Part shown: in pieces, positions 1-64,000 of the stretch
How the letters are laid out: each line of letters starts with the position of its first letter
Position numbering within the stretch: the stretch's first letter is position 1
Assembly (NCBI GenBank): GCA_025611195.1
Contig: GCA_025611195.1_4718.1
Source: a phage
Strand: one strand, 5' to 3'
Length of the DNA stretch: 64,000 bases
The notes under the pieces: model-generated
Databases searched by the model: none
What the model saw: the letters and a program-made list of their open reading frames with translations, nothing else
Told to the model about the DNA's origin: nothing
Position numbers and translations under genes: made by a program

Positions 1-2
1 TC

Positions 3-39
3 CCTTCCTTCCCTAGCCATCAAGGCCGGGGAAGGAAGG
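3..39. terminator. family-B palindromic hairpin
   Basis: Stem CCTTCCTTCCC/GGGAAGGAAGG, 15-nt loop TAGCCATCAAGGCCG; reverse-orientation copy at 46159..46193. Confidence 0.45.
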
Positions 40-51
40 TTTATGGTTTAT

Positions 52-591
52 TTACTGTTTGTTCTTAGCTTCACGAATGAAAATAACGTCAGGATATTCT
101 TGAGATTCAATGAATTCAGGATTACGATAACGACGAATATGACGCATCGCCGTACAGGCAAGTTTGTAAAGATGTTCCTCCTCACGTTGTGTTAATAGCA
201 TCAGCTGTGTGTCTGGAATCACGAATGGAAGTCTTTCATTCACATATTCCCGGAGGTCATCGAGATCATCATGATGGATACCCTCTGAGAGTTTATATAA
301 CGCTTCCAGCAGTTCTAATCCGCCAAATTGGTAACTTCCTATTGTCGTCTTAAACAATGCGCCAGAACGCGTGGTGGATGCTCTATCGGCAACGTCGTAC
401 TGTTCCAACACATATCCGTAGACCATGCTACGTCGATCCAGTGTATCTGTAACGAGATTACGCCATCGTTCCAGTCTTTTGAGCGCCTTGTCGATAGAGT
501 AAACGATCATGCCATGTTCATCTAACTCTTCCGCGATACCCATCAGTTCGGTGTTGTTCGGTTTTGCTGCGCCGATAAGAAAAACACTCAT
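52..591 (-). CDS. hypothetical protein (179 aa)
   Basis: Complete ORF; start codon overlaps stop of upstream ORF (TAATG). No motif recognised. Confidence 0.55.
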   Translation of the reverse strand: MSVFLIGAAKPNNTELMGIAEELDEHGMIVYSIDKALKRLERWRNLVTDTLDRRSMVYGYVLEQYDVADRASTTRSGALFKTTIGSYQFGGLELLEALYKLSEGIHHDDLDDLREYVNERLPFVIPDTQLMLLTQREEEHLYKLACTAMRHIRRYRNPEFIESQEYPDVIFIREAKNKQ

Positions 592-1043
592 TACTCAAAC
601 TCCTTATTCCAAAACTCGATTAACGAATCAAGCTGTTCCTTACTGGTTATCTCACCTCCCTTAACAAAATGAAATCGTTCTTGAATCGCGATCTTTTCAA
701 GGATATCGGTAAGTAAATGACGATGACAGAAATTTCCTGCAGGACAATAACACCCTAACACCACAACCGGATGGGAGAATAAAGACAACCATTCCGATGT
801 ATGATCAACAAAGCTTTTACGCATGAGCGCGTAGTAGCCTGCGGTATATTCATCCTCGGTTAACGTTTTTGATTTGATTCCTGTAACAAGTTCCCATGAA
901 GGTGCGTAGAGCGGGTTACCTGTTTTCACCGTTGTGTCCAGTAGGAACGCCCGTGTGTCTGAAAGCCAACGATATTTAGCTAATTGAAGGGTGTATAAAA
1001 ACATAGCACTAACCCCCAAAGGATAAAAATAAAACCTTAACAT
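591..1043 (-). CDS. DUF4326-like protein (CxC...CH motif)
   Basis: Contains VVVLGCYCPAGNFCHRHLLTDIL, matching my recollection of the DUF4326 signature (LxCWCxPxxCHxDVL). ORF-track start 1052 is GTG; ATG at 1043 or 1004 (GGGGG RBS) more likely. Confidence 0.5.
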   Translation of the reverse strand: MLRFYFYPLGVSAMFLYTLQLAKYRWLSDTRAFLLDTTVKTGNPLYAPSWELVTGIKSKTLTEDEYTAGYYALMRKSFVDHTSEWLSLFSHPVVVLGCYCPAGNFCHRHLLTDILEKIAIQERFHFVKGGEITSKEQLDSLIEFWNKEFE

Positions 1044-1109
1044 AACCACCACCGCAACCCCATTACAGGGCTACGGTGGGGTCATACAGAGAGACGTGTT
1101 ATGTTACAA

Positions 1110-1589
1110 TCAGTCTTTCAACAGCTCGGCTGCATACGCACTGATGTTGTCGCGAATATGCTTAACCTGAGTTGTCGGGAAAGATTTCTTATACGCGGTG
1201 GTCAGACGTCCGTAAACCTGTTTCTTCTCGTTAGAGCCGAAACCAACTTCAGCGCTACGTTGAACTGTTGCAGACACAACGTCTTTGCCCAGCGGCAGGG
1301 TTACAGAAACAACGTCGACCTGTTTGTTGTCCGCCATGAACTGTGCACCAACGCGGCCAACCGCCAGACCGTGAGCCAGGCCAATGTCGGTGGTCAGTTT
1401 CTGTGCTTTTTCCAGGATTTCTTTTTCTTCCGGTGTTACCAGAGTACCCAGGAAATCACTGCCCAGCTTCTGGCTACCTGATTCGTCCAGTTTAAGACCG
1501 GCGGCGATTTTATCAGAAAGAGCCTGAACTTCCGGACGTACGTTAGAAGTGGTTTCAGTTGCTACGGTGGTTTCTACAGCTTCAGACAT
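1110..1589 (-). CDS. hypothetical protein (159 aa), predicted early gene
   Basis: ORF with GGAG 8 nt upstream of ATG; CTATATTACCT promoter-like motif about 120 nt upstream. Confidence 0.6.
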   Translation of the reverse strand: MSEAVETTVATETTSNVRPEVQALSDKIAAGLKLDESGSQKLGSDFLGTLVTPEEKEILEKAQKLTTDIGLAHGLAVGRVGAQFMADNKQVDVVSVTLPLGKDVVSATVQRSAEVGFGSNEKKQVYGRLTTAYKKSFPTTQVKHIRDNISAYAAELLKD

Positions 1590-1710
1590 GTTAATACTCC
1601 AATTAGTTTTTTCGATCGATCAAAAGGATAAAATCAGAAGATTCTTTCTTCATAGGGAAAACACAAGTCGGTTAAGGTTTACTTCTTAAACTCCTTGCGT
1701 TCTATCAGTT

Positions 1711-1721
1711 AGGTAATATAG
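1711..1721 (-). promoter_or_regulatory. early-promoter-like motif CTATATTACCT
   Basis: Plus strand reads AGGTAATATAG; minus-strand gene start at 1589. Confidence 0.45.
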
Positions 1722-1724
1722 ACC

Positions 1725-2525
1725 TCAACTTTTTTCCAATAATGCCGCAACGTTCCGCGCGAAACGAATCACCTTGTAATTGCGCGTTTGTGTAGCATCT
1801 TCTTCTCCGTCGCTATCTTCTTCGGACGGATCTTCCCACATGAAGTCTTGTTCGTCAGCTTTCTGGATATAGCGATATAGCTGCACCATACAGCGTGCGG
1901 TCGGGGAGATAGCACGAAGCTCATCTAATTCTTCATCGGTCAACAGAACGTTCGGTGAGCGCAGCGGTTCTGTTGTCGTATTACACAACAGACGAATGAG
2001 CAGATCAACACACGGAATAACAGAACCTGGTGATGCGATTTCTGGGTGTAACGTATAGCCCCAATACACGGTGTTAAAATACGTCAAAACAGCAGGTAAT
2101 GACGGATGTTCCATCGCGCGACCAATTTGTTGTCTCACGATAGATGCACGATCGCTCAACACATCGAAAGTAATCTGCTGTGGTTCCATAACCGCAAGTG
2201 AAATACCGTAAGCATCGGCCACGCCCAGGATTTCATGAAGGGTCGAGCGTTCTTCTTCGGTGGATATCGTTCCGATTGCTTTACGTCCCGCAAGGTCAAT
2301 CAGCATCGGTGAAACAGCTTCTTTAACCGCATTAAAAGAAGCCTGGTAAGCGTGTTTGTGGATATACAATGTCCACGCTAATGCGCGCTCAGCTGCGTGA
2401 AGCAGATCGACATAAGACTGTTCTTGATGGCATGGTCCATACACGCTCACAGCAAGCTTGGTGGCTTTCTCAGAAGCTTGCATAATAACATCCGGTGATT
2501 TAGGCATATCGCGTTCTTCTTGCAT
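1725..2525 (-). CDS. hypothetical protein (266 aa)
   Basis: Long ORF with acidic C-terminus; no motif recognised. Confidence 0.55.
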   Translation of the reverse strand: MQEERDMPKSPDVIMQASEKATKLAVSVYGPCHQEQSYVDLLHAAERALAWTLYIHKHAYQASFNAVKEAVSPMLIDLAGRKAIGTISTEEERSTLHEILGVADAYGISLAVMEPQQITFDVLSDRASIVRQQIGRAMEHPSLPAVLTYFNTVYWGYTLHPEIASPGSVIPCVDLLIRLLCNTTTEPLRSPNVLLTDEELDELRAISPTARCMVQLYRYIQKADEQDFMWEDPSEEDSDGEEDATQTRNYKVIRFARNVAALLEKS

Positions 2526-2628
2526 CTTTTAAATTCCTACTTAACAATAAAGTTCATATACGACGTATGTATCCGTAGAATAATGAGTTCTGGTAAGATC
2601 TTACATCAAAATGACGGCATAAAAAGTA

Positions 2629-2654
2629 CCTCCTTACCCACATGGGTAAGGAGG
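2629..2654 (-). terminator. intrinsic terminator
   Basis: 11-bp stem CCTCCTTACCC/GGGTAAGGAGG, loop ACAT, followed on minus strand by TACTTTTTATG. Confidence 0.55.
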
Positions 2655-2805
2655 CTCGTCCATCACGACGGAAGGACGTTATGTGACGCGGTGTCCATAA
2701 CGGCCCTGGTAGCAGGCATTAAAGATAACAAAAAGGATGTAAGTTGAGCTAAACCACCTAAATACGGTAACGATTACTTCCGTACACAATATAACGTAAC
2801 ATCTT

Positions 2806-3615
2806 TTACCATTGATTAAAGCTGCCCGCCTTAACGACATCACAGCGCAGATGGTTACGTAACTGATCCAGGAAGACGACCGGGCTATCACCAGACAACA
2901 TAGCCAGCGCGTGTTGACCGCCGGAACGAACAACGAGCTCGTCAACCATTGGTGCTGTGATTGGGAGATCGTACGCATCCATGATCGCTTTGGCTTCTTG
3001 TTCTACGTCTTTCTGAAACCCTTCCATCGTCGGAGAGTCATATTTGGTTGCAAACTCGATACCAGGCAAGTTGACGTAATCGTAAGTCATGACGCGAGTC
3101 ATAACACGGCGTCGCTCACGTTGCCAGATCTGAGGATCGGTTAACGCTCGAACAGAAAAACACACATTCACCAGCGGTGTTTCAAAATCCTTACGTAATG
3201 GATCACCGTACGGTCCGCAAGGAATAACATCACCCATCACCATCACGACGGGACGACCGCGACGATCGCGTCCAGCTTCTTCTAACCAAATCTTAGAAAA
3301 ACAATGGCTTACCTTCGTTTCTTCGATTCGTAATGCTCGCTGTAAAAAGCTGGTTGCATCCTGACCGATCTCTGGTTTAGGGTGACCGTATTCACCTTTC
3401 AATGAACGGTTACGTGCGTTTGTTTGCAGTAAACTGTTTTCCAGGAACAATGGTTTCGAACGCTCAAGCTCGTAATATTCTTCGGTATTGTTAAAGCAGT
3501 TAAATCCGCCGATAACACAGGTGTAGGCACCGTCAGCATTAGGACGGATAATACCTTTCTTATTCACACCAAGATAACTGGTGCAAACAAGATTACTAAT
3601 TGGTGGTTGCATCAT
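2806..3615 (-). CDS. hypothetical protein (269 aa)
   Basis: Long ORF; AAGGGG RBS upstream. Function not assignable from sequence. Confidence 0.55.
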   Translation of the reverse strand: MMQPPISNLVCTSYLGVNKKGIIRPNADGAYTCVIGGFNCFNNTEEYYELERSKPLFLENSLLQTNARNRSLKGEYGHPKPEIGQDATSFLQRALRIEETKVSHCFSKIWLEEAGRDRRGRPVVMVMGDVIPCGPYGDPLRKDFETPLVNVCFSVRALTDPQIWQRERRRVMTRVMTYDYVNLPGIEFATKYDSPTMEGFQKDVEQEAKAIMDAYDLPITAPMVDELVVRSGGQHALAMLSGDSPVVFLDQLRNHLRCDVVKAGSFNQW

Positions 3616-3694
3616 AACCCCTTTATAAGCAACTGAATGAAAAAAGCGTTACCTTCCCACGTTTACGTCAAGAAGGCGACGCGTAAGCGTTATA

Positions 3695-4426
3695 TCACCA
3701 TTCATACGATCCGGCGCACTGATGCCCCAATAGTACCAACGCGTCGTCTTTGGCCGCCAGATATTTCTCTAACGTTATCCGTGAAACAGACACATTAGAG
3801 AAATCCATCACACCTAAGCGATGATCGTAATGATTAATTTGCATCCGGTAATAACCTTTCTTTACCACCAGAAACTCACCTTGACGCAACCATAGCGGAA
3901 CGTTGTCAACCTCCGCATGGATATAAAACACCGGGCATTCTGTCGTAACAGAGTTTTCCTTTCCGTCGCTATCTGTAATCTTCCCTTTGGGAACAGCCGC
4001 GATAAAACATTCTCCGATACGCTCTGTTTGGTACCCGTTCGGATAACGCGGGTCATGAAATAACCAATGCTCATCGCTAATATCAACATCGGATAACAAC
4101 GTACGATGTGGGCGTAAGGCGATATCAAACGGAACACGATAGATAACGTACCCACCTAACCAATGGGATAAGTGACCACCGGAATAGTACTGCTTGATTG
4201 CGGTACTGTATCCGTATATGCAACCCATCAAACTACTGGATACACAGATCCTTGGAAACGACCCGTCTTCCATACGCAAGGTACGTTGAGGGATACGCGG
4301 CATCATCGTTTTCAGTTCGGTATCGGTGCTAATATGCAATAAACCGAAAGGAAGCGTTTTACTCGGCACCCACGCGCAACGTTCCATAATCGCTCTTGGG
4401 ACAATAGTCTCGATAGACGATAACAT
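3695..4426 (-). CDS. hypothetical protein (243 aa)
   Basis: ORF directly downstream of 4428..5138 in the same operon. Confidence 0.5.
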   Translation of the reverse strand: MLSSIETIVPRAIMERCAWVPSKTLPFGLLHISTDTELKTMMPRIPQRTLRMEDGSFPRICVSSSLMGCIYGYSTAIKQYYSGGHLSHWLGGYVIYRVPFDIALRPHRTLLSDVDISDEHWLFHDPRYPNGYQTERIGECFIAAVPKGKITDSDGKENSVTTECPVFYIHAEVDNVPLWLRQGEFLVVKKGYYRMQINHYDHRLGVMDFSNVSVSRITLEKYLAAKDDALVLLGHQCAGSYEW

Positions 4427-4427
4427 A

Positions 4428-5138
4428 TCACCCCCTCAGAATCGCTTCTGTTTCGCTGATCGTATCCGCAGGATAAACCAAACTACTATCGATTGCGTTA
4501 TTCACGTAACCACCCATTAAGTTGGTGATGGTGTTTGTACCACTATCGATAATGTTTCGTAATCCGATGTCGATGGCTTTTAAGGTACTGCGTTCTTCAT
4601 CCGAAAGCAGACGCCATGCCCGACGACGATCGTTGGGGTCACGCGTGGTGATAGACGCCAGAACAGAATAGATGCTGCTGTCTGCGTTCAGTTTAACGCC
4701 AGCCAATTTCGCTGACGTATACAACAACTGATATTTTTCTTTCTCAGTATACCACCATGGCACTTTACCGAGTGTATAGATCTCGTTATACATCAGCCAT
4801 GGGAAAGAGTTTCGCATCACGACGTCGGTCGACACCAACACCGTGTCACCAGGAAGAAATACGAACTCGTAAAACGGCTGACCATCCATGGTAATCTCAC
4901 GGATGTCAGACGGGTCGATATGGAGCTGGGTCAATGCGTGGCTGACACCATACTGACCATCAGGAAGAATAATCGGGCAGCACGCACAAACCCGGTTCTC
5001 ACTCCCGATGATAGATAAACCCAATCCCTCGTAACGGACGGGCGTCAGAATCGAACACCCGCCACGAGTAACAACAGATTTATCTTCTTGTATGTCCCAG
5101 TCCGCAAGCACCGCAGCACCGTTGCGGACAAGCGCCAT
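4428..5138 (-). CDS. hypothetical protein (236 aa)
   Basis: ORF tightly packed in minus-strand operon. Confidence 0.5.
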   Translation of the reverse strand: MALVRNGAAVLADWDIQEDKSVVTRGGCSILTPVRYEGLGLSIIGSENRVCACCPIILPDGQYGVSHALTQLHIDPSDIREITMDGQPFYEFVFLPGDTVLVSTDVVMRNSFPWLMYNEIYTLGKVPWWYTEKEKYQLLYTSAKLAGVKLNADSSIYSVLASITTRDPNDRRRAWRLLSDEERSTLKAIDIGLRNIIDSGTNTITNLMGGYVNNAIDSSLVYPADTISETEAILRG

Positions 5139-6662
5139 TTACACCTCGCTAATCTGGATAACGTAAAGCTGCTGGGCCACGTAGTCGGTGGTCAGATGCA
5201 TCGTTGCGATGGTCGCTGCTTCGAACACCGTGAGTTCAGGACGTTCACGCATAATCAAATCGATCTCGTCGATGAGACGGTTAACGCCTTGAGCGTCTTC
5301 ATGATGCATCGTTTTCACGTACAGCGTACGGAAATACTGCTGGAAGTTAGCTACGTCGGTATCGGTAAGGGTAGCAACTTCACCACGTACGATTTCCATA
5401 ACCTTCTTACGGGTATCTTCATCGAGGTCGACCGTAATCAGATCGGCGAACACACCCTGCAATGCCAGCGCGTATGCGCGTAAGCGGTTTGCGGCCTGCT
5501 GACTGGCTTTCATGTTGATGTAGTTACGGTAATGCTGCATGAAGCCTGCACCGTTAGCCAGCAGTTCATCTTTACTGATGAGTTCACGCTCTAACAGAAC
5601 GGCTGCGGTTAATGCTTCCGGTGAACCACCTTCTTGCAGATAACCCATGTAAACATCCGCGTTAACGAAAATCGTCATCGTTGACGCATCTTCAGCACGT
5701 TGAATCTGAGAAGCTGATGGCGCAGAAAGAATCAGTTCACCACGCTCCATACGCAGGATACGATCACGACCGACGCGTGCCATCCCGTTGATCGCCGCAG
5801 CGCGAGCTTGTTGCATTTTAGCGCGGTAGTTTTCAAGCATCATGTCGTTGCCGTCCTGGATATCTTCCAGCAGGTTAACGGCCCACATATAGCAGAGGAA
5901 TGCAGGAGTTGCCGCCGTGCGCGAACCGTGGAATGCAACGTTATCGCTATCCGGATACGTAATCAGATAAGCGGTGGTGTTCGAAGAAGGAGCGGAGCCA
6001 CGGAAGAAATAGTTATAGATATCTTCCAGTGACTGATCACTCATTCCTTCCGTTGCTTGCTGCACAAAGCGATCCAGGTTTTCATTACCAGTATACAGCA
6101 ACGTACGCAGCTTATCACCGGTGATAAACGCAAGCTTTCCGGTTGGGGTGAAATCGTTATTAATCGAAATCAAGCCGTTGAGATCGTAATCGCTAACTAA
6201 GGCCTGGTACTCTTCGGAGTTATAAAACTCAGGATAGTAACTCAGACTTACTGTCGGGATCAGTTTCGGTGCCAGGATGATCGAATCGATACGTTTTTCC
6301 AGCTCCGGGTACAGCGCACGGCATTTCGGCAGGATGGTGTTACGCGCCAACTCTTTGGCATACACCACTTTTTCCACCACGTCTTGAACTGCGGTCTGTA
6401 AAACTTCATCATGGATATAAACCTCGCGTTCGCTGGCCGGTGCTACAGCGCCATCTTCGGTTTCATCAAGTGTTTCAGCAACAACCATACGTTCAGCACT
6501 AAGCTGCACCAACGCATCCGCGTCTTCCGGTGGCTGGTTCCAATGCATGGTTTCACAAACCGCGGCTAACGGCGTGCCCGGAATGGCAGCGACGATTTGA
6601 TTACGTTTGATAAACCCTTCGACAATGGGTTCAACAGCATAAACAGTTTTATTGGTGATCAT
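5139..6662 (-). CDS. hypothetical protein (507 aa)
   Basis: Long ORF; start overlaps stop of 6662..6895 (TAATG). No RNAP beta motifs found. Confidence 0.55.
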   Translation of the reverse strand: MITNKTVYAVEPIVEGFIKRNQIVAAIPGTPLAAVCETMHWNQPPEDADALVQLSAERMVVAETLDETEDGAVAPASEREVYIHDEVLQTAVQDVVEKVVYAKELARNTILPKCRALYPELEKRIDSIILAPKLIPTVSLSYYPEFYNSEEYQALVSDYDLNGLISINNDFTPTGKLAFITGDKLRTLLYTGNENLDRFVQQATEGMSDQSLEDIYNYFFRGSAPSSNTTAYLITYPDSDNVAFHGSRTAATPAFLCYMWAVNLLEDIQDGNDMMLENYRAKMQQARAAAINGMARVGRDRILRMERGELILSAPSASQIQRAEDASTMTIFVNADVYMGYLQEGGSPEALTAAVLLERELISKDELLANGAGFMQHYRNYINMKASQQAANRLRAYALALQGVFADLITVDLDEDTRKKVMEIVRGEVATLTDTDVANFQQYFRTLYVKTMHHEDAQGVNRLIDEIDLIMRERPELTVFEAATIATMHLTTDYVAQQLYVIQISEV

Positions 6663-6895
6663 TACTGCGCTCCCTCCAACGCATTACTACCTACGGGTTC
6701 TTTGGTTTCCAGACGGCTGTTTAAACGCGCAGCAACCGCATCTTCCAATCCCAACGGCATAACCTTTTTGTTCACGTCAGGATCGGCGGCATCGTTACCA
6801 ACGGTTTGACGTACGACCTCAGCAACCAACGTTACCGCGTTCGTCAGCGCAACAAAGCTCGCTGCCCGAGCCGTGTTAAGTTGTTCTTGGTTCAT
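6662..6895 (-). CDS. hypothetical small protein (77 aa)
   Basis: Short ORF translationally coupled to downstream gene; AAGGAAAAG RBS. Confidence 0.45.
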   Translation of the reverse strand: MNQEQLNTARAASFVALTNAVTLVAEVVRQTVGNDAADPDVNKKVMPLGLEDAVAARLNSRLETKEPVGSNALEGAQ

Positions 6896-6997
6896 TCACT
6901 TTTCCTTTTTAATGTCAAAGCATCGCATTCTTGACATGCGTCAAGAAGGTATTGCGTTCAGCGAAATAAACGAGCAGGGGCATGACGCCCCATGCTC

Positions 6998-9900
6998 TTA
7001 TTTAGCGTCGTTAAAGTAAATATCAACAGCTCGTTCCGTTGCGTAGAGGAGACCAAGATTCACAGTCCCAACCACTTCCGGTGAACCGATGATACGGTTA
7101 GCGATACTGGTACCACTGAAGATAGCATCAAGGGTGTGCCCGTCTTCGGTTTTGTTCACACCATGACCCACGGAAGAGACAACGGATTTCGCTTGTGCTG
7201 CGAAGGTACCTTTATCACCCATCCCCGCACCAAGGTCGTAACGCATGAAAATACGGATGGCGATCTGGTTCTCGCCTAACGGATTACCGTCTATTCTCAC
7301 GTTACTGTTATTGATACGCCCCGTTGTTGCTTCGTTGAGTTTCAGTTCCTTGACACGTTTAGCTCGCGCTTTATCCGCATCGCCGACGAGCGCCGCCATG
7401 GTTTCACTCATATCCTCAATCTGAGCGCGGTACAGTACATCGATCTGTACAACTTCACCATGAACGTCAGCACGTGGGTTATACTGACTCATACGACGTA
7501 ATGCTTCAACGGCTTCCTGACTCTCATCACTCAGATCGGTTGCAATCGGTTCTTCCAGTGTCGCAAGGATCGTTCGCGGTTCAACGTGATCGCCGATTTT
7601 CACGAGACCGCGAATGTTGAGATGGGCGTCAACGATAAGCGTACGACTCTTAATCGATGGTGTTACGAGACGTTCAGCAAGATTGTCGAAGATATACGAA
7701 CTGTCCTCGTGGGTCTCTGGAATATCCAGAATACCGACAAGAGACAGAACACCAGCGCGCCAAACAACCTGACCTGGGTTCCACCAGTCGCGTTTAAAAT
7801 AAAGACGATGGAAAACCACCACATCCTGATCCTTAACGCGATCCCCGACTTTATAATCGGTAATGAGATCGTGAGGATAATACTTACCCGGTCCTTTCCC
7901 GATTATTGTCCCGAGCTGGAAAACCTCTTCCCCTAACTCTGGATCGTCGTATTGTACCGTAAGCGCAGTTTTAGTGACCTTCTTAACAACACCATCGCCT
8001 TGGGCAGCTGCTGCAAAGAGTTTACCAACACGATGCGCGATAACAGTCTCACCGCCTGTACGCCATGGTTGCACATCGTAACCTTCAGCAGCAATCATGC
8101 GGTTGTGTTGGATTCCGACGAAGACCAGACGTTTTCCATCATCACGGTCTACAGCCGGAACAGCTAACGCCGACGTACTCATTACCGATGAGATACCATC
8201 TGTCTTTTCATCGAATGGTCGTGTTTCACCATACACCGACACGATATTAGCATTAGGTGCAAGGTAAGCAGAGATACCCACATCCCCACTATCTTTCGTA
8301 CCCTCTGACACAATACCAACATCGGACTTGTCGTATTCACGATCGCGTGCGCGTCGAAGCGATGTCTTTGAACGACCCCCGATACCAGTCATCGTCGCTT
8401 CTTCACCCTGCTTGATATCCAACATCGGGTTGGTTTCATCGATCACGATGGAAGCACTGTCGTCAAGAATTTGGTTCCAGACGCTCACCGGACTGATTGA
8501 GATCTTCTGTCGGTTGCCTTGGCTGCTGTTCTCATTCTGACGTATAGCACCAACCAGGTCCTTATACACCAATTCAGCGAACTTATCGTACGTTTTAAAA
8601 CGTTGGTAGTTCACATCGTTCGTGTTAGGAGCCCAATCATCCAGAAGCAGTTCGACGGCACGCAGTAACAACATGGCGAAATCGGTAGGTTCTCCCATGT
8701 TCTGCAACAACGTACGGCTTACTGGATCAACGAAAAGACGCTCCATGAGTTCAAGTTCGCGTAAATGGCGAACCTTAAGTCCAGCCCCATCGACAACGTT
8801 AAAATAGATATCTCGATTGTCAAAAGCGCCGCGAGCGTAACCAATGTAGTTACGGTATTCGTTAAACCCACCCAGCAACAACGTCGTCATGCGGTCGTCT
8901 TTACTGAAAATCAAACTTTCGTCGTCAAAGCTCACCGCGAATTCATCTGCTGCTAAACCCATACGAGAACCGCGAGGTACCGTGCGATAGTTTGCTTTAA
9001 GATGTTCTAATAACGGAGTAAGTCCACCCAGATAACTTAGAACAATACCGACCGGAATACGTACACCCATGAATTCAAGATCGGCGGCTTCGATCGGCAT
9101 CTTAGCCGCATTGATGCCGAAGAAATCAGGGAACGTCCCTACAGGTGTTGGTGTTTGTCCCGACTGACAGATATAGAGCTGATTGCGCTCATCGATCGCT
9201 AGGAATTCGTCAGATGTGTTACGTGCGAACGTCAGGAGTCCTTCGGCTAACTGTTCGTTGAACCGATCTTCCCCAATGAACTCCGGTAGCGTTTTTATAT
9301 CGAGACGTATATCCCAATCGGCAAATTGGATTTGGGTATAATTGCGTGCAAGCACTGCGAAGTAATACGGGACTTTGACAGCCGGATCAAAGACGTTACC
9401 ACGTTTTAACGTGGTTAAGGGTGAGGACTTATCGTAATACATCGCCGTAAGTTGACGTGTTAGCCAACGACCAGCGTTATTAACGACGCGCTCTGAACGT
9501 TTAACAAACACCTTACCGTAGGCGGTACTCAACGCAACTTCGGATGACGATACCTTTCTAATAGGTTTATCGACGCGTTGTTTACGCATCCGGTACTTGA
9601 TACCGTTAACGACATAAATGCCGTCCTTACGAACCTTCGGCAACATCACCGGGAACGTGGTCGGGACACCGCCTACGGGAGCCAGTTTAATCGTGATGAC
9701 TTGATAATCTCCCATCACGTCAACAACATCTTCAACTTTATATCCCGTAACAGGGTAACCCGCCTGTTGTACCGCAACAACAGCAGCTGCGATGTCCTTT
9801 TGCATTACGTGTTCGACGTAATGTTTGTCCCACACCGCAAGCGTCGATTTACACAAGCTCTTATCGACGATAACGTCCGCTTCAGGCATAACCTTTGCGG

Positions 9901-11344
9901 GAGCTAATTTTGCGGCTTTTGGTTTGACTTCAACATACTCGGCGAGCGTGAGTCCAGAACCGTCAGGTGCTTCGATTTCATGGATGGCGTCAGCGTTACG
10001 CATCGCTGCTTTATATTGGACGCCACTTAACTGCCCCGCATCGGCCAGATCGCTCGCGCGCACCAACACCGCATCCGATAACGACTGAATATACTCACCG
10101 TGTGTTTTTGGTAACGTTGCCGCGTCAAAGACATCAACCTTTTCTTCTTCGGTATCGTCGGTAACGACTTCGAAGAGATCGTCGGTAATGTCCTGATCTT
10201 CATCAGGTTGGAAATCCGGTTGTACTTCTACCCCGGGTACTTCACGGACATCTTCGAACGTGCGTTCTACAACGGCGTTCCATGCATCAGCGTCATCGTC
10301 TTCATCCGACCCACCAACCAACTCCGCTTCTAACTCATCGGGGTCAAGAACAGTGGCCAGATCCTCACCGTTAGGAAGCACGACGTCACGATCGTCGTAT
10401 TCCGCATCCGGGTCGTCGGTAAGAATATCTCGCTCTTGACGAAGAACCTGTTCCTCTTCTTGTTTCTGTTCTTCTTCATTCGCGCTCTGCGACCACAAAC
10501 GTGTTACCGCCATCATCCAACGACGCTGGAAGGTTTCAAGTGTCGTTTTATCGAGTTCTTCCCCTTCCTTTACAAGCCCGGTACGCCATTCCTCCAGCAA
10601 GCCGAGATTCAGCGTAAAGAAGTACACACCGTCTGTAAATACAACGTTAAGCTTATCTAGCGTGGCTCTGTCTAACGAAGCCATCGTGCTGTTCTCACGA
10701 TCGGTTCCCAACCAGCGGAAGAAGTCAAAGAACGACAGCTCCTCTGGCGTGGCGAAATTCATGAGGTTGTTGCGGGTCGGTGCCTGTTGCGTGGTGCGCA
10801 TCAACGAAATCTTCGGCAATGTTGTCGGTAAACGGAACAACAAAAAGTGTTGACGATCGCTTTGCTGTGCGATTTCGTTGGCTTTCGACCAAATTGTTTT
10901 ACGTACGTTGAACCATTCATCATACCAACGGGTGAGCGTTGGACGATAGATGTACATGTGGTTAAGATGCGCGTAGTTAGCAACGATCTGAGCGTTGATG
11001 TTTTTCTCCACCGTACTTAGATCGGTAACCAAACGAAAACGACGATGCGATGCACGATAATCCAATTTCGCTCGTGGAAGTTGGAATCGTTGATCACGTC
11101 GAGGTGCGCCTTGTTTGGTTGCGAGATCATCCGCAAACGAAATCCATAGTTGAGCATTTTCTTTACTCAGCATGTATTCGTTTTCTGGAGGACCTATCAA
11201 TGATGGATCCGTTGCGGTGTAATGATAGACAGCATAACGCGGCAGCTGCAATAGCTGCACTAAACGTAATCTTGGTGATAGTAGCTCTTGGTAGCGTCTG
11301 ACACCGAACTGTCGGTAGTAATCAAGGTATTTAAGTTTTGCCAT
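6998..11344 (-). CDS. RNA polymerase beta'-like subunit, C-terminal fragment (1448 aa)
   Basis: NNAGRWLTRQLTAM resembles the beta' bridge helix (ANSGYLTRRLVDV). Roughly 100-aa highly acidic insertion. GGAG RBS lies inside the end of the upstream ORF. Confidence 0.5.
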   Translation of the reverse strand: MAKLKYLDYYRQFGVRRYQELLSPRLRLVQLLQLPRYAVYHYTATDPSLIGPPENEYMLSKENAQLWISFADDLATKQGAPRRDQRFQLPRAKLDYRASHRRFRLVTDLSTVEKNINAQIVANYAHLNHMYIYRPTLTRWYDEWFNVRKTIWSKANEIAQQSDRQHFLLFRLPTTLPKISLMRTTQQAPTRNNLMNFATPEELSFFDFFRWLGTDRENSTMASLDRATLDKLNVVFTDGVYFFTLNLGLLEEWRTGLVKEGEELDKTTLETFQRRWMMAVTRLWSQSANEEEQKQEEEQVLRQERDILTDDPDAEYDDRDVVLPNGEDLATVLDPDELEAELVGGSDEDDDADAWNAVVERTFEDVREVPGVEVQPDFQPDEDQDITDDLFEVVTDDTEEEKVDVFDAATLPKTHGEYIQSLSDAVLVRASDLADAGQLSGVQYKAAMRNADAIHEIEAPDGSGLTLAEYVEVKPKAAKLAPAKVMPEADVIVDKSLCKSTLAVWDKHYVEHVMQKDIAAAVVAVQQAGYPVTGYKVEDVVDVMGDYQVITIKLAPVGGVPTTFPVMLPKVRKDGIYVVNGIKYRMRKQRVDKPIRKVSSSEVALSTAYGKVFVKRSERVVNNAGRWLTRQLTAMYYDKSSPLTTLKRGNVFDPAVKVPYYFAVLARNYTQIQFADWDIRLDIKTLPEFIGEDRFNEQLAEGLLTFARNTSDEFLAIDERNQLYICQSGQTPTPVGTFPDFFGINAAKMPIEAADLEFMGVRIPVGIVLSYLGGLTPLLEHLKANYRTVPRGSRMGLAADEFAVSFDDESLIFSKDDRMTTLLLGGFNEYRNYIGYARGAFDNRDIYFNVVDGAGLKVRHLRELELMERLFVDPVSRTLLQNMGEPTDFAMLLLRAVELLLDDWAPNTNDVNYQRFKTYDKFAELVYKDLVGAIRQNENSSQGNRQKISISPVSVWNQILDDSASIVIDETNPMLDIKQGEEATMTGIGGRSKTSLRRARDREYDKSDVGIVSEGTKDSGDVGISAYLAPNANIVSVYGETRPFDEKTDGISSVMSTSALAVPAVDRDDGKRLVFVGIQHNRMIAAEGYDVQPWRTGGETVIAHRVGKLFAAAAQGDGVVKKVTKTALTVQYDDPELGEEVFQLGTIIGKGPGKYYPHDLITDYKVGDRVKDQDVVVFHRLYFKRDWWNPGQVVWRAGVLSLVGILDIPETHEDSSYIFDNLAERLVTPSIKSRTLIVDAHLNIRGLVKIGDHVEPRTILATLEEPIATDLSDESQEAVEALRRMSQYNPRADVHGEVVQIDVLYRAQIEDMSETMAALVGDADKARAKRVKELKLNEATTGRINNSNVRIDGNPLGENQIAIRIFMRYDLGAGMGDKGTFAAQAKSVVSSVGHGVNKTEDGHTLDAIFSGTSIANRIIGSPEVVGTVNLGLLYATERAVDIYFNDAK

Positions 11345-11347
11345 GGG

Positions 11348-12994
11348 TTAGGCTCCACGAGGTCCCGTTAAGTTGCGTAATAGGAACGCAACCGTATCGT
11401 AACCAATATCAATGTTGAATTTATTTTTACCACTTACCCAGAAAGCTCGCTTCTTGTGCGAGTTGGTAATTTCGTCAATAGCTTCCATGGAATAAAGAAC
11501 GTTAACCGAGACCGTATCACCATCAAAGTCCCCACCAAGTCCGGCAAGGTATGGGGCTGGGACAATCGTCGTTTCTACGAACGATGCATTAGGTAACCAG
11601 TCGGGGTATTCCCATGCGATAAATCGTTCATCCGTTATTGGTTCCCAGTTACTATCCAGTTCGGTTTTCGGTTTTGCGGCAACGGTTGTACGTGCGTAAC
11701 AGGTCAACGGAATGACGGATTGCATACCGGATACCGGATAACGTGTTACCATCGCAGCCAGGTTATTCCAGTATTTATATCCGGCGATGTACACTAATTC
11801 GGTATACGTGATAGGGTGAACATCCGCACCAGGCTTATTCAGCATCTCTGGAGGTAATTCACTCATGCCACGGAATAACCGAAACGAATCATTATTTACA
11901 TAGACGAGACAAAGATAACGTCCATTAACCATGATAGGTTCATTGCGCACACCTGGATCGCTTAAGGTGTTCAATAAACGTTCTATTCCGTCCCACGTTG
12001 TAAAGTCATCGATGGTGTCTGGATCAAGCGTGACGCGCTCACGTTCCATCGTTTCGGTATCGATAAGCTCAACTTCGGTAACATCACGGACAAATATTTC
12101 CTGCAAAATACCGGTACGTAACGCGTGTTGCGTCACGGGTAGGGCGGCTTTGCTCATCTGGTATAACCCTAACTGAACAGCTGTGCAAGAAGGCTGGTTA
12201 GGCGACCCTAGTACCTCCGTTGTGGGGTTAATTGCCGAAATAACGTTACGGGTTGAGTTCCAAACGCGACGTGAGCCGAACTTACCTTGGAAGATCCCTT
12301 TCTTACCCTGGAACATATCCAACAACAAAGCGTAGATATCGTTAAATGTTCTCTGTAAGCTCCAGCGTTGACCGTCGTAAACGGGATCGGAATAATCTTT
12401 TAATCCATCAGGGACGGTGTTAGAAATTGCAAGGAAACGACGATACAACTCCGTGATTTCTTGCTCGCTTTCATACCCGCCTTCTTTTACTTCTATTTCA
12501 CGTAAGCCCGCAGGTAAAACCAGTAAGTGACGGGTCATCGCTTTGAACATGTTCTCTTCGACAACTTTAATTCGTAGCTCTCGTTGAGCTGAACCCGTTG
12601 AAACGAACTTGATATCCGCGACGTGTTGTGCAAAGAACCCGTATCCTGTTTGTCCTGTTAACGCATCAGACGCAACGAAGTCGCGTTGTTCAGGATCCCA
12701 ACGAGCATACGCCTTTCCTGACATGATATCACCATAGAGGTGTTTTAGTCGAATGAGGCGGTCGTAAATGACAGGGTGCAGGATTTCAACTTTGCATTCA
12801 ATCACCGCAAATCGACGATCTCGATCTTCACTACCTGCACTACCAAAGATGGTGTAAGAATAGAAACCATCATCGTGGAAATTACCGGTGCTTGGGTCAC
12901 GAATGCTCATGCTCGTGATCTTGGGGAGAAAACGTAACTGCTGTTTATCGAGGTGCAAAATACTAATATTAAACGGCTCTCTGACTTTAGCCAT
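11348..12994 (-). CDS. RNA polymerase beta'-like subunit, N-terminal fragment with DFDGD catalytic motif
   Basis: C-terminal GGDFDGDTVSVNVLYSMEA matches beta' NADFDGDQMAVHVPLTLEA. Start placed at ATG 12994 (GAGGAG RBS) not ORF-track 13036. Confidence 0.6.
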   Translation of the reverse strand: MAKVREPFNISILHLDKQQLRFLPKITSMSIRDPSTGNFHDDGFYSYTIFGSAGSEDRDRRFAVIECKVEILHPVIYDRLIRLKHLYGDIMSGKAYARWDPEQRDFVASDALTGQTGYGFFAQHVADIKFVSTGSAQRELRIKVVEENMFKAMTRHLLVLPAGLREIEVKEGGYESEQEITELYRRFLAISNTVPDGLKDYSDPVYDGQRWSLQRTFNDIYALLLDMFQGKKGIFQGKFGSRRVWNSTRNVISAINPTTEVLGSPNQPSCTAVQLGLYQMSKAALPVTQHALRTGILQEIFVRDVTEVELIDTETMERERVTLDPDTIDDFTTWDGIERLLNTLSDPGVRNEPIMVNGRYLCLVYVNNDSFRLFRGMSELPPEMLNKPGADVHPITYTELVYIAGYKYWNNLAAMVTRYPVSGMQSVIPLTCYARTTVAAKPKTELDSNWEPITDERFIAWEYPDWLPNASFVETTIVPAPYLAGLGGDFDGDTVSVNVLYSMEAIDEITNSHKKRAFWVSGKNKFNIDIGYDTVAFLLRNLTGPRGA

Positions 12995-13239
12995 GGAGAC
13001 ACTCCTCTTTACCACCACCGGCTGCGGCGGTATCATCTGAACACACGAGAGACGTAATGGGTGACGCCATCACCCATCGCTTCCTTGCTTGAGGCGAGGA
13101 AGTTATTAGGTTACGTACCTGCCTGATTTTATCAGGTGGGCGATGTGTGAAGTTACGCTTCAACATTATCAATGCCGAAGGTAAGCTTCGTGCATCACGT
13201 TCCAACGTAACATGGGAACGTATCGAACTGGAGGTATAC

Positions 13240-16200
13240 ATGGTAGATAAAACCCGTGTTGAGGGTGATGATAATTGGGATAACTGGGATGATGACTTCT
13301 CCCTGGATCTCGATTTTAACGAACCCAAAGACGATCGTAAACCGATAACACGCTTTGCGGTAGGAGCGGTTAAAGGTGCTGCTGAGGATCTTACTTCCTA
13401 CGAAAGAATGAAGGAGATCGCCAGAAACGCATTGCCTAAGGGCTATAGCGACGGTATGGATCTTATTGATTCCGCCGTCGGATCCACGAAGGAACTATAC
13501 AATGAAGCCGTTCGTGACGTTCTTCCTAAGGTCCAAAGCTCAAAACGGTTAGCTGCACAACTGACCAAGAAATACCGTGCAAGCATGCCCGATTTCTCGA
13601 AGAAAATTCTTGAGCAATGGGAGCAAGAAGCCAAGGAAGAAGACGAACGTAAACAAGCTGAAGAAACTCTTCGTCAACGCATGGCGAGCGCGGGGGACGA
13701 TGAGATCGCCCGCAAGGTTGCCGAGGCATTAGGCGAATCAGCAAACCAAAGCGCAGATCAGTTCGCTGAACAGCAAGCGAAAGAAAGTATCCGTGACGAT
13801 ATCGCTGACAAACGGTACGCTGTAACCAACAAACAAATGAGTGCGATGCAAGAAGGCGTCGCCAAGATGGTTGGTTTCAACAATGAATTCGCTGCACGCT
13901 ACATGCGTAAAAGCCTGGAACTGAAATATCGTTCCTTAGCGATTCAACGTGCAAGTTTCGACCAGCATAAAAAGTTAGCCGAAGTCTATATCGGTTTATT
14001 ACAAAACATCCAGAAGAATACGGCTTTACCTGATGCGGCTAAAGCAAAAATGTCGGAAGAATTCCGTCGTAGTGCGTACCAACGTTTCTTTGGTAATGCG
14101 TTAGATGCGATGAGTTCTTTCGAGAACCGTTTCTTTGCTGATGTTAAGAAGAACCTTGCCACCAACGCATTAGGCGCTTTAAAAGGCGTCGTGTCTGGCG
14201 CAAACGATGCGTTATACGGTTTAAACGAAGCACGTGACTCGATGTCCATGATGGACGGGATGGGGTCAGAAGGCGATATTAAGGAAATGCAAGGAAAGAT
14301 GTTGGGTCAGTTCATTGGCTCAACTGTCGCACCATGGATGGCTAATAAAGGTAGGATGGCGTTACGCGATTTAGCAAAACGTCACCCCAATGCTAAATTC
14401 GCTAGCGCGTTAAAAGCCGTGGATCAAGGTGGTGAGGCTGCCGCATACACAACGCGTAATCTCGGTAAACTGCTCCAGGAAGATATTCGTAAGAACGAAT
14501 TCAATCTTAGCGATCCGTTTTACAAGCAATTGTTACGCGGTGCGGGGCGTTGGGCGTTCAACATGGACAGCGGACGTAACTTCCGTGTGATGAACGACAC
14601 CGCTGAAACATTGGCGGAACAAACGTCTTTCGACGGTTTAACCTACCGCAGTATCAATGAAGTTATTCCTGGCTTTCTTGCACGCATTCTGAAAAGCAGT
14701 GAGGGTATCCGCACCGGAAACAGCGATCCAGACTACGAGGTCTATGACGGCATCAGCGGGCAATTCGTGTCTCAGCGTACGCGTGAACAAAGCGTCAACG
14801 ACACACTGTTTAACAAACGTACATTTGGTTATTACGCCAGCCGTTTCAACGAGGTTATCTCGGTCATCGATCCCGATAAACAATTATCGGAAAAAGCCAG
14901 AAAGGCGCTGGCTAAGCAGTTGGCACGAGATAGCGACGCGAACATCGCATTCGACCCGGCTCGTTTTACGGATGAAAGCAACTTCGATCGTAGTATCGAT
15001 CGTGACGCTATTAAGGAACTTTCCGCGTACTTTCGTGACCGTTATGGTATTCGTGACGATATCAACGATAAAGGCGAACGTCATCAGGTCATTGGAAACC
15101 GCGGACAATATTACACGGAACGTAACCGAGCTGATCTTCGCTACGGTAATCTGAAATCTTTACAACCGGATATCCAGCGTAACCTTAACCTACTGAAACG
15201 TACTGGTGACGTCCAATATCTGGAACGTATCGGTATTGTGACGAGAAATAGCGACGGAAGCTACTCGGTTAATCACGATCGTTATTTCTCTGAAATTGAT
15301 CAATACATCGACCGACCAGAGTACGCTGACCGTGGCGATGTCAATACGCGATTAACCTCTCAGGAAACAAGAGCGCTGGCGCTGGGTTACCGTGACGCAA
15401 AACCATCAACAGGCGACGTCCAAAATGCAGGTCTGCCGAACATCGAACGTAAGGTTGCTGGAACAGTAACCATTGATGAAAACATCGGCTACGATAAATG
15501 GTGGAACGACACGGGTGTTATCACCACATCGCTTGAAGAACAGAATCGAGCATGGCAAGAACTCTATCTCGAAGCGCTGTCTGAAGCATCCGAACAACGT
15601 GTTGAAATGCTTACGTTACTGAAAGCCATTTCTGAGAAAGACTGGTCTAATAACGTTTCACTGGATGGCGAAGATGTACCTGAAGGTACGGCACCTATTT
15701 CCTTTATCGATCGCGCCAAACAAAAACTCGGTGCGCGTAACCTCTTTAAAGGCGGCCGTAATCTCCTCTGGAAAGGAATTAAAAATACCGCACGATTGGG
15801 TGTTAAAGGCGCACGTTGGGGTGCAGAACGTACATTAGGTAGTTTGGTAAATTCCGGCCGACGCATTATCAACTTCAACCGATTCGTGTTCGGTGCGTTA
15901 TCCAAAGTCGATCAGGTTCCGTTTGACATTTACGTTAAAGGGGAATCCCAACCACGCATACTGGCTGCCAAACTTCGTCAGGGGTTATACTTCGACGAAG
16001 CGACAGGAAAAGCCGTAAAACGAATGAAGGATATCAAAGGCCCACTCGTTGATGCAGATGGAAACATCGTAATCAGCAACGAGGATATCGAGAAAGGGTT
16101 GGTCACTCGCGCTGGTCGTGCCTTTGAGAATTCAGGACTTAAAGCGTGGGCGCATGAAGGTCTTAATGGAATAACGACGGTCTTAAGTCTGCCGCGGATG

Positions 16201-19200
16201 TTAAAACGCGGTGCGGTTGAGATCTACAAACAGCTTGACAAAACGCCCGACGTTTACGTCAAGGGAGAATCAACGCCTCGTCTATTATCCATGGTGTTAG
16301 CAGCGGGTGGGTATTTCCGTCGCTCTGATGGACAAACCATCAAAAATCTTGAAGACATCGATGGCGATGTTGTTGATGCACAAGGTAACGTCGTACTTAC
16401 GCTTGCCGACATGCAGAAAGGGCTTGTCGATAAATACGGTAAAGCGATTCGTCGCTTAAAAGAAAAGCTCATCAACTTCGGTGTAAAAGCTTTTACATTA
16501 CCGTTAACGCTGCTACGTAAGACAAAGGACATCCTTAAAACCCTTCCAGGTAAAACCGTTAACGGCCTACGACGGATGGGATTAAATTTCCAATCACCTG
16601 ACGCATTATTGGTGGGAACAACGTCGAGCATGGTAGATCGCCTCGACGCTATTTACCAGCTTCTCGACCAACGTATGCCGGGTGGTGACAGGGATTATCG
16701 CGATTGGAATGGGGATGGTGTTCGAGAAGGATCGTTGGAAGACCTGAAACGTAAACGTGCAGCCAAGGAAAACGGTAAGGATGACACCGGCAAAGATTCC
16801 AATAAAGGAGAAGAAAAGGAGAAGAAACGAGGATTACTCGGAAGCCTTTTCGATATGCTTGGCGATACCGCATTAGGTAAACGACTCATGGCGAGTCCGC
16901 TTGGAAAAATTCTAGGTGGTCTTGGGGCGGTGTTAAGCGGCGGAGCATCGTTAACCGGATTGTTGGGCAAGGGTCTCATTAGTGGAACCGGCGCGCTAGT
17001 CAAGGGAGGACTAAGTGCGGCAGGATGGTTAGGCCGTGGTGCGTTAATGGCGGGCGGGGCCGCATTGAACGCTGTTGGTGGTTTATCGGGATTAGGCGCA
17101 TTCCTTATATCACCTGTTGGGCTTGCTATTGCTGGCGGCGCATTGGCTGCTTATGCAGGATGGAAGATCTATCAACATTTCGCCGAGAAGCCCGACCCGA
17201 TGCAGAAGCTCCGTCTTATTGCATACGGTGCAAAAGGGGACGATAAAGACTTCAATAAGAAGCTGCTTGCGACAGAAACATACCTCACCGACCATGTGGT
17301 TATGACCGGGGATACCATCGGATTCGATCCGAAAGCGGATTCTGAAAAGATTCTCGAAATCTGGGAATTGTCCCTGGAAGATTCCGACCGAATGAACGAA
17401 TGGAAACGCTGGTATCTGCATCGTTTTATTCCTGTTTTCGCTCGTGCGTACAAACTCTGGAAAGAGCATATGCCGGACGAGAAGAAATACATGGAAATGG
17501 ATAAATATCCGAACGGTGAGAACAAGGTGAAATGGTCGGAAGCGTTTATCTGGCCTTCTGATAGTCCTGACGGCCCGTATTACGTCGAAGCTAACCCGTT
17601 GGGTTCTTCTGGTGCGACGCGTTATATTGCTGGTCAAGACGTCAAAACCTTGATGCTGAAACAACTCGAAGCCATCAAGAAAGAGTACCAGAATCAGATT
17701 AAGCAATACACTCATGATGAGGCTATTGCTGATTGGTCACGGATGTCTGACACACAACGTAAATCCGTTGCACCTAACGCATTACGTGGTCAGAAAGCGT
17801 CGTTACGTTTTAACGATAAACGTTACAACAGCGCTGGCGCTAAAGGACGACAGAAGCTTGACGCAACCGCCGTTATTGAAAGCGTAGACCGCCGTGGTAG
17901 GAAATGGGTTGCTGGCGGGTACATCGATGAACTCACCAGTCTCCGTGTTCGCGCGTACGGTATCAAGGTTCCGTTGTTAAGTCAGATAAAAGTGCTGATG
18001 GAACTCGAAGACGCTGTGGAACCTGGTGTAGTCGCTGAAGGTAAAGGGGTTAAATACGGTGGCGATCTTGTCGCGCTCTACAAGAAATTCGCGACGAAGT
18101 TCGGAAGAGACGTTAACAGCAAGCAGGATCAGGATATCTGGTTTGCTTGGATGAATAACCGTTTCCTGCCTGTCTTTTTAACCTATTACCAACAAGTTAG
18201 CGACATGGGCGGTCAAGGTCTTCTGTCCGACGTGGTACAGAACCTGAAAGACAGCCAACGTTGGGAAATCGGTGAAGCACTTGTCGCAACGCAATACCGT
18301 GATGAGAAAGGTGCACTACAGCCTGTATGGACCTGGAATAGTTGTGGTTTCTCCGGTACTGAAGCTAACACCACCAGCAGTTCAACAAAGAGCCAACTCG
18401 ATCTGTTAAAAGAATATGCGGATAAAGAGAAGGTTCGTGAGAAGAACGCGGAAGCATCGCAAGAGGATACCGAGAAATTATCGAAGATCCAAGAGCTGAT
18501 GATGAAGCAGGCTGGGTACGAGAAGAAAGACGGTGTTTGGCAGAAGAAATCTCGCATTACCGGTGGGATGAGTAACGCCGAAGCGAATTACAACCCCAAT
18601 GGGAATAGGGTAGGTGCAAGCAGCTTTACTGCTTCGGCTACTTCCAGTGCTGGGTTGGGGTCAACCGGCGATCTTACCGGATTGCCTAACATGGGCTTAC
18701 AGAAACCTGCAACGGGACCAGGTCCTGAAGCTGGGCGACGTACGCTTGTTAAATCTGCTGTGAAACACGGTATTACCGATCCAATGGAAATGGCGATGTT
18801 CCTTGCGAACATCGAACATGAATCGGGGAACTACAGTCACGTACGTGAGGGGAACTATAAGACACCAGAGCGTCTTAAACAGGTCTTCCCTTACAAATTC
18901 CGTGATGTGCAGGATGCCGCACAAACGATCAGCATGGGACCGGAAGCGGTATTCGAACGTGTGTATGGTAATCGTAAAGATCTAGGAAACACACAGAAAG
19001 GGGACGGGGCGAAGTATTTAGGACGTGGCTTCATTCAGGTTACCGGTAAAGCTAACTACGCTCGTCTGTCCAAGACCTTGAATAAGGATCTTGTCAGCGA
19101 TCCGACCTACCTGGAAACGCCGGAAGGTGCGGCGGAAGGTAGTGTCGCATGGTGGCTCAACCGAGGTAACGTGTTACGCGATCCCGCAAAACGGGGTGAC

Positions 19201-19905
19201 GTACGCCAAGTTCGTTATCTGGTTAACGGTGGCTATAACGGATTACGTGATGTTGAACAACGTTCAGCTTATTGGATTCAGGCGGCTAAGAACGGCACCC
19301 TGAAGAAAATGATGGACGAGTTATCAGGGTCAACATCAGACGATCAAGCTGAAGGACCGACCACCGCCGAGCAGGTTAAGAACGAAGCAGCACAAGAGGC
19401 AAACGGAACACCTGCTGTAAGCAACGATCCGCAAGCCCCAGTATCTTCTACTACCCCTGAAGCTAAACCGTCTGCGGCTGCCGGGACGGCCCCAGCACCT
19501 GGAGAAGCATCACCAACGCCTGGAAGTTTCGAAACAGCAAAAGCCGCGGCAGGACAACCGACATCAACACCAGCGCCTAGCGATTTGCCGTCAAACCCGG
19601 GCGCAAATCGAGGGATATCGGTTCCGAATACGCCTGCACAGGTTGCGCAGTCTGCGACACAAACATCGGTTGCAAGTGAGAACTTCTACGGTAGCGCTGG
19701 TGAAATTCTCCGACAGCAGCTGACCACACAGCAGAACATCGAGAAGAACACCGGTAGAACGAATGAACTTATTTCGGAATTAATCCAAGCCGTTAAGGGT
19801 TCTTCTATCGGTAAGGGTTCTGCAGGTCCTTCTCAACAACAGACGATGTCGCTACCTAATCGTCCGCAAGGAATCTCTCCAACACGGACAAGGTACGCAC
19901 AGTAG
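13240..19905 (+). CDS. giant virion-associated protein with C-terminal GH19-like peptidoglycan hydrolase domain
   Basis: 2221 aa from ATG 13240 (GGAGG RBS). Gly-rich hydrophobic segment (GLLGSLFDMLG...AIAGGALAAYAGW). C-terminal FLANIEHESGNY...YLGRGFIQVTGKANY resembles GH19 lysozyme motifs. Confidence 0.65.
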   Translation: MVDKTRVEGDDNWDNWDDDFSLDLDFNEPKDDRKPITRFAVGAVKGAAEDLTSYERMKEIARNALPKGYSDGMDLIDSAVGSTKELYNEAVRDVLPKVQSSKRLAAQLTKKYRASMPDFSKKILEQWEQEAKEEDERKQAEETLRQRMASAGDDEIARKVAEALGESANQSADQFAEQQAKESIRDDIADKRYAVTNKQMSAMQEGVAKMVGFNNEFAARYMRKSLELKYRSLAIQRASFDQHKKLAEVYIGLLQNIQKNTALPDAAKAKMSEEFRRSAYQRFFGNALDAMSSFENRFFADVKKNLATNALGALKGVVSGANDALYGLNEARDSMSMMDGMGSEGDIKEMQGKMLGQFIGSTVAPWMANKGRMALRDLAKRHPNAKFASALKAVDQGGEAAAYTTRNLGKLLQEDIRKNEFNLSDPFYKQLLRGAGRWAFNMDSGRNFRVMNDTAETLAEQTSFDGLTYRSINEVIPGFLARILKSSEGIRTGNSDPDYEVYDGISGQFVSQRTREQSVNDTLFNKRTFGYYASRFNEVISVIDPDKQLSEKARKALAKQLARDSDANIAFDPARFTDESNFDRSIDRDAIKELSAYFRDRYGIRDDINDKGERHQVIGNRGQYYTERNRADLRYGNLKSLQPDIQRNLNLLKRTGDVQYLERIGIVTRNSDGSYSVNHDRYFSEIDQYIDRPEYADRGDVNTRLTSQETRALALGYRDAKPSTGDVQNAGLPNIERKVAGTVTIDENIGYDKWWNDTGVITTSLEEQNRAWQELYLEALSEASEQRVEMLTLLKAISEKDWSNNVSLDGEDVPEGTAPISFIDRAKQKLGARNLFKGGRNLLWKGIKNTARLGVKGARWGAERTLGSLVNSGRRIINFNRFVFGALSKVDQVPFDIYVKGESQPRILAAKLRQGLYFDEATGKAVKRMKDIKGPLVDADGNIVISNEDIEKGLVTRAGRAFENSGLKAWAHEGLNGITTVLSLPRMLKRGAVEIYKQLDKTPDVYVKGESTPRLLSMVLAAGGYFRRSDGQTIKNLEDIDGDVVDAQGNVVLTLADMQKGLVDKYGKAIRRLKEKLINFGVKAFTLPLTLLRKTKDILKTLPGKTVNGLRRMGLNFQSPDALLVGTTSSMVDRLDAIYQLLDQRMPGGDRDYRDWNGDGVREGSLEDLKRKRAAKENGKDDTGKDSNKGEEKEKKRGLLGSLFDMLGDTALGKRLMASPLGKILGGLGAVLSGGASLTGLLGKGLISGTGALVKGGLSAAGWLGRGALMAGGAALNAVGGLSGLGAFLISPVGLAIAGGALAAYAGWKIYQHFAEKPDPMQKLRLIAYGAKGDDKDFNKKLLATETYLTDHVVMTGDTIGFDPKADSEKILEIWELSLEDSDRMNEWKRWYLHRFIPVFARAYKLWKEHMPDEKKYMEMDKYPNGENKVKWSEAFIWPSDSPDGPYYVEANPLGSSGATRYIAGQDVKTLMLKQLEAIKKEYQNQIKQYTHDEAIADWSRMSDTQRKSVAPNALRGQKASLRFNDKRYNSAGAKGRQKLDATAVIESVDRRGRKWVAGGYIDELTSLRVRAYGIKVPLLSQIKVLMELEDAVEPGVVAEGKGVKYGGDLVALYKKFATKFGRDVNSKQDQDIWFAWMNNRFLPVFLTYYQQVSDMGGQGLLSDVVQNLKDSQRWEIGEALVATQYRDEKGALQPVWTWNSCGFSGTEANTTSSSTKSQLDLLKEYADKEKVREKNAEASQEDTEKLSKIQELMMKQAGYEKKDGVWQKKSRITGGMSNAEANYNPNGNRVGASSFTASATSSAGLGSTGDLTGLPNMGLQKPATGPGPEAGRRTLVKSAVKHGITDPMEMAMFLANIEHESGNYSHVREGNYKTPERLKQVFPYKFRDVQDAAQTISMGPEAVFERVYGNRKDLGNTQKGDGAKYLGRGFIQVTGKANYARLSKTLNKDLVSDPTYLETPEGAAEGSVAWWLNRGNVLRDPAKRGDVRQVRYLVNGGYNGLRDVEQRSAYWIQAAKNGTLKKMMDELSGSTSDDQAEGPTTAEQVKNEAAQEANGTPAVSNDPQAPVSSTTPEAKPSAAAGTAPAPGEASPTPGSFETAKAAAGQPTSTPAPSDLPSNPGANRGISVPNTPAQVAQSATQTSVASENFYGSAGEILRQQLTTQQNIEKNTGRTNELISELIQAVKGSSIGKGSAGPSQQQTMSLPNRPQGISPTRTRYAQ

Positions 19906-19916
19906 TCATTAGTTAA

Positions 19917-19935
19917 GGGCGGGAGATTCCCGCCC
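19917..19935 (+). terminator. hairpin downstream of giant gene (terminator or attenuator)
   Basis: GGGCGGGA-GAT-TCCCGCCC followed by TCTTCTT. Confidence 0.4.
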
Positions 19936-19954
19936 TCTTCTTGAGGAATGTTAC

Positions 19955-22096
19955 ATGGGTATTCTTGTTCAAAACGCCCTAATCACCAAACAGGCGTTTT
20001 TATTACCAGGCGATAGCAGCACGCTTAGTGCCGACATGATTAAAGCGAGACATACACCGTATTCCTACGATAACGTCGATGATACCACTTTAGGCGGGAA
20101 CTGGGTGCTTAACCCGCCACCGCAATATACGAAATTTGCTGATATCAAAGAACGTCGGCGTGCGGTTATGCCGGGATCAACGGGCATGGGCCGAGGCTAT
20201 AGTGAAAGCATTAACAGCTTTAAAGAAGTCGTTACATTACGATTCGGTAAACCACGCTTTACAGGCGCAAGTATCTTCTTTACCGATTTCTACGATGCGG
20301 ATGTTGCCGTAACGGTTAAAACCGGTCGGGATCCCGGTATTCTTTATTACGCAGCCAAAGCGTATACCACCGTTCTTTCTTACCTCACACCGCTACCTTA
20401 CTTGTATATGGTTGGACGTATTGGTCGATATTTCCTGGGTAAGCCTACCAGTCAATATTACTATCAAGTACCAACCATGCACGTGTATTGGGCGTCTTTC
20501 CAGACGTTGGTAAACCAAACAGCGATAAACATGGGTCTTATCGCCGGTGCTGGTAAAGATAAAGGCTATGTGGAAGAAGGGGGTACCGTACTCCACCAAT
20601 ATTCGATCGGTGGTCAGAACGTTGAAGAATTCATCAACTACGCCTCTAAGACGCTACCGGGGATTTATAAGAAAGGTGGTGGGATCGATATCTACCAGAT
20701 CGCAACACGACGTCAGCGTATACAGAACGCATGGGTACGTCGTATTCAATCCATGATGGAAAACGATTACTCGTCTTACGAGGAGTTCTGGAACGATCTT
20801 GATAAACGACTTGATAGCGGAGCATTTCCATCGGATGTTACCGGTCGTACGTTAACGCAGTATCTCGCCGACACACAGAAATCTGCTGTTTACAGTGCGA
20901 CAGCTGGTGATAATAAACAAACGATGGACGACCTTTTATTCGGAAGGGCCTCATACACCAACAAGGATGCTGATGCCAATTTCAAAATCTCAGCGGCTAC
21001 CTCCGACGGTGGTACATCAGCGCAAAGCCAGGGTACGACAGCCAATGTCGGTAATTCGACATCAGGGACAACGCAGGCTGCAACAGCAGCATCGACGGCT
21101 GGAGGTGCGAACGTACAGAGCAAAGGAATCGGGCAAACGAACGCAGCCGAAGAAGCTACGTTTCTTGATCTGATGGATGCTGAACTGGCTGACGGTGCTC
21201 AGTTTATCAGTTTTCGTGTCGATTCTGTTACCAGTGTAACCGAAACGTTTTCAAACAGCGCTTCAGAAAGTTCTATCGCGCAGACGATGAATAGCCGTGC
21301 GCAAGCGAACATCGAACGTCGTTTCACCCTCTCCGGTGGTAATACAGGTTGGGCTGTACTAGACGAAGCAATCAAAGCCGGTTCCGATCTCGTCAACGGG
21401 GCTATTTCCGGGATGGGTCTGGATGGTATTTTTGGTGCCTTCATGGGTTCCGGCTTCGCAGACATTCCGAAATTCTATTCCGGATCATCGGTAAGTCTAC
21501 CGCGTGCAGACCTGACGATGGAATTGCGTTCCTGGAGTGGGGATCGCTGGTCGATCTTTACGAACCTCATGGTACCTCTTTTAGCTATCCTTGCAGGTGG
21601 TTTACCTCAAGCTACCGGTAAATCGTCCTACGGGATGCCGTTCATGTGTGAATGTTATATTCCCGGTAAAGTCCAGATTAAAATGGGTCTTATCGATAAC
21701 ATCACTGTGACACGCCATGTTGGAAACGTACCATCGACACGCGAGCGATTACCGTTGGGCATCGATGTCAGCTTCAGCGTTTATGACCTGTCGTCCATCG
21801 TCGCAATGCCAATCACAACGACAGCCGCATCGATCGCAAAATTAGATCCTCGTGGCTTCTTAAGTGATCTTCTTGCTGACGATACTCCACTCAACAACTA
21901 TCTTGCTGTATTATCGGCATTGACGCTTACGGAACAAGTTTACATGATTCCTGATTTAAGTCGTCGCATGCATAAAACCATGGCTGATATCGATAGTTTC
22001 TGGAGTAAAGGTAATTTTGCTAGCTGGTTGTCCGACACCATGCCTGGCAGGATAGCATCAGGGCTGTTATGGAAACGTACAGAACGACCGTTCTGA
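19955..22096 (+). CDS. hypothetical protein (713 aa), possibly virion-associated
   Basis: Long ORF with GAGGA RBS directly after the giant gene. Ser/Thr/Gly-rich middle region. Confidence 0.55.
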   Translation: MGILVQNALITKQAFLLPGDSSTLSADMIKARHTPYSYDNVDDTTLGGNWVLNPPPQYTKFADIKERRRAVMPGSTGMGRGYSESINSFKEVVTLRFGKPRFTGASIFFTDFYDADVAVTVKTGRDPGILYYAAKAYTTVLSYLTPLPYLYMVGRIGRYFLGKPTSQYYYQVPTMHVYWASFQTLVNQTAINMGLIAGAGKDKGYVEEGGTVLHQYSIGGQNVEEFINYASKTLPGIYKKGGGIDIYQIATRRQRIQNAWVRRIQSMMENDYSSYEEFWNDLDKRLDSGAFPSDVTGRTLTQYLADTQKSAVYSATAGDNKQTMDDLLFGRASYTNKDADANFKISAATSDGGTSAQSQGTTANVGNSTSGTTQAATAASTAGGANVQSKGIGQTNAAEEATFLDLMDAELADGAQFISFRVDSVTSVTETFSNSASESSIAQTMNSRAQANIERRFTLSGGNTGWAVLDEAIKAGSDLVNGAISGMGLDGIFGAFMGSGFADIPKFYSGSSVSLPRADLTMELRSWSGDRWSIFTNLMVPLLAILAGGLPQATGKSSYGMPFMCECYIPGKVQIKMGLIDNITVTRHVGNVPSTRERLPLGIDVSFSVYDLSSIVAMPITTTAASIAKLDPRGFLSDLLADDTPLNNYLAVLSALTLTEQVYMIPDLSRRMHKTMADIDSFWSKGNFASWLSDTMPGRIASGLLWKRTERPF

Positions 22097-22112
22097 TATT
22101 CACTGCATAAAC

Positions 22113-22144
22113 CCCTCTCCCTTCCCTTACGGGTTGGGAGAGGG
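22113..22144. terminator. family-A palindromic hairpin at convergent junction
   Basis: Stem CCCTCTCCC/GGGAGAGGG, loop TTCCCTTACGGGTT. Confidence 0.5.
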
Positions 22145-22150
22145 AATATG

Positions 22151-23218
22151 TTAACCCAACGTCACCGTAGGTAAATCGGGATAAAGTTTCTTCAAGCCTG
22201 CCATCGTGGTGGTAGTTGTATAATTCTTACCCATCACGGCAAGAGATGCGTATTTCTTACTGCGTGAGAAAAGGGAATAGAACCCACTGGATGTTTCCAT
22301 CCACATCGTGAGGAGTTCCGCATCATTACCATGATAGTTCGTTTTACCCCATCCGGGTTTAAACGCATCGGCAAAATCAATTAAACGTGATGCTTCAGCG
22401 TCGTATTCTTTAAGAGCGATGTACGACGGAATACGGTAGTTACGAAACAATAACGTAATGAGTTCAGGGACAACGCTACGAGCACGTTCAGCGGTAATAA
22501 GTTCGGTGATGACAGCAGCCGTACGGAAATCGCCGTTAAGGCCAACGCTGCTTAACGATTCCGCTAAAGTGGTCGCCATCGCTACTTTATCTTCCGCTGA
22601 CCCAGAGTCATACAGACTACGTACATCGATATAGTTACCCGCTAATGCAGCCTGACGAATCAACGACGTGACAACCGTCCGGTTCGTCTTATAGTCGTTG
22701 TAGCTGAATTCGGTTCGCGTTTTCCCTTGATCATCGAGATACTGATCAACGATCGTGGACAGCTTATAATACTCATCACCCGACATCAGACTATCGAGAA
22801 GCTTAACGTTTCCATCTTTATCAATAAGCTTCCCTAACGCACCATTGGATTGCTGGTTAATGGTGCTGTAAATCTGGTCTTTTACTTGCGATAGGATGTT
22901 ATCGGTTGACGATATATTCAGGCCTGTAACATCTTTGATCTTATTCATCAATGCGTTTTCATTCAGGGAGATTTTGCCGCCGCTGATATCGATGAAAGAA
23001 TTAAGATCGCTTATGGAAATCAGGTTTCCTGTTAACGCCGATAATGTACTATTGATACTGTTCGTAATACTGCTACGAAAACTGGTTAACGCATCCGCCG
23101 CCGAAACAGCGGTACCGCTAACCGCTTTAAGGAGCGTATCACGCCCTGTCGAAAAATCGCTGGTGATGGTTTTGATCTTGGACGTATCTATACTCGGCAG
23201 TTTGTCGTAAAGACTCAT
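22151..23218 (-). CDS. hypothetical protein (356 aa)
   Basis: Start placed at ATG 23218 (MSLYDKL) preceded by AGGAGG; ORF-track start 23269 lies inside a terminator hairpin. Confidence 0.55.
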   Translation of the reverse strand: MSLYDKLPSIDTSKIKTITSDFSTGRDTLLKAVSGTAVSAADALTSFRSSITNSINSTLSALTGNLISISDLNSFIDISGGKISLNENALMNKIKDVTGLNISSTDNILSQVKDQIYSTINQQSNGALGKLIDKDGNVKLLDSLMSGDEYYKLSTIVDQYLDDQGKTRTEFSYNDYKTNRTVVTSLIRQAALAGNYIDVRSLYDSGSAEDKVAMATTLAESLSSVGLNGDFRTAAVITELITAERARSVVPELITLLFRNYRIPSYIALKEYDAEASRLIDFADAFKPGWGKTNYHGNDAELLTMWMETSSGFYSLFSRSKKYASLAVMGKNYTTTTTMAGLKKLYPDLPTVTLG

Positions 23219-23256
23219 CACGTCCTCCTGAAAAAGAAAAAAGAAATACGGCATAA

Positions 23257-23284
23257 AGCCTACCCACACAATGGTGGGTAGGCT
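23257..23284 (-). terminator. intrinsic terminator
   Basis: Stem AGCCTACCCAC/GTGGGTAGGCT followed on minus strand by a T-rich tract. Confidence 0.55.
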
Positions 23285-23300
23285 AAGATCAACATCGATG

Positions 23301-23813
23301 TTAAACTTCTTCGTTTTCTGAACCTAATGATTCAGCATCTGGATCGTCAACAGGAATTGTTGCATCAAAATACCGTTTCGTGTGCGTGGTTGTATATCCT
23401 ACGCTATCTGTGATGGAAATCGTAAACGTGACTTCTCTTGCACGGATTAAGCGTAGTTTATTCATGAAGTTACGGAACGGCATCGATCCCCGATTCAACT
23501 CCTTAATGACGTTTCCTCGAATACTGGAAATGTCTTTATTCGTTTTATCAGGATGCCGTTTCTTCACATCACGCATATGTCGGGTAATATACGAATTGAG
23601 CTGATTTGCGCCGATCCCTCTCTCCGTATAAATCTGCAACAGGAACTCCGTAAGGAAATCCTGTCTCCCCGTAGGCGTCCAGAAATTGTTACCGTGATTG
23701 TAGTTAGTCGCTCGTCCTCGATTACTTTGAGGATTTTCATCATCGTTTTCGTCACAACGCTTAAGCGGATTAATGCGTGCTCGGAAAGAGACTTCATTAT
23801 ATTTATTTGTCAT
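23301..23813 (-). CDS. hypothetical protein (170 aa)
   Basis: Start ATG (MTNKYN) overlaps stop of upstream gene (ATGA). Confidence 0.5.
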   Translation of the reverse strand: MTNKYNEVSFRARINPLKRCDENDDENPQSNRGRATNYNHGNNFWTPTGRQDFLTEFLLQIYTERGIGANQLNSYITRHMRDVKKRHPDKTNKDISSIRGNVIKELNRGSMPFRNFMNKLRLIRAREVTFTISITDSVGYTTTHTKRYFDATIPVDDPDAESLGSENEEV

Positions 23814-24325
23814 AATACACCAGTGTACTGACTGAGTGCGAAGGTTAGGAGTTCGCAACAGTCTCTCGCTAGTTTCCTTGTTTTGCGTAATCCATAAGCC
23901 GCATCCAAATCGTCACGTTCCGCTAGCGCGTCTAACCACGTCGCAAGTATGCGTCCATACTCGATAACGTCGCGCATGAGAACGTCGAACTGGATAACAC
24001 GACCATCGGCATCAGCAAGCCAACGATTGAATGTGATTTGTGGTGCTAGTATTGCATATGTTCTCTCCTCTAATGCTATTATGTTTATGTTGCCTTCGTT
24101 ATCGAACGCTTGATGCCAACGGCGAAGGTCAAGCATCAACGACTCAGCGTCCATATACCACAACGGTAAATACGTTTTACGCGCAACGCGTATATCGTAG
24201 ATGTTGTGAACCCAGGACGTTGTTTTATAAAGCAACAAGAGTTCGTTTAACCGTTGCCTATCATCTTGAAACGTCTTCCTTTTATAACGTTGGAATGCAC
24301 GCCTCAAGAAAAAGCGATGTAACAT
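23810..24325 (-). CDS. hypothetical protein (171 aa), predicted early gene
   Basis: ORF about 80 nt downstream of a CTATATTACCT motif. Confidence 0.55.
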   Translation of the reverse strand: MLHRFFLRRAFQRYKRKTFQDDRQRLNELLLLYKTTSWVHNIYDIRVARKTYLPLWYMDAESLMLDLRRWHQAFDNEGNINIIALEERTYAILAPQITFNRWLADADGRVIQFDVLMRDVIEYGRILATWLDALAERDDLDAAYGLRKTRKLARDCCELLTFALSQYTGVL

Positions 24326-24406
24326 GGCATCACCTATGTATCATTCTTGCAGGCATCAATGAAACCATCACAAGAAGGTAACGTTATACGTCGCCTTCAT
24401 GACAGT

Positions 24407-24427
24407 CATCATGAAGGTAATATAGTC
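24407..24427 (-). promoter_or_regulatory. early-promoter-like motif (21-nt GACTATATTACCTTCATGATG)
   Basis: Identical 21-mer also at 50903..50923; minus-strand gene start at 24325. Confidence 0.5.
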
Positions 24428-24458
24428 CTGTTATTTTTTTCAATACGGAGAATGTAAA

Positions 24459-25088
24459 ATGAGCGAATACGGTGTTGTCCCCGTAGATGATGAACCGCAA
24501 GAGGCACCCGATAAATTCGAGGTCCGTCTTGACGAAACCCGTAATATCCGTCAACGATTTATTCAACGTCTCGAAATGCTGTTAGATAGCGAATTCAAAG
24601 ATTTTGAGCGTAACCCCGGTGCAGATAATAAAGCCATTGTTGACGTCGAAAACGTCGACCGAATAGGTAAGCTGTTGTTGAAATCGTTGGGTGATAACGA
24701 TAAAGTCGACTTAACGTTAAAACGTATCAGTGCCGACCAGGCTATGAACGACAGCGCATTGAAAACAGCACAGGCCCTAACCGAAACCATGCTGCGCCGC
24801 TTAGGTCAGATGAATGAACATCCTCTCGCAGCAGGGGCTGTTTACGATGGCGAAGTCGTGAAGTCAGTTACGCCTGAAGAACGCGATCGTCGACTTGGTT
24901 TTGCATCGTTGGAAGAGTTTAATAGCAAGGAGTTTTCACCAGGCGTTCTCATACAGGGACGTGTTGAAGAAACCAGTGATGCTTTCTACGCTAGAATGGC
25001 TCAACTGACGGAGTCTGTTCGTGAGGAGGTGTCTCAGAAGATGGTTGCAGATCATCAGTCTTCGGAGGCGTCACACGAGGAGGAATAA
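24459..25088 (+). CDS. acidic hypothetical protein (209 aa)
   Basis: ACGGAG RBS 8 nt upstream of ATG; acidic, Glu-rich C-terminus. Overlaps convergent gene by about 98 bp. Confidence 0.5.
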   Translation: MSEYGVVPVDDEPQEAPDKFEVRLDETRNIRQRFIQRLEMLLDSEFKDFERNPGADNKAIVDVENVDRIGKLLLKSLGDNDKVDLTLKRISADQAMNDSALKTAQALTETMLRRLGQMNEHPLAAGAVYDGEVVKSVTPEERDRRLGFASLEEFNSKEFSPGVLIQGRVEETSDAFYARMAQLTESVREEVSQKMVADHQSSEASHEEE

Positions 25089-25779
25089 AATAACTGAACC
25101 ATTTTATTCCAAAGAACCGCATGAACATCACGGGTGCGTTAGAAAGTTCGATTGCTTCGTAAAGTTTGTCATAAGCCAGATCGGAATCAGGGATGGTTTC
25201 GCTGATTCGTCTGGCTACAACCAACACGTTGCAAATCGGATTGTCTTCTAACAGCATCTGATTGGGGAGATGCCAGCGTTTGAAATCGTAAAAGAACATC
25301 GCATTATACGTCTTACGGATTTCTGATGGATGCAGTGTAGCCGGATGACGATACACAATCTCAACGCTATCTTGCGCGCCGAGGTATTGCTGGATGCCTT
25401 CTTTTAACGCGACAGCGGCATCTCCCACAAATTCAAACGGGTACGTATTCACATGAACCGAAAAATCCGGTGCAGCAATCCCTGTCAAGCGGTCTTTCAT
25501 GTAATCCGCGACCACGTAGCATAATCGCCACATCAACTCCGTCGGAATGCATTTATCGAGAATGGTTTCATCGATATTTGCCAACGCATCCTTAAACTCT
25601 TCGTAAGTATAAGTAACACCCGCCTGCTTCTCCGGCTCCAGGTTATAGGGTCGGTAATGCCATTTCTTCCCCCACTTTCTGATAGCCTCAGGATCCAACG
25701 TTGTTGCTACCGCCATTTCGATATCGAGCAGCGCCTCGAGTTCTACATACACCGTCACTAACGCCGCACTTCCAGTCAT
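24991..25779 (-). CDS. hypothetical protein (262 aa)
   Basis: Long ORF; low-complexity Pro/Ser/Thr C-terminal tail overlaps the convergent plus-strand gene. Confidence 0.5.
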   Translation of the reverse strand: MTGSAALVTVYVELEALLDIEMAVATTLDPEAIRKWGKKWHYRPYNLEPEKQAGVTYTYEEFKDALANIDETILDKCIPTELMWRLCYVVADYMKDRLTGIAAPDFSVHVNTYPFEFVGDAAVALKEGIQQYLGAQDSVEIVYRHPATLHPSEIRKTYNAMFFYDFKRWHLPNQMLLEDNPICNVLVVARRISETIPDSDLAYDKLYEAIELSNAPVMFMRFFGIKWFSYFIPPRVTPPKTDDLQPSSETPPHEQTPSVEPF

Positions 25780-26483
25780 CGTTGCTCTCCAGCTTCACCG
25801 GTTAACATCTGCATATCGGGAGACGTTTTAATTTTCTTCTCGTACTCTTTTGTTTGTTTGAATACCAATTCACCGATTTCTTCCAATTCTTCAACGGTGA
25901 CGGTATGCAAATAAAGCAACGGGATAATCCAGGTATTCGCACGAAGCATATCCTGAATATCGTCAACGGTGGGTAACTCCGTAAAGAACTGTTCGTCTAC
26001 CGCAAATAAATCCCGTGCGATACCATCCACCAGTTTATGATTGCTTTCATGGATCCATGCAAAACTTTCAGCAAGATGGTCAACAAGCATACTGATGTCA
26101 TCGTCCGTTGAGAACACCGTACGGCGAACGTGTGTTGTGAGGTCCATCGTAAAACCCATTAACGAAGGGGTTTCCTCGGAGCGGAGTTCACGCCAAAGAC
26201 GAAGCATGTTTTCGGGGATAAACAAATCATGGATGAACGTTACGCTGAATTTCGTAATCCAATCACGAATTGTCGCACCTCTGGAATACTGCTGCGGTGG
26301 AGAATACAAATACACCCAACGTTTCGTAAACGCGATAACTTCCTTTCGCATCGTCGCATCTAAAACAAGCACGTAACGATCGGAAGCAAGCTCTTCTAAT
26401 AAAAGCTCGAACGCAGTATCGCTCTCTGGAGAGAACGACCGTTTTATTTCTGCGATACGTCGTGATAACCGACCACGTAACAT
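25776..26483 (-). CDS. hypothetical protein (235 aa)
   Basis: ORF with 4-nt overlap to downstream gene. Confidence 0.5.
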   Translation of the reverse strand: MLRGRLSRRIAEIKRSFSPESDTAFELLLEELASDRYVLVLDATMRKEVIAFTKRWVYLYSPPQQYSRGATIRDWITKFSVTFIHDLFIPENMLRLWRELRSEETPSLMGFTMDLTTHVRRTVFSTDDDISMLVDHLAESFAWIHESNHKLVDGIARDLFAVDEQFFTELPTVDDIQDMLRANTWIIPLLYLHTVTVEELEEIGELVFKQTKEYEKKIKTSPDMQMLTGEAGEQR

Positions 26484-26485
26484 AA

Positions 26486-27160
26486 TTAGCCCTCATCAAG
26501 GTTATTCTGGAGATGCATTGCGGTGAGAATAACGCCAACAGCTGTTACCGATTTTGCCTTGCTGTCTTCAGGGAGCTGCTCCAAGCTTACGGTACCTGTT
26601 TCTAACAGCATGCGGTTCATTGCGTTGAACTTCTTATCATCGCCACCACGAGCCTGCATTAACTCTCGGTTCACGTTCGGCATCGATCGTCCTAACGTTG
26701 CCTGCATTTCCGGCTGGCTCCAAGTGGAACCTTTACTATCACCCGTCGGCTGATTGGTGAGCTGGTCCTTGGTGTTGTTGTTTTTCGGAATCGATATTTT
26801 AGCGCTCAACGTTTCGGCTTGTCGGCGGTTTGGAATCAGGTACAATCTGGTTGGACGATCACGAAGCACCAATTGTCCTGTTTTCTGATCGGTGAGATAA
26901 ACGCGTTGGAAGAAAGGGAAACCGTATTTCTTACCGACTTCCAGTGCGCGTTTTATCGTCACCTCGTTTTTGTTCATGTTGGGTACCCAGATGGGTAGAA
27001 TCTCTTTCTTATCCCGACATAAACGCATATACGCATCAAACGTCTCATCATCAATTTCAGCAAAACGTTTTTTGTAAATAGCGTAGGTCGGACTCGATCC
27101 CCCCACCAGGTCTTTGATATACCCAAGAATGAATTTTTCTGCTGCAGCGCGGTTGGACAT
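26486..27160 (-). CDS. hypothetical protein (224 aa)
   Basis: ORF in minus-strand operon. Confidence 0.5.
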   Translation of the reverse strand: MSNRAAAEKFILGYIKDLVGGSSPTYAIYKKRFAEIDDETFDAYMRLCRDKKEILPIWVPNMNKNEVTIKRALEVGKKYGFPFFQRVYLTDQKTGQLVLRDRPTRLYLIPNRRQAETLSAKISIPKNNNTKDQLTNQPTGDSKGSTWSQPEMQATLGRSMPNVNRELMQARGGDDKKFNAMNRMLLETGTVSLEQLPEDSKAKSVTAVGVILTAMHLQNNLDEG

Positions 27161-27169
27161 AAACGTCTC

Positions 27170-27511
27170 CTATTGTCGTGTCTGTTGCGGAAATACCCGA
27201 AACACCTGGACGATGATGTTCTTGTCCTCGCGGTTGGCGATGTCGATCATGTGTTTTGTTCCAGGACTTTTGAAATCCCAGAACGCAACTAGATGCGTAA
27301 TGACATCGCCCATCCACTCGTTGCGTCTGAATCCAGCACCTTTACGATAAGGGCCATCCCAATCAGCAGGAAACGTAGTGTATTTAAACCCGTAATCCTT
27401 CGCATAGCGGCGCACATGCAAATCAGCACCTGAACGCGCACCGCCAGCAATGAGATGAACTTTGTCGTGAGGGAGGTTATGTAACATCTGGTTCATACGC
27501 TTTTCGAACAA
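27170..27511 (-). CDS. DUF2493/SLOG-family-like protein (113 aa)
   Basis: LIAGGARSGADLHVRRYAKDYG ... VAFWDFKSPGTKHMIDIA resembles the DUF2493 pattern (HGGARGADRLA...VAFPGGRGT) as I recall it. Confidence 0.45.
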   Translation of the reverse strand: MFEKRMNQMLHNLPHDKVHLIAGGARSGADLHVRRYAKDYGFKYTTFPADWDGPYRKGAGFRRNEWMGDVITHLVAFWDFKSPGTKHMIDIANREDKNIIVQVFRVFPQQTRQ

Positions 27512-27564
27512 GGGATAATCATCCCAGTAGCGTGATCCTGATACCCCTACACGATAGGGTTCGC

Positions 27565-27885
27565 TTATCTTCCACCGCGCAATGACTTTACGTTGCGTGC
27601 GATAAAGGGTGCAACGTAATCACGGAAATTATGGATCCATCCTTTAATGGGTTGATTGTCTAGTAAGCACTCTCGAACCGAGAACGTACTTACTTCTAAT
27701 ACGCCGAACTGCAGTCGCCAATAACGATTGATTTCGGCTTGGGCGTGTTCTAAGGTCATGTACTCAGGAACACGGGCCAGCAGATCGTGTTTAAATTGCT
27801 CGGCAATCGCTGGTTGATGCGACGCAATTGTCTGTGCGATAACATCAACCAGTTCGTGCGCGTGCTTGATAGCAGGTGCGGTCAT
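27565..27885 (-). CDS. hypothetical protein (106 aa)
   Basis: ORF in operon. Confidence 0.45.
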   Translation of the reverse strand: MTAPAIKHAHELVDVIAQTIASHQPAIAEQFKHDLLARVPEYMTLEHAQAEINRYWRLQFGVLEVSTFSVRECLLDNQPIKGWIHNFRDYVAPFIARNVKSLRGGR

Positions 27886-27897
27886 TTATTCAGCCTT

Positions 27898-29388
27898 TTA
27901 TTTTTTGCTTGGACGATTTAATGCGGGTACCGGGTTCTTTGGTTGCTTCGTCTTTTCATCCATCCAGTACGGGAAGTACTCGCCGGTACGCATACGCAAT
28001 AAGTCCATTGTGGACAGGAACGGCAGCGGGTTAGGATCATCCAGATACGTCCAGTAACCACGCGTGTTTAATAACACATCCCAATCGAACCCTTTTGCTT
28101 TAAGATCGTCGTACAGTTCCTGTGGGGTGCAATACAATTGTGGGTTTTCGTAAACCTCTTGACGCCAGAGATTATGCATCTGGCATAGCTCCGACGTAAT
28201 TTCCAGAGCACGCTGTAAATACTCATCTTCTTCGCAGAGGGAACGAATGGTCGTACGCTGCAACGCAACATCCGGATAAATATCCAAATACACCGTTGAA
28301 GCACCATCAGCTGACTTACCACCTGATGCATGCATACCCCAACCACGCATCCAATCTTTATCGCGCAGGTAGTGGTATTCCGTTAACGATGGCTTAACCC
28401 CTTCGCTCTGACTAACTACAATCGGGAACGGTAAGCCAGTGGGTCCGTTTTTAGCACGCATGTTGAAGACTTGGATCATCTGCAGATCGGTATCGCCGAT
28501 AAGGTTGTCGCCAGGTCCACGCGGATAAAGAACGCGTTTATCGGCGTTCTGAAGAATCGTCAGTTTATCGATTTTCCAGAGGTTATTCGTATAAAACGTG
28601 AAGCGTTCGGGGACGTTCTTAAACTTCTCATCACCCTTAAACCCTTTCAGTTTTCGTACCGGCTGCTGTCCAGGCATACCACCAACGTTTACACCGTCAC
28701 CGAGGTGAGCGGTCATGGTAATGTAGATACCTGCTGACGCTGTAAGTACCGGCATCTGTGATAGAATCTGGCTTTTCGCTGCTGCCGAACGCATCGCTTC
28801 AGCATTCAGTTTTGCACCACCTGCGGTTTCTTTATCAAACAGTGCGTCAACGGCATCGATGGGTAATCCAGAGAAACTGTCGATGAGTACGACGGTCGGT
28901 AACCACCAGGTATAGTTCTCACCATGTTTATTAATGAACGGAACAGCTTTGCGTTGGGATTTATCTTTGACCTTGTCGTCACGGAATTTCTTAATCGCAT
29001 CAAACCAAATGTTACCACTCATCTGAACGGCATCGGTGATAAACACGCGTTCTTCTTCGAAAAGATCGACGCCAGCGATATTAGACATGTTCATCGCAAG
29101 CGTTAAGATACGTGTTGTCGTTAACGACATTTCTGTGTCGTAAACGCTACTATTGCTGTTCGCGTAACGATCGATAACACGTAACAAGCGAAACATTATG
29201 AACGTGGTTTTGTTCATGTTGCCGCGAGCGCCTGCGCCCTCAACAAGCATCATACCGCCGTTACAAATGCTTTCACCGTGTTTACCGACATAGTACCGAC
29301 CACCAGATGTGGGAATATCCATTAAGCAACCAATGTTGAGATTAAAACGCATCTCTTCACCGGGAGAAAGGTACTTATTAAGATTCAT
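27898..29388 (-). CDS. hypothetical protein (496 aa)
   Basis: Long ORF heading a minus-strand operon; no Walker or nuclease motif recognised. Confidence 0.55.
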   Translation of the reverse strand: MNLNKYLSPGEEMRFNLNIGCLMDIPTSGGRYYVGKHGESICNGGMMLVEGAGARGNMNKTTFIMFRLLRVIDRYANSNSSVYDTEMSLTTTRILTLAMNMSNIAGVDLFEEERVFITDAVQMSGNIWFDAIKKFRDDKVKDKSQRKAVPFINKHGENYTWWLPTVVLIDSFSGLPIDAVDALFDKETAGGAKLNAEAMRSAAAKSQILSQMPVLTASAGIYITMTAHLGDGVNVGGMPGQQPVRKLKGFKGDEKFKNVPERFTFYTNNLWKIDKLTILQNADKRVLYPRGPGDNLIGDTDLQMIQVFNMRAKNGPTGLPFPIVVSQSEGVKPSLTEYHYLRDKDWMRGWGMHASGGKSADGASTVYLDIYPDVALQRTTIRSLCEEDEYLQRALEITSELCQMHNLWRQEVYENPQLYCTPQELYDDLKAKGFDWDVLLNTRGYWTYLDDPNPLPFLSTMDLLRMRTGEYFPYWMDEKTKQPKNPVPALNRPSKK

Positions 29389-29486
29389 TGGGTAAAAACT
29401 CCTTCGATTCTTCGACTAATTCTTAGTGTTCAGAGAATAACTATTTTTAGTTAAGACTGACAACCACTATTTCCACGAGGACCATC

Positions 29487-30329
29487 ATGCATAAATTTAC
29501 CATTCCTGAAGACCCGATTACACTGCAGACCCTTTGGGATTCACATCGTGCTCTATCAATGGAAGGCTTCGCACAAGACTTCGCTTCGCTTACCGCAGTA
29601 ACGAATCTTCGTAGTATGTTTACTAACGGTAAGAAGTTCGTTACCGATTGGCTTAAAAAACGTGATGTGACGGTTTATCCTAAAGTCTTCGATGACCTCG
29701 ATACCATCTTTAGCAACAACGCTTACAGCGATCTCATTGGGTATCGTGCTTTTATTCCGAATGGTTTAAACGCACCGATGTCAGATTATGTTGTTGCTTT
29801 AACCCAGAGCCTGGATAGCGTAATTGGCACCATCTTGCCCGATTTGGATAAGTTGACCGTAACGTGCGCTAAAGCCGTCAACGACGTTAACTTCCGTCGT
29901 AGTAGTGGTATGGCTCAAACACTACCTAAAAACGATCCAGAGAACGTTCTAGAGACGTTACGTGCGATGTTCAAACGTGGGACGGTAACACAGACCACTG
30001 TAGGTCGTGCATATAAGAACGAAGACGATATCCGTCAAATCGGAAAAGATCTGGATGTTTCCCGTACCCGTGCGCTTGACGTTAATCCTAAAGACGTGAA
30101 GAAGGCAATTGAACGTTTCATGGAGGTGGCTGACCGCTTAACCGAAATCCTGGTTCAAGACTACAATGAAGGTGCGGTGAGCAACGCGATGATTCGCGAT
30201 ATTAGTGACGCTATCTACCAAACAGCCAAGCAGGCTGAACTGTATGCGTTTCTCGTGAACGCTTTGGCTGAGGCGATCACTGCATATAACGACACTTGGG
30301 ACGCTGTTAAAAAGAACGCGAAAAAATAA
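29487..30329 (+). CDS. hypothetical protein (280 aa)
   Basis: GAGGACC RBS; ends just before a large palindromic hairpin. Confidence 0.55.
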   Translation: MHKFTIPEDPITLQTLWDSHRALSMEGFAQDFASLTAVTNLRSMFTNGKKFVTDWLKKRDVTVYPKVFDDLDTIFSNNAYSDLIGYRAFIPNGLNAPMSDYVVALTQSLDSVIGTILPDLDKLTVTCAKAVNDVNFRRSSGMAQTLPKNDPENVLETLRAMFKRGTVTQTTVGRAYKNEDDIRQIGKDLDVSRTRALDVNPKDVKKAIERFMEVADRLTEILVQDYNEGAVSNAMIRDISDAIYQTAKQAELYAFLVNALAEAITAYNDTWDAVKKNAKK

Positions 30330-30337
30330 CATAATAA

Positions 30338-30373
30338 CCCACCCTACTACCCCGTTAAGGGTGGTAGGGTGGG
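30338..30373. terminator. palindromic hairpin at convergent junction
   Basis: 15-bp stem CCCACCCTACTACCC/GGGTGGTAGGGTGGG (one G-U position), loop CGTTAA. Confidence 0.5.
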
Positions 30374-30380
30374 GTAAGGT

Positions 30381-30812
30381 TTATTTGCCGTATAGCTGTA
30401 CCACTCGTTGTGTCGTAGGAACGCAGACTCTTACCAGAAGCTTTTTAATCTCCTGACGAATCGTTGCCTTATCATCATAATAAAGCCATGGCGGAACGCG
30501 CTGCATTATGCACTGCACGGCTTCATCGTAGTTTGTCGTCCCATTAAGTAACGTCTCACTATCCAGATCTTTCCATGCAGTAATACCGAGCCGCGCAGCA
30601 AACATCAACGCTGAAACCGACTCAGCTATCTCCAATCGCTCATTCATATCCGCAAGACCTTTTAGCATGACGTAATTATCATCATGTTGGTGCAGGGTAC
30701 CAAACAAACTTCCGAAGAGAAGTATACGTTTAGCTTTTGCGGTTAAGAGGAACGACAGGAGAGCGTGTTTCAACGGTTGTTTCTCACGTTCTACCTGTTC
30801 GACCATCACCAT
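30381..30812 (-). CDS. hypothetical protein (143 aa)
   Basis: In-frame with upstream ORF, separated by TAA plus one codon. Confidence 0.5.
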   Translation of the reverse strand: MVMVEQVEREKQPLKHALLSFLLTAKAKRILLFGSLFGTLHQHDDNYVMLKGLADMNERLEIAESVSALMFAARLGITAWKDLDSETLLNGTTNYDEAVQCIMQRVPPWLYYDDKATIRQEIKKLLVRVCVPTTQRVVQLYGK

Positions 30813-30815
30813 TGA

Positions 30816-32354
30816 TTACTCCAACACATAACGTGGGTTACTGTATATGTTAGCCCATATACCAACGTCGTCCCCCGACTCAATAATCACGGCAAAACGA
30901 AACGCAACATCAGACTCGCGATATGTTACCGCGTACGCTTTCGTTTCCGGTGATGCTAAATAGCTCAAGTTCAGACGTTGAGGCAGGTCTAACCCCAAGG
31001 ACATGGTACAGGACGTAACACCCTGCTTATCGGGGGTCAGTCTGTAATTCACATCCACCTTCAGGCTTTTCGTAACCTGCGTAATCGCACTATGCACTTT
31101 GGTAACCGTTTTGCCTTTCTTATCCTTTTCTGTTTCGAAAAGAACGTCGGTAATTTCGGTTACGACCAGACGCGGTGTGGATTCGCGGTTAGCGTCAAGC
31201 CATTCATCCAGTAACGTCTTTAAGAAGTTCAAGGAATCAATCGCACGCCAAGCAAGGTTAGGCGGATTGCATGCTTCCATTAAAATGGCTGTGTTCGATC
31301 CACCTAGCGGAAGATGCACGCTCTTACCGAGGCCTGTTGGACGCATCGTAAGATCGCACTCACCCTCAAGAATATCGCGATGATATTGACGATGATGAAG
31401 GTTATCCGTGTATGCAATATACACTGACTCCGTTGTCCCATGCTCTAATACCCGAGATGCATGCGTACGCATAATCTCAATAGCATCATCCGGCTTGCTT
31501 AAATAGATAACACTATACGCGCTATCGCTAATCCTTTTCCCTAACTCAAGACGTCCCTTGTTGTCTTTATCGGTGTTACCACCGAAATAGATATAGCGGC
31601 CATCTTTCGCACGCTCTTGCTGCTGGTTGGTGGTAAAGTAGCAGCGCGAGAACGTAAAGAACGGGCTTATTTCCGGTTCGGGGCTCCAATACCCCTTGGC
31701 CGGAAGTTCGCGACGTATTTGGGTTCTTACAGCCCAGTCCTGGTTTTGTGATAGATATGTTCCACGCGTTGCCAACATATCCGCACGTTCGTTGCCAACA
31801 TTGCCCTCATGTCCAGGAACGTAGCGCAGCGAAATATCGATAGCGTCGCGCTTCGCATCCCTTATCGCACTATCGAGTTTCCGCCACCGTTCCGCATTCA
31901 TTAACGGTTTATTGTCGGATTTAACCCAGTTGTTCTCTCGCCAGTTAGCAAGATGGTTGGTGGCACCCACAACAACATATTGGCTGTCCGACAACAGCTG
32001 GATCCGTTTTGCCCCCTTTGCTTTTCCAAGTTCAATCGCACGTATTGCAGCATCCAACTCAGCCTGATTGTTCGTTACATTGAAACCCAAAGCCTCTAAC
32101 TCATCCACGTATTCCTTGGGTTCGACAAGCACAGCGTCTTTAGGAAAGTTGAGTTTAGGGTCAACATAACCGTATTGTGTTGGTTTGGGCTTTCCACTTT
32201 TTGAAGGTTCCAAGGTGCCTTTTATTTCTTTCACCATATCGTAGGTGTAGCCATGCACGCCATAGCCACCATACCCACTCGATGTTGGACGGGATCCTCC
32301 ATCACAGTAGAAAACGGCACCAAGCTCAGTATTTCCTGCCATTGTAAACCTCAT
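30816..32354 (-). CDS. rnh: RNase HI-domain protein with about 320-aa C-terminal extension
   Basis: N-terminal motifs CDGGSR...GYGGYG, NQAELDAAIRA, LLSDSQYVV and GHEGNVGNERADMLA match RNase H catalytic signatures. Confidence 0.65.
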   Translation of the reverse strand: MRFTMAGNTELGAVFYCDGGSRPTSSGYGGYGVHGYTYDMVKEIKGTLEPSKSGKPKPTQYGYVDPKLNFPKDAVLVEPKEYVDELEALGFNVTNNQAELDAAIRAIELGKAKGAKRIQLLSDSQYVVVGATNHLANWRENNWVKSDNKPLMNAERWRKLDSAIRDAKRDAIDISLRYVPGHEGNVGNERADMLATRGTYLSQNQDWAVRTQIRRELPAKGYWSPEPEISPFFTFSRCYFTTNQQQERAKDGRYIYFGGNTDKDNKGRLELGKRISDSAYSVIYLSKPDDAIEIMRTHASRVLEHGTTESVYIAYTDNLHHRQYHRDILEGECDLTMRPTGLGKSVHLPLGGSNTAILMEACNPPNLAWRAIDSLNFLKTLLDEWLDANRESTPRLVVTEITDVLFETEKDKKGKTVTKVHSAITQVTKSLKVDVNYRLTPDKQGVTSCTMSLGLDLPQRLNLSYLASPETKAYAVTYRESDVAFRFAVIIESGDDVGIWANIYSNPRYVLE

Positions 32355-32392
32355 TAATCATTGTCCGTATGATAGCCCAAAGTTGTACGGTA

Positions 32393-32944
32393 TTACCGAT
32401 TACCGTCAGTTGACGTTGGTTGATTGCGATCGATTTTCATTGACCGTAATTTTCCACCATTAGTTACACACTGATTGCGCTGTTCGACGGAGGTCAGACT
32501 GTTACAGACATAATAAGTATCGATAAAACGCTCAACGCGTTCTTGAAACTTCCTCCCGGCAACTTGCTCTTTTTCAAAAGTTCGTAACGCACGATCGACC
32601 TCACCTTGGAGAATCCGGTTCTGTTCAACCATACTGTCGATTAAACGGCCTCGCACTTCGTTCGATGTATAGAGTTGATGAATCAGTTCTCGGTTGGTGT
32701 CTCGCGCATAGCGCAATGTTGTATTTTCCTGACGTAAACTATTCGCCTCAGCCATCAAGGTAAAGATTTTTTCGCCAGCAAATAACGTCACGATACCCAA
32801 CACGATGAAAAAACCCGTAATCAAGAATATCGAGGACTGTCGAGCTCCATCTCGACGATAGCGTGTGGGTGGTCGCTTACTTCGCCGAAACAACTCGCGA
32901 AGAAAAGGGAAAAGCCAGGGCAACGCCTTGAGTGTAGTAAACAT
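32393..32944 (-). CDS. membrane/coiled-coil protein (about 184 aa)
   Basis: Start placed at ATG 32944 (MFTTLKALPW); hydrophobic segment IFLITGFFIVLGIVTLFAG then Gln/Arg-rich helix. ORF-track start 33235 would overlap the divergent gene. Confidence 0.45.
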   Translation of the reverse strand: MFTTLKALPWLFPFLRELFRRSKRPPTRYRRDGARQSSIFLITGFFIVLGIVTLFAGEKIFTLMAEANSLRQENTTLRYARDTNRELIHQLYTSNEVRGRLIDSMVEQNRILQGEVDRALRTFEKEQVAGRKFQERVERFIDTYYVCNSLTSVEQRNQCVTNGGKLRSMKIDRNQPTSTDGNR

Positions 32945-32998
32945 GCGTGTGTCCTTGATAGTATGAAATTTCCAATACAACTTAACCGAGGACGTCGA

Positions 32999-34339
32999 AT
33001 GATTAGTATTTTTGGTTTTTATACGTACAAAGGGTACGCTAATAACCACCCAAAAACCACGGCGAAATTCGGTGAGTTCAGCCAGCATAGTGCTACGTTC
33101 AGTCGCGAGATCGGCATCTATACCAACACGGCGTACGCACGTACGACCCTGCTGGTATTGAATGCAGAAAACGAAGCTGGTGAAGCACAAACGCTGGATG
33201 ACAACACCGCAAATCAGATTCTTCAGGTTGGTCAATGGTTGCTGGAAAAAGCCTCATCGGGCGAAATCCAGGATGACAGAGACCAGGTTATCAGCTACCT
33301 AAAAGACGACTTCACAACGTATTTGGATTCTATCGACATCCCGACACCCACCACCGATGGGAAAGTCTATCTACCGGCGTGGATCAGTTTCAAGATAACC
33401 GCCACAGGTGATGTTGTCAAGATATGGCTGTCTGATAGCGTATTCCAAAGTCAATATCCAAAATACGAATATGAAGTCGTTCCTCCTGTTCCTAAGGATC
33501 AGTTAGACACCTTCTTCGAAGATCTGGCAACGTTGAAGAAACTGGTTGACAGTCGAAGTAGCGAGAAACTGACCGAAGAAATCAACGAGGTGCGCGACCA
33601 ATTCCCAGACACACAATTGTGGACGAAAACCTATAAAGCGTACGATTACACCGACGATTCGAAATACATCGATACCGATTGGACGGTGATTATCTACGGT
33701 GCAGCAGGTAACAATATTGATAATATCAAGGAGTTCCTGCAAAACTGGATTCTTAGCAATAGTACGCACGGACGCCCAGACTGGGAAATCGTTCTGCCAG
33801 ATCTTTTTATTCCGACAGAACACATCTTCATCCCGATCTGGAACCGTCACAGCGCTCCGGAGATGACCAATCAGGCACGTATCTATAGTCCCATCTTCGA
33901 TGATTCGTTGATGGATACCTACCTGAAAAACTTTGCTGATGGTTACGGTGAAACCGCCGAAGTCCGTAAATCGCTTCAAGCGGTGCCGACGCTATGGCGT
34001 TCGATCGGTTTCTTAAGTGTTGGTAACTCACGTAACCGTGATGGTAAACTTAAGTTCTACGATCGTTGGCCGCAATACGCGCTCATCAGCACAACCAGTA
34101 TTGATATTAACCGCATCGACGACGCGACACGTGAATTCATCACGTTCACTTACGAAATGCTGAAACTGGCGGAATCGCTTACTGAAGACGACCCGGTACC
34201 GTTGGGTTATAGTCGTGTTACGCGTGGTAGCAATAACTTCTTAGCGAAAAGCCACAACGATGTTCAGTATCTCTTCTTAACAAAAGAAGCGTTCCTGAAG
34301 AAAATGCCGGATGAAGCCGACACACCTGTTGGAGGTTGA
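32999..34339 (+). CDS. hypothetical protein (about 447 aa)
   Basis: Start placed at ATG 32999 preceded by GAGGACG; ORF-track start 32963 is in frame. Confidence 0.55.
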   Translation: MISIFGFYTYKGYANNHPKTTAKFGEFSQHSATFSREIGIYTNTAYARTTLLVLNAENEAGEAQTLDDNTANQILQVGQWLLEKASSGEIQDDRDQVISYLKDDFTTYLDSIDIPTPTTDGKVYLPAWISFKITATGDVVKIWLSDSVFQSQYPKYEYEVVPPVPKDQLDTFFEDLATLKKLVDSRSSEKLTEEINEVRDQFPDTQLWTKTYKAYDYTDDSKYIDTDWTVIIYGAAGNNIDNIKEFLQNWILSNSTHGRPDWEIVLPDLFIPTEHIFIPIWNRHSAPEMTNQARIYSPIFDDSLMDTYLKNFADGYGETAEVRKSLQAVPTLWRSIGFLSVGNSRNRDGKLKFYDRWPQYALISTTSIDINRIDDATREFITFTYEMLKLAESLTEDDPVPLGYSRVTRGSNNFLAKSHNDVQYLFLTKEAFLKKMPDEADTPVGG

Positions 34340-34968
34340 TTATGGCTGTAACACGCATGACGCCAAGTCCCGGTGCGGTCGGGGTATTCACAGTATCCGC
34401 GCCGTTCTCCGTTGGTGCGTCAACGCTTTATACCGTTACAGCGTTGCGTAGATTCAGTGAAGTTATTGGTAGCGGAATCGATCTATTTAAGGAACTGTAC
34501 GAACCGTTATCGATAGACAAACCCACATTCGATGCGCATCTCGAAGCGAATGCTTATCTCGTTACGTTGCAACCGGATTACGGTGCGCCCGTACTGGTAC
34601 CCGATACGTATATCACATCGTACCCAAAGAACGATTCATTGCGGTATCGTCGCATTATTCTGGGTATCGATTTCGGGCCTCTTCCTCCAGGTCTTGACCT
34701 TTCGTATTTAACAACAATATTGAAAGGTAAGGCCAGTGATATTCTTGGTGTCGAACCTGAAGTTAAAATAATGGAAATCACTCTCGATGATACCGTTACA
34801 CAGGAACAACATCAGATAAACGAAGCCCGTCGTCAGGCTGCGATAAAAGAGCGAGATACCATTTACGCACGCTGTGAAACGCAAGAGAAGCAGATAACAG
34901 CTTTACTTGCAACCCAAAAGCAACTTATCAAATTGCTTCAGGACGCCGGAATCAATCCGACACCTTAA
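34336..34968 (+). CDS. hypothetical protein (210 aa)
   Basis: 4-nt overlap with upstream gene; followed by tandem hairpins. Confidence 0.5.
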   Translation: MIMAVTRMTPSPGAVGVFTVSAPFSVGASTLYTVTALRRFSEVIGSGIDLFKELYEPLSIDKPTFDAHLEANAYLVTLQPDYGAPVLVPDTYITSYPKNDSLRYRRIILGIDFGPLPPGLDLSYLTTILKGKASDILGVEPEVKIMEITLDDTVTQEQHQINEARRQAAIKERDTIYARCETQEKQITALLATQKQLIKLLQDAGINPTP

Positions 34969-34974
34969 CATATT

Positions 34975-35006
34975 CCCTCCTCCTTCCCTTACGGGTTGGA
35001 GGAGGG
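34975..35006. terminator. family-A palindromic hairpin
   Basis: Stem CCCTCCTCC/GGAGGAGGG, loop TTCCCTTACGGGTT identical to 22122..22135. Confidence 0.5.
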
Positions 35007-35035
35007 TTATGCCGTCAAGCAAAAAAAAAATGATA

Positions 35036-35068
35036 GTCACGGACCCTCCAATGAAGGAGGGTCGTGAC
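35036..35068 (-). terminator. intrinsic terminator (hairpin plus T10)
   Basis: GTCACGGACCCTCC/GGAGGGTCGTGAC stem; A10 at 35021..35030 gives a U10 tract on the minus-strand transcript. Confidence 0.6.
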
Positions 35069-35076
35069 CGTCAGTT

Positions 35077-35781
35077 TTAGGATGTAGATAATCTCGCGTA
35101 CTTCTGGCGAACATGGTTCTTACGGCGAACTTCGTCATCCTCGTCACGCCATTCGAGGTAAGCAACGAATCGACGTAACTGTGCTGCTGTCATCGTTGAC
35201 GATCGGTCTTCTACATCTAGAACGACGTAACGAACGCCACCAACATCATCGCATTCAACGTAATTGAATACCATAAGACCATCACCGTATTCAACGACGG
35301 TAACTTCGAACCGTTTCTCGAACAAATAAAACAGTTCTGATTCGATGATCATCGGAATGACGCTTATATCAGCACGATCGAGGATTTCCATCATCGCCCG
35401 TAACGCGCGAGGAGTATGGCGAGCGAACTGACCGTTAAAACGTTCTCTCATCGCTTGTTCCACGCCATCTGTTTTTGTTCCAAACCAAGGACGTATTACA
35501 GATTTCGGTGGTGTAAGACGAAAGCGATATGCTTGTATAAACAACAGAATATCAGCGGCGTTAGGAAATTCTTCCTGGTCTTCGTATATCTTGCGGATAA
35601 TATCCGGAATCGTAACCATCAAGTATTTCTTATCGCCTCCCACTTTCTCGAGATTAGCAATATGCCCTTCTACTACCGGCTGGTAAACGAAATTATACCA
35701 ATGACGGTATCTTGCGGCACGCTGGTAGTTCGGGATAAAATTAAGAACAACATTCACTGCACGTTTTAACGGGTTCATCAA
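35077..35781 (-). CDS. hypothetical protein (234 aa)
   Basis: ORF followed on minus strand by hairpin plus T10 tract. Confidence 0.55.
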   Translation of the reverse strand: MMNPLKRAVNVVLNFIPNYQRAARYRHWYNFVYQPVVEGHIANLEKVGGDKKYLMVTIPDIIRKIYEDQEEFPNAADILLFIQAYRFRLTPPKSVIRPWFGTKTDGVEQAMRERFNGQFARHTPRALRAMMEILDRADISVIPMIIESELFYLFEKRFEVTVVEYGDGLMVFNYVECDDVGGVRYVVLDVEDRSSTMTAAQLRRFVAYLEWRDEDDEVRRKNHVRQKYARLSTS

Positions 35782-35792
35782 AAGGATCCTTC

Positions 35793-36227
35793 TTATGTTC
35801 TAATATGCACATCGTCAATCCCCTCGGTAATCCAGCCGATGGGAAGGACAATCGTTGTTATCGTGTTATGGGTGTAGGGATTAAGAAAATGGAAATAGTA
35901 ATTTTTGTTAGACTGTTCGATGCGCAGCTCGAGCTGCGCATCTTCAGGTAACCGCAACCAAGCACCGTACAGTTCATTAAACTTACGCTGAATTTTACCG
36001 GGGTTCATTGGAACCCTACGACCACGGTGGCGTAGCTGGCGTAATGATTCAATCAAACACTCAGAGATACCCATCACCGTTCCGTTATCGCTTGTATCAA
36101 TAACGATGAACTCATGTGACCCACGGCCATGATAGAATCCAGCAACAAGCGCAACGGCGACAACGACAACCGTACCGATACCTACGTACCAATAGTAAAC
36201 GTCCATAACAGCCTCACTTATGCCCAA
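35793..36227 (-). CDS. membrane protein (N-terminal TM helix)
   Basis: N-terminal hydrophobic stretch YWYVGIGTVVVVAVALVAGFY. Confidence 0.45.
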   Translation of the reverse strand: MGISEAVMDVYYWYVGIGTVVVVAVALVAGFYHGRGSHEFIVIDTSDNGTVMGISECLIESLRQLRHRGRRVPMNPGKIQRKFNELYGAWLRLPEDAQLELRIEQSNKNYYFHFLNPYTHNTITTIVLPIGWITEGIDDVHIRT

Positions 36228-36745
36228 TAGTCGGCGAGCGGTTTCACCTTATTAATGGGTAACTGTACTTTACCGATGTTCTCTACATCCGCATCAGCGT
36301 AGAGAACGATTTTATCGTCGTCTCTTTCCCAACGAATAATAAATCGACCAGGAAGAAGATTACCCTGTTCAAGAGATGCTGTAACCTGTTGTGTTAAAAC
36401 AGACAACCAAGCAGGCATCAGTGTTGCAATATCTAAGTCATTTGACCACTCAGCACGTTGCTCCACTGGACGCAACATACGTTGGACGGTGCGTTGAACT
36501 GTTGCGGTGATATAGCCTTTATCTTCGTCACTGATTGGATCCGGACGAGACACGAAACGTTCAGCAGGCTTACGGGAAATATACTCATGTAGTTTGATGA
36601 GTGGTGTTGTCATAGTACTCGCTCCATCAGAATGTAATTGGGTAACCCGCAGGGTTGTCTGCATGTTATTCAGAAGCGCAAAAGCGCCATAAACAACAAC
36701 GATACCAAGTACAGCCAAAACAGAAATCATTAACGTGTATTGCAT
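36218..36745 (-). CDS. membrane protein (N-terminal TM helix)
   Basis: Start placed at ATG 36745 (MQYTLMISVLAVLGIVVVYGAF) after GAGGGG RBS. Confidence 0.5.
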   Translation of the reverse strand: MQYTLMISVLAVLGIVVVYGAFALLNNMQTTLRVTQLHSDGASTMTTPLIKLHEYISRKPAERFVSRPDPISDEDKGYITATVQRTVQRMLRPVEQRAEWSNDLDIATLMPAWLSVLTQQVTASLEQGNLLPGRFIIRWERDDDKIVLYADADVENIGKVQLPINKVKPLADYWA

Positions 36746-36780
36746 TGTCATCTTCCCCTCATACGCATCTTGAAGATTAG

Positions 36781-36840
36781 TTAAAAACAACAAAAGAAAA
36801 AACGATATAAAGCAAGGTCCTCTGATATCAGAGGACCTTG
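36781..36840 (-). terminator. intrinsic terminator
   Basis: 28-bp perfect palindrome CAAGGTCCTCTGATATCAGAGGACCTTG (36813..36840) followed on minus strand by a long T-rich tract. Confidence 0.65.
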
Positions 36841-36846
36841 GATCAA

Positions 36847-37503
36847 TTAGCTTGCAGCATCTTCATTCGTATCAGGTTTGCTTCCCCCTAACAAACCGTC
36901 AAACAGACCCGTATGTTTCAGGTAGAAGAGAGCGATAGCGCCCATCGCTGCTGCGCTCGTCGCCGTTAACGCAACCCCAGCACGATACTGCCATTTACGG
37001 TCAGGCTTTTGATCAAGCGCCATACGACGCATGTATTCAGCCTCTGCTTCATTCCGATGAATTTCGGATTCTGCCAGACGGGCTAAGGTATCGCGGTCCA
37101 GGTTATCATAACGTACGTTCATGGTGGTTTCCTCTTGTTTGGAAGTTGATTGCTTGGTGAATTCTTGATCAACAGTCGTTTCGGTTGGTTCAAACGGCTG
37201 GTTGTTCATTTTCTGATCTTGATTGGTCATGATAGACTCCTTCGATTTTTGAGACGAAATTGATTTAAACCATCGTGGATGGAGGTATTCGGTTTTACAT
37301 GTACAGTTAAGTTTCTCGTGCATGAAAGCGTAAAAACGTTTTGCGCCTACACGTAAGGCTTTCAGCATTATCCATCCACGAGCACTCAAACGGTGTAGCT
37401 GTTGTGGTATATCTAGTTTCCTAGCCAAGCGAAAGTATCTTTCAATCACTTCGATAGGAAACCATTGTTGTTCCACATCGGTGAGACTGAAAGTCTTATC
37501 CAT
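36847..37503 (-). CDS. hypothetical protein with C-terminal TM segment, predicted early gene
   Basis: Start placed at ATG 37503 (MDKTFSL); CTATATTACCT motif 30 nt upstream. C-terminal hydrophobic ALTATSAAAMGAIALFYL. Confidence 0.5.
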   Translation of the reverse strand: MDKTFSLTDVEQQWFPIEVIERYFRLARKLDIPQQLHRLSARGWIMLKALRVGAKRFYAFMHEKLNCTCKTEYLHPRWFKSISSQKSKESIMTNQDQKMNNQPFEPTETTVDQEFTKQSTSKQEETTMNVRYDNLDRDTLARLAESEIHRNEAEAEYMRRMALDQKPDRKWQYRAGVALTATSAAAMGAIALFYLKHTGLFDGLLGGSKPDTNEDAAS

Positions 37504-37532
37504 GATTGAAATCTCGCTGGCTTGCTTCACCT

Positions 37533-37543
37533 AGGTAATATAG
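37533..37543 (-). promoter_or_regulatory. early-promoter-like motif CTATATTACCT
   Basis: 30 nt upstream of ATG 37503. Confidence 0.45.
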
Positions 37544-37652
37544 CCGTGAAAAATGTTGGAGTACATCGAATTCCACCACCGCGGCTATTTTATGGGCTAA
37601 GAGCCTAAACCAATCATCTTCGAAATCATCATCTACGAAACAGGAACCTATC

Positions 37653-38474
37653 ATGGATAAAGTATTTGTTTGTAAGCTGTTTACTAATGGCAATAGCCAA
37701 CCGATGTATCTGACCGATCCTGTTCTGGGTAATCGAAACAGCACCGTATTTAAAGAAGCTATCGATTACGCCAAAAACAAAGCCGTGAGAACACTGACGT
37801 CCGATGACTGTATCAATGGTATCACGTGGGCAGAGTTATTCGGCGATGCTGTTAGACACTTCATTCGGGATGCAAGAAAACAGGAAATCAGCCTCACGAC
37901 TATTGTTGTGCGCGAAAACGCAGAAATTTTATCAAACGTTTTGGTTGATTTTAGTGACGTTTACGTGTTTAATCCAGAGAACACTTTTGAACAATACCTT
38001 GCTGCCCTGAACAAACAGCTCGGTAAAGATATTCATCCCGAATTCGCCAAGTTAACGTATCAAGTACTTTTTAACGACGTCGATCCAAATACGAAGATCA
38101 ATACCAGCTTGTCGCCCCTGGTAAAGAAATACGGATCGGTTCTTGCTACAGCAACACCCGCCATCGATGGCGGTTATGATATCGAATTAGATGGTCCATT
38201 AAAAGAACAAGAACCTACTGGGGTTCGGGCAATACACCATACCCTCGTCGTTAAATCCGATGGTTGTGATGAGCATTACGCTATGACAAACGATGAAAAT
38301 AATCACCGTTTAACTCAAGCGATCGGTGTTCTACGTTATACCGAACCAACCACCGTAGACGATTATACTTCGACAACAACGCACACCACGTGTTTCATTT
38401 TCATTTATCCAAATGAAAGTGTGTACATTACTGACTGCTACGGCAACACTGTAGATAGCTTACGTCGTTATTAA
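37653..38474 (+). CDS. hypothetical protein (273 aa)
   Basis: ORF followed by UUCG-tetraloop terminator. Confidence 0.55.
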   Translation: MDKVFVCKLFTNGNSQPMYLTDPVLGNRNSTVFKEAIDYAKNKAVRTLTSDDCINGITWAELFGDAVRHFIRDARKQEISLTTIVVRENAEILSNVLVDFSDVYVFNPENTFEQYLAALNKQLGKDIHPEFAKLTYQVLFNDVDPNTKINTSLSPLVKKYGSVLATATPAIDGGYDIELDGPLKEQEPTGVRAIHHTLVVKSDGCDEHYAMTNDENNHRLTQAIGVLRYTEPTTVDDYTSTTTHTTCFIFIYPNESVYITDCYGNTVDSLRRY

Positions 38475-38481
38475 TCATCGA

Positions 38482-38505
38482 GCCTGTCCTTCGGGGCAGG
38501 CTTTT
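38482..38505 (+). terminator. intrinsic terminator with UUCG tetraloop
   Basis: GCCTGTCC-TTCG-GGGCAGGC followed by TTTTAT, just after stop of 37653..38474. Confidence 0.65.
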
Positions 38506-38582
38506 ATGCTGCTAAATATCGGGAATAAGAATTAACAAAATAGGAAAATGGTGTGAATATAACACAAAGGAGGGAGATGATT

Positions 38583-38699
38583 ATGTTACTCATTCTAATG
38601 GAGAGGGCGTTGCTGGCGGGTATATGCGCATTCTCTGTTAAACACGCTGTTGCTATCATGACTGAAGAAAGGCGTAATACGCATAATGTATTACGCTGA
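38583..38699 (+). CDS. small hydrophobic peptide (about 38 aa)
   Basis: Below the ORF-track cutoff. AAGGAGGGAG RBS, MLLILMERALLAGICAFSVKHAVAIM..., stop 5 nt before next ATG. Confidence 0.35.
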   Translation: MLLILMERALLAGICAFSVKHAVAIMTEERRNTHNVLR

Positions 38700-38704
38700 A
38701 AACA

Positions 38705-39118
38705 ATGTCTGCATTAGTGTATGACGAGAAATCGTCGAGGCCCCCGTCTTCACGAGGGCCAACACCTATGCGCGACTATTTACCATCTACGAAACAAAGG
38801 GTTATAAACATGAGCAATTTGAATGTTGAATTTACTTCAACAACGCCTGTCATGAATGGCGTTGGTACTGAAACCAAGATCGTATTAGAACCCATTCCGG
38901 GGTTACGTGATCTCGGCGATTTTTACCAACTGATGCCACGTATACGGAAAGCCTTAAACAGCATCGATCTCGATTCTGATAAAGATTTCCAACACGATAC
39001 AGAAAATACCGATCATGTGCTGCTACCATCAGGAGTAGCAAAATTCACCTACACGCAAACATTGAAAGCCTCCGATGGTGAAATCCGTCGTTTTATTGTT
39101 GAAGTAGAAAGCGCATAA
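38705..39118 (+). CDS. hypothetical protein (137 aa)
   Basis: ORF; stop codon sits inside the flank of a family-A hairpin. Confidence 0.5.
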   Translation: MSALVYDEKSSRPPSSRGPTPMRDYLPSTKQRVINMSNLNVEFTSTTPVMNGVGTETKIVLEPIPGLRDLGDFYQLMPRIRKALNSIDLDSDKDFQHDTENTDHVLLPSGVAKFTYTQTLKASDGEIRRFIVEVESA

Positions 39119-39122
39119 AAAC

Positions 39123-39154
39123 CATCCTCCCAACCCGTCAGGGAAGGGAGGATG
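39123..39154. terminator. family-A palindromic hairpin (reverse orientation)
   Basis: Stem CATCCTCCC/GGGAGGATG, loop AACCCGTCAGGGAA. Confidence 0.5.
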
Positions 39155-39171
39155 AAATATGCCGTTATATG

Positions 39172-39801
39172 TTATTCAACAAATCCCGCGTTCAACAAAT
39201 TGTCGTAAACACGATTAGCGACATCAACAGGAGAATGTGTGTTACTGGTGTCTATACACAACGTTTTCGCGTCGCCGAGATAGTCCATAAAATCCATGTA
39301 ACGATAACGTCGTTTATTGAATGTCGCTTCATCGATGTTATCAAACATCTGATGTTTAGCGTGGCGAACACGGAACCGTCTTAAATACGTAGGATAGTCA
39401 ATATCCAGATAAACGTAGTAAGATGGCATGATAATCGACGGTAGGTTCGGCAACAACGCATCAAACAGCTTAACGTTAGCATCATTAACCTGATAAACGT
39501 ACGTCGAAGCAATCGAACGATCGCTAAGCACAGTCTTCCCTTCGTTAAGGGCTGGATGAATCACCTTATTGAAGAGATGATTCCGTTGCGACATCATCGC
39601 CAATAGTTCAGTTTCTGGATCGAATCTGTTCGTTGGCGTCTGATCTTCCAGGATAAGTTTACGAATCGCTTCTCCGTAGAGTGTACCGCCGGGTTCACGT
39701 ACAACACAGACATTGTTTAAACGACTGTGTAAAGACGAGATAACCGAACTCTTTCCTGAATAATCCAGACCTTCAATAACGATATATTTATTACGAGACA
39801 T
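39172..39801 (-). CDS. tmk: thymidylate kinase (dTMP kinase)
   Basis: KYIVIEGLDYSGKSS P-loop, REPGGT and DRSIASTYVYQ align with E. coli Tmk (KYIVIEGLEGAGKTT, REPGGT, DRHDLSTQAYQ). Start at ATG 39801 after GGAGCGGGGA. Confidence 0.85.
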   Translation of the reverse strand: MSRNKYIVIEGLDYSGKSSVISSLHSRLNNVCVVREPGGTLYGEAIRKLILEDQTPTNRFDPETELLAMMSQRNHLFNKVIHPALNEGKTVLSDRSIASTYVYQVNDANVKLFDALLPNLPSIIMPSYYVYLDIDYPTYLRRFRVRHAKHQMFDNIDEATFNKRRYRYMDFMDYLGDAKTLCIDTSNTHSPVDVANRVYDNLLNAGFVE

Positions 39802-39817
39802 TCCCCGCTCCAATTAA

Positions 39818-40999
39818 CTATTTCGTTTTTGCCGTCAACGGTTGCGATACCGTAATCTCGACACGATTCTCATCGGTACGTTTAACGATGATAAGGTTGC
39901 GCTCGTCACCGAATGGTTCTGCTACCTTGGAAGCCTCTTTAAGATTTTCAAGAATCTCACCGAAAGCTTCAAATACCGCAAAACCAGAGCTAACATCAAT
40001 TCTTACTAAATGTACACGCATATCGTTTACGGTAACGGTGTCATCCGTCTTGAACCCGCAACAGGAGGGTAGACAGAACTGACCATTAACGCAGTTATCT
40101 AAGTATGCTTCACCGCCGAACATTTCTATTAACGTCACCGGTTTAAATGTTTTCTCTGGGAAAGCACTATTAAGGGTATCGTTTCCGTTCACGAACCAGA
40201 TCGTTACTTTATCTTCGGAATACGCTAGTCGGTACGGTTGGGTTGCGGACGCTTGCGCTTTATGCTGGTTAAATAACTTTGATTTTGTCGCAATCGCAGC
40301 ACGACCTTCGACGTCGAAGTACAGAACTTCATATCCAACACATCCGATAAACACGCGACGGTTATTAAGTTCCGGAATTCTGACTAATAATGCTTCACCG
40401 TTGTATCCAGTAGGAACAATACCGCGTAGGATGATAGATTCATTGTTCAATACCGAGTTATCTGCAGTGATACTTCGCATTACCGCTGGCGTCACTATTT
40501 TATCTGCGGTAGGTTCAGGTTGCTCAGCAATGCGGTCAAAAGGTTCGATGGTTACCGCGGGAACGAAGTATTCAACTATATGCTTGTTTTCAGCACCAAC
40601 GTCCATGACGGTGATCTGCAAACGCGTAGCATCCGAATTCAATGCCTGTCTCACACGTTCTGCATTAGGAGTATCGCGGTCAATATGAATCAAGGCTTTT
40701 ACCACACCGTCGTCTTCCAACCATCCTGTTAAAACGCGACCGACGATATCATTCACGTCACGAATCGGGAAGCGCAGTTCAGCGCCATCGAGCACTGCTT
40801 CGATTTTACTGCTAGTGACGGGCACCTTACCGTCGTTAAGATGTGCCAACAGACCGGTTAATGCATCTTCACTAACCGGATATTTTGTCGTTGTACTGAC
40901 CAACGGTACGATAAAACGATCTTCGCTGTATTTCTCTGCACCACAGATAACCGGGACTTGAGGGCATTGATCAACTAGGCCCCACTCAACAGTATTCAT
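39818..40999 (-). CDS. hypothetical protein (393 aa)
   Basis: Long ORF between RuvC-like gene and tmk; no phosphoesterase motifs. Confidence 0.5.
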   Translation of the reverse strand: MNTVEWGLVDQCPQVPVICGAEKYSEDRFIVPLVSTTTKYPVSEDALTGLLAHLNDGKVPVTSSKIEAVLDGAELRFPIRDVNDIVGRVLTGWLEDDGVVKALIHIDRDTPNAERVRQALNSDATRLQITVMDVGAENKHIVEYFVPAVTIEPFDRIAEQPEPTADKIVTPAVMRSITADNSVLNNESIILRGIVPTGYNGEALLVRIPELNNRRVFIGCVGYEVLYFDVEGRAAIATKSKLFNQHKAQASATQPYRLAYSEDKVTIWFVNGNDTLNSAFPEKTFKPVTLIEMFGGEAYLDNCVNGQFCLPSCCGFKTDDTVTVNDMRVHLVRIDVSSGFAVFEAFGEILENLKEASKVAEPFGDERNLIIVKRTDENRVEITVSQPLTAKTK

Positions 41000-41031
41000 A
41001 ACGTTTTCCTTCTTGGGTTTTGTACATGTTG

Positions 41032-41646
41032 CTAACGGCGTTTTGTACCAACCTTCCCATTTCGATGGTCGTCAAGAATACGCCATTCTTCGAACAGGAG
41101 TTCAGCTGCGAAATAACCTACGGCGATGCTGTCTATCGCATGCTCATCAAGATTCGCTAACACAACACCGTTTCTGGGTGTGATGTTCATGAGGTTCAAC
41201 ACTTTCTGGCGAACATCGTCCTTACCGACACGGGACGTCATGATCCCAACGGCGCGTTTTGCGCTTCGGTTATCAACCCCTAAGAAAGACACCGTAGGGT
41301 CAAAATCGATAACCGTTGTCTGAATCGCTGAAAACAGTTCACTGAGCGCCATACCGCTTTGCTTGAAACGACCGATAAACGGTGTTTCACAAGCGACCGC
41401 TTGCGGTTGGTACTCTTGCAATAACGATGTCAGCGAACGACGATGTTCTTGGATACGTGCGGCACGGTTACCGTATCCAAGAGCAATATCGCCATCAGGA
41501 TCATATCGGCGTGAGGCGTGCCATGTCCCCGCATAAAGCAGTTCAATATCTTCGACACGCACGTCCAAACGCAGTAACGACGCACCGAGTGTATCGGTGC
41601 CAGGGTCGATTGCCAGAATATCGTAAGCGTATTCTGGTGGGATCAT
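41032..41646 (-). CDS. RuvC-like Holliday junction resolvase
   Basis: ILAIDPGTDTLGA, AVACETPF and EHAIDSIAVGYF resemble RuvC catalytic motifs. Start ATG 41646 overlaps upstream stop (ATGA). Confidence 0.5.
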   Translation of the reverse strand: MIPPEYAYDILAIDPGTDTLGASLLRLDVRVEDIELLYAGTWHASRRYDPDGDIALGYGNRAARIQEHRRSLTSLLQEYQPQAVACETPFIGRFKQSGMALSELFSAIQTTVIDFDPTVSFLGVDNRSAKRAVGIMTSRVGKDDVRQKVLNLMNITPRNGVVLANLDEHAIDSIAVGYFAAELLFEEWRILDDHRNGKVGTKRR

Positions 41647-42458
41647 GGTGTTACAACAGCCTCTACTGACCACGGGAAGGTTTTCGCAATAACGCCTTCC
41701 AGGAAGCGTTCAACTTCGGCTTGCTCATACACCGAAAGCTTTTCAAACGGCGTTTGGTCCTCGGTTAAACCCACCGCATGAATAGGACCCAGATCTTTAA
41801 CCAGGGTAACTTCGCCTTTAACGCCTTCACGTTTAACGATAACCGCATGGTCATTAACCTTAGGGTCGTACAACACACGCATCATGGTTACCGCATCATC
41901 CGGTTCATAACCGAAATCGATCGCAACGCGAGCACTCGTCCCTTCTTCATCCAAGAGCTTGCTCAACGCTTTACAACGGTCTTCAATCCAATCCAACGCA
42001 ACCACGGTTTCTTGGCGTAGCTGAACCTCAACTTCTTTTCCTTGTTCGTCGATACGTTTCACGGTAACAAAATCACGCAATAAGCGGTCAGGAAGAAGGG
42101 AAGCGATAAGTTCAACGTTGGGTTCGGGTTTATCGTTTTCCAGAATGATGGTCGCTTGTGCGTCCAGATGTTCTTTAAAACGGATGTAACGTGTTAATCG
42201 CAGAACTTCATCCTGGGATTTTGCGTCTTCGGGAATAATCTCCGTCATGACGTTATAAATCTTTTCAGCGAACGTTGGAATTACGGTGATTGTAATTCGT
42301 GCTGGTGTACCACGCTCCTGGTACTCATCGGCTAACTTCTTTGCCATCCCGTTAAAGTAGGTCTGGAGAAACGGTTGTTGGGTTAAAAACATTTTCTCCA
42401 GATCGGAATAGCGATGCTTGCGCGCGTGGCCTAGCTTCTTCATGGGCTTTTTCATCAA
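41643..42458 (-). CDS. hypothetical protein (271 aa)
   Basis: ORF between Rad50-like and RuvC-like genes. Confidence 0.5.
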   Translation of the reverse strand: MMKKPMKKLGHARKHRYSDLEKMFLTQQPFLQTYFNGMAKKLADEYQERGTPARITITVIPTFAEKIYNVMTEIIPEDAKSQDEVLRLTRYIRFKEHLDAQATIILENDKPEPNVELIASLLPDRLLRDFVTVKRIDEQGKEVEVQLRQETVVALDWIEDRCKALSKLLDEEGTSARVAIDFGYEPDDAVTMMRVLYDPKVNDHAVIVKREGVKGEVTLVKDLGPIHAVGLTEDQTPFEKLSVYEQAEVERFLEGVIAKTFPWSVEAVVTP

Positions 42459-42476
42459 CAGAAATCCTTATTTATC

Positions 42477-44933
42477 TTAAATAATCGTGACGTGTTCGTT
42501 ATACGTTTCAGGGAGGATGATGTTCGTTTTATCAAGAACCATACACTCAGCTTTACGGAATGATGCATGGTTGATAACATAGTGGCTGATGAACCACACT
42601 TGGCTTACGCGATGACCATCGACCAAACGACGAACAAAATCCATGGCATTAGATTGGTGCTGCGGATCAAATGTTGATGCGAATTCATCTAACATCAACG
42701 GATAATCCGTAAACCCCTTGTAATGCATCATCGCGATGATAAACGCGATATTGATAATTTCCTTTTGTCCCTTACTCCCATAAACAATATCTTTTCGCGG
42801 CGTCGGATACTTCTCAGTTAAAAGCGGAAAACGATAGTTCAATCCTTGCGCGTCGATAGCACACGGAAGTATCTGAAGTTGGTATTCCCAAATACTCGAA
42901 ATGATACCGTTCATGTATTCAACGAACGCGTTGATTGGACCAGCGATTGTTTCGGCAATCAATCCGTTGGATGGACTCAACTCATCCAGAACAAGTTGTG
43001 CGTAACTGAGCTGTTCTTCCACCTCTTTTTGCGTTGTTTCCAACTGAGCCAGAAGCTGCTGGTCGGTTTTAGCTTCCTGTAACTGCTGTTCGACATGACT
43101 TATCCGGCGAACCGTATCAGACATCGCAGCACGTAGTGATTTCGTGTAAAGATGCTGTAGATACTCCAACCACAGTTGCGTTAACGCTTTATCGCTACTA
43201 TCAGAACGTACCTGATCTTCCATAATCGCCGTAATGGTTTCCAATCTACCTTCCGTAGCTGTGATGGCTTGTGTTAACCGTTCAACGGTTGTTAACAACT
43301 CTGTCCTGTTCTTATAAAGCAGTTCTCGACGTTGCTGTAATGGTTCAACATCAACCGCTTGTACACGTTCGAGCATATCCTGAAGATGTTTACGTTCTTG
43401 CTCGGCTTGTGTATAACGCGCGAGTTTCTCGAATGCAAGCAACCAGTCGTTAATGATGCCAATACTGCGGAATCCTAAACCGTTTTTGCGGCCTTCTTCC
43501 AGCAGATTATCCCACATGGGTTTAATAGCGTAATAATCTTTCGTCCAACGCGTTAACTGACGATGCTGTTCCATCCAAAGCGTATAACGCTGCACCTTCT
43601 CATTAAGTTCGGCTAACGATTTCTCCTGTTCTTCAACCCAAGCGCGACCCTTCTGAATACGTTGTTCAATGCTCGCTTTGCTGGTCTTTTCTGTCTCACC
43701 AACATGAAAGCGATAATTGCATTTTGGACAGCTGGTCTGGGGTTGATGGTTAAGATGGTCAAGATGCGCTTCCAAATCGGCTAACGCGTGTTTCGCGTTA
43801 CGCAAACGCATTCGTGCCGCCTCTTCCTCCTTGATGTAAGCTTCAGCATCGTAAACATGATAGGTGTTGTCGGTATCAATCCATTCTTGCAATAGTTCCG
43901 TTAACGGAGCCTGAACTTGCGTGAGCTGTTGTAAACAAACCGCGGCGTCCAGATTCATCGTTAAAAGCTCACCTGGATGATCATGCTGAAGTTGTTCGTC
44001 CAAACAGGCAAGGCGGGCTTTAATCTGATCGATATCGCCTTCTCCAGACTGTTTCAACTGGTCAAGGATATTATCGATACCCAACAGCTCGTCAACCTGA
44101 CTTTCGAGTTTCGCATTCGCATTCGCGAGTTGCTCTCTTAGTTCAGCCAGATTCCGCTGTTCTTGTTGCGATGTTCCTCCTTGGTAACGAACAACCGCAC
44201 GAAGAAGCTCGCGATTAAAATGATGGGCACGTTGTGCGGATTCCAGAAGCTGTCGTTGATCAACATCGCTATCGAATAACGGCAATCCCATCATCGCTTC
44301 GAGCGCCGAGCGTTGCTGCTTTAACTCTGCTTCCAATCCCTGGTGGTCGGTTCCAGTGTATTTCGCTTCAATTCGCTGTGATGTTTCAACCAACTTATTC
44401 AATGTGTGCTCATTCACCGCTTTCAGTGAACGTACCTGTTGCTTAACAACCTGAAACAGCTCAAGCGCATAATCGACGTTAACCGGGCATATCTGCGTTA
44501 ATCGTTCGCGACGTTTCATCGGTCCCATTTCGGTGAACTGGTAAGCTGTTTCGTAACCTAACAACAAACGAATGGTGTCGTCATTAAGTTCGAAATGTTC
44601 TTCGATCAGTTTCCACTGGGCTGGTTGTGTGCCACCACCATTCAAGTTCTCACTGTCGTTAACGTAGAACTCGTGCTTAAACCCTTTTTCTAAACGACTG
44701 ATAAGACGGTATTGCTTATTACGGTGTTCGCAGCGGTACTCGTAATACCCGTCTTTATCAAAATCAGCGCGCTCGGGAACGGTTGGATACAGCAAAGGCA
44801 GTAGACTGCTCTTACCCGAACCATTACTACCTAGAATGAGTTGTACGGGATTATCTGGCCGGATGACCAGCTCCCGAATCATCCCGGTATCAAAACGATT
44901 GAATCCACGTAAGTGGAGATAGGTGCATCGCAT
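42477..44933 (-). CDS. Rad50/SbcC-like recombination ATPase
   Basis: Walker A LILGSNGSGKSSLL, central CPKCNYRF zinc-hook-like CxxC in coiled-coil region, C-terminal LMLDEFASTFD Walker B. Start at ATG 44933 (MRCTYLHLRGF) with AGAAGGA RBS. Confidence 0.7.
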   Translation of the reverse strand: MRCTYLHLRGFNRFDTGMIRELVIRPDNPVQLILGSNGSGKSSLLPLLYPTVPERADFDKDGYYEYRCEHRNKQYRLISRLEKGFKHEFYVNDSENLNGGGTQPAQWKLIEEHFELNDDTIRLLLGYETAYQFTEMGPMKRRERLTQICPVNVDYALELFQVVKQQVRSLKAVNEHTLNKLVETSQRIEAKYTGTDHQGLEAELKQQRSALEAMMGLPLFDSDVDQRQLLESAQRAHHFNRELLRAVVRYQGGTSQQEQRNLAELREQLANANAKLESQVDELLGIDNILDQLKQSGEGDIDQIKARLACLDEQLQHDHPGELLTMNLDAAVCLQQLTQVQAPLTELLQEWIDTDNTYHVYDAEAYIKEEEAARMRLRNAKHALADLEAHLDHLNHQPQTSCPKCNYRFHVGETEKTSKASIEQRIQKGRAWVEEQEKSLAELNEKVQRYTLWMEQHRQLTRWTKDYYAIKPMWDNLLEEGRKNGLGFRSIGIINDWLLAFEKLARYTQAEQERKHLQDMLERVQAVDVEPLQQRRELLYKNRTELLTTVERLTQAITATEGRLETITAIMEDQVRSDSSDKALTQLWLEYLQHLYTKSLRAAMSDTVRRISHVEQQLQEAKTDQQLLAQLETTQKEVEEQLSYAQLVLDELSPSNGLIAETIAGPINAFVEYMNGIISSIWEYQLQILPCAIDAQGLNYRFPLLTEKYPTPRKDIVYGSKGQKEIINIAFIIAMMHYKGFTDYPLMLDEFASTFDPQHQSNAMDFVRRLVDGHRVSQVWFISHYVINHASFRKAECMVLDKTNIILPETYNEHVTII

Positions 44934-44958
44934 GCTATGATAATCCTTCTTCGATACC

Positions 44959-44978
44959 TTCTGAACCATGGTTCAGAA
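44959..44978. promoter_or_regulatory. 20-bp perfect palindrome TTCTGAACCATGGTTCAGAA (operator-like)
   Basis: Perfect dyad in divergent region between Rad50-like gene and 45047 gene, 26 nt upstream of ATG 44933. Confidence 0.4.
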
Positions 44979-45046
44979 TGCGAAGCTGAAGCCATACTTC
45001 AGCGTTATTTTCTATATCGTTATTTAAATCAGTAGGAGATTACAGC

Positions 45047-46135
45047 ATGAGCGATCTGGCAACAGACAACCGCACAAAAGGGAGTCAGTTAGCTCCAGAC
45101 AGCAACGTAAGCGTTTTCCGTATCTTTGCCTTGGGTACCGTTGCTGCCGACTTTTCCAATAAAAGTCTGGAGGAAGATCCGAACCAGGCGCTGGAGGTCT
45201 TTCTTGACGAGATGATGTCAGGTGCTGACGGGAAAGTTGAAGCGGCGGGAAGCGTGAAAGAAGTTAGTGCAACAGACGCTCAAGGGAACAGTTATACCGC
45301 AAAAGCGGCAACAACAACCAGCGTACAGTGTTACTGGTTACCCTTTGGTAGTAACCGGATGACAGCACCTAACTTGAGGAAAGGTCAGCGTGTGGTGGTC
45401 TGGCGTACTGCCGATGAAGAACAACTCTACTGGCAGCCCAAAGGAGGGGATAGTGAGCTGATGACCATGGAATCGGTTATCCTCACCGTCAGTGCACGTC
45501 CTAGCGCTAAGAAGGACCGTAAATCGATTTCAACGGAAGACTGCTATTACCTAATGGTTGATACCTTTCTTAAGAAAGCGGTTATCGGTACAAGCGCACA
45601 GCTTGGTGAAGTTACCCAAGTCTACATGGAACTTAATCTGGACGAGGGTTACTTACAGGTTGCGGACAGCGTCCATCAAAACCTACTATTGCTCCATTTT
45701 GTCGAGCATATGCTGCGATACCAAAACCAGGACGACAGCATTATCGACGTAACAAAAAAGAACATCACATTCCAATGCGAGGATACGCTCAAAGCAATCG
45801 CTAAGAACGATATCCGAATGAAAGCAAAAAATATTTATACGGAATGTGAGAACTTTGAACGTACCAGCAAAACAGAAAGCGTTACGAGTCAGAATGTTTC
45901 TTTGAAATGCGATCGCTACACCGCGCAAGTATCAGGACAAACCATATTCAAATGTCCGAATACGGTATTCACCGGAGCCGTGAGTTTCACTGGTGAAGAC
46001 GGAAACACGATGACATTGAACGGTAACTTCATACACGTCGCGGGATCTTGGCGTTCACCAAGCGGAACAAACGTGTACACTCACGACCACGGTGGTGTTA
46101 AATCCGGTAGTAGTAGAACCGACCCGTTTCAATAA
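45047..46135 (+). CDS. hypothetical protein (362 aa), possible beta-helical spike-like protein
   Basis: GGAG RBS. C-terminal half has alternating beta-like repeats ending in YTHDHGGV, reminiscent of HxH apex motifs of puncturing spikes; weak. Confidence 0.45.
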   Translation: MSDLATDNRTKGSQLAPDSNVSVFRIFALGTVAADFSNKSLEEDPNQALEVFLDEMMSGADGKVEAAGSVKEVSATDAQGNSYTAKAATTTSVQCYWLPFGSNRMTAPNLRKGQRVVVWRTADEEQLYWQPKGGDSELMTMESVILTVSARPSAKKDRKSISTEDCYYLMVDTFLKKAVIGTSAQLGEVTQVYMELNLDEGYLQVADSVHQNLLLLHFVEHMLRYQNQDDSIIDVTKKNITFQCEDTLKAIAKNDIRMKAKNIYTECENFERTSKTESVTSQNVSLKCDRYTAQVSGQTIFKCPNTVFTGAVSFTGEDGNTMTLNGNFIHVAGSWRSPSGTNVYTHDHGGVKSGSSRTDPFQ

Positions 46136-46158
46136 AACAAAAAAGAAATATAACATAG

Positions 46159-46193
46159 CCTCCTTCCCCGGCCTTGGTGGCTAGGGAAGGAGG
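46159..46193. terminator. family-B palindromic hairpin
   Basis: Stem CCTCCTTCCC/GGGAAGGAGG, loop CGGCCTTGGTGGCTA (reverse complement of the loop at 14..28, one mismatch). Confidence 0.5.
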
Positions 46194-46208
46194 ATTATAG
46201 TTTATTTA

Positions 46209-46646
46209 TTAACGCACTGCGTTCTGGATGATTTCTTTTCCGATCTTAACCAAAGCAGGTATCTGCACAGCGGTTGCGCCTCGATGACGAAACGCGGTCG
46301 TTAACGCGGTATCGATACTCACAGCACGTCCGTGGAGACGATCGAAATAGACTTGCGTGATTGCAGCAGCGTAATCCTTTCGCTGTTTCTTGGTTTGGTT
46401 TAATAGCGCCGCACTATGGCTAACGATGAAGTAAGCGATTAAGAAGAACGCCGCCGACCGCGAACCGGGTAGAAAACCTTGTCGCTTAGGAAGCATCTCA
46501 CAATCGCGAACAGTATTATCGTTCGCGAGCTCATCCATGTCAACGCAGCATAATTTTGCATAGGTGTGGAGATAGTGGGTAAAAGTTGAATTTAACATGT
46601 TTCTTTCCTCGATTACAATGAGTTCAATGTATAGCTTAAACGTCAC
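46209..46646 (-). CDS. hypothetical protein (145 aa)
   Basis: ORF downstream of family-B hairpin. Confidence 0.45.
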   Translation of the reverse strand: MTFKLYIELIVIEERNMLNSTFTHYLHTYAKLCCVDMDELANDNTVRDCEMLPKRQGFLPGSRSAAFFLIAYFIVSHSAALLNQTKKQRKDYAAAITQVYFDRLHGRAVSIDTALTTAFRHRGATAVQIPALVKIGKEIIQNAVR

Positions 46647-46704
46647 AGAACGACGTGTAGCGATTTGTTTTAATTTCTAAGGGGTTTCCTTATCTAAGAT
46701 TGAT

Positions 46705-47067
46705 TTAAAGCGTTCTGAAGAGTTCTGTATCGTTCTCGTCACGTAAACACGCTTCGTTCAACAATTCAGCTAACAACTTCGACCGAACTTCAACAAATGT
46801 CCTGAGGCGATGCTTCCATTCTAAACAGACGGTGTATGAACGATCTAACTTTTTGTGCTCGACGATAGATGCCGTGCAGTAGGTTTCGCGTTTATTCACA
46901 TCGTCCCAAACATCACGAATGATCGTCAAGCCTTTCTCAGTACATGTAAACGTTATAACGTAGTGATTGTTCGCTACTTCAACACGAACATCAGTAAATT
47001 CGTTTCGTAACGATGAGGTCTTAGTTAAACGATCAATAGCGAGCGATAAACCAACACGTTGTTGCAT
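46705..47067 (-). CDS. hypothetical protein (120 aa)
   Basis: ORF in operon. Confidence 0.45.
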   Translation of the reverse strand: MQQRVGLSLAIDRLTKTSSLRNEFTDVRVEVANNHYVITFTCTEKGLTIIRDVWDDVNKRETYCTASIVEHKKLDRSYTVCLEWKHRLRTFVEVRSKLLAELLNEACLRDENDTELFRTL

Positions 47068-47068
47068 A

Positions 47069-47494
47069 TCAGATCCCCTCTTTCAGAATCTCATTAAGGC
47101 CGTCAGTAATCCAGTCGAACTTCGTCTTAATCATAGCTGGGGTCAATCCGTATACTTCCCACACAAGCTGTGGTTTATGTGTTCCATCGTCCAAACAAAG
47201 CACATCGATTGAGAGCATCATACCGCCCGTCAGTTTCATGTTCTCACAACTACGAAGATATGCGGATTCTAGCAATACTTTCCCTAACGCGGTGCAAGCA
47301 AACGTTAACCGGGAAGAATACATGTACGATGAAGTTTTACAGTAGGTTGCTGATATCGGTTGAATATGTTTGCGGAGTTTGGCGTCTTCACGTAAAAGCA
47401 GTAACGTGCGATGTAAACGCGTATGCTCGGTAACCGATGGGCTATATTCACCGATACGCTCTTCGACTACTGATTTAGGCCATTTAATTTCCAT
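47069..47494 (-). CDS. hypothetical protein (141 aa), MEIK-start paralog
   Basis: Shares N-terminus MEIKWPKS and 14-nt DNA identity at the start with 47510..47953. Confidence 0.5.
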   Translation of the reverse strand: MEIKWPKSVVEERIGEYSPSVTEHTRLHRTLLLLREDAKLRKHIQPISATYCKTSSYMYSSRLTFACTALGKVLLESAYLRSCENMKLTGGMMLSIDVLCLDDGTHKPQLVWEVYGLTPAMIKTKFDWITDGLNEILKEGI

Positions 47495-47509
47495 GTTATC
47501 TTCCTCGTA

Positions 47510-47953
47510 TTAACACTGTGTTCCATTCGATAAGCGGGTGGTATCAAAACGATCCAGTTGGTGTACAATGCTATCAGCAACACGATGCAAATAGTGTATT
47601 TTGTCCATTCGTGAAATCGCAGAAATCGTCCAGCAAGCCTCTGACGTCCAATAGGTGCCGTCTTCACTAAGGCTAACGTTATAAACTAACTTCGTCATCA
47701 CATTTCTCGCCTTATGCTCAGCAGACCAGAATATGTTTTCTAACACATCCTTCCCCGTTTGTGAAAACACGAACCCAAGCTTCACGTCGAAGTCGGATGC
47801 TTCAAGATTAACGCAGTGAAGATGATTCTCTAACGGCGCAAAAGAGGCTAAACGTTCCAGCGCATGTTGCAGTGTGGGATGATCGAGCTTTTCGAGATCA
47901 TCCACAGGTTGTTCAGGTACAATCGCGATCGATTTACAGAATTTAATTTCCAT
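47510..47953 (-). CDS. hypothetical protein (147 aa), MEIK-start paralog
   Basis: N-terminus MEIKFCKS; AAGAGGAACC RBS; GGGGAC-N6-GTCCCC hairpin 37 nt upstream. Confidence 0.5.
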   Translation of the reverse strand: MEIKFCKSIAIVPEQPVDDLEKLDHPTLQHALERLASFAPLENHLHCVNLEASDFDVKLGFVFSQTGKDVLENIFWSAEHKARNVMTKLVYNVSLSEDGTYWTSEACWTISAISRMDKIHYLHRVADSIVHQLDRFDTTRLSNGTQC

Positions 47954-48065
47954 GGTAGGTTCCTCTTGATAGTGGTTGATGATAGTAACGGGGACGGCGA
48001 TGTCCCCTTGGTTTCTTATTGCCCCGCCCGAACCCGATGGGGTACAGGCGGGTGATGTTGATGCG

Positions 48066-48473
48066 TTATAGCGGCATCAGACGTTCTTTAAGTTGGGTTA
48101 ACTTATTTGCAACGATGTTCTCAACGCCGATCATCTTGTTCATGTTGTCGAGGGTATCCTGCCAGATGAAAATATCCACGGAACCGGTTCCGACTAACGC
48201 GTTCTCAGGACGATGGTCACGGGTCACGTAGCGTGGTCTCTGCGGGCAGGTTTGTAACTCGATCCAAAGCGCATCTAACGGACCACGGTCCGTGACACCT
48301 AAGGCGAAGAATTCACCTCGTACGACCAGAACATCATCAGCCGTCCTGACGCGGGTTGATCCTTCGTACACCAATTCCATCTTTGCTCGACAGGCTGGGT
48401 TCTCGTTCCACGCCTGGACGGCATCGGCAAGGGCTATTGACGTTGCGGTGGTGTTCGTTTGATCATGTTGCAT
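48066..48473 (-). CDS. hypothetical protein (135 aa)
   Basis: ORF. Confidence 0.45.
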   Translation of the reverse strand: MQHDQTNTTATSIALADAVQAWNENPACRAKMELVYEGSTRVRTADDVLVVRGEFFALGVTDRGPLDALWIELQTCPQRPRYVTRDHRPENALVGTGSVDIFIWQDTLDNMNKMIGVENIVANKLTQLKERLMPL

Positions 48474-48550
48474 TCTAAGCTCCTGTAACGCTATCTAAGC
48501 GTCGTTTTAAGTTAAGGTATAGTTTCCCTTCCTTGGGTTCGTTTATTGCG

Positions 48551-48826
48551 TTACACGGCTTTACAGCTTGCGTAAACCACAACTGTTCCGTTGTTGATTG
48601 CCTCAACAACATCCTGGGTCAGTTTGGTCGCGAGTTTATTATCCGCACTCGGTACGTAATAACCTTCCCCTGTTTCAGTGACTAGGCGATAACGTACTAA
48701 TCCTACCGCACGCTCGACGCGTATCACCTTTTCAAGTTTGTATTTGATGATCTTCGTCAGGCTGACGGCGTCTGATGCGTAGATTGCTTTATAAACCTTG
48801 TTCTTTGCTGTCGGTTTCATCAACAT
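48551..48826 (-). CDS. hypothetical protein (about 91 aa)
   Basis: Start placed at ATG 48826 (MLMKPTAK) with AAGGAAAA RBS; ORF-track start 48889 would overlap upstream gene. Confidence 0.4.
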   Translation of the reverse strand: MLMKPTAKNKVYKAIYASDAVSLTKIIKYKLEKVIRVERAVGLVRYRLVTETGEGYYVPSADNKLATKLTQDVVEAINNGTVVVYASCKAV

Positions 48827-48848
48827 GGTTTCTGTTTTCCTTGGTTTA

Positions 48849-49682
48849 TCACGATGCCAGGTCAGCGATATCCCAATGGGTATAACCAACCTCGCGGATG
48901 AGCTCTGCTGTTTCTTCGAACAGTGGGGTAGGGCTAATGACCGGTAACCATTTCCCCTCTCGGGTTATCTTGACTTCGACGGTCTGTAAGTTCGTGTTCC
49001 AACGAACATCATAAACCAGCGCATAGCCAAGAGGATGAACAAGTCCATCTTGGTTAAATGTCTCCAAAAGACCTCGTACGTCTTCTTCGTAGGATGTTTT
49101 CGACAAGACAGCACGTACTCGTCGCAGTCTCTTCGTGATAACCTTTCCCAGCTCGATGCTCTCCCAGCCTGTCATGACGCAAGGATTGTCATCACGACGA
49201 AGAGACCGAGAAATATAAATAGAATCGCTCGCGGTAAGGTGTACCCACCCAAGATCGCAGTATGCGACAGGTCGTGGTGATTCTCCTTCGATAACCGTCG
49301 GTTCATCCAACATCGCCACAACACCGCAGTCTGCGAACTCCGGCGATACTTCATCCAGCATCTTAATACGGCTTTCTTGGCCGGTATGGTCAGGATCAAC
49401 ATGCGCGTAGTAGTAATTAGGCTCTATCGCACGGTATTGCGCAATACGTCTACGGAAGTCAGGATCCTGCATTCCCAGCGGATGGTAATACGCAAGCTGT
49501 TGCTTTATACCATCCTTGATTACCAACAGAAGATCTTCGCGATCTGATGCGGGATCTTCCACCACGATGTATTTAACAATCGCTTTCAGGTTCTTAACGA
49601 TGTTATCCGGAAGTTTCTCGATATCTCGAGCATCGTAGACGCGGTTAACTACAGTGCTTACAAGGTGTTTTGATAGGCTCAT
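48849..49682 (-). CDS. hypothetical protein (277 aa), paralog of 50039..50821
   Basis: C-terminal VHPLGYALVYDVRWNTNLQTVEVKITREGKWLPVISP aligns with VHPLGFAWVSEVRYNPRKKRVEAKVLNERWLPVVQP in the other gene. Confidence 0.55.
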   Translation of the reverse strand: MSLSKHLVSTVVNRVYDARDIEKLPDNIVKNLKAIVKYIVVEDPASDREDLLLVIKDGIKQQLAYYHPLGMQDPDFRRRIAQYRAIEPNYYYAHVDPDHTGQESRIKMLDEVSPEFADCGVVAMLDEPTVIEGESPRPVAYCDLGWVHLTASDSIYISRSLRRDDNPCVMTGWESIELGKVITKRLRRVRAVLSKTSYEEDVRGLLETFNQDGLVHPLGYALVYDVRWNTNLQTVEVKITREGKWLPVISPTPLFEETAELIREVGYTHWDIADLAS

Positions 49683-49724
49683 CGATGATCTCTCTTTGTT
49701 ATTTCTACCGATAACTCGGCATAA

Positions 49725-49742
49725 GGGGACAATGATGTCCCC
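49725..49742 (-). terminator. GGGGAC-N6-GTCCCC hairpin
   Basis: GGGGAC-AATGAT-GTCCCC between stop of 49752 gene and start of 49682 gene; sibling at 47990..48007. Confidence 0.4.
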
Positions 49743-49751
49743 ATGTTCATG

Positions 49752-50042
49752 TTAACTCCCTCTGTGGCATGAAAACAGAGCGTCTAATTGCTCCCGTTGT
49801 TCTTTTAAGTATGCGGGAAGCTGGTCTTCCCGTACCGTTCCGATTTCCAACGTGATGTACCAGCGTTGTTCGGAAGCCTGCCATTGAAAACTGCTCTGTA
49901 ACCTCAGGATGTTGGGATCGTGTACCATGCTTGCGCTGTAACGGTTGAACCAATTCAGGTATTCTGCTTTCCCTTCCTCGTCGGCAACGTAACGCTGCAC
50001 GCTGTTCTTCCCTTTGTTCTCGTATCCTGTTGCACGTATCAT
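49752..50042 (-). CDS. hypothetical protein (about 96 aa)
   Basis: Frame chosen over overlapping Arg-rich frame 49747..50091. Start ATG 50042 overlaps upstream stop (ATGA). Confidence 0.45.
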   Translation of the reverse strand: MIRATGYENKGKNSVQRYVADEEGKAEYLNWFNRYSASMVHDPNILRLQSSFQWQASEQRWYITLEIGTVREDQLPAYLKEQREQLDALFSCHRGS

Positions 50043-50821
50043 GCGAACGTTTCTCCTGTAACGTGTTGTGGGCGTTGTAGCATGGTAGCATCCCATTGTA
50101 CGATCCGGCTCCGGCTTACCCGCATCATGATGGATTCATCGTCAAGCCCTGGTTGCACAACCGGTAACCAACGTTCGTTAAGCACCTTCGCTTCAACCCG
50201 TTTCTTGCGTGGGTTGTAACGCACCTCGCTAACCCAAGCGAATCCAAGCGGATGGACCACCCGTGGATAATACATGCGAAGCAATTGATGCATCCGATCC
50301 AGTACCTCCAGGTCAGCATCGGTCAGGTATGGTTTCACCATGGTAAGCTTTTTGGTGTAATACGTTCCGGTGGTATGATTGATCCAACCAGGAAGCACGT
50401 GATGGAACCCTACCTGTAATGGCGTATCCCCGTTCACCTTCAACCAACCGTATCGCCCTGTCGCACGTCCCTCATCGTAAGCAACTTGTGCAAGCTGATC
50501 GATGAACGCACGATCGGTGATCTCGATGCGTTCCACCCGTTCATCCAACGCACCGCGTACCACGAATCCGCTCGCGCTCATCCGCGCAGGATGCTGGCTG
50601 CGATGCGCGTACCAATTCTTGTTGCCGGTAAGCAGGTAAGGGTACGTGTGAGCACCCCGCCAAACAACCGTTCCGTTCGTCCCATCAACACAGTGTACAT
50701 ACATCCCATCTTGACCGTTGTTGTAGCATGCTACCTTCACGCATTCGTTTTGAACATCGCTCGGTAACGCCAGGTATTCACCTTCGGTAAACATGGTATC
50801 AAAAATGATTTCGTCGTTCAT
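50039..50821 (-). CDS. hypothetical protein (260 aa), paralog of 48849..49682; predicted early gene
   Basis: Paralogous C-terminal block; CTATATTACCT motif about 80 nt upstream. Confidence 0.55.
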   Translation of the reverse strand: MNDEIIFDTMFTEGEYLALPSDVQNECVKVACYNNGQDGMYVHCVDGTNGTVVWRGAHTYPYLLTGNKNWYAHRSQHPARMSASGFVVRGALDERVERIEITDRAFIDQLAQVAYDEGRATGRYGWLKVNGDTPLQVGFHHVLPGWINHTTGTYYTKKLTMVKPYLTDADLEVLDRMHQLLRMYYPRVVHPLGFAWVSEVRYNPRKKRVEAKVLNERWLPVVQPGLDDESIMMRVSRSRIVQWDATMLQRPQHVTGETFA

Positions 50822-50902
50822 CTAAAAAAGATCCTCTGTTTTTCACGTTAATTAAACAACGTATTGATTTCTATTTAACGCAATACGAACATTGTACGTA
50901 TG

Positions 50903-50923
50903 CATCATGAAGGTAATATAGTC
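50903..50923 (-). promoter_or_regulatory. early-promoter-like motif (21-nt GACTATATTACCTTCATGATG)
   Basis: About 80 nt upstream of ATG 50821, at the edge of the AT-rich non-coding region. Confidence 0.5.
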
Positions 50924-51064
50924 GTGAAAGGATTTGCATTAAAGCAAGGGTTTTGTTTTAAGAAGGGATGGATTTAGAAGAGGTGTTTCAAGGAAGGTAA
51001 ACGAGGATAGGTATTTTGATTTAAGTAAGATGTTATCTGTATTTGTTAAAAGTGTATTGTCTAT

Positions 51065-51396
51065 GTTATCTTGTTTATCTTAGGTTATGTCTTATTGTTT
51101 AATCGTTTTATCTTTGTAGGTTAAATTGTTCTAGTTATCTTGTTGTATAAAGTAATTCAATAAGCTTATCTTCAAAATGATAAATAACTTGTGTTTATTG
51201 TACATGCTAATCAAAAAACCATTTGTGATACTCTTCTTCACGTTGTTCATCAGAGTATCTCGTCTATACTCATTGCATTCGTATACGACATAACCGTTAT
51301 ACGCTAACGCTACGCTTATAGCTTGATAACTCTAAGGATAAAAACATAAACTCGCTTCGCTCGTTTAGTTTTTCTTTTTCTTAGAGTTATCTTGTT
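51065..51396. repeat. iteron-like direct repeats (A)GTTATCTTGTT(G) in AT-rich non-coding region
   Basis: Three copies at about 51065, 51134 and 51386; no ORF of 60 aa or more in this region. Confidence 0.4.
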
Positions 51397-51557
51397 GCTC
51401 GTCTCTAAAGGACTTCGCTCCTCCCCCGTCCCCCGAAGGGGCCGAGGTCGTGGAAATTTTACTTTCCAAATACATTTACAACATCTGTAAACTTTTACTC
51501 CAGGTACTTAATCTTATCATTAGAAATTATAAAGAGAAGAATAAACACAAACATAAA

Positions 51558-51589
51558 CCTTCCTCCAACCCAACAGGGAAGGAGGAAGG
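51558..51589 (-). terminator. family-A palindromic hairpin
   Basis: Stem CCTTCCTCC/GGAGGAAGG, loop AACCCAACAGGGAA; T-rich tract follows on minus strand. Confidence 0.5.
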
Positions 51590-51602
51590 GGATTAATTAA
51601 AA

Positions 51603-52496
51603 TTATTCGGAAACGTTGTAACCGAATACCGCTTTACCGTAGGTGTGAGTACCGTCAGCTAATGACAGCACCAACACGTGGTTGTACGTAGCGTTAACGC
51701 CTTTATCGGTGGAATCGGTGGTAGCACCGTTATAGACGAAAGTAGCCGTTTGCAGATTGGCTTTCAGCTCGGTGATGATCTCGTCGCCCACACCCGTCTG
51801 CTCTTTGATCAGCGTGGTCAGGTTACCTGCCAGGCTTTCATCGATCTTGGTTTCGTTACTGGTAATCGCCTGTAAACCTGCGGTGTAGGTACTGAAGTCT
51901 AACGGATAGGTTAACAGACGCGCTGAGGTCTTGGTGCCATCGCCTTCATCAACGTAGGTTAAGTTACCCAGGTTGGTAACCTTGATGATGTTGGACAGAT
52001 CCAGCGTGGTGTTATAAACCTTAACTTGAACAGAACCGTACCAAGCCAGCGAATCTTCTTTGGCTTTCAGGGTGATCGTCTGGATACCATGATCGTCGAA
52101 GGTAACCGGCGTAGCTAACGTATCGGCTTTGATGTCTTTCGCTTTATCCAGGAACTTCTCACCGGAAGGTGTGATCATACCGTAGCGTTGAGCTACAAGG
52201 TCAACCACATCACCGATGGTGGTGTTTTTATTAACGTTAACGCGTACGGCGATCTTCTGGAACCACTTAGCCAGATCCAGACGATGATAGGTAACATCGC
52301 GGTCATTGAAGTAAGGAGTACCTTCACCAGGGCTAAGCGTTAAAGTTGCATCTGGAGCAGAATCGCTTTTGGATTTAAGAACGTATTTAAGGTCGGTGGG
52401 TTTGAAGTTGGCACCCGTATCGGCGTTGAGTGTGTTAATCTCATCAACGATAAGTTGCCAAGGTGTTTTTAAAGTAAGTGATACTTGAGCTGTCAT
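51603..52496 (-). CDS. hypothetical structural-type protein (297 aa)
   Basis: N-terminal region homologous to 52643..53185 (YFNDRDVTYHRLDLAKWF vs FYYDRLALSEVF; TIGDVVDLVAQRYGMITPSGE vs SIKASELVSKLVTKFGLASLTGE). Confidence 0.55.
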   Translation of the reverse strand: MTAQVSLTLKTPWQLIVDEINTLNADTGANFKPTDLKYVLKSKSDSAPDATLTLSPGEGTPYFNDRDVTYHRLDLAKWFQKIAVRVNVNKNTTIGDVVDLVAQRYGMITPSGEKFLDKAKDIKADTLATPVTFDDHGIQTITLKAKEDSLAWYGSVQVKVYNTTLDLSNIIKVTNLGNLTYVDEGDGTKTSARLLTYPLDFSTYTAGLQAITSNETKIDESLAGNLTTLIKEQTGVGDEIITELKANLQTATFVYNGATTDSTDKGVNATYNHVLVLSLADGTHTYGKAVFGYNVSE

Positions 52497-52533
52497 TTTC
52501 TTCCTCGATGGTTGTTACATTACTCTCAAAAGA

Positions 52534-52547
52534 TGTAAACGTTTACA
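52534..52547. promoter_or_regulatory. palindrome TGTAAACGTTTACA in divergent promoter region
   Basis: Perfect 14-bp dyad followed by TATATATAAAATGTAAATACTATG upstream of 52643..53185. Confidence 0.3.
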
Positions 52548-52642
52548 GAAATTAATATATCTTTATATATAAAATGTAAATACTATGGAGAACGACTCCG
52601 ACTCTCCTTTTCGACCATCAAAAAATCAGAGGATACATAATC

Positions 52643-53185
52643 ATGGCCTTAGACTTTAACAAAGCAGCCAAATCCCTTCTGCTTGATCTTATCAACACCA
52701 AAGCAACCCGCCCACTGACTGAAGAAGAACTGCAGTTCGGTACTCCGGGAGCATCTTCCGAACATGAAAAGAACACCGTTATCCAGCTGGATGCTGCAGC
52801 TGAAGCAGCTAACCTGCAGGGTACTCAGCAGTTCTACTACGATCGTCTGGCTCTGTCCGAAGTTTTCGCTGATGTAACCAGCGATGTTACTTTCGAACTG
52901 CCGCACGGCACTGACAGCATTAAGGCTTCCGAGCTGGTAAGCAAGCTGGTCACCAAATTCGGTCTGGCTTCCCTGACCGGTGAAATCAATGAAGAAACCT
53001 TCCAGCTGTCTGCTGGCACTGTTGGTGAAGTAACCCTGACTGCGATCGAGGGTGGTCTGGTATATACCGGCACCCTGCAGGTTGCACTGACCTACGCACC
53101 AGCACCGAAAGACGAACTGGCAACCGTTCTGGCGAATAACGTAGCTGAAGGTTTCGTGAAACCTGAAGTTGCTGTCGTTGGCTAA
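52643..53185 (+). CDS. abundant small protein (180 aa), probably virion-associated
   Basis: Strongly host-optimal codon usage (CTG, GGT, ACC, TTC, GAA) unlike neighbours; GAGGA RBS; strong stem-loop immediately after stop. Confidence 0.65.
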   Translation: MALDFNKAAKSLLLDLINTKATRPLTEEELQFGTPGASSEHEKNTVIQLDAAAEAANLQGTQQFYYDRLALSEVFADVTSDVTFELPHGTDSIKASELVSKLVTKFGLASLTGEINEETFQLSAGTVGEVTLTAIEGGLVYTGTLQVALTYAPAPKDELATVLANNVAEGFVKPEVAVVG

Positions 53186-53194
53186 TAAGCACGT

Positions 53195-53234
53195 AGAGCA
53201 ATAGTATGGGTTTTGTACAGCTCGGCTATTGCTC
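53195..53234 (+). terminator. stem-loop after highly expressed gene
   Basis: 10-bp stem AGAGCAATAG/CTATTGCTCT with 20-nt loop, 10 nt after stop of 52643..53185. Confidence 0.4.
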
Positions 53235-53384
53235 TTCTACAATTTGGTTGTAACAATCTGCGTGGTTGCACGCTTATCTTTCTCAATGAGCGCTTCATAC
53301 GAAGCGTGGTGTTGAAAGGGTTGTGGATCTCCTCAAGCGGCCAGGGACCCAGACCAACCTGAATAAACACAAACACATGTTAAG

Positions 53385-53416
53385 CCCCTCCTCATCCGTT
53401 ATTGGGTGGGGAGGGG
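53385..53416. terminator. CCTCC-type hairpin in convergent intergenic region
   Basis: CCCCTCC ... GGAGGGG stem in the 290-bp non-coding gap. Confidence 0.35.
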
Positions 53417-53479
53417 TCTTATACGTCTTTATGCGTTCCGTTCGTTCTGGAGCGTTTTAGGACGGTTTATGATGGTGTT

Positions 53480-54115
53480 TTACTCAACACTGAACCCGTT
53501 CAAGATGATCGCTTCATAACGCTTACGTTCACGACGTTTGCGTGCCTGCCAACCGTAGATGAATTTCTCATCTTTCTCGCGTCGCTCTGCTAACTCGATG
53601 TAATAAGTGCTCTGCATATCCAGCATCGCATCGATGAGATAATCCTTACCGGTTGCACCACGCTTAGCGATGTATGCGTCGAGCGCGCTTAACGTCGCAG
53701 GTCCCATCAAACCGTCGGCGTTGATATTTTTCCAGTAAGTTTGGCGGTTGTTCATGACGTTCAGATAACGCTGGAGGTTCTTAACCGGAACGGTTTTGCC
53801 TGCGTTGATACCCAGGTCAAAGAGACGATCAGCCAAGAACACGGAACGTTTCATGACCTCATCAAGCTTCATCTTATCCCAGAAGTGGGTCTTGTAGATA
53901 AAGAACGCCATTTCCGTGGTAAGGTTACGCATGTTACCGTCCCAGCCGAATTTCGTTTTCAGCGTGGTTTTGTATTGATCGGCGAGTGTTTTCGTAATGC
54001 CGTGGTTCGTGATTCCGCCCGAATCATCGGGATCGTCGACGTAACCTGCTTCGATGCTAGTTTTGTCACGAATTATGAATTCGCAAGTAAAATCTTTTTC
54101 AGTAATCTTAGCCAT
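53480..54115 (-). CDS. endolysin, GH108-type muramidase with PG_binding_3-like domain
   Basis: SIEAGYVDDPDDSGGITNHGIT matches the GH108 EGGY...GG.T.YGIT signature; INADGLMGPATLSAL matches the peptidoglycan-binding motif. Confidence 0.65.
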   Translation of the reverse strand: MAKITEKDFTCEFIIRDKTSIEAGYVDDPDDSGGITNHGITKTLADQYKTTLKTKFGWDGNMRNLTTEMAFFIYKTHFWDKMKLDEVMKRSVFLADRLFDLGINAGKTVPVKNLQRYLNVMNNRQTYWKNINADGLMGPATLSALDAYIAKRGATGKDYLIDAMLDMQSTYYIELAERREKDEKFIYGWQARKRRERKRYEAIILNGFSVE

Positions 54116-54157
54116 TAGAACTCCTCATTTAAATAACGATTTAGAGGAACAGGAAGG

Positions 54158-54237
54158 GTCTAGAACGCGATAAACGATTTAACCCAGGCAAACCCTAGAT
54201 TAAACTTTTCGAAGCGTTACAACGCGTTCTAGAACGC
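54158..54237. promoter_or_regulatory. inverted repeats TCTAGAACGCG ... CGCGTTCTAGAACGC upstream of endolysin gene
   Basis: 11-bp inverted repeat pair 53 bp apart; the distal copy is a self-complementary 14-mer. Confidence 0.35.
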
Positions 54238-54241
54238 TGAA

Positions 54242-56290
54242 TTAAATACCCTTGGTTCCTTTCACGTGATGTGCAATTTCTTCAACCATTGCACGCAGGG
54301 CACGAAGTTGTTGGTCGTGTTCATACCAACCGCCTAACAGAACCCCGCTATACACCATGGTGTCAAGACTTAACAGCCCTTTATCTGATACGTTGATCAT
54401 TTCCGGGAACTGTTCTTGAACACGCTGTGCGATAACACCGATCTTCTCGACATCAGGATCGTAGTTGTGACGGAAACGAGCGAGTCCGCTATGTGCCATC
54501 TCACGTAAACGATCACTGAAAGATTCCGGATGGTCTTTCAGATAACGGATGTCATGTTTACTGCGTTCATCAGAACGGATGTATGCGTTAGGAACATCGA
54601 TGTTGCTGTTGAAGTACAGCGCACTACCGCCACCGGCAGAGTTCCCCCAATAGAAGCTGGTTAAGATGCTACCCCCGTTACCTGTAACGTGCACCGTGCT
54701 GCCTACACGGGTTCCCCCACTACCATCAACGAAGACAAGCTTGTTCCCGCTGTAAGAACCCCAGAACAAACGGCTGTCGATGATGTTTGTTGCAGCGAGG
54801 CGAGCGTTACGTGGTGTAGAATACACGGTGTTAACATCTTGCTGTGCTTGCGCATCGGAAGCGATACCGTAGTTCTGAACATTCCCTAAGCCTACCTGGG
54901 CTTTGTTAACGGCGTGAGGGTTATCCCGACGGTTAGCGTGAGCATTAACCAGATCGCCCGCCAGTTTTTGAATAGCCCAGTTGGTAGATTGTGGCGTCAT
55001 ATAGCGGTTAGTTGCAGAACCACCTTGCGCTTCAGCTTGGTTAGCAGTTGGATAGTTCTCAACGCTTCCCAACCCTACCTGTGCTTTAGACACTTGGTGC
55101 GGGTTGTTCTTGTCGGCGATGTGCGCATTAAGCGGAACTAACGCGAAGGTCTCAATGGACGCTTTGGTGGTGTTCGGTGCCATTAATCGGTTAGCTGCAA
55201 CACCCGCACGCGCTTCTTCTTCAGAAGCCATCGGATAGTCTTGCACATTCCCTAACCCAACCTGCGCCTTGGTTACTCTGTGTGGGTTGTTGTAATCGGC
55301 TTTATGCGCATTAAGTGGAATCAATGCGAACTGTTCAATCGCTGCAACGGTACGTAGCGGTGTCATGAAACGGTTGTTCGCTGTTCCGGCTTTCGCCTCA
55401 TCATCCGAAGCGGTCGGGAAGTTATCAACGTTCCCAAGGTTAACCTGTGCTTTGGTGACGCTATGTGGGTTATCTCGACGGTTAGCATGCGCGTCGACTA
55501 GATCGCCCGCCAGTTTAGCAATCGCCCATCCAACCGTCTGTGCTGTCATGTATCGGTCAGGTGCGGTACCGGCTTCTGCCTCCGCCTTGTTTGCGGTAGG
55601 ATAGTTCTGTACGTTACCTAGTCCGACTTGGGCTTTTGTTACTTCATGCGGGTTATCGGTACGGTTAGCGTGCGCGTAATGCAGATCGGTCAGATCTTTA
55701 TCCGCTGCTTGCATGTCTTTGCGTAACTGATCGATTGCCGCCCAGAGACGGTTATCGGACGCAGCATCACCGATGAGTATTGCGGCTTTTAGCGAATAGA
55801 TCGCTAAGCAAAGATGTTCGGTACCGTAGATAGCACTAACGTGGTGGATGTGTGGTTCAGGCGGATAAAGTTCCGGTTTGTTCTTGATGTCGTCCCAGTT
55901 GATCGGACGATCGTCAAGTTTGAGTTCTTCGATAGCCTGATACAACGCATCAATAAGACTTACGTAAACACCACCGATGATACGATAGTCGTTAACTAAT
56001 GTACCCTCGATGTCATCGTTGATGATGGCGATGGCCGCACAGATTTCTTTACCAGCGTAAAGCGTAGCGTCCTGATACAAGAAAATGGGTTTGTAATCCA
56101 CGCCGCGTACCAGTGTCTTACCGGTAAGCTTTTCGGTGATAACCAGACTTTCGGTGAAGAACGGTCCGCCATCGAGGGCGTAACATTTATTCTCGGTTCG
56201 TGGAACGGTGTGCTCTTCACCAACGATGTGGTTGCTATCGAGCGTGCCGGTCCAGTCCTCGGGGTACTTCAGGGTAATTGGTGTTGACAT
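54242..56290 (-). CDS. tail fibre protein with NPHxVTKAQVGLGNV repeats and C-terminal S74-like chaperone domain
   Basis: Five tandem repeats of about 57 aa (phage tail-fibre repeat). C-terminal RSDERSKHDIRYL resembles the S74 intramolecular chaperone motif. Confidence 0.75.
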   Translation of the reverse strand: MSTPITLKYPEDWTGTLDSNHIVGEEHTVPRTENKCYALDGGPFFTESLVITEKLTGKTLVRGVDYKPIFLYQDATLYAGKEICAAIAIINDDIEGTLVNDYRIIGGVYVSLIDALYQAIEELKLDDRPINWDDIKNKPELYPPEPHIHHVSAIYGTEHLCLAIYSLKAAILIGDAASDNRLWAAIDQLRKDMQAADKDLTDLHYAHANRTDNPHEVTKAQVGLGNVQNYPTANKAEAEAGTAPDRYMTAQTVGWAIAKLAGDLVDAHANRRDNPHSVTKAQVNLGNVDNFPTASDDEAKAGTANNRFMTPLRTVAAIEQFALIPLNAHKADYNNPHRVTKAQVGLGNVQDYPMASEEEARAGVAANRLMAPNTTKASIETFALVPLNAHIADKNNPHQVSKAQVGLGSVENYPTANQAEAQGGSATNRYMTPQSTNWAIQKLAGDLVNAHANRRDNPHAVNKAQVGLGNVQNYGIASDAQAQQDVNTVYSTPRNARLAATNIIDSRLFWGSYSGNKLVFVDGSGGTRVGSTVHVTGNGGSILTSFYWGNSAGGGSALYFNSNIDVPNAYIRSDERSKHDIRYLKDHPESFSDRLREMAHSGLARFRHNYDPDVEKIGVIAQRVQEQFPEMINVSDKGLLSLDTMVYSGVLLGGWYEHDQQLRALRAMVEEIAHHVKGTKGI
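54850..55660 (-). repeat. intragenic tandem repeats encoding NPHxVTKAQVGLGNV modules
   Basis: Five units of about 170 nt; recurring DNA blocks such as TTCCCTAACCCAACCTG.GCTTTGGT.AC. Confidence 0.7.
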
Positions 56291-56303
56291 AACCTGGAGG
56301 TCC

Positions 56304-58907
56304 TTATAACGTGACTGTACCTAATTTGGTTGTCTTATTGAGATTGATGACAGAAATCTGGGTATCGCTGGTCGTAATCGTCCCGATGTTAACGCGCTGC
56401 CCTTTATCATCTTCTTGCTTGTGGATGGTTAACTCCAATTCTAACTGGTCGCCATTAGGAACAACGGAAACGTACCATGTTTTATTACCTGGTGAGCTAT
56501 TATAGTCTTTTAGGTTATAATGGCCTTTAGGTAGGGTCATGACTTTACCAGCAAACAAGCAAGTGATGTCTTCGTTGATGTAGATATCGTAACCGGAAGC
56601 AGCAACGACCGTAGAAACCATGTAACGGTTTTTAACAGCGAGAGCTTTATATTCCGCAACGGAATTGCCGACAACACTAAAGACTTGACCGCCATTACCC
56701 ATCACCGTAGAGACTGCGGCATCAACATAACCGATTCCCCACACCGGATGTACGTTCCAACGATAGCCGCTTGACTGTAGGTAAGCATACAAACCTTCAA
56801 ATGCGATGGTTGTCCAGTTCCCATCGTTTTGTCGTCCAGCTCGGAACTGATAGGTGTTCTGGTTCCCTGCAGACTGACGTAAATACGGAACATGTCCAGC
56901 AACAAGCCACCCATCACTCACCTTCTTGTAAGCTAATACACCCCAGGCGGCATTCTGACTGTAGATATTTGTTGAATCGGGGTCTTCGACATAACCCAGC
57001 AGTTTGGTTACGCCCGTCACCGTAATAGCGCCTTTACGTGCGGATACGGTAACCTCCGCAGCGATTCGTCCATGTACGCGTGTGCTGGTATTACAGCCAG
57101 CAACAAACAGAATACACGGTGCGTTTGTACCATCTGGAGGTACGGCTAACGCATGCTGCCACCGACTGACGCCAGACACCTTGTTTCCGGTATATGCGTT
57201 CCACACGAGCTGTCCGCCTGCTTGCAGGTTGGCTGCGGTTATGCTGATGGCTTCACCGGAAGGTGCGAGTTTGGTGGCGTCGTATCCGATTTTACCGGAT
57301 AAGTTTGAATCAGTTAAATAAGACCCGCTAACTACCGTATTGTCATCGCTTAAATGTACGGTTAGGAAAGGTCGCGACATTTGACCTGCGCTAACCACCA
57401 CGTTGTTGGAAGGCGGAAAACCGTAAACGTCAATACCTTCTCCCTGATAACGGTAATCGAGATTCCAGTCATAGGTCACTAGACGAGCCTCAAAATTACC
57501 CTGTCCACCACCCGTACGTGAGTTAACGAAAACCTTGTTTTTAGAAAAGAAACCCAGGTAACCATGGGACGCGAGTGCACCTACGATGCGATCCCCGACG
57601 TTTTTCCAGTATGAGTCGTACTGTATTCCACCAGTAGGACCGAGTTTGGCGAGTTCGTCGAACACATTTCCAGAGAAACCGTTGATGGTGTACGATCGCG
57701 CTTGGGGGGCGGATAAATTGTCGTTTTGGATAATGGCTACCTGACCGCGTTCGTTGATTTCGATATTCCCGGTACCGTTACCCGAACGCCATTGCCAGAA
57801 ACCATCGTTATACTCACTTGTTCCATCGGTTGTAGTAGATGGTCCTACCCAGTCTATCCCGCTATCTGTTGACACGTATGTGGATTGTCCAGCGCCCGGG
57901 TTCATGCTGTAACTGTTGTTGGCGGTTTCAAAATCGAGATAGAACTGATGTAGCCCGTTCTTTTGCTGGTTTTTGCGGTTGTTCGTCCACCATGCCGAAG
58001 CAATCAGAATACGTGCTTTAGTACCTTTGGTTGCTGCGAGCATACGAATCTGAGCACGCCAGACGGTTTGACCGATCCCATCAGAAGGGAAATCGTTAGT
58101 AGTTATGCGGTTGCAGACAATCATCTCGGCACTGTTGCTTATCGCCGTTCCTTCTATCGTTCTACCGCTAATATTCGTAAGCTGTGTAGCCGCTACGCTG
58201 CCACCGCTGGGACCGATGGAAGATTTGGTTACGGTATAAACATTTAAGTAGAGTTTATAACTGTTAGTGCCAGCGATAGCGATGTAGATTTTACCGTTAA
58301 TTTCCCAACAGCAGATATGCGGTGATGTATCAACAAAGTTGGCAAGACTACCATCAAGATACATGGCGACATGTTTGGATGCGTCAAACGTTCCGTCTGT
58401 CAACGCGATAAACATTTTAGGGCTGCTACCGTCTTCAAAAGCAGCTTGACCTAACATGATACCGTTCTGGTGACAGTATATCACCGTAGGAATACGATCG
58501 AGCGTTGCGGGCTCATAGCGGCGGCTGGTTGGAATAACTTCAGTGATCTGTCCGTTTTGATTTGTTTTACAGATAACGTAGTAAACCCCTTTCTTTACGC
58601 TGTTCGTTGCCGAACGCAGTAACACGATGGTACCATCGGATTCACGGCATACGCCGTAACGACGGTATTTGTCGTTTAGACAGATAGCACCATCAGCGGA
58701 GCCTTCGATTGCCAGAGGAAAATAACTTTGATCCCCAACCTGTTCGATATCGGTTACGCCGATATCGATGTATTTTTCCATCTCGGTGTCGAACTCAGCG
58801 GTACTATAGGCACCGAGATCGCTCGCCTTTAGTCCCGTTGGGTTGTCGCGACTGGCGATACGTGTATTAACGCTACTCACCAGTTCACTGAACTTTTTCA
58901 TTGCCAT
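56304..58907 (-). CDS. tail fibre / tailspike-like receptor-binding protein (867 aa)
   Basis: N-terminus RDNPTGLKASDLGAYS is a degenerate fibre repeat; Gly/Ser/Thr/Asn-rich body; sits inside the fibre operon. Confidence 0.6.
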   Translation of the reverse strand: MAMKKFSELVSSVNTRIASRDNPTGLKASDLGAYSTAEFDTEMEKYIDIGVTDIEQVGDQSYFPLAIEGSADGAICLNDKYRRYGVCRESDGTIVLLRSATNSVKKGVYYVICKTNQNGQITEVIPTSRRYEPATLDRIPTVIYCHQNGIMLGQAAFEDGSSPKMFIALTDGTFDASKHVAMYLDGSLANFVDTSPHICCWEINGKIYIAIAGTNSYKLYLNVYTVTKSSIGPSGGSVAATQLTNISGRTIEGTAISNSAEMIVCNRITTNDFPSDGIGQTVWRAQIRMLAATKGTKARILIASAWWTNNRKNQQKNGLHQFYLDFETANNSYSMNPGAGQSTYVSTDSGIDWVGPSTTTDGTSEYNDGFWQWRSGNGTGNIEINERGQVAIIQNDNLSAPQARSYTINGFSGNVFDELAKLGPTGGIQYDSYWKNVGDRIVGALASHGYLGFFSKNKVFVNSRTGGGQGNFEARLVTYDWNLDYRYQGEGIDVYGFPPSNNVVVSAGQMSRPFLTVHLSDDNTVVSGSYLTDSNLSGKIGYDATKLAPSGEAISITAANLQAGGQLVWNAYTGNKVSGVSRWQHALAVPPDGTNAPCILFVAGCNTSTRVHGRIAAEVTVSARKGAITVTGVTKLLGYVEDPDSTNIYSQNAAWGVLAYKKVSDGWLVAGHVPYLRQSAGNQNTYQFRAGRQNDGNWTTIAFEGLYAYLQSSGYRWNVHPVWGIGYVDAAVSTVMGNGGQVFSVVGNSVAEYKALAVKNRYMVSTVVAASGYDIYINEDITCLFAGKVMTLPKGHYNLKDYNSSPGNKTWYVSVVPNGDQLELELTIHKQEDDKGQRVNIGTITTSDTQISVINLNKTTKLGTVTL

Positions 58908-58919
58908 TATTCACCTCGA

Positions 58920-59405
58920 TTAAATAGGCGAGTCGGGAAGCTGACCATCATCGATCTCGATGGCGGCCACCTTACGTGTCGCAGCAAGATGTGATGTACC
59001 CTGGACTTTGTTCCAGGTACCGATACGCATGGTGTTTTTGTAGCTGCTATCGCTATCGTTCAGCGTGTAAACAAAACCGCTATCGGTTACGGCAAGATAG
59101 ATCCAGCCTACAGACTCACTGATACCCGACACGTCCAAAGTTGTTGCTGGCACCGTCCCTACCACCGTGTTGTATTCCGCTGTACCTTGGCCAATGCTGA
59201 TCCGCCCGTTGCTGTAACTGGCTGCCGGAAGCGTTTTATTTCGACTGAAGAAAAGAAACGGAAGGTAACGCTGGGTAACAAGCGGTGCAAGTTTAGGAGC
59301 CACTTCGGTCTTAGTGTAGACATCTGTTTGTTCTGGCGTTACCTCGTGAGGGTTCTTTTGGGTAAGATACGTTCCCCATTCAGAAAGCAGTGTTGATAGC
59401 TTCAT
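58920..59405 (-). CDS. short tail-fibre-like protein (161 aa)
   Basis: N-terminus QKNPHEVTPEQ shares the fibre-repeat motif. Confidence 0.5.
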   Translation of the reverse strand: MKLSTLLSEWGTYLTQKNPHEVTPEQTDVYTKTEVAPKLAPLVTQRYLPFLFFSRNKTLPAASYSNGRISIGQGTAEYNTVVGTVPATTLDVSGISESVGWIYLAVTDSGFVYTLNDSDSSYKNTMRIGTWNKVQGTSHLAATRKVAAIEIDDGQLPDSPI

Positions 59406-59409
59406 GCGG

Positions 59410-59919
59410 TTACCCCATGTAACGTTTTTGGCCGAGGATGAAGACTTTGTTAAATACCACCGAAGTGATTCCTGATGCGTTACAGCTTACCTGCCCGACG
59501 CGAATTGCTGTTGACGTATCGACCCCAGCACTACTCTGCCAGCTCCAATCAATCGATCCGTCTTTCTGATGAATGAAAAGATAACCGGTTTTGTTCGCCC
59601 AGTCGGAAGTAAGATTTTTGATGTCTAACGTTCCTTTCGCCAGAATATAGTCGGTACCGGCGATCATGACGGGGATTTCAGGATACGAGATTACCGTACC
59701 GCTAGCGGTAACGTTGCTGATGCGATCACTACGGATATCGGTACAATCACCGAAATACGCTACGGGGAGTATCCCCTTAGGTAGCTTTTTGTCGATTCTC
59801 GTATCGATCGTGCTTTTATCGGGTGCGTCGATTTGCGCTGCAGTGACTTGGTTAGGGTTATCCTTCCTTGCATACCACGTCGTCATGCGAGCACCCAACT
59901 CACTCATTTTTGTGCCCAT
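59410..59919 (-). CDS. short tail-fibre-like protein (about 169 aa)
   Basis: N-terminus RKDNPNQVTAAQ fibre-repeat motif; ORF-track start 59925 is GTG, ATG at 59919 preferred. Confidence 0.5.
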   Translation of the reverse strand: MGTKMSELGARMTTWYARKDNPNQVTAAQIDAPDKSTIDTRIDKKLPKGILPVAYFGDCTDIRSDRISNVTASGTVISYPEIPVMIAGTDYILAKGTLDIKNLTSDWANKTGYLFIHQKDGSIDWSWQSSAGVDTSTAIRVGQVSCNASGITSVVFNKVFILGQKRYMG

Positions 59920-59953
59920 TTTCACGTCCTATCGAAAAATAAAAAGAAGGAAA

Positions 59954-59970
59954 GGTGGGTAGAACCCACC
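59954..59970 (-). terminator. intrinsic terminator after tail-fibre gene
   Basis: GGTGGGT-AGA-ACCCACC followed on minus strand by TTTCCTTCTTTTTATTTTTCG. Confidence 0.55.
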
Positions 59971-59976
59971 CATCCA

Positions 59977-62130
59977 TTATAACGTTTCGAAGTCTTTTGC
60001 CTTGATGACCGCGTTGAAGTTGGCAAGGAATTCCTTAAGTAATGCTTGGAAAACATCGCGGAACGCCGCGTTCGTCTTCAAGCTGGTTAAATAATCGTTC
60101 TTAAGGTAATCACTAAGCTTACCGATCTTCTGCATTGTCACGCCTTCATCGTTCTCTCCGGGTTCCTGGCTATTGATATTAGCCCACTTGATCCCTTCGA
60201 GATCGCCATCAGCAAGGAAGTTAGCTGGCGTCTCATCATCGTTAAGGATTTTGATCGTGTCGCTGGATTCAATACCACCGTAAGCTTCCAGAAGCTGGTT
60301 GACGGTCAACTTATTGACGTTGATTGAACCATTAGCACCATCGATACCGAGTCCGGTACCCGTGATAGACGTTGCTGAAAGATCGATTGGTCCGGTTAAC
60401 TTACCCCCATTGATAGGGAGCGCACCGACTTGTTCGGCTGTGTGCGTGTGATCTGCTAACGCCGCGAACGCTGCAATCGACTTGTAAGTCGAGTACGGTG
60501 TCATGTACGCCGTCTGGTTAGTCCTGTCAGCAGCTTGCACATCGGTGGCGACAGCAAAGTCCTGTACGTTCCCTAACCCCACTTGTACCTTGGTTACTTC
60601 ATGCGGGTTACTCTTATCGACAACGTGTGCTGCAAAACCATCACCTGCTAAAGCGATGATCGCTGCTTTTGTCGCAGCCGGTGTCATATAGCGGTTGGTC
60701 GCTACACCTGTTTGCGCTTCCACATCAGAAGCAACAGGGTAGTTCTCAACACTCCCCAACCCAACCTGGGTTTTCGTTACCCTGTGCGGGTTCTCGGTAT
60801 TTGCGATGTGGCTACTGAACCCTTGACCAGCCATTTGCTCGATCGCGTAACGAACAAGTATTGGTGTCATGTACTTGTTGTTAGCCTGACCGTCGATCGC
60901 TTCTTGGGTAGTAGCAACCCCAAAGTTCTGCACACTTCCCAGACCGACTTGGGCTTTTGTCACCCCATGCGGGTTATTGGTGTTACCGATATGTTCGGTT
61001 ACGGTTGGGGTGATTAACGCTGCGATAGCGGCGGCTGTGGTCGCAGGCGTCATGTATTTGTTGTTAGCAACACCCGCACCAGCTTCCCCATTAGACGCTA
61101 CACCATAGTTCTGTACGTCCCCCAGCCCTACCTGTGCTTTCGTAACAGCATGAGGGTTGTTATTATCCTCGGTATGGGTTGTTAACGTAGCGTTGACATG
61201 ATCGATGCGTGTACTTAAGCCGTCCGTGATTGCCTTGATTGCTGCTCGTACACCCGCTGGAGTCGTGTACAGATTAGTGGCTGTACCGGTAACGGTTGTA
61301 TTATCATCGGCTACACCGTAGTTCTCAACGTCTCCGAGTCCCACCTGGGCTTTGGTCACCTTGTGTGGGTTGTTGCGGTTACTGATGTGTGCGGCGGCAC
61401 TATCACCACTAAGGTTAGCGATCATCTTGCGCGTCATCGCCAACGTCATGTACAGATTTTCACCGACAGTTTCCAGATCGCTCTCAGTCGCTGTTGTGAA
61501 ATTCTGCACATTCCCTAAGCCCACCTGGGCTTTCGTAACGCCGTGGGGATTATCGCGTCGATTCTCATGCTGTACTAACGCAGTCATTGCTTTATTGAAC
61601 CCTTCTTCAAGCGGTTCTTTCAATGACTCGATTGCAGCCACCACATCGTCCCACGTCATTGTGTCGGTTTCGACATTATGTTGGTGGTTGATTGGTGGGA
61701 ATACAGAAGGAACGTCGGCAACCTTTTCCCAGAACGTAACACGAGGATCGTAAAGGTTGTTGGCTAAAACGTTAAGAATTTGTTGTTGATCAAGTGTAAA
61801 CTCACCCCCCAGTGAATAGTAGTTCAGTTGCAACTGTCCACTGAATGCGGTGTCCAACAGCATGATGGAACCGTATAATTCCAGGCCGGTCAGCGCAGCC
61901 ATGGCACGGAAGGGGTGAGTGCATAAAAAGTCAACGCCTTCTTCCAGATACGCGTTTGTTTCAGGGTTGTAGATCTTTAACCCATTACGAAAATAGGGTG
62001 CGTATTTAGGAACGAGAAAGTTAAATCCGGTCCCCGTGGAAGGACGGACAGTGACGAGTTCTTCTGGAACCCATGCGCCATCCAAATTCCCCTGCGGGTT
62101 ATACGGAAGGCGTTTAATTTCATCTGTCAT
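59977..62130 (-). CDS. tail fibre protein with six NPHxVTKAQVGLG repeats
   Basis: Six tandem repeats; N-terminal region similar in layout to 54242..56290; no S74 domain; followed by hairpin plus T-tract. Confidence 0.75.
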   Translation of the reverse strand: MTDEIKRLPYNPQGNLDGAWVPEELVTVRPSTGTGFNFLVPKYAPYFRNGLKIYNPETNAYLEEGVDFLCTHPFRAMAALTGLELYGSIMLLDTAFSGQLQLNYYSLGGEFTLDQQQILNVLANNLYDPRVTFWEKVADVPSVFPPINHQHNVETDTMTWDDVVAAIESLKEPLEEGFNKAMTALVQHENRRDNPHGVTKAQVGLGNVQNFTTATESDLETVGENLYMTLAMTRKMIANLSGDSAAAHISNRNNPHKVTKAQVGLGDVENYGVADDNTTVTGTATNLYTTPAGVRAAIKAITDGLSTRIDHVNATLTTHTEDNNNPHAVTKAQVGLGDVQNYGVASNGEAGAGVANNKYMTPATTAAAIAALITPTVTEHIGNTNNPHGVTKAQVGLGSVQNFGVATTQEAIDGQANNKYMTPILVRYAIEQMAGQGFSSHIANTENPHRVTKTQVGLGSVENYPVASDVEAQTGVATNRYMTPAATKAAIIALAGDGFAAHVVDKSNPHEVTKVQVGLGNVQDFAVATDVQAADRTNQTAYMTPYSTYKSIAAFAALADHTHTAEQVGALPINGGKLTGPIDLSATSITGTGLGIDGANGSINVNKLTVNQLLEAYGGIESSDTIKILNDDETPANFLADGDLEGIKWANINSQEPGENDEGVTMQKIGKLSDYLKNDYLTSLKTNAAFRDVFQALLKEFLANFNAVIKAKDFETL
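60500..61560 (-). repeat. intragenic tandem repeats encoding NPHxVTKAQVGLG modules
   Basis: Six units, homologous at DNA level to those in 54850..55660. Confidence 0.7.
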
Positions 62131-62234
62131 GATGCGCCCTTTACAAGTTGTTAGTAAGTGTGGGATACCCTGGGGTATCCTGTGTTAACAGCGGTAAAAT
62201 ATTACTGTAACTATAAAATAAGGGGGCCTCTCCC

Positions 62235-63515
62235 ATGTATACATTGGTAAAAACTTACGGATTACCCGTAGGTTCCGGCACGGCCTGGACAGCACTTGAG
62301 GCGGGTGAAAGTGTCCTGAGTACGTTGTTCTCAGCGTATCAAAAACTCAAGATCCAGGTTCATGAAAGCTATGCTGACCAGCAACAAGTTATTGATCTGT
62401 ACACATTTCAATCCGAGCTTCAAAACAGCAATGACACGCTCAATGCGTGGTTGAAAGCGAAATCGGATGCGCACACCAACCTTCGAGGACAGCCTGGTGA
62501 GCTGTCGATTAAAACCCACAAGCTTTATTGTCACGACGTTATTACCGTAGGCTTTCTCCCTAAAGTCGGTAATAGCGGTTATCATCCGAGCAACGCGATC
62601 CCTGAGTCGGAACGTACCGATATCCTGTTGACGAAAGCGGATACGAATTACGAAAATATCGGCAAACATTGCTTGTTCACCGTAGGCGGTTATGTTCATC
62701 CTCATGTTTACGGTAAAGACGTCGGTGTCTATATCCAGGGTGGGTTCGAGACAGCACAGCGTAGCCAAGAAAACGATATCGGCATGATTGATTTTAGTCG
62801 TATCGGGAGTTTGGAAATCCACGCTATCACAGAAGAGATGCTTGCTGATTCCACGAAGCTCTTGCCGTATAAGGACGAGATGTACTTACGGCTACCACGC
62901 AAGGTCGCCGAAGATGAAACCGTCGCGCTTGTGTTCGGGGGATATCTACACCTTCTTGACGATTGTTACACGATCGTTAGTGACACGACGGCAAAAATAA
63001 ACTGCAGAAACATGTTTCTGTATGAAAGATACTTCCGCTCCCGCAAATACCTTGATTTAACGTCTCTTGGTATTCTGTTGAACGAAGAAGACCCGCAGTC
63101 CGATATTGTTGCCAATCGTTTACTGTCTGATAAGACTTTAAAAGCATGGGTGACACACCCCTGCAGTTTCTGGGTGTATATCAAAGCAACATCGATTCAG
63201 GTTACACAAGAACCTTTACCACGAAGTGGTGTACCAGGACAATATTTCTTAGGTAAGAAACCGGAAGGACTGATTCGAGCTGACCTCGGTGAGTTACCGG
63301 CTTACGTGCAGACCTATGAAAAACCGTTATGGGTACTTCACTCACGCTGGGGACTTCGTAAGAACATGTTGTTTGAAAACACGTTGTACAAACATACACG
63401 CGTTAAGCGGCTTAACGATACACCTTATCTTCACCAGGTCTGGTTGGAAACGCACGCGACGTTGCAGACAGTACATAAGCTCGAATTGATCGATTCCAGT
63501 CAGAAAAACAAATAA
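62235..63515 (+). CDS. hypothetical protein (426 aa), possibly tail/baseplate-associated
   Basis: ORF divergent from fibre operon; AAGGGGG RBS. Confidence 0.5.
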   Translation: MYTLVKTYGLPVGSGTAWTALEAGESVLSTLFSAYQKLKIQVHESYADQQQVIDLYTFQSELQNSNDTLNAWLKAKSDAHTNLRGQPGELSIKTHKLYCHDVITVGFLPKVGNSGYHPSNAIPESERTDILLTKADTNYENIGKHCLFTVGGYVHPHVYGKDVGVYIQGGFETAQRSQENDIGMIDFSRIGSLEIHAITEEMLADSTKLLPYKDEMYLRLPRKVAEDETVALVFGGYLHLLDDCYTIVSDTTAKINCRNMFLYERYFRSRKYLDLTSLGILLNEEDPQSDIVANRLLSDKTLKAWVTHPCSFWVYIKATSIQVTQEPLPRSGVPGQYFLGKKPEGLIRADLGELPAYVQTYEKPLWVLHSRWGLRKNMLFENTLYKHTRVKRLNDTPYLHQVWLETHATLQTVHKLELIDSSQKNK

Positions 63516-63525
63516 ACAAACATAA

Positions 63526-63557
63526 CCCTCCTCCAACCCATCAGGGAAGGAGGAGGG
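63526..63557. terminator. family-A palindromic hairpin (reverse orientation)
   Basis: Stem CCCTCCTCC/GGAGGAGGG, loop AACCCATCAGGGAA. Confidence 0.5.
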
Positions 63558-63566
63558 AATATGTTG

Positions 63567-64000
63567 TTATGCCACGTATAACGTTAGATAACCGTCGATG
63601 AGCGTATTCATCACACTGAGTTGAAGTACAACAGCTTTACGAGCGTCTGTACGTACACCAAATGGTAGTGTTTTGAAATGCTCTGGATCGGCTATTACTT
63701 TCGCATTCTGCAAGTTGAGCGGTCCAGGTATTGACGACAATACCCAACGATCGTTGGCCGTAAGACCGTCGATCTCTTCAGAGAGACCCAATTGCAGTGC
63801 GTTCATTTCTGCGATTAATGCCTCCGATTGTGTATCACCTGAGGTTAACGTATACCCATCAGTAAGTGACGTTAGAACATCATCAGACATGAACCAGTTG
63901 TACGAAACAATAGCGCCTGGGAGTTTATCACTATCTCGATCGATGAGATAATTCAACCCAGCCAACATATTGTTGCGAATGAGGTTGTTGAGGTCGTTAT
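63567..64000 (-). CDS. hypothetical protein, 5' end truncated by window edge
   Basis: Reading frame stays open upstream of the ORF-track Met at 63968 through to position 64000. Confidence 0.45.
   Translation of the reverse strand, partial: NDLNNLIRNNMLAGLNYLIDRDSDKLPGAIVSYNWFMSDDVLTSLTDGYTLTSGDTQSEALIAEMNALQLGLSEEIDGLTANDRWVLSSIPGPLNLQNAKVIADPEHFKTLPFGVRTDARKAVVLQLSVMNTLIDGYLTLYVA

What the first reader, a model, noticed from the sequence alone, without database searches (positions are those of the whole stretch)
39172..44933. Recombination/nucleotide module lacking a recognisable Mre11/SbcD nuclease partner
Seen: Rad50/SbcC-like ATPase, 271-aa unknown, RuvC-like resolvase (start overlapping upstream stop), 393-aa unknown, then thymidylate kinase, all co-directional and tightly packed. 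Established: Rad50-type ATPases normally pair with an Mre11/SbcD phosphoesterase encoded adjacently. No DxH, GDxxD or GNHE phosphoesterase motifs were found in the 271-aa or 393-aa proteins. Inference: one of the unknowns is a non-canonical nuclease partner, or the partner is encoded elsewhere.
Basis: partly seen in the sequence, partly recalled or inferred. Interest (0 to 1): 0.5.

Follow-up and report, generated by a model that had tools for sequence, protein, structure and literature searches.

The report
Jumbo-phage SbcC whose SbcD lies elsewhere
This is the ordinary recombination and nucleotide gene cluster of a Goslar-like nucleus-forming jumbo phage, and the "missing" Mre11/SbcD nuclease is a normal gene about 81 kb away in Goslar, as in all relatives checked.

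Summary
The five co-directional genes are real and lie on the minus strand: SbcC/Rad50-like ATPase, a 270-aa unknown, RuvC, a 393-aa unknown and dTMP kinase. The window is 94% identical in DNA to Escherichia phage Goslar (gp012 to gp008), a chimallivirus.

No Mre11/SbcD gene lies in the cluster or anywhere in the 64-kb window. Goslar does carry a clear SbcD homologue, Goslar_00178. It has all five phosphoesterase motifs, and its family profile hits solved Mre11/SbcD structures. It is annotated only as "hypothetical protein" and lies about 81 kb from SbcC, about 36 kb beyond the window's left edge. In the ten chimalliviruses compared, SbcC (phiKZ gp165) and SbcD (phiKZ gp065) are 78–129 kb apart or at distant gene numbers, and both are listed as core genes.

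The 270-aa and 393-aa proteins show no motif or profile relation to Mre11/SbcD. Their structure models were too poor to interpret. The 270-aa protein is a strongly conserved lineage-restricted orphan, always found between SbcC and RuvC. The 393-aa protein fills a variable slot and is itself hypervariable.

Interest is low.

The parts
42477..44933 (-). SbcC/Rad50-like ABC ATPase, 818 aa (Goslar gp012, phiKZ gp165 homologue). An alternative ATG at 44969 gives 830 aa.
   Evidence: phrog_77 1.8e-75 and Pfam SMC_N 1.1e-9 (38.5 bits, just below the 40-bit cut-off). Motifs: Walker A GSNGSGKS at 35-42, CPKC zinc hook at 402-405 (mid-protein), signature-like SKGQ at 720-723, Walker B LMLDE at 746-750, H-loop FISH at 781-784. 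The hook region hits NCBIfam Rad50_Sulf at 2e-4. 99.2% aa identity to Goslar.
41643..42455 (-). 270-aa orphan protein (Goslar gp011), function unknown. Always found between SbcC and RuvC, and probably translationally coupled to RuvC.
   Evidence: No Pfam, PHROG or NCBIfam family assignment; the only Pfam hit is a sub-threshold Ad_Cy_reg match. Only 4 relatives among 1.84 billion representative proteins. dN/dS 0.046. Same position in two further lineages at about 45% identity. hhalign against the SbcD family gives probability 0.3%. The AF2 model is poor, pLDDT 49.7.
41032..41646 (-). RuvC-like Holliday junction resolvase, 204 aa (Goslar gp010). Its ATG overlaps the upstream stop codon as ATGA.
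   Evidence: Pfam RuvC 26.0 bits (cut-off 22.2) and phrog_159 2e-21. ATGA overlap read. The segments IDPGTD, CE(T/V)PF and DEHAID are conserved in the 53%-identical L007 homologue.
39818..40999 (-). 393-aa hypervariable two-domain protein (Goslar gp009), function unknown. It occupies a variable slot between RuvC and Tmk.
   Evidence: No family hits. 183 clusters at 90% identity. The N-terminal ~160 aa come in two allelic types while the C-terminal ~230 aa are conserved. dN/dS 0.24. The slot is empty in L007 and holds a 163-aa protein weakly related to the N-terminal domain in L014. hhalign against SbcD gives probability 0.1%.
39172..39801 (-). dTMP (thymidylate) kinase, 209 aa (Goslar gp008)
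   Evidence: Pfam Thymidylate_kin 9.6e-28; TIGR00041 111 bits against an 83 cut-off. 100% aa identity to Goslar. Homologues are cytoplasmic in other chimalliviruses (bioRxiv 10.1101/2023.02.24.529968).
45047..46135 (+). Baseplate assembly protein (phiKZ gp164 homologue), the conserved divergent neighbour of SbcC. Context only.
   Evidence: phrog_3216 2.7e-61. The same divergent pairing is annotated in Goslar, PhiPA3, 201phi2-1, Noxifer and Eowyn. An unnamed minus-strand ORF of similar size sits at the same place in LucasX, pEa_SNUABM_54, L007 and L014.
27898..29388 (-). UvsX/RecA-like recombinase (Goslar gp193). Context: other recombination machinery in the window.
   Evidence: phrog_97 2.4e-32. 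Goslar gp193 localises with the phage nucleus (bioRxiv 10.1101/2021.10.25.465362).
30816..32354 (-). RNase H-domain protein (context)
   Evidence: phrog_3265 3.1e-103 and phrog_531 2.8e-27.

Best explanation
The region is the gp012-gp008 block of a Goslar-like chimallivirus (nucleus-forming jumbo phage).

The SbcC/Rad50-like ATPase is the homologue of phiKZ gp165, a core gene of the family. It most likely works as the ATPase and coiled-coil subunit of an Mre11-Rad50-type end-processing complex. Its nuclease subunit is a canonical SbcD/Mre11 phosphoesterase encoded far away: Goslar_00178, the phiKZ gp065 homologue, about 81 kb from SbcC and about 36 kb beyond the window's left edge. That complex would resect DNA ends for UvsX-dependent recombination and replication. 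RuvC would resolve branched intermediates. Tmk supplies dTDP and probably acts in the cytoplasm.

The cluster is therefore a gene neighbourhood and not one machine. The 270-aa and 393-aa proteins are lineage-restricted accessory genes and are not Mre11 substitutes.

Shown: gene identities, motifs, absence of SbcD from the window, presence of SbcD in Goslar and Goslar-like genomes, and the separation of the two genes in the chimalliviruses compared.
Inferred: physical SbcC-SbcD pairing, action inside the phage nucleus, and presence of SbcD in this window's own genome.
For: 1. Identity. 94.0% nt identity over 100% of the region to Goslar positions 4198-9989. Collinear flanks.

2. The SbcC is a bona fide Rad50 type. 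It has a split ABC head and a central CPKC hook, which is conserved in a 49%-identical homologue.

3. SbcD exists in Goslar.
- tblastn with the annotated SbcD of Ralstonia phage RP12 hits Goslar 162633-163742 at 2e-49.
- phrog_100 'SbcD-like' 1.8e-40.
- Motifs DIH, GDVFD, GTNLHD, MHG and GHIH are present, and their key residues are invariant in 33 family members.
- The family profile hits T. maritima Mre11/SbcD 2q8u at 7e-9, plus E. coli SbcD and P. furiosus Mre11.

4. Co-occurrence.
- SbcC is found in 289 phage records and SbcD in 313, with near-identical genus counts.
- One Shigella sonnei assembly (contig length 243,814 bp recorded for both entries) carries SbcD as LRN42_000140 and SbcC as LRN42_000220.
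- The Salmonella ACI5OW assembly (contig length 241,126 bp recorded for all three entries) carries SbcD together with the 270-aa and 393-aa genes.

5. Separation is the rule. The two genes are 78-129 kb apart in Goslar, LucasX, pEa_SNUABM_54, PhiPA3, Noxifer, Eowyn, FLC9, Yong-XC32 and phiLBG22 (coordinates). In RP12 they are ORF69 and ORF282 (PMC5468394). PhiPA3 gene 059 corresponds to phiKZ gp065.

6. Both appear in the core-genome list of an antisense screen of phiKZ genes and give phenotypes there ('Nuclease 065', 'SbcC-like nuclease 165'; PMC12571901). No transposon insertions were recovered in orf165 (bioRxiv 10.1101/2025.11.23.690004).

7. The unknowns are not SbcD. No motifs, hhalign probability 0.3% and 0.1%, no Metallophos hit, and no detectable homologue in any GenBank phage outside Goslar itself.
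Against: - The SbcD gene was not seen in the window's own genome. The window ends about 36 kb short of it, and I could not read the rest of the 135-kb source contig. Presence is inferred from Goslar and from a cluster of about 250 SbcD sequences from Goslar-like phage contigs.
- No physical interaction was tested, and co-folding was not available.
- Goslar SbcD scores below the Pfam Metallophos cut-off on its own (14.8 bits against 21.5). It also gives no single-sequence hit in PDB. Only the family profile and PHROG give clear hits.
- The strict SbcC-270aa-RuvC synteny, with an overlapping stop/start in at least two lineages, leaves room for the 270-aa protein to be an extra accessory factor.
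Confidence: 0.85

Rival explanations
1. The 270-aa protein (gp011) is a lineage-specific accessory subunit or adaptor of the SbcC-SbcD complex or of RuvC. It could be a DNA-binding, regulatory or nuclear-import factor. It would act in addition to the distal SbcD and would not replace it.
For: - Its position between SbcC and RuvC is conserved in three lineages that have diverged to about 45-50% aa identity.
- The stop/start overlap with RuvC is ATGA in the window and 4 nt in L014.
- Strong purifying selection: dN/dS 0.046, with 302 members in one 90% cluster.
- The predicted secondary structure is two alpha-beta3-alpha units. There are sub-threshold dsRBD-like Foldseek hits.
Against: - No detectable homologue in other chimallivirus genera, which have the same SbcC and RuvC.
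- No family or structural match.
- The model is low-confidence (pLDDT 49.7), so the fold hints carry no weight.
- Synteny in closely related phages may simply be inherited gene order.
Confidence: 0.12
2. One of the two unknowns (270 aa or 393 aa) is a non-canonical nuclease that replaces Mre11/SbcD as the catalytic partner of the SbcC-like ATPase.
For: Only adjacency and co-orientation with SbcC.
Against: - A canonical and highly conserved SbcD is present in the Goslar genome and in Goslar-like contigs.
- Neither unknown has metal-binding motifs or profile similarity.
- No histidine is invariant in the 270-aa family.
- The 393-aa gene is hypervariable and is absent or replaced in sister lineages.
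Confidence: 0.02
3. The SbcC-like protein works without any nuclease, as an SMC-like DNA tether or condensin for the phage chromosome, and SbcD has an independent role.
For: - The two genes are never linked in this family.
- The only cellular Pfam hit is the generic SMC_N.
Against: - The protein has the Rad50-specific central CxxC hook.
- Phyletic co-occurrence with SbcD is near perfect.
- PHROG assigns it to the SbcC family at 1.8e-75.
Confidence: 0.05

Closest known systems
Escherichia phage vB_EcoM_Goslar gp008-gp012 (NC_048170 / MK327938)
   Same: Same five genes in the same order and orientation. 94% nt identity. SbcC 99.2%, RuvC 99.5% and Tmk 100% aa identity.
   Different: The 393-aa protein is only 87% identical, with indels. 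The window also lacks a 2-kb segment of Goslar elsewhere, which holds the annotated intron and gp206.
phiKZ gp165 (SbcC-like) and gp065 (SbcD-like nuclease), core genes of Chimalliviridae
   Same: Homologous SbcC (about 24-28% identity to the PhiPA3 and 201phi2-1 homologues), always divergent from the gp164-type baseplate gene. SbcD is encoded about 80-130 kb away. Both appear in the core-genome list of the phiKZ antisense screen.
   Different: In other genera SbcC is not followed by the 270-aa gene, RuvC or Tmk. That arrangement is confined to the Goslar lineage and two sister lineages.
E. coli SbcCD, T4 gp46/gp47, archaeal and eukaryotic Mre11-Rad50
   Same: Split ABC ATPase head, long central region with a CxxC zinc hook, and a partner with the five calcineurin-like phosphoesterase motifs.
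   Different: In E. coli and T4 the two genes are adjacent or co-transcribed (own knowledge). Here they are unlinked. Motif III of the phage SbcD reads G-T-x-x-H-D, whereas the canonical form is GNH[DE]. Sequence similarity to cellular proteins is low, with no single-sequence PDB hits.

Membership tests
Rad50/SbcC ATPase (for the 818-aa protein) | ABC-type head split into N-terminal Walker A and C-terminal signature, Walker B, D-loop and H-loop | tested here: met
   GSNGSGKS at 35-42, SKGQ at 720-723, LMLDE at 746-750, FISH at 781-784. SMC_N 1.1e-9 (just below the Pfam cut-off) and phrog_77 1.8e-75.
Rad50/SbcC ATPase (for the 818-aa protein) | Long insertion between the head halves with a central CxxC zinc hook | tested here: met
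   CPKC at 402-405 of 818. It is conserved as CPKCNYRFH in a 49%-identical homologue. NCBIfam Rad50_Sulf matches residues 369-483 at 2e-4. Coiled-coil propensity itself was not computed.
Rad50/SbcC ATPase (for the 818-aa protein) | Mre11/SbcD nuclease partner encoded in the same genome | tested here: met
   Goslar_00178 in Goslar. Both genes occur in the same assemblies of Goslar-like phage. The partner is not adjacent and not in the window. Its presence in the window's own genome is inferred.
Rad50/SbcC ATPase (for the 818-aa protein) | Physical complex with the nuclease and ATP-dependent nuclease activity | not testable with these tools
   No multimer prediction or biochemistry was available.
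Mre11/SbcD calcineurin-like phosphoesterase (for the 270-aa and 393-aa proteins) | Five metal-binding motifs (DxH, GDxxD, GNH[DE], H, GHxH) | tested here: not met
   None of the motifs occurs in either protein. No histidine is invariant in the 270-aa family. Only H246 is invariant in the 393-aa family.
Mre11/SbcD calcineurin-like phosphoesterase (for the 270-aa and 393-aa proteins) | Profile similarity to Metallophos or the phage SbcD family | tested here: not met
   No Metallophos hit at E<=1. hhalign probability 0.3% and 0.1% against the 33-sequence SbcD family. The SbcD HMM gives only noise in the window.
Mre11/SbcD calcineurin-like phosphoesterase (for the 270-aa and 393-aa proteins) | Calcineurin-like beta-sandwich fold | tested here: inconclusive
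   AF2 models reached pLDDT 49.7 and 44.8. Foldseek against PDB gave nothing at E<=0.001. The models are too poor to exclude any fold.
Mre11/SbcD (for Goslar_00178, outside the window) | Five phosphoesterase motifs and profile match to solved Mre11/SbcD | tested here: met
   D20/H22, G56-D57-D60, G96-T97-H100-D101, H172 and G209-H210-H212 are invariant in 33 sequences. The profile hits 2q8u at 7e-9, plus 3qg5, 6s6v and 1ii7. phrog_100 1.8e-40. Pfam alone is sub-threshold.
RuvC resolvase (204-aa protein) | RuvC profile above the curated cut-off and conserved acidic catalytic residues | tested here: met
   Pfam 26.0 bits against a 22.2 cut-off; phrog_159 2e-21. IDPGTD, CE(T/V)PF and DEHAID are conserved against L007. 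Assigning these to the catalytic tetrad rests on my own knowledge of E. coli RuvC.
dTMP kinase (209-aa protein) | Equivalog model above the curated cut-off | tested here: met
   TIGR00041 111 bits against 83.25. Pfam Thymidylate_kin 9.6e-28.

The most novel reading that the evidence does not exclude
The 270-aa orphan (gp011) sits between SbcC and RuvC in three diverged lineages. Its stop codon overlaps the RuvC start in the window and in L014. It could be a new accessory factor that links or regulates the Mre11-Rad50-type complex and the resolvase inside the phage nucleus, for example a DNA-binding adaptor built from two alpha-beta3-alpha modules. Separately, the 393-aa protein, with its swappable N-terminal domain, could be a host-specificity or counter-defence determinant lodged in a variable slot.
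Probability: 0.12. Interest if true: 0.4.

Novelty: already known. Interest (0 to 1): 0.12.

Why it matters
It matters little as a discovery. The apparent anomaly, a Rad50-type ATPase without Mre11, disappears once the whole genome is considered.

Three practical points come out of it:
- Adjacency of Mre11 and Rad50 cannot be assumed in chimalliviruses.
- The Goslar reference annotation misses its SbcD (Goslar_00178 is labelled hypothetical), which can be corrected.
- The RuvC-Tmk junction is a variable accessory slot, and gp011 is a tightly conserved orphan that could be a cheap target for knock-down or localisation studies in the Goslar system.

Tried and rejected
- **AlphaFold2 models.** The 270-aa protein (4-sequence alignment) and the 393-aa protein (20-sequence alignment) gave pLDDT 49.7 and 44.8. 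I treated them as unusable for fold inference.
- **Foldseek against PDB.** Neither model gave a hit at E<=0.001. There were recurrent sub-threshold hits to dsRBDs for the 270-aa model and to T4 gp21 and herpesvirus assemblin proteases for the 393-aa model. I disregarded these: the models are poor, and the N-terminal domain has no invariant Ser or His.
- **Profile searches of PDB.** The profiles of the two unknowns returned only noise.
- **Exhaustive HMMER search.** The 270-aa protein found only 4 relatives in 1.84 billion representatives, so there is no remote family.
- **Internal duplication in the 270-aa protein.** Only an 18-residue match at E=0.035. Not established.
- **Single-sequence PDB searches.** SbcC and Goslar SbcD gave nothing. 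Only the family profile worked.
- **Source contig.** I tried to reach the window's own 135-kb contig to see its SbcD. The look-up returned only a 4.4-kb Logan contig.
- **Promoter and terminator scan.** Nothing above shuffled expectation inside the cluster. Chimallivirus promoters are not sigma-70 type, so this says little.
- **Rfam scan of the window.** No hits.
- **Third fold search.** Not used, because the models do not justify it.

Full report
**What is there**

The finding's coordinates cover five co-directional ORFs on the minus strand:
- 42477-44933: 818 aa; an alternative upstream ATG at 44969 gives 830 aa.
- 41643-42455: 270 aa.
- 41032-41646: 204 aa.
- 39818-40999: 393 aa.
- 39172-39801: 209 aa.

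Profile searches identify three of them.
- The first is an SbcC/Rad50-like ABC ATPase: PHROG 77 'SbcC-like subunit' 1.8e-75; Pfam SMC_N 1.1e-9, at 38.5 bits just below the 40-bit cut-off.
- The third is RuvC: Pfam 26.0 bits, above the 22.2 cut-off; phrog_159 2e-21.
- The fifth is dTMP kinase: Pfam 9.6e-28; TIGR00041 111 bits, above the 83 cut-off.

The 270-aa and 393-aa proteins match no family in Pfam, PHROGs or NCBIfam. The only hit is a sub-threshold Pfam Ad_Cy_reg match for the 270-aa protein. The RuvC ATG overlaps the stop codon of the 270-aa gene as ATGA. Neither unknown contains a DxH, GDxxD, GNH[DE] or GHxH motif.

**Where it comes from**

The region is 94.0% identical in DNA, over its full length, to positions 4198-9989 of Escherichia phage vB_EcoM_Goslar, that is gp008-gp012. 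Goslar is a 237-kb nucleus-forming jumbo phage, a chimallivirus. The rest of the window is collinear with Goslar 200,227-237,301 and then 1 to about 29,000. The exact proteins carry locus tags OE718_002082 to OE718_002085 in an E. coli TPA assembly, with a recorded contig length of 135,334 bp.

Comparison with Goslar shows that all five are real genes under purifying selection:

| Gene | dN/dS |
|---|---|
| Tmk | 0.00 |
| RuvC | 0.012 |
| SbcC | 0.017 |
| 270-aa | 0.046 |
| 393-aa | 0.24 |

**The ATPase is a genuine Rad50/SbcC type**

It has these motifs:
- Walker A, GSNGSGKS, at 35-42.
- A CPKC motif at 402-405, the midpoint of the 818 residues, where a zinc hook is expected.
- A signature-like SKGQ at 720-723.
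- Walker B, LMLDE, at 746-750.
- An H-loop, FISH, at 781-784.

The hook segment CPKCNYRFH is conserved in a 49%-identical homologue. It also matches the hook region of the NCBIfam Rad50 model.

Annotation notes equate the PhiPA3 and 201phi2-1 homologues with phiKZ gp165. Two functional-genomics papers bear on that gene. [quoted passage not shown] The other lists 'SbcC-like nuclease 165' in its core-genome table, with a knock-down phenotype (PMC12571901).

**Where the nuclease partner is**

A paper on Ralstonia phage RP12, a phiKZ relative, lists SbcC as ORF69 and SbcD as ORF282, far apart in the genome (PMC5468394). I fetched RP12 ORF282 and searched with it.

- It finds nothing in the window.
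- It hits 313 phage records, including Goslar at 162,633-163,742 with E 2e-49.

That Goslar gene, Goslar_00178, is 380 aa and is annotated only as 'hypothetical protein, weakly similar to 201phi2-1p121'. The evidence that it is SbcD/Mre11:
- It matches PHROG 100 'SbcD-like subunit' at 1.8e-40.
- It contains DIH, GDVFD, GTNLHD, MHG and GHIH.
- The key residues of these motifs are invariant across 33 diverse family members.
- A profile of that family hits solved T. maritima Mre11/SbcD (2q8u, 7e-9), E. coli SbcD and P. furiosus Mre11.

On its own the protein is below the Pfam Metallophos cut-off and gives no single-sequence PDB hit. This probably explains the missing annotation.

An HMM of this family run against all 475 six-frame ORFs of the window gave only noise (best 7 bits). 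It scored 434 bits on the Goslar control. So the nuclease gene lies about 81 kb from SbcC on the circular map, and about 36 kb beyond the window's left end.

**This separation is the family norm**

Coordinates give the shortest distance between SbcC and SbcD on a circular map:

| Phage | Distance (kb) |
|---|---|
| Goslar | 81 |
| LucasX | 85 |
| pEa_SNUABM_54 | 107 |
| PhiPA3 | 129 |
| Noxifer | 106 |
| Eowyn | 78 |
| FLC9 | 79 |
| Yong-XC32 | 89 |
| phiLBG22 | 120 |

The genus distributions of the two searches are almost identical. Pseudomonas 81/81, Erwinia 62/62, Salmonella 24/24, Serratia 21/21, Aeromonas 19/19, Klebsiella 16/16 and Ralstonia 13/13 match exactly, and Vibrio is 22/23. This shows tight phyletic co-occurrence.

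PhiPA3 gene 059 (SbcD-like) is annotated as the homologue of phiKZ gp065. 'Nuclease 065' is in the core-genome list of the antisense screen, with a phenotype. Iyer et al. (PMC7824862) already describe the SbcC-SbcD pair as practically universal in jumbo phages.

Within Goslar-like phages, SbcD forms one 90% cluster of 254 members. SbcD, SbcC and the two unknowns carry locus tags from the same assemblies, with the same longest-contig length recorded for each. Examples are Shigella sonnei LRN42_000140 and LRN42_000220, and Salmonella ACI5OW_003249, _003091 and _003089.

What is conserved next to SbcC is the divergently transcribed baseplate gene. The pairing (phiKZ gp164/gp165) is annotated in Goslar, PhiPA3, 201phi2-1, Noxifer and Eowyn. 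An unnamed minus-strand ORF of similar size sits at the same position in LucasX, pEa_SNUABM_54, L007 and L014.

**The two unknowns are not Mre11 substitutes**

Profile-profile comparison with the SbcD family gives probabilities of 0.3% for the 270-aa protein and 0.1% for the 393-aa protein.

*The 270-aa protein* is a true orphan.
- tblastn finds it in no GenBank phage other than Goslar.
- An exhaustive HMMER scan of 1.84 billion representatives finds four relatives.
- Across the three lineages that have it, no histidine is invariant. That is incompatible with a calcineurin-type metal site.
- It is strongly conserved, with 302 members in one 90% cluster.
- It keeps its place between SbcC and RuvC in two further lineages at about 45% identity (L007; L014/L015). 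In L014 its stop overlaps the RuvC start by 4 nt, as in the window.

This leaves a modest possibility that it is an accessory factor of SbcC or RuvC. Inherited gene order explains the synteny equally well.

*The 393-aa protein* behaves differently.
- It splits into 183 clusters at 90% identity.
- Its N-terminal ~160 residues come in two allelic types, while the C-terminal ~230 residues are conserved.
- Its slot between RuvC and Tmk is empty in L007.
- In L014 the slot holds a 163-aa protein weakly similar to the N-terminal domain, at E 2e-4 for a single comparison.

This is the signature of a variable accessory locus. It is not what a partner of a core enzyme would look like.

AlphaFold2 models of both proteins were of low confidence (pLDDT 49.7 and 44.8). 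Foldseek found nothing significant. Structure therefore neither supports nor excludes anything.

**How it most likely works**

The SbcC-like ATPase and the distal SbcD form an Mre11-Rad50-type complex that processes DNA ends. The UvsX-type recombinase, also in the window at 27898-29388, acts on the resected ends; its Goslar homologue gp193 localises with the phage nucleus. RuvC resolves junctions. An RNase H-domain protein lies at 30816-32354.

Tmk homologues of other chimalliviruses are cytoplasmic. The 'module' is therefore a neighbourhood of genes acting in different compartments and not a single complex.

Gene identities and locations are shown. The pairing, the compartment and the pathway are inferred from family knowledge.

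**Verdict**

The arrangement is the known organisation of Chimalliviridae, so novelty is 'already known' and interest is low.

The residual open items are the functions of gp011 and gp009, and direct confirmation of SbcD in the window's own assembly.

Noticed in passing
window 39818-40999 (-): The 393-aa gene is hypervariable among Goslar-like phages: 183 clusters at 90% identity, against 3 for the neighbouring 270-aa gene. The N-terminal ~160 aa occur in two allelic types, while the C-terminal ~230 aa are conserved and mosaic. dN/dS against Goslar is 0.24, against <=0.05 for its neighbours. The RuvC-Tmk junction is a variable slot: empty in L007, and holding a 163-aa protein weakly related to the N-terminal domain in L014.
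   Followed up: partly
window 11521-11529 (junction); Goslar NC_048170 211,748-213,799: The window lacks a ~2.05-kb segment present in Goslar. That segment holds the annotated group I intron (211,817-212,245) and gp206 (similar to phiKZ ORF179), between virion RNA polymerase beta-subunit pieces. The window therefore appears to carry an intron-less allele. Rfam finds no intron in the window.
   Followed up: partly
Goslar MK327938 162,609-163,751 (outside the window): Goslar_00178 is annotated 'hypothetical protein' but is a clear SbcD/Mre11 homologue (phiKZ gp065 family) with all five phosphoesterase motifs. This is an annotation gap in the reference genome.
   Followed up: yes
protein clusters of window genes: Goslar-like phage genomes turn up as single 235-248-kb contigs in many Salmonella, E. 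coli and Shigella isolate assemblies at NCBI and ENA. This suggests carriage (pseudolysogeny or a carrier state) or co-culture of this lytic jumbo phage with clinical and food isolates.
   Followed up: no
window 45047-46135 (+) and 42477-44933 (-): The divergent pairing of the baseplate gene (phiKZ gp164 type) with SbcC (gp165 type) is annotated in five chimallivirus genera, and a like-sized unnamed ORF sits at the same place in the other four loci inspected. Everything downstream of SbcC differs between genera.
   Followed up: partly
window 41643-42455 (-): The predicted secondary structure of the 270-aa orphan is two successive helix / three-strand / helix units. There is a weak self-match, KKLADEYQERGTPARITI against KALSKLLDEEGTSARVAI (E 0.035). 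The most conserved segment across lineages is EKIYNVMTEIIPE.AK...R.TRYIRF (residues 64-93).
   Followed up: partly
window 27898-29388 (-) and 30816-32354 (-): A UvsX-like recombinase and an RNase H-domain protein lie 10-15 kb from the SbcC-RuvC block. Much of the phage's recombination machinery, apart from SbcD, is therefore within about 17 kb.
   Followed up: partly

Follow-up and report, generated by a model that had tools for sequence, protein, structure and literature searches.

A highly conserved, structured block in the largest non-coding gap of a Goslar-like jumbo phage is a candidate minus-strand RNA gene

Goslar is an E. coli model for nucleus-forming jumbo phages, and the reviews searched define neither a functional non-coding RNA nor a replication origin for Chimalliviridae. 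Structured non-coding RNAs of phages and bacteria, such as phi29 pRNA and 6S RNA, offer one comparison for the conserved element described here, which we call block B. It resembles them in size class, multi-hairpin architecture and single-copy occurrence, in its invariant loops and linkers with drifting stems and a UUCG-capped helix, and in conservation far above that of neighbouring genes, but it differs in having no Rfam match, no recognised promoter and no known partner protein, in being a candidate RNA from sequence alone, and in being limited to one genus-level clade. Origins built of iterons and AT-rich DNA (lambda ori, P1 oriR, T4 oriE, theta plasmids) share with the gap that holds block B the genome's unique AT-rich minimum, direct repeats in one orientation, a non-coding site beside an early transcription unit and adjacent inverted repeats. 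The gap differs from them in that its repeats are short (7-11 nt), irregular and variable in number, and in that no initiator gene, DnaA boxes or skew signal can be recognised. Single-strand initiation signals (plasmid ssi/ssoA, the complementary-strand origin of phage G4) are orientation-specific, hairpin-rich stretches of 150-300 nt with G·T-tolerant stems and GCGAAGC-type mini-hairpins, and block B is alike in these traits; we take this as a lead only, and such signals serve single-stranded or rolling-circle replicons, whereas Goslar is a 237-kb dsDNA phage. The early promoters of chimalliviruses are a highly conserved, AT-rich motif of about 10 nt that is repeated upstream of early operons (PMC7598289), and the class is further defined by transcription that begins about 10 nt downstream from the centre of this motif and does not depend on new protein synthesis. 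The motif at the left edge of the gap is likewise an AT-rich sequence of about 10 nt repeated upstream of early operons, and the hairpin at the right edge resembles the intrinsic terminators of Chimalliviridae, being GC-rich, followed by a T-rich tail and repeated after many genes, but these two classes account for only about 45 of the 781 bases.

The window analysed is a stretch of 64,000 nt of phage DNA (GCA_025611195.1, contig GCA_025611195.1_4718.1). Judged by its sequence, the source phage is a relative of the nucleus-forming E. coli jumbo phage Goslar (Chimalliviridae), and the window is 91-93% identical to Goslar. Positions 50822-51602 form the gap between the homologues of gp021 and of the virion-protein gene gp022, both on the minus strand. 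The Goslar counterpart carries no annotation (Goslar 15436-15727 corresponds to 51213-51505 of the window), and it is the largest non-coding gap in the 237-kb genome, of which it is the outstanding non-coding feature. Searches of E. coli genomes, plasmids and GTDB genomes found no similarity to the region, indicating that it has no host or plasmid origin. Among other GenBank phages Goslar was the sole DNA-level match, and the next relatives of gp022 share only about 28% protein identity, so that those phages offer no intermediate comparison. All features listed in a preliminary description of this DNA were found again where it had placed them; its statement that the gap has no ORF of at least 60 aa was confirmed (the longest has 48 aa), as was its AT-richness (GC 24-31% between 50900 and 51300). 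The gap consists of five parts, namely a terminator hairpin, a short spacer, block B, an AT-rich spacer, and an early promoter with its leader. The features and the flanking genes are as follows.

50039-50821, minus strand: gp021 homologue, with its ATG at 50821
50822-50910, minus strand: probable 5′ untranslated leader of the early operon of the gp021 homologue, about 85-90 nt long, reaching from a start site placed just past the promoter motif to the ATG
50911-50921, minus strand: putative early (virion RNA polymerase) promoter motif CTATATTACCT, directed leftwards into 50039-50821, out of the gap
50922-51212, no strand assigned: AT-rich, strand-asymmetric spacer, its plus strand G/T-rich and C-poor
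51033, 51066, 51075, 51108, 51135 and 51166, plus strand: TTATCT(T) repeats in the spacer, in one orientation
51065, 51134 and 51386, plus strand: exact copies of GTTATCTTGTT
51213-51221, minus strand: T-run (...CACAAAUGG-UUUUUU), where conservation stops
51213-51497, minus strand: block B, an ultra-conserved structured core and candidate non-coding RNA, delimited by conservation and fold
51484-51498, plus strand: palindrome-containing motif TCTGTAAACTTTTAC (GTAAA-NN-TTTAC), overlapping the 5′ arm of hairpin H2
51498-51557, minus strand: moderately conserved spacer from terminator to block B, with TTTATG right after the terminator and a conserved ATAAGATTA(A/G)GTA
51558-51589, minus strand: intrinsic-terminator-like hairpin of the gp022 homologue, CCTTCCTCCTTCCC-TGTT-GGGTTGGAGGAAGG followed by TTTATGTTTGTGTTTATT (inverted repeat I7)
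51603-52496, minus strand: gp022 homologue, a late gene for a virion protein, whose transcript enters the gap from the right

The early-promoter-like motif that had been noted at the left edge is real. Where 0.6 exact copies of CTATATTACCT would be expected in the window there are four, every one of them on the minus strand, between genes and about 80-130 nt upstream of the starts of minus-strand ORFs, and the motif is kept as CTA(T/C)ATTAC in every relative with DNA there, clade 2 included. By motif, copy number, location and conservation it appears to fit the Chimalliviridae early-promoter class. The start site of the probable leader was placed from jumbo-phage early motifs being centred near -10 (PMC7598289), and the leader stretch TTCACGTTAATTAAACAACGTATTGATTTC is invariant in nearly all relatives. 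The gene behind it, gp021, evolves fast (41-95% identity) and belongs to an accessory early operon. The right-edge hairpin, previously assigned to a family A, is equally real and belongs to a dispersed family with copies in many other Goslar intergenic regions. It consists of 12 bp with a 2x2 internal loop and lies 13 nt past the stop codon of gp022. In 8 sequences U-A is replaced by C-G, a compensatory change for which G·U intermediates occur on the minus strand; in one relative (L023) the hairpin is flipped. Its tail, UUUAUGUUUGUGUUU, is U-rich and interrupted, which is why the hairpin escaped a strict terminator scan. Both signals probably belong to the adjoining minus-strand genes and bound no unit, so the earlier picture of a region bounded by a promoter and a terminator is misleading. 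Nor is a promoter cluster supported: there is one early-promoter motif only, and sigma-70-like sites are no commoner than in shuffles.

Block B is conserved far beyond the level of its neighbouring genes, which indicates that selection is clearly acting on it. Its identity is 95-100% in 19 of 20 related contigs and 92.6% in L013; in the same relatives gp022 reaches 76-93% and gp021 73-92%. In L023, for example, block B is 98.6% identical against 79.7% for gp022 and 72.7% for gp021, and in L029 98.2% against 78.5%. In a profile of 100-nt windows against Goslar, identity reaches 0.98-1.00 in block B and is about 0.9 around it. It is present in every relative that has DNA there and a gp022 protein at least 77% identical. 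An nhmmer search of Goslar, the window and L018 found no paralogous copies, so block B is single-copy, and it is missing from the equivalent gap of L018, a more distant relative (51% identity), where the terminator and the early promoter stand side by side. On the minus strand conservation begins past the terminator and the short spacer, and H8 with the following CACAAAUGG-U5-9 forms its exact end: 21 of 21 sequences are identical up to CACAAATG, followed by 5-9 T, and cannot be aligned beyond.

This uniformity could in principle reflect recombination or gene conversion instead of function, if block B were selfish DNA, or had hitch-hiked, and had spread through the Goslar-like phages in a recent sweep. 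Goslar-like genomes are indeed mosaic, L023 and L029 mix clade-1 and clade-2 segments within the gap, and the hairpin flips seen in relatives speak of active DNA-level recombination at inverted repeats. However, block B is kept in 23 of 23 contigs, from different hosts and samples, as about two alleles (some 5% apart, plus recombinants) while the DNA on either side diverges; those changes that it has undergone are compatible with structure; and the block is found once per genome and has no terminal inverted repeats, associated nuclease or transposase. We therefore regard a sweep as very unlikely.

Protein coding explains the conservation no better, since codon-like positions in block B are all equally invariant. 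A micro-protein could be encoded by a 36-aa minus-strand ORF at 51475-51365 (MYLESKISTTSAPSGDGGGAKSFRDEQQDNSKKKKN) or by a 32-aa plus-strand ORF, both of which are intact in 21 of 21 sequences. Neither is preceded by a Shine-Dalgarno sequence, the ATG of the 36-aa ORF lies inside the 3′ arm of H2, and its peptide is of low complexity. The ORFs cover about a third of block B, with third-codon positions as invariant as the rest, and most of their few substitutions alter the amino acid (S to P, Q to H, APS to SPE); stem covariation and a loop flip account for them better, which leaves a micro-protein barely credible. A conserved small gene had been named beforehand as the finding that would speak against a non-coding locus; the outcome is ambiguous, with the 36-aa frame intact throughout and no coding signature.

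Block B is predicted to fold into about nine hairpins on the minus strand, given below in the order in which they would be transcribed.

51504-51501 with 51394-51391, minus strand: possible closing helix, a predicted pairing
51492-51474, minus strand: H2, predicted hairpin
51468-51451, minus strand: H3, predicted hairpin
51447-51424, minus strand: H4, predicted GC-rich hairpin with a C(UUCG)G loop
51423-51408, minus strand: H4b, predicted hairpin
51390-51326, minus strand: H5, predicted hairpin of 65 nt
51322-51309, minus strand: H6a, predicted hairpin
51306-51291, minus strand: H6b, predicted hairpin
51289-51262, minus strand: H7, predicted hairpin with a variable loop
51259-51227, minus strand: H8, predicted hairpin with an invariant 17-nt loop

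The 9-bp inverted repeat reported before is the core of a hairpin with 20-nt arms (51325-51344 with 51372-51391, I1), and the GC-rich island lies at 51419-51448; both are real and both are parts of block B, although the unit itself had gone unrecognised. The minus-strand RNA fold has an energy of -87.7 kcal/mol (z -5.45), with a centroid near the minimum-energy fold, and the plus-strand fold -71.6 kcal/mol (z -4.82). The consensus fold gives -103.6 kcal/mol for the minus strand against -82.2 for the plus strand, about 21 better. Moreover, five compensatory pairs were found, in the terminator, in H4, in the mini-stem of H7 (two pairs) and in the closing helix. The alignment scores 0.064 for covariation, a value that none of 500 shuffles reached (0.044 in shuffles), and controls with partners shifted by 1-3 columns scored at most 0.025; double changes occupy 29 alignment cells against 10.7 in shuffles, and 99.5% of cells are paired. 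This pattern is consistent with a conserved secondary structure with compensatory substitutions, for which the support is shallow: in 9 of 14 helices no pair ever varies, so that most helices are invariant and carry no information on structure, and with about two alleles and their recombinants there are few independent events. Variation is concentrated in the H7 loop, inside which a 2-bp stem co-varies through the states A-U/U-A, G-C/C-G, A-U/C-G and G·U/C-G, while one double change in H7, in L031, gives G·G. A long-range H6-H7 pairing suggested by a 12-sequence alignment lost support once clade-2 sequences were included (4 compatible against 3 disruptive changes), and we prefer a local H7 hairpin with the co-varying 2-bp loop stem.

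The changes in the stems also differ between strands. Where a hairpin can form on both strands and only one side of the stem has changed, all seven independent changes turn the pair into G·U as read on the minus strand and into A·C as read on the plus strand (7:0, binomial probability about 0.008), a bias that cannot separate RNA from minus-strand single-stranded DNA, because G·T is the least harmful mismatch in ssDNA hairpins too. All but one of the 21 sequences have the hyperstable C(UUCG)G loop on the minus strand. GCGAAG(C) is a very stable DNA mini-hairpin, and GCGAAG occurs twice on the minus strand within the 285 nt of block B. In two cases hairpins are flipped in single relatives (L013 and L023), which points to a DNA-level process.

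We consider a structured non-coding RNA gene on the minus strand the best reading of block B, at a probability of roughly 40%. Read from right to left on that strand, the hairpin that terminates gp022, the late gene for a virion protein, would come first, followed by a short spacer and then by an RNA gene of about 290-340 nt (block B, 51213-51497). Its transcript would carry about nine hairpins, including the GC helix capped by C(UUCG)G and the 65-nt hairpin, and would end at the U-run 51213-51218; the T-run at 51213 may thus be the 3′ end of the RNA. Beyond it would lie the AT-rich spacer, variable in length and G-poor on the minus strand, with AAGATAA repeats, and then the early virion-RNA-polymerase promoter and leader, which would drive the fast-evolving gp021 operon. 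What the sequences show directly is the layout of the gap, the conservation of block B, more structure than chance would give, the compensatory changes and the strand bias; transcription of block B, its ends and its action as an RNA are what we infer from these features. The invariant loops and linkers suggest that such an RNA would act as a scaffold for protein binding or base pairing, and its role is more likely to be accessory or regulatory than core, as block B is confined to the Goslar clade and adjoins an accessory early operon. Should block B prove to be an RNA, its invariant loops ought to help in tracing a partner, either protein or RNA, and it would represent a new family: Rfam 15 (4227 families) gave no match at E ≤1 over 2.5 kb, at E ≤10 only sub-threshold chance matches appeared (the best terminator-like, 19.6 bits against a threshold of 55), and ARAGORN found no tRNA or tmRNA.

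Several points count against an RNA gene. Ahead of block B the minus strand has no recognisable promoter, and the gp022 terminator should stop transcription coming into it. At the far end, the U-run is 8 nt away from H8, so there is no canonical terminator, and the strict terminator scan called none at the end of block B. Any promoter of the candidate RNA itself must sit in 51498-51557, the stretch between terminator and block B, where the two clades differ by many substitutions and indels while islands are kept. TATG is found there in 17 of 21 sequences, with TATAC in the other four, and TATG is the core of the phiKZ late promoter (PMC7598289). The motifs of this stretch were also considered as a shared promoter, which we rejected as they do not recur elsewhere in Goslar.

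Both a non-coding RNA locus and a replication origin, as had been proposed at the outset, survive the analysis, but on different parts of the gap: the RNA on the ultra-conserved, strand-asymmetrically structured block 51213-51497, and the origin on the AT-rich, iteron-like spacer 50922-51212. The spacer has a GC content of 0.28, with 8% C against 21% G on the plus strand; its left half is GGA-rich, its right half carries the TTATCT(T) repeats, and 51110-51212 is hypervariable, with large indels among relatives. As RNA it is unstructured on either strand (z -0.3 and +1.3). The three copies of GTTATCTTGTT reported before are the only exact ones in the 64-kb window, and all lie inside the region. 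Allowing at most one mismatch gives 7 matches against 1.48 expected, a number reached in none of 100 shuffles, and the third exact copy (51386) lies inside conserved block B, with one base T, C or A among relatives. Six copies of the TTATCTT core, all in one orientation, fall in 51066-51387, against 11 in the other 63 kb. Altogether there are 6-7 iteron-like copies in the same orientation, with a core of 7-11 nt within a 20-nt family that is 75-85% identical, at spacings of 33, 9, 33, 27, 31 and 221 bp; iteron origins have at least three direct repeats, typically of 17-22 bp, in the same orientation at regular spacing. Among relatives the copies number 0-6: the spacer measures 262-438 bp with 4-6 TTATCT in most, L010 has 2, L013 has none in a spacer of just 116 bp, and clade 2 also keeps the repeats, as AAGATAA(C/A) on the minus strand.

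The main rival, that the region is a replication origin, is possible though doubtful. The AT-rich spacer would be the unwinding element, TTATCTT the iterons for a phage initiator, and block B a set of strand-specific hairpins on the exposed minus strand, serving as a priming or helicase-loading signal like plasmid ssi/sso or the G4 complementary-strand origin; transcription from the adjoining early promoter may activate it. Such an origin would fill a vacancy, none being described for any chimallivirus in two recent reviews, and it would occupy the largest non-coding gap of Goslar, which holds the genome's only 300-bp window with GC <0.30 and only TTATCTT cluster (at least 3 per 400 bp). The spacer itself, at GC 0.24-0.31 the lowest in the 237 kb, has the composition of an AT-rich unwinding element. 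The repeats point one way, are 45-fold enriched and are kept in both clades despite rearrangement, and block B is a run of inverted repeats that also folds well as DNA (z -4.9 and -4.5), with its two GCGAAG copies on one strand. Against an origin, the core of the repeats is only 7-11 nt, their spacing is irregular (9-33 bp in the spacer) and their number varies from 2 to 6, one contig having none; the spacer shows no A-tract phasing, and none of the 55 DnaA-box-like matches of the window fall in the region. Neither host DnaA boxes nor a cognate initiator gene was found nearby. The neighbouring gp021 was considered as the initiator and rejected: neither it nor its paralogue has a Pfam or PHROG match or a known domain, it evolves fast, and its AlphaFold model (pLDDT 56) is too poor for a fold search. 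Cumulative GC skew has no extremum here, its minimum lying at 215 kb; GC skew in Goslar follows the direction of transcription. Furthermore, the sole recognised promoter fires away from the AT-rich DNA, the same gap of L018 does without the block B element, and an origin alone would not explain invariant loops and linkers combined with G·U-type drift in the stems. If the region is an origin, it could be used to study how replication is initiated within the phage nucleus, and as a building block for engineering these phages.

Block B and the iteron spacer could also act together as a replicator or maintenance module, in which a minus-strand RNA or ssDNA would prime or license replication at the sole strongly AT-rich site. 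We consider such a module quite unlikely, less so than a sweep; if real, it would be the first defined origin of a nucleus-forming phage. Of 60 known Goslar-like genomes, 59 were found in an unusual, persistent carrier state (10.1101/2024.12.31.630880), to which such a module might be linked.

Finally, the region could be purely cis-regulatory DNA or RNA for its neighbours, either an extended terminator or insulator between a late structural operon and the early operon, a set of regulator sites timing the gp021 promoter, or a long structured leader on late read-through by the non-virion polymerase. Its position exactly between the terminator of a late gene and an early promoter suits this explanation, and the H8 loop with its 3′ arm resembles the gp021 translation-initiation region (repeats D4 and D5, 86-91% identical). 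Nevertheless we hold it to be unlikely, though ahead of the replicator module: the window's other three early promoters function in gaps of about 130-150 bp that hold no similar element, near-total invariance over 285 nt far exceeds the known needs of operators and terminators, and L018 combines terminator and early promoter with none of the other features of the gap. The palindrome-containing motif that overlaps H2 also favours a cis-regulatory function, as it recurs only between genes. GTAAA-NN-TTTAC is found five times in Goslar against 0.37 expected, each time in a non-coding gap; one of these copies lies upstream of the chmA/gp245 genes and matches exactly over 16 nt, and a further copy in the window, at 52535, lies between gp022 and gp023.

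The window comes from a phage closely related to Escherichia phage vB_EcoM_Goslar, one of the nucleus-forming jumbo phages in the family Chimalliviridae, and its positions 34982-64000 align with Goslar 1-28220 at 91-93% identity. The gap at 50822-51602 corresponds to Goslar 14972-15825, which carries no annotation in the record. As the preliminary description had stated, the gap contains no ORF of 60 aa or more. It consists of five parts, of which the edges (a probable terminator on one side, an early promoter with its probable leader on the other) are ordinary and the interior is not.

Features of the gap and its neighbours
50039-50821, minus strand: gp021 homologue, unknown function, left neighbour of the gap
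50922-51212: AT-rich spacer with TTATCT(T) repeats
51213-51497: block B, the conserved hairpin-rich core
51558-51589: probable terminator hairpin
51603-52496, minus strand: gp022 homologue, virion structural protein, DUF7941, right neighbour of the gap

The region had been described as bounded by a promoter and a terminator. Both signals exist and recur elsewhere, but each serves a neighbouring gene. Read on the minus strand, the promoter-like motif is CTATATTACCT; the window contains four exact copies, every one of them intergenic and ~80-130 nt ahead of the start of a minus-strand ORF. The early promoters of jumbo phages have been described as phage-specific, AT-rich motifs of ~10 nt with their centre around -10 (PMC7598289), a description that CTATATTACCT fits, so that this putative promoter would fire leftwards, out of the gap and into gp021. 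Four relatives (L004, L014, L016 and L012) carry a 22-60-nt insertion directly past the motif, at the equivalent of window ~50902; one example, GCATCATGAAGGTAACGCTTACGCGTCGCGTTCATGATGC, is a palindromic hairpin duplicating part of the promoter-proximal sequence, and it resembles a short hairpin element that moves or duplicates itself. At the other edge, the hairpin lies 13 nt past the gp022 stop codon and is followed by a T-rich tail on the minus strand, indicating that it is probably the terminator of gp022. Near-identical hairpins (CCTTCCTCC..GGAGGAAGG) form a dispersed family found after many genes (window 51558-51589, 63516-63554 and 35008-34978; Goslar 61006, 237249, 27744, 71988, 48110, 93452 and others). 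Several short-read (Logan) contigs stop 34-47 nt past the gp022 stop codon, where the assemblies were probably broken by this repeat. The ~640 bp between the promoter motif and the terminator hairpin are part of neither neighbouring gene's signals.

We gathered the equivalent gap from 23 related contigs (IMG/VR, metagenome and gp022-homologue-bearing contigs, some of them from assemblies that bear the labels Salmonella, Shigella or E. coli), and the comparison separated two very different zones, the spacer and block B. The spacer is free to change in length through indels of 4-80 bp: most relatives have 262-438 bp of it, and one has 116 bp. It is always ~30% GC, with 6-12% C versus 19-26% G on the plus strand. 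Most relatives carry 4-6 copies of TTATCT, one carries 2 and one none; in clade 2, one of two sequence groups among the Goslar-like relatives, the minus strand carries them as AAGATAA(C/A). Within the window, the TTATCTT core occurs six times in a single orientation within 320 bp, and 11 times in the remaining 63 kb. The three repeat copies noted previously (GTTATCTTGTT) are the only ones in the 64-kb window and all lie inside the region; the GC island and the low-GC trough were likewise confirmed, and the 9-bp inverted repeat proved to lie at the centre of a hairpin whose arms are 20 nt long.

Block B is single-copy. Its identity is 95-100% in 19 of 20 contigs and 92.6% in the one that differs most; for the flanking genes of these contigs, DNA identity is 76-93% (gp022) and 73-92% (gp021). 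An identity profile against Goslar in sliding 100-nt steps gave 0.98-1.00 in block B and ~0.9 in its surroundings. On the minus strand, conservation stops abruptly at ...CACAAATGG, followed by 5-9 T. Block B is absent from the gap of a more distant relative whose gp022 protein is 51% identical, where the terminator and an early-promoter motif stand side by side. Block B is the most strongly constrained non-coding DNA of a model nucleus-forming phage. That recombination alone produced its uniformity is improbable.

The preliminary description had named a small conserved gene among the findings that would overturn its reading. Two short ORFs, one of 36 aa on the minus strand and one of 32 aa on the plus strand, are intact in all 21 sequences, as expected because the DNA of block B is nearly invariant. 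Neither is preceded by a ribosome-binding site, and most of the few substitutions they contain change the amino acid and coincide with covarying stem positions. The two ORFs combined span only part of block B, and a micro-protein, which we consider very improbable, does not account for its conservation.

As RNA, both strands are far more stable than shuffled sequence, with z scores of -5.45 (minus) and -4.82 (plus). The minus strand is the better folder of the two, at -87.7 versus -71.6 kcal/mol for the single sequence and -103.6 versus -82.2 kcal/mol for the 21-sequence consensus. The consensus structure is a chain of local hairpins, numbered H2 to H8 along the minus strand, and a helix of 4 bp, formed by 51504-51501 and 51394-51391, may close it. 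The sequences vary little, but what variation there is carries information: two-sided changes that preserve pairing affect five pairs.

Compensatory pairs
Terminator: U-A to C-G
H4: C-G to U·G to U-A
Small stem within the H7 loop, two pairs: A-U/U-A to G-C/C-G, intermediates present
Closing helix: C-G to G·U

None of the 500 shuffles and none of the shifted-partner controls reached the observed covariation score. Where a hairpin could form on both strands, one-sided changes arose independently seven times, each producing G·U on the minus and A·C on the plus strand, and never the reverse (probability ~0.008 were the strands equivalent). The H7 loop is the sole freely varying segment; the remaining loops and linkers are invariant save one position each in the H2 and H6b loops, and the 17-nt H8 loop and the entire 65-nt H5 hairpin show no variation. 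In 20 of 21 sequences the GC helix, read on the minus strand, is capped by a C(UUCG)G loop. Two events occurred at the DNA level: L013 carries the H4 loop in flipped orientation, and L023 the terminator hairpin after gp022. The variation is of the kind expected if the minus strand gives rise to a functional molecule that works as a single strand. It fits RNA and single-stranded DNA alike, since DNA hairpins tolerate G·T too. Block B has boundaries like those of a transcript, substitutions that are compensatory and favour one strand, a UUCG loop, and stems that drift while loops stay invariant; for these reasons we rank first, at a probability of roughly 0.4, that it is a minus-strand gene for a structured non-coding RNA. 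It matched no Rfam family, and our search of the Goslar literature found nothing comparable described.

Ranked second, at somewhat lower confidence and compatible with an RNA gene, is the possibility that the gap is a replication origin, with the AT-rich iteron spacer as the unwinding element and block B as a strand-specific hairpin signal. Low GC, a repeat cluster and a large ORF-free stretch are classic hallmarks of origins. In the whole 237-kb Goslar genome, which we assembled from its record, no other stretch free of long ORFs is as large as this gap (854 bp), and the gap also contains the sole 300-bp segment with GC below 0.30 and the sole site with at least three TTATCTT in 400 bp; the recent reviews of nucleus-forming phages that we searched never mention an origin. 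However, the repeats are short, irregularly spaced, variable in number and wholly missing from one contig, the region has no DnaA boxes, A-tract phasing or GC-skew extremum, and the sole recognised promoter points away from the AT-rich DNA. Nor does a recognisable initiator adjoin the gap; gp021 is fast-evolving, gave no domain matches and yielded an unusable structure model. The second-largest non-coding gap of Goslar (82470-83288, 819 bp) follows the NUMOD1/HNH endonuclease gene gp069, itself after the DNA polymerase fragment gp068, and is probably intron-related. Separately, 6 of 13 long Goslar-like assemblies (at least 180 kb; L005, L014, L020, L021, L023 and L025) have a contig end within ~3-15 kb of the gap, where ~1.6 are expected at random. 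These ends are scattered over Goslar 0-24 kb with no single site, and nearby repeats or a packaging start region might explain the excess.

The 5' arm of H2 is overlapped by the palindrome GTAAA-NN-TTTAC, present at window 51487 and 52535 and at Goslar 15706, 81200, 173087, 176758 and 188961. The five Goslar copies, against 0.37 expected (~13-fold), are without exception in gaps between coding genes. The copy upstream of chmA/gp245 matches exactly over 16 nt, others follow gp068 or lie beside the DNA polymerase gene gp244, and a window copy lies between gp022 and gp023. The palindrome may be a regulator binding site or promoter element; that the gap interior as a whole is cis-regulatory is unlikely. 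Within block B its flanks are plus-oriented, so a short plus-strand transcript is possible.

The H8 loop and 3' arm (GATGAACAACGTGAAGAAGAGTATC, hairpin 51227-51259) resemble the translation-initiation region of gp021 (50805-50850), in which the ribosome-binding region and start, AACGTGAAAAACAGAGGATC...GATGAACGACG, are H8-like (repeats D4 and D5). As read from the sequence, the H8 5' arm would consequently be nearly complementary to the gp021 Shine-Dalgarno region, which could reflect chance, a relic duplication or regulatory pairing. The window-Goslar alignment is broken between 48842 and 49789, and this segment (48843-49788) holds an extra 277-aa gene (ORF 48849-49682, minus strand) with no Goslar counterpart at that position. 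Its product is a distant paralogue of the gp021 homologue (~21% identity, common C-terminal motif HPLG...W.P.). With 41-95% identity among Goslar-like phages, the gp021 sequences suggest a fast-evolving early-gene family. The gp025 homologue, a virion protein with a Peptidase_S74 domain, contains internal diverged tandem-like repeats of 64-72% identity at 54853-55656.

Follow-up and report, generated by a model that had tools for sequence, protein, structure and literature searches.

A divergent pair of DUF7941 virion-protein paralogs in a Goslar-like jumbo phage, the shorter of which is both fast-evolving and strongly codon-optimised

The stretch of DNA analysed here, 64,000 nucleotides in all and referred to as the window, comes from a giant E. 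coli phage related to the nucleus-forming jumbo phage Goslar (~92% nucleotide identity). As first described, two open reading frames are transcribed divergently from either side of a 146-bp spacer. The rightward gene encodes the ortholog of Goslar gp23 (180 aa, 86.7% amino acid identity) and the leftward gene that of gp22 (297 aa, 90.9%), and the locus agrees with Goslar in both protein lengths, in the divergent arrangement, in the flanking endolysin and tail-fibre genes and in the terminators. The divergent arrangement is also kept in L008, L009 and L010. The short-protein allele itself is distinct, with no database cluster more than 92% identical to it. The gene pair is an already described one of paralogous virion proteins of the DUF7941 family and a largely known case; new here are the fast evolution of a short gene that is nevertheless codon-optimised, the profile-based equivalence of the family with paralog family B of phage SPN3US, and the presence of the domain at the head of phiKp24 fibres. 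The preprint on Goslar is silent on codon usage, on the fast evolution of gp23, on SPN3US family B and on members outside the chimalliviruses (bioRxiv 10.64898/2026.04.21.720040). The features of the locus are as follows.

51558..51589, minus strand: hairpin CCUUCCUCC...GGAGGAAGG followed by UUUAUGUUUGUGUUUAUU, just 3' of the stop of the 297-aa gene (-24.5 kcal/mol, z=-5.2)
51603..52496, minus strand: full-length DUF7941 protein, gp22 ortholog (PF25613 176.7 bits, whole profile; CAI 0.565)
52497..52642, no strand: divergent control region of 146 bp, aligned across five Goslar-like loci, function putative
52643..53185, plus strand: short-form DUF7941 protein, gp23 ortholog (PF25613 75.6 bits; CAI 0.728; AF2 pLDDT 88.5)
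53195..53235, plus strand: hairpin followed by a T-rich stretch, just 3' of the stop of the 180-aa gene (-22.2 kcal/mol, z=-3.1)
63567..64000, minus strand: third DUF7941 paralog, present as its 3' part because the window ends within it, ortholog of Goslar gp31 (89.5% amino acid identity; PF25613 49.5 bits, profile positions 167-274)

Within the spacer lie a palindrome, TGTAAACGTTTACA, at 52534-52547 (one occurrence in the window against 0.1 expected), an AT-rich stretch and Shine-Dalgarno-like sequences for both genes. The tetranucleotide TATG at 52584-52587 is invariant in the alignment of the five loci and is the putative late-promoter motif of the short gene, with +1 at G52587, by analogy with the phiKZ nvRNAP, whose late-promoter motif is TATG with +1 at the G (PMC4666361). 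The conserved 5' leader that begins there opens with a GGAGA...TCTCC hairpin (52587-52607); its fold is no more stable than those of shuffled sequences (z=-0.23), and we therefore do not claim an mRNA-stabilising role for it. Sigma-70-type promoter matches do not exceed chance, at 3 against an expected 4.5, in keeping with the phage's use of its own RNA polymerases. An Rfam scan of the window was empty, and the nearby AT-rich gap corresponds to no known RNA. Each gene is followed by a hairpin: that at 53195..53235 is likely a terminator, the Goslar annotation placing one at the equivalent site (17603..17637), and that at 51558..51589, for which none of 200 shuffles was as stable, is likely an intrinsic terminator.

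The preliminary description had proposed that the N-terminal region of the short protein is homologous to the long one. Pairwise BLASTP gives no significant match between them (E=0.05, 21% over 96 aa), and their paralogy is established at the profile level only. Against a gathering cut-off of 27 bits, PF25613 matches the 180-aa protein at profile positions 4-173 of 276 (E=6e-21) and the 297-aa protein over its full length (E=8.7e-52), and hhalign of the short against the long family aligns residues 8-152 with 11-163 (94.5% probability, E=7.5e-8). The proposed homology therefore stands and its extent does not, as nearly the whole short protein fits the long protein's N-terminal ~60%. Structure prediction, suggested at the outset as a check, was run for both paralogs. 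The AF2 model of the 297-aa protein is laid out as an N-terminal domain (~10-165), a linker (166-193) with pLDDT below 50 though conserved, and a C-terminal domain (194-297); the 180-aa protein consists of the globular N-terminal domain together with a conserved C-terminal tail, and has no C-terminal domain. Its model shares the fold of the phiKZ gp127 N-terminal domain, which Foldseek retrieves from the PDB (9xqd_0, E=3.8e-7, probability 1.00, TM 0.61/0.71) with no other match below E=0.2 and none to known decoration proteins. By sequence, phmmer links the 297-aa protein to the same phiKZ chain (9xqd_0, E=5.9e-7) and finds no match for the 180-aa protein among PDB sequences. Proteins of the short form, with 145-195 aa, are frequent in the DUF7941 family, and the N-terminal domain also heads many proteins of >800 aa, as would suit a module for attachment or polymerisation.

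The weights for measuring codon adaptation came from 31 genes of E. coli K-12, namely those of ribosomal proteins and elongation factors and rpoA. The 180-aa gene has a CAI of 0.728 and ranks first among the 60 ORFs of the window (mean 0.380, sd 0.094), far above the window average and within the range of highly expressed host genes; indeed it exceeds the mean of the E. coli reference genes (0.682, range 0.548-0.841), and the gsp genes average 0.337. The strong host-optimal bias that had been noticed by eye is thus borne out by the codon index. Leucine is encoded by CTG in 19 of 23 cases, threonine by ACC or ACT in all 19, glycine by GGT or GGC in 12 of 13, phenylalanine by TTC in 7 of 8, glutamate by GAA in 15 of 17 and glutamine by CAG in all 7; the 'CGT-type' codons also mentioned amount to the only two arginine codons in the gene, one CGT and one CGC. 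When its codons were redrawn at the frequencies found in 15 neighbouring genes, CAI fell to 0.384 +/- 0.028 with a maximum of 0.494, and none of 10,000 draws matched the observed value, so that chance is rejected as the source of the bias. Base composition does not account for it either, since GC3 is 0.50, as in the neighbours, and phage tRNAs in the window do not explain it, as a scan of the window found no tRNA genes. Sharp-Li weights gave the same CAI ranking. Two further parts of the initial reading need revision. The 180-aa gene was held to be unlike every neighbouring gene, which is true locally and fails across the window, where the gene at 1110..1589 is nearly as biased (CAI 0.694), and the long gene was credited with ordinary codon usage; it in fact ranks third of 60, with an expected CAI of 0.396 +/- 0.023 that reached the observed value in none of 10,000 draws.

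The same pattern is present in Goslar itself, in which gp23 has a CAI of 0.727 and gp22 of 0.575. Across the 232 ORFs of the whole Goslar genome gp23 comes third, after the major capsid protein (0.804) and gp58 (0.792), with gp214 level with it and chimallin next (0.70). Alleles with 51% and 57% amino acid identity to the short protein keep CAI values of 0.70 and 0.74. These values bear on a possible capture of the short gene from the host or a source of similar codon usage, in which case its bias would be a historical trace and not a product of selection on expression. Only the codon contrast with the neighbours speaks for such a capture, together with some database matches labelled E. coli, Shigella or Salmonella; those matches, however, sit on contigs of 236-249 kb that are Goslar-like phage genomes, the DUF7941 family is overwhelmingly phage-borne, and the short gene is a paralog of the gene that adjoins it. 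Furthermore, the bias is retained across alleles with dS ~1, which requires ongoing selection, and genome-wide it is graded with measured abundance. We consider capture extremely improbable and reject it; the alternative raised initially, codon amelioration after acquisition, is likewise not needed for a phage-specific family that keeps its bias at such divergence.

Large-scale production, the other explanation first offered, agrees with published proteomics, in which all abundance figures come from orthologs (87-91% identical) and not from the phage of the window. Among all proteins of the Goslar virion preparation gp23 ties for the top LFQ area/mass, at 229, where the major capsid protein reaches 110 (bioRxiv 10.64898/2026.04.21.720040, Table S4), and copies per virion are put at ~2,140 for gp23 and ~580 for gp22 (bioRxiv 10.64898/2026.04.21.720040). 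The CsCl preparation also took up nucleus fragments and PhuZ filaments (bioRxiv 10.64898/2026.04.21.720040), so that self-assembling gp22/gp23 polymers might merely co-purify and the copies per virion may be too high. Within Goslar, CAI correlates with LFQ abundance (Spearman 0.58, p=6e-11, n=105 proteins), and the four highest CAI values of the window fall in the order gp23 > gp214 > gp22 > gp209, which equals the published LFQ order. Codon adaptation likewise scales with protein demand in other phage structural genes under translational selection, such as those of major capsid proteins. Slow evolution is usual for a highly expressed protein, and here the 180-aa gene departs from the rule, being the fastest evolving of its neighbourhood with the highest local dN/dS (0.3-0.5). 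Variation in gp23 is greatest at residues 76-137 and conservation at 8-25 and 157-175, and in the gp22 linker (164-198) 21 of 35 residues are invariant.

The closest parallel outside Goslar is SPN3US. PF25613 matches SPN3US gp142 and gp143 at 270-279 bits, gp160 at 42.6 bits and the SPAsTU ortholog of gp141 at 276 bits, and tblastn with the 180-aa protein reaches that same ortholog; by these matches DUF7941 is SPN3US paralog family B. One protein listed in that family by the authors, gp161, matched DUF4376 and not PF25613. Like the pair described here, family B has a long (gp141, 303 aa) and a short (gp160, 175 aa) member singled out by very high copy, >300 copies each (PMC5694885); gp160 carries a C-terminal tail, DLS...GF, similar to that of the short protein, and the SPAsTU gp141 ortholog has the top CAI (0.648) of its tandem array. 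The two phages differ in family size, with ~20 members of family B (gps 138-154, 160 and others), most of them grouped in a single tandem array, and ~10 in Goslar, and in that gp160 is only moderately codon-biased (CAI 0.506), unlike the 180-aa gene.

The SPN3US work also differs on where in the particle these proteins reside. All family B proteins, including gp141 and gp160, are kept in tailless-mutant particles, and the authors place them in the head, not in the baseplate (PMC5694885, PMC10052503), which conflicts with the baseplate 'fibre cloud' model and with the position of phiKZ gp127, modelled at the outer peripheral baseplate at the tip of the star lobe (PDB 9xqd; PMC13250141). Goslar cryo-EM maps contain no gp22/gp23 density, and the modelled capsid decorators are gp77, gp146 and a vertex complex, with gp22 and gp23 outside the atomic model (bioRxiv 10.64898/2026.04.21.720040). 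On the SPN3US assignment, the two proteins would be abundant components associated with the head, whether internal proteins, ejection proteins or fibres outside the capsid, biased in codon usage by their high copy number. Family B is indeed found in the tailless mutants among 55 head proteins (PMC5694885, PMC10052503), and the figure of >300 copies each comes from densitometry of tailless particles (PMC5694885). We nevertheless think a head location rather unlikely: the phiKZ model places gp127 in the outer peripheral baseplate, neither the Goslar nor the phiKZ capsid model has such a protein, and MS covers 90-94% of the sequence with no reported loss of a propeptide, which most packaged head proteins undergo. 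Among the family members there are depolymerase, LRR or carbohydrate-binding domains of the kind that external fibres typically have, quick amino acid divergence fits an exposed protein, and free filaments that co-purify could account for the retention in tailless preparations.

The last point leads to a free polymer in the infected cell or lysate, for instance a scaffold that gathers virions into late 'bouquets', that is not part of the virion and only co-purifies with particles. Such a polymer would be in keeping with the self-assembly of gp22 filaments away from the virion, with the presence of chimallin and PhuZ, known non-virion assemblies, in the same preparation, with the equally high CAI of the non-virion protein chimallin (0.70) and with the lack of any cryo-EM density assigned to gp22/gp23. 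We hold it to be improbable, given that gp127, the homolog in phiKZ, is a genuine and ordered part of the baseplate, that a paralog equipped with an enzymatic or binding domain makes sense on a particle only, and that independent laboratories detected the proteins in virion preparations from three genera.

We propose instead that the pair constitutes a self-contained chimallivirus late-gene module whose two DUF7941 paralogs probably assemble head-to-tail into long filaments carried by the virion. The 180-aa protein would be the minimal unit, a globular N-terminal domain with a conserved C-terminal docking tail, and would form the bulk of the filament, at about four times (~4x) the abundance of the 297-aa protein, which would add a C-terminal domain. 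Thousands of copies would be required per particle late in infection, in a window without tRNA genes, and selection for fast, accurate translation would therefore have driven the short gene to optimal codons at the level of ribosomal-protein genes, the long gene less so. Each gene would be monocistronic with its own terminator, and a late promoter motif of the TATG type would serve the short one. The presumed subunit interfaces are the N-terminal helix and the tail or linker, and their conservation gives indirect support to head-to-tail assembly, with the filament surface, formed by the middle of the N-terminal domain, free to vary or under diversifying pressure. Purified Goslar gp22 forms filaments several hundred nm long without the virion in negative-stain EM, and AF3 predicts head-to-tail dimers, including for gp23 (bioRxiv 10.64898/2026.04.21.720040); gp23 would thus be expected to polymerise as well. 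The filaments would presumably attach at the peripheral baseplate and act in the encounter with the host. A more extended version, which we regard as a long shot, has the short protein making up the bulk of micron-scale sticky filaments that are anchored at the baseplate and tangle tails into the virion 'bouquets' found inside cells infected by chimalliviruses, their variable surface being the selected interface. That surface would bind glycans or environmental surfaces, or would escape a host sensor of an abundant protein, and filaments clinging to any large particle would bring the head and tail assignments into agreement.

Read from raw sequence, codon adaptation here correctly singles out the most abundant proteins of a jumbo phage that forms a nucleus, and, as the order of the top four CAI values in the window is that of the published proteomics, CAI can serve as a cheap annotation guide for the many uncharacterised chimallivirus genomes. 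The family also links three literatures that do not cite one another, on the Goslar 'fibre cloud', the SPN3US family B head proteins and the phiKp24 hyperbranched fibres, and this link raises the question of where on the particle thousands of copies of a fast-evolving protein are placed. If the proteins form host-recognition filaments, their allelic diversity would matter for host range and for the design of phage therapy.

In phiKZ, gp127 (and gp126) shares the N-terminal domain fold of the 180-aa protein at 17% identity, and one gp127 is modelled per star lobe, six per virion and not thousands, in a phage with only two family members. In phiKp24, whose record gives Maaswegvirus and no family as taxonomy, a DUF7941 N-terminal domain opens both depolymerase tail fibres, gp294 (72 bits) and gp295 (68 bits). 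Branched fibres, both the hyperbranched ones of phiKp24 and those built on T4 gp10-like adaptors in G7C and CBA120, offer a functional analogy in which a small N-terminal module joins numerous receptor-binding or depolymerase proteins in a single network; the T4 gp10-like domains have a fold unrelated to DUF7941, and these systems differ from the present pair in having no stand-alone, massively expressed subunit made of the module only.

The gene pair lies in a Goslar-like phage: positions 51400-53400 match Escherichia phage vB_EcoM_Goslar (genus Goslarvirus), a nucleus-forming jumbo phage of 237 kb, at 91.8% nucleotide identity over the full length of the region, and the whole window follows Goslar gene order from ~201.5 kb through the genome end to ~28.2 kb. 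Both Goslar orthologs carry the RefSeq label 'virion structural protein'.

51603..52496, minus strand: long gene (297 aa), gp022 ortholog, 90.9% amino acid identity to Goslar
52643..53185, plus strand: short gene (180 aa), gp023 ortholog, 86.7% amino acid identity to Goslar

The pair is thus orthologous to proteins already described in 2026, in a family known since 2016-17, and its novelty is low.

Codon adaptation index (CAI) weights were taken from 31 E. coli K-12 genes of NC_000913.3 (28 ribosomal proteins, rpoA, tufA and fusA; 5,222 codons). The comparison with host ribosomal genes, proposed in the preliminary description, places the short gene (0.728) at the top of 60 window ORFs (mean 0.380, sd 0.094), above the reference genes' own mean of 0.682 and far above poorly expressed gsp genes (0.337). 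Its near-exclusive use of host-optimal codons is borne out by the counts, with CTG for 19 of 23 leucines (19% in 15 neighbouring genes), ACC or ACT for all 19 threonines, TTC for 7 of 8 phenylalanines, GAA for 15 of 17 glutamates and CAG for 7 of 7 glutamines; GC3 is an unremarkable 0.50. The observation holds, at a level far outside chance, once three details are corrected. The 'CGT-type' codons once listed have almost no basis, as the gene holds only two arginine codons. The claim that it is unlike every neighbouring gene holds for its surroundings, and re-draws of the short protein with the codon usage of the 15 neighbours gave 0.384 +/- 0.028 and never exceeded 0.494 (10,000 draws), but a distant window gene, 1110..1589, reaches 0.694. 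Finally, the long gene, thought to have ordinary usage, is clearly biased (0.565, third in the window; expected 0.396 +/- 0.023).

The gene with the second-highest CAI in the window (1110..1589, minus strand) encodes a 159-aa gp214 ortholog, 99.4% identical, whose sole match is PHROG 9746 (unknown function); gp214 itself is present at ~865 copies per virion and is assigned no function in the preprint (bioRxiv 10.64898/2026.04.21.720040). Upstream of it lie TATATTACCTA, found likewise upstream of the Goslar chimallin gene, and a TATG followed by a hairpin.

That the short protein is made in very large amounts, as had been proposed, is supported by Goslar itself. Among 232 ORFs of the whole Goslar genome, CAI is led by the major capsid protein (0.804), gp58 (0.792), gp23 (0.727), gp214 (0.726) and chimallin (0.702), with gp22 eighth. 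When 105 proteins of Table S4 of the Goslar preprint, the most abundant portion of that table, were paired with ORFs by mass, CAI tracked LFQ area/mass (Spearman 0.58, p=6e-11; Pearson 0.68 on log scale), and the four top-CAI window genes, orthologs of gp23, gp214, gp22 and gp209, fall in the identical order by measured abundance; both results therefore support high synthesis. The preprint (bioRxiv 10.64898/2026.04.21.720040), in which codon usage is nowhere mentioned, counts gp23 (~2,140 copies) and gp22 (~580) among the most abundant proteins of purified virions, and in Table S4 gp23 (229.0) ties with gp58 (229.7) for the highest LFQ area/mass of all proteins, twice the major capsid protein's value. 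An average codon index or low abundance had been named as contrary outcomes; the opposite was found in each case. The quantitative tie between codon adaptation and abundance adds modestly to prior knowledge.

The homology of the pair, marginal in pairwise BLASTP (E=0.05), is confirmed by profiles: both match Pfam DUF7941 (PF25613; short 75.6 bits, long 176.7 bits, cut-off 27), and profile-profile comparison of their families pairs short-protein residues 8-152 with long-protein residues 11-163 (94.5% probability, E=7.5e-8). Spanning profile positions 4-173 of 276, the short protein corresponds to the N-terminal domain and following linker of its paralog, without the C-terminal domain. In AlphaFold2 models the short protein folds with confidence (pLDDT 88.5) into an alpha/beta domain followed by a tail of lower order, and in the long one an N-terminal domain whose secondary-structure elements come in the same sequence is joined by a linker of low confidence (166-193) to a C-terminal domain of its own; phiKZ gp127 (9xqd chain 0) is the sole significant PDB structural neighbour (E=3.8e-7, TM 0.61/0.71). 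The preprint likewise describes gp22 and gp23 as DUF7941 paralogs, gp23 lacking the C-terminal domain, and reports that purified gp22 forms filaments and that AlphaFold 3 predicts a head-to-tail arrangement in which the linker of one protomer docks on the next one's N-terminal domain (bioRxiv 10.64898/2026.04.21.720040).

A search with the short-form profile returned 974 representatives at 50% identity. In many of them (145-195 aa) the short form occurs on its own; in others it is duplicated, or the protein exceeds 800 aa and bears the domain at its N-terminus. The domain also begins gp294 and gp295 (72 and 68 bits), two among the fourteen depolymerase tail fibres that the hyperbranched Klebsiella phage phiKp24 carries (genus Maaswegvirus; the record gives no family). 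Such DUF7941-headed depolymerase fibres of ~680 aa lie at 3940..8064 of L013 (phiKp24 gp295, gp294) and at 11995..14064 of a second Maaswegvirus-type Klebsiella jumbo phage (L012), its record also without family. DUF7941 therefore extends beyond chimalliviruses, at odds with the preprint; Spiroplasma Spaid-like proteins also contain the domain according to a 2026 paper.

Furthermore, profile matches indicate that 'paralog family B' of phage SPN3US, about 20 virion proteins, is the DUF7941 family: gp142, gp143 and the gp141 ortholog score 270-279 bits, and gp160 (175 aa) scores 42.6. The latter is a short form with a C-terminal tail similar to that of the Goslar-type short protein, and its gene (20240..20767 of L015) is a lone plus-strand gene divergent from its upstream neighbour, echoing the Goslar arrangement. 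gp141 and gp160 are the abundant family B members at >300 copies each (PMC5694885), and the gp141 ortholog of phage SPAsTU has the top CAI of its array (0.648). A sub-threshold Pfam Spiralin match was seen in gp160 (E=3e-4, below cut-off) and in the database homolog P0030. Linking Goslar DUF7941 to SPN3US family B and to the phiKp24 fibres adds modestly to what was known.

The preprint, which does not cite the family B work, proposes a 'DUF7941 fibre cloud' with the peripheral baseplate as its anchor, and gp22/gp23 may be baseplate fibres. They may instead be head-associated, as family B is present in tailless-mutant SPN3US particles and classed as head proteins (PMC5694885, PMC10052503). Or they may be co-purifying free polymers: the preprint concedes nucleus fragments and PhuZ filaments in its preparation, and chimallin, a non-virion protein, is equally optimised. 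The head and baseplate assignments conflict; high synthesis, as reported by codon adaptation, holds under all three readings.

At the protein level the short gene evolves rapidly, which sets it apart from other abundant codon-optimised genes.

Divergence of the four highest-CAI window genes from Goslar (dN/dS; amino acid identity)
gp214 ortholog: 0.01; 99.4%
gp209 ortholog: 0.03; 98.8%
gp22 ortholog: 0.20; 90.9%
gp23 ortholog: 0.30; 86.7%

Against two diverged Goslar-like contigs (L008 and L009) its dN/dS is 0.48 and 0.41 (neighbours 0.02-0.10) at a synonymous distance of ~0.85-1.0, like that of its neighbours, and protein identity falls to 51-57%, against 85-98% for flanking genes. Those alleles keep the top CAI of each locus (0.70 and 0.74), so the codon bias is actively maintained. 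About twenty distinct 90%-identity clusters of this protein exist in the database searched, none >92% identical to the window copy. Variation is concentrated in residues 76-137; conservation peaks in the N-terminal helix (residues 8-25) and in the tail (157-175, ...DxLATVLAxNVAEGFxKP), and in the long paralog it is highest in the 'disordered' linker (21 of 35 residues invariant). Such a pattern would be expected of a head-to-tail polymer whose surface is free and exposed. Very high expression together with the fastest protein evolution of the neighbourhood is unusual, and of modest added value. The endolysin gene beside the short paralog (53480..54115, minus strand) has a dS of 0.90 against Goslar (neighbours 0.25-0.34), which suggests a recombination patch; its CAI is also raised (0.51).

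The divergent layout is kept in every relative examined, and a strong hairpin plus a T-rich run stands at the end of both genes (z=-3.1, short; z=-5.2, long). An invariant TATG lies in the spacer, 56 nt upstream of the short gene start. In phiKZ the non-virion RNA polymerase uses TATG as its late-promoter motif and begins transcripts at the G (PMC4666361), and we infer by analogy that the motif may serve as a late promoter here. A short hairpin begins at the presumed +1 G, so that TATG and hairpin together span 52584..52607. The same TATG-hairpin lies upstream of many top-abundance late Goslar genes (MCP, gp23, gp214, gp88, sheath, gp7, gp146); genome-wide it marks 16 of 175 intergenic and 47 of 1117 coding TATGs (p=0.008), and 7 of 10 marked genes are within the top 25 by LFQ (p=7e-6). 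Work on phiKZ late promoters found that an unidentified downstream sequence matters; one possibility is that this determinant lies in structure and not in sequence. The spacer also holds a perfect palindrome, TGTAAACGTTTACA (52534..52547), the sole window match to TGTAANNNNTTACA (expected 0.1), with arms conserved in 5 of 5 Goslar-like loci and a variable centre; it is possibly a regulator-binding site common to both genes.

Downstream of the long gene lies an AT-rich (33% GC) non-coding gap of 781 bp (50822..51602; 854 bp in a similar Goslar gap), in which TTATCTT occurs six times in one orientation (17 times on that strand across the 64 kb) and no tRNA or Rfam match is found; a role in replication or regulation is possible. 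Elsewhere, the RNA polymerase subunit genes gp207 and gp205 of Goslar are separated by about 2.2 kb (211817..213710) comprising a group I intron and an HNH endonuclease gene, which the window lacks. Rfam finds no intron within the window, where the orthologous ORFs abut at 11344..11348 and the upstream ORF, at 562 aa, exceeds Goslar gp205 as annotated (502 aa) by 60 aa. Adjoining the DUF7941 pair, the gp21-like genes form a variable-copy family: 48849..49682 and 50039..50821 (both minus strand) include one paralog more than Goslar has at the corresponding position (277 aa, 24% identical to gp21), and L008 has four in tandem (250-298 aa).
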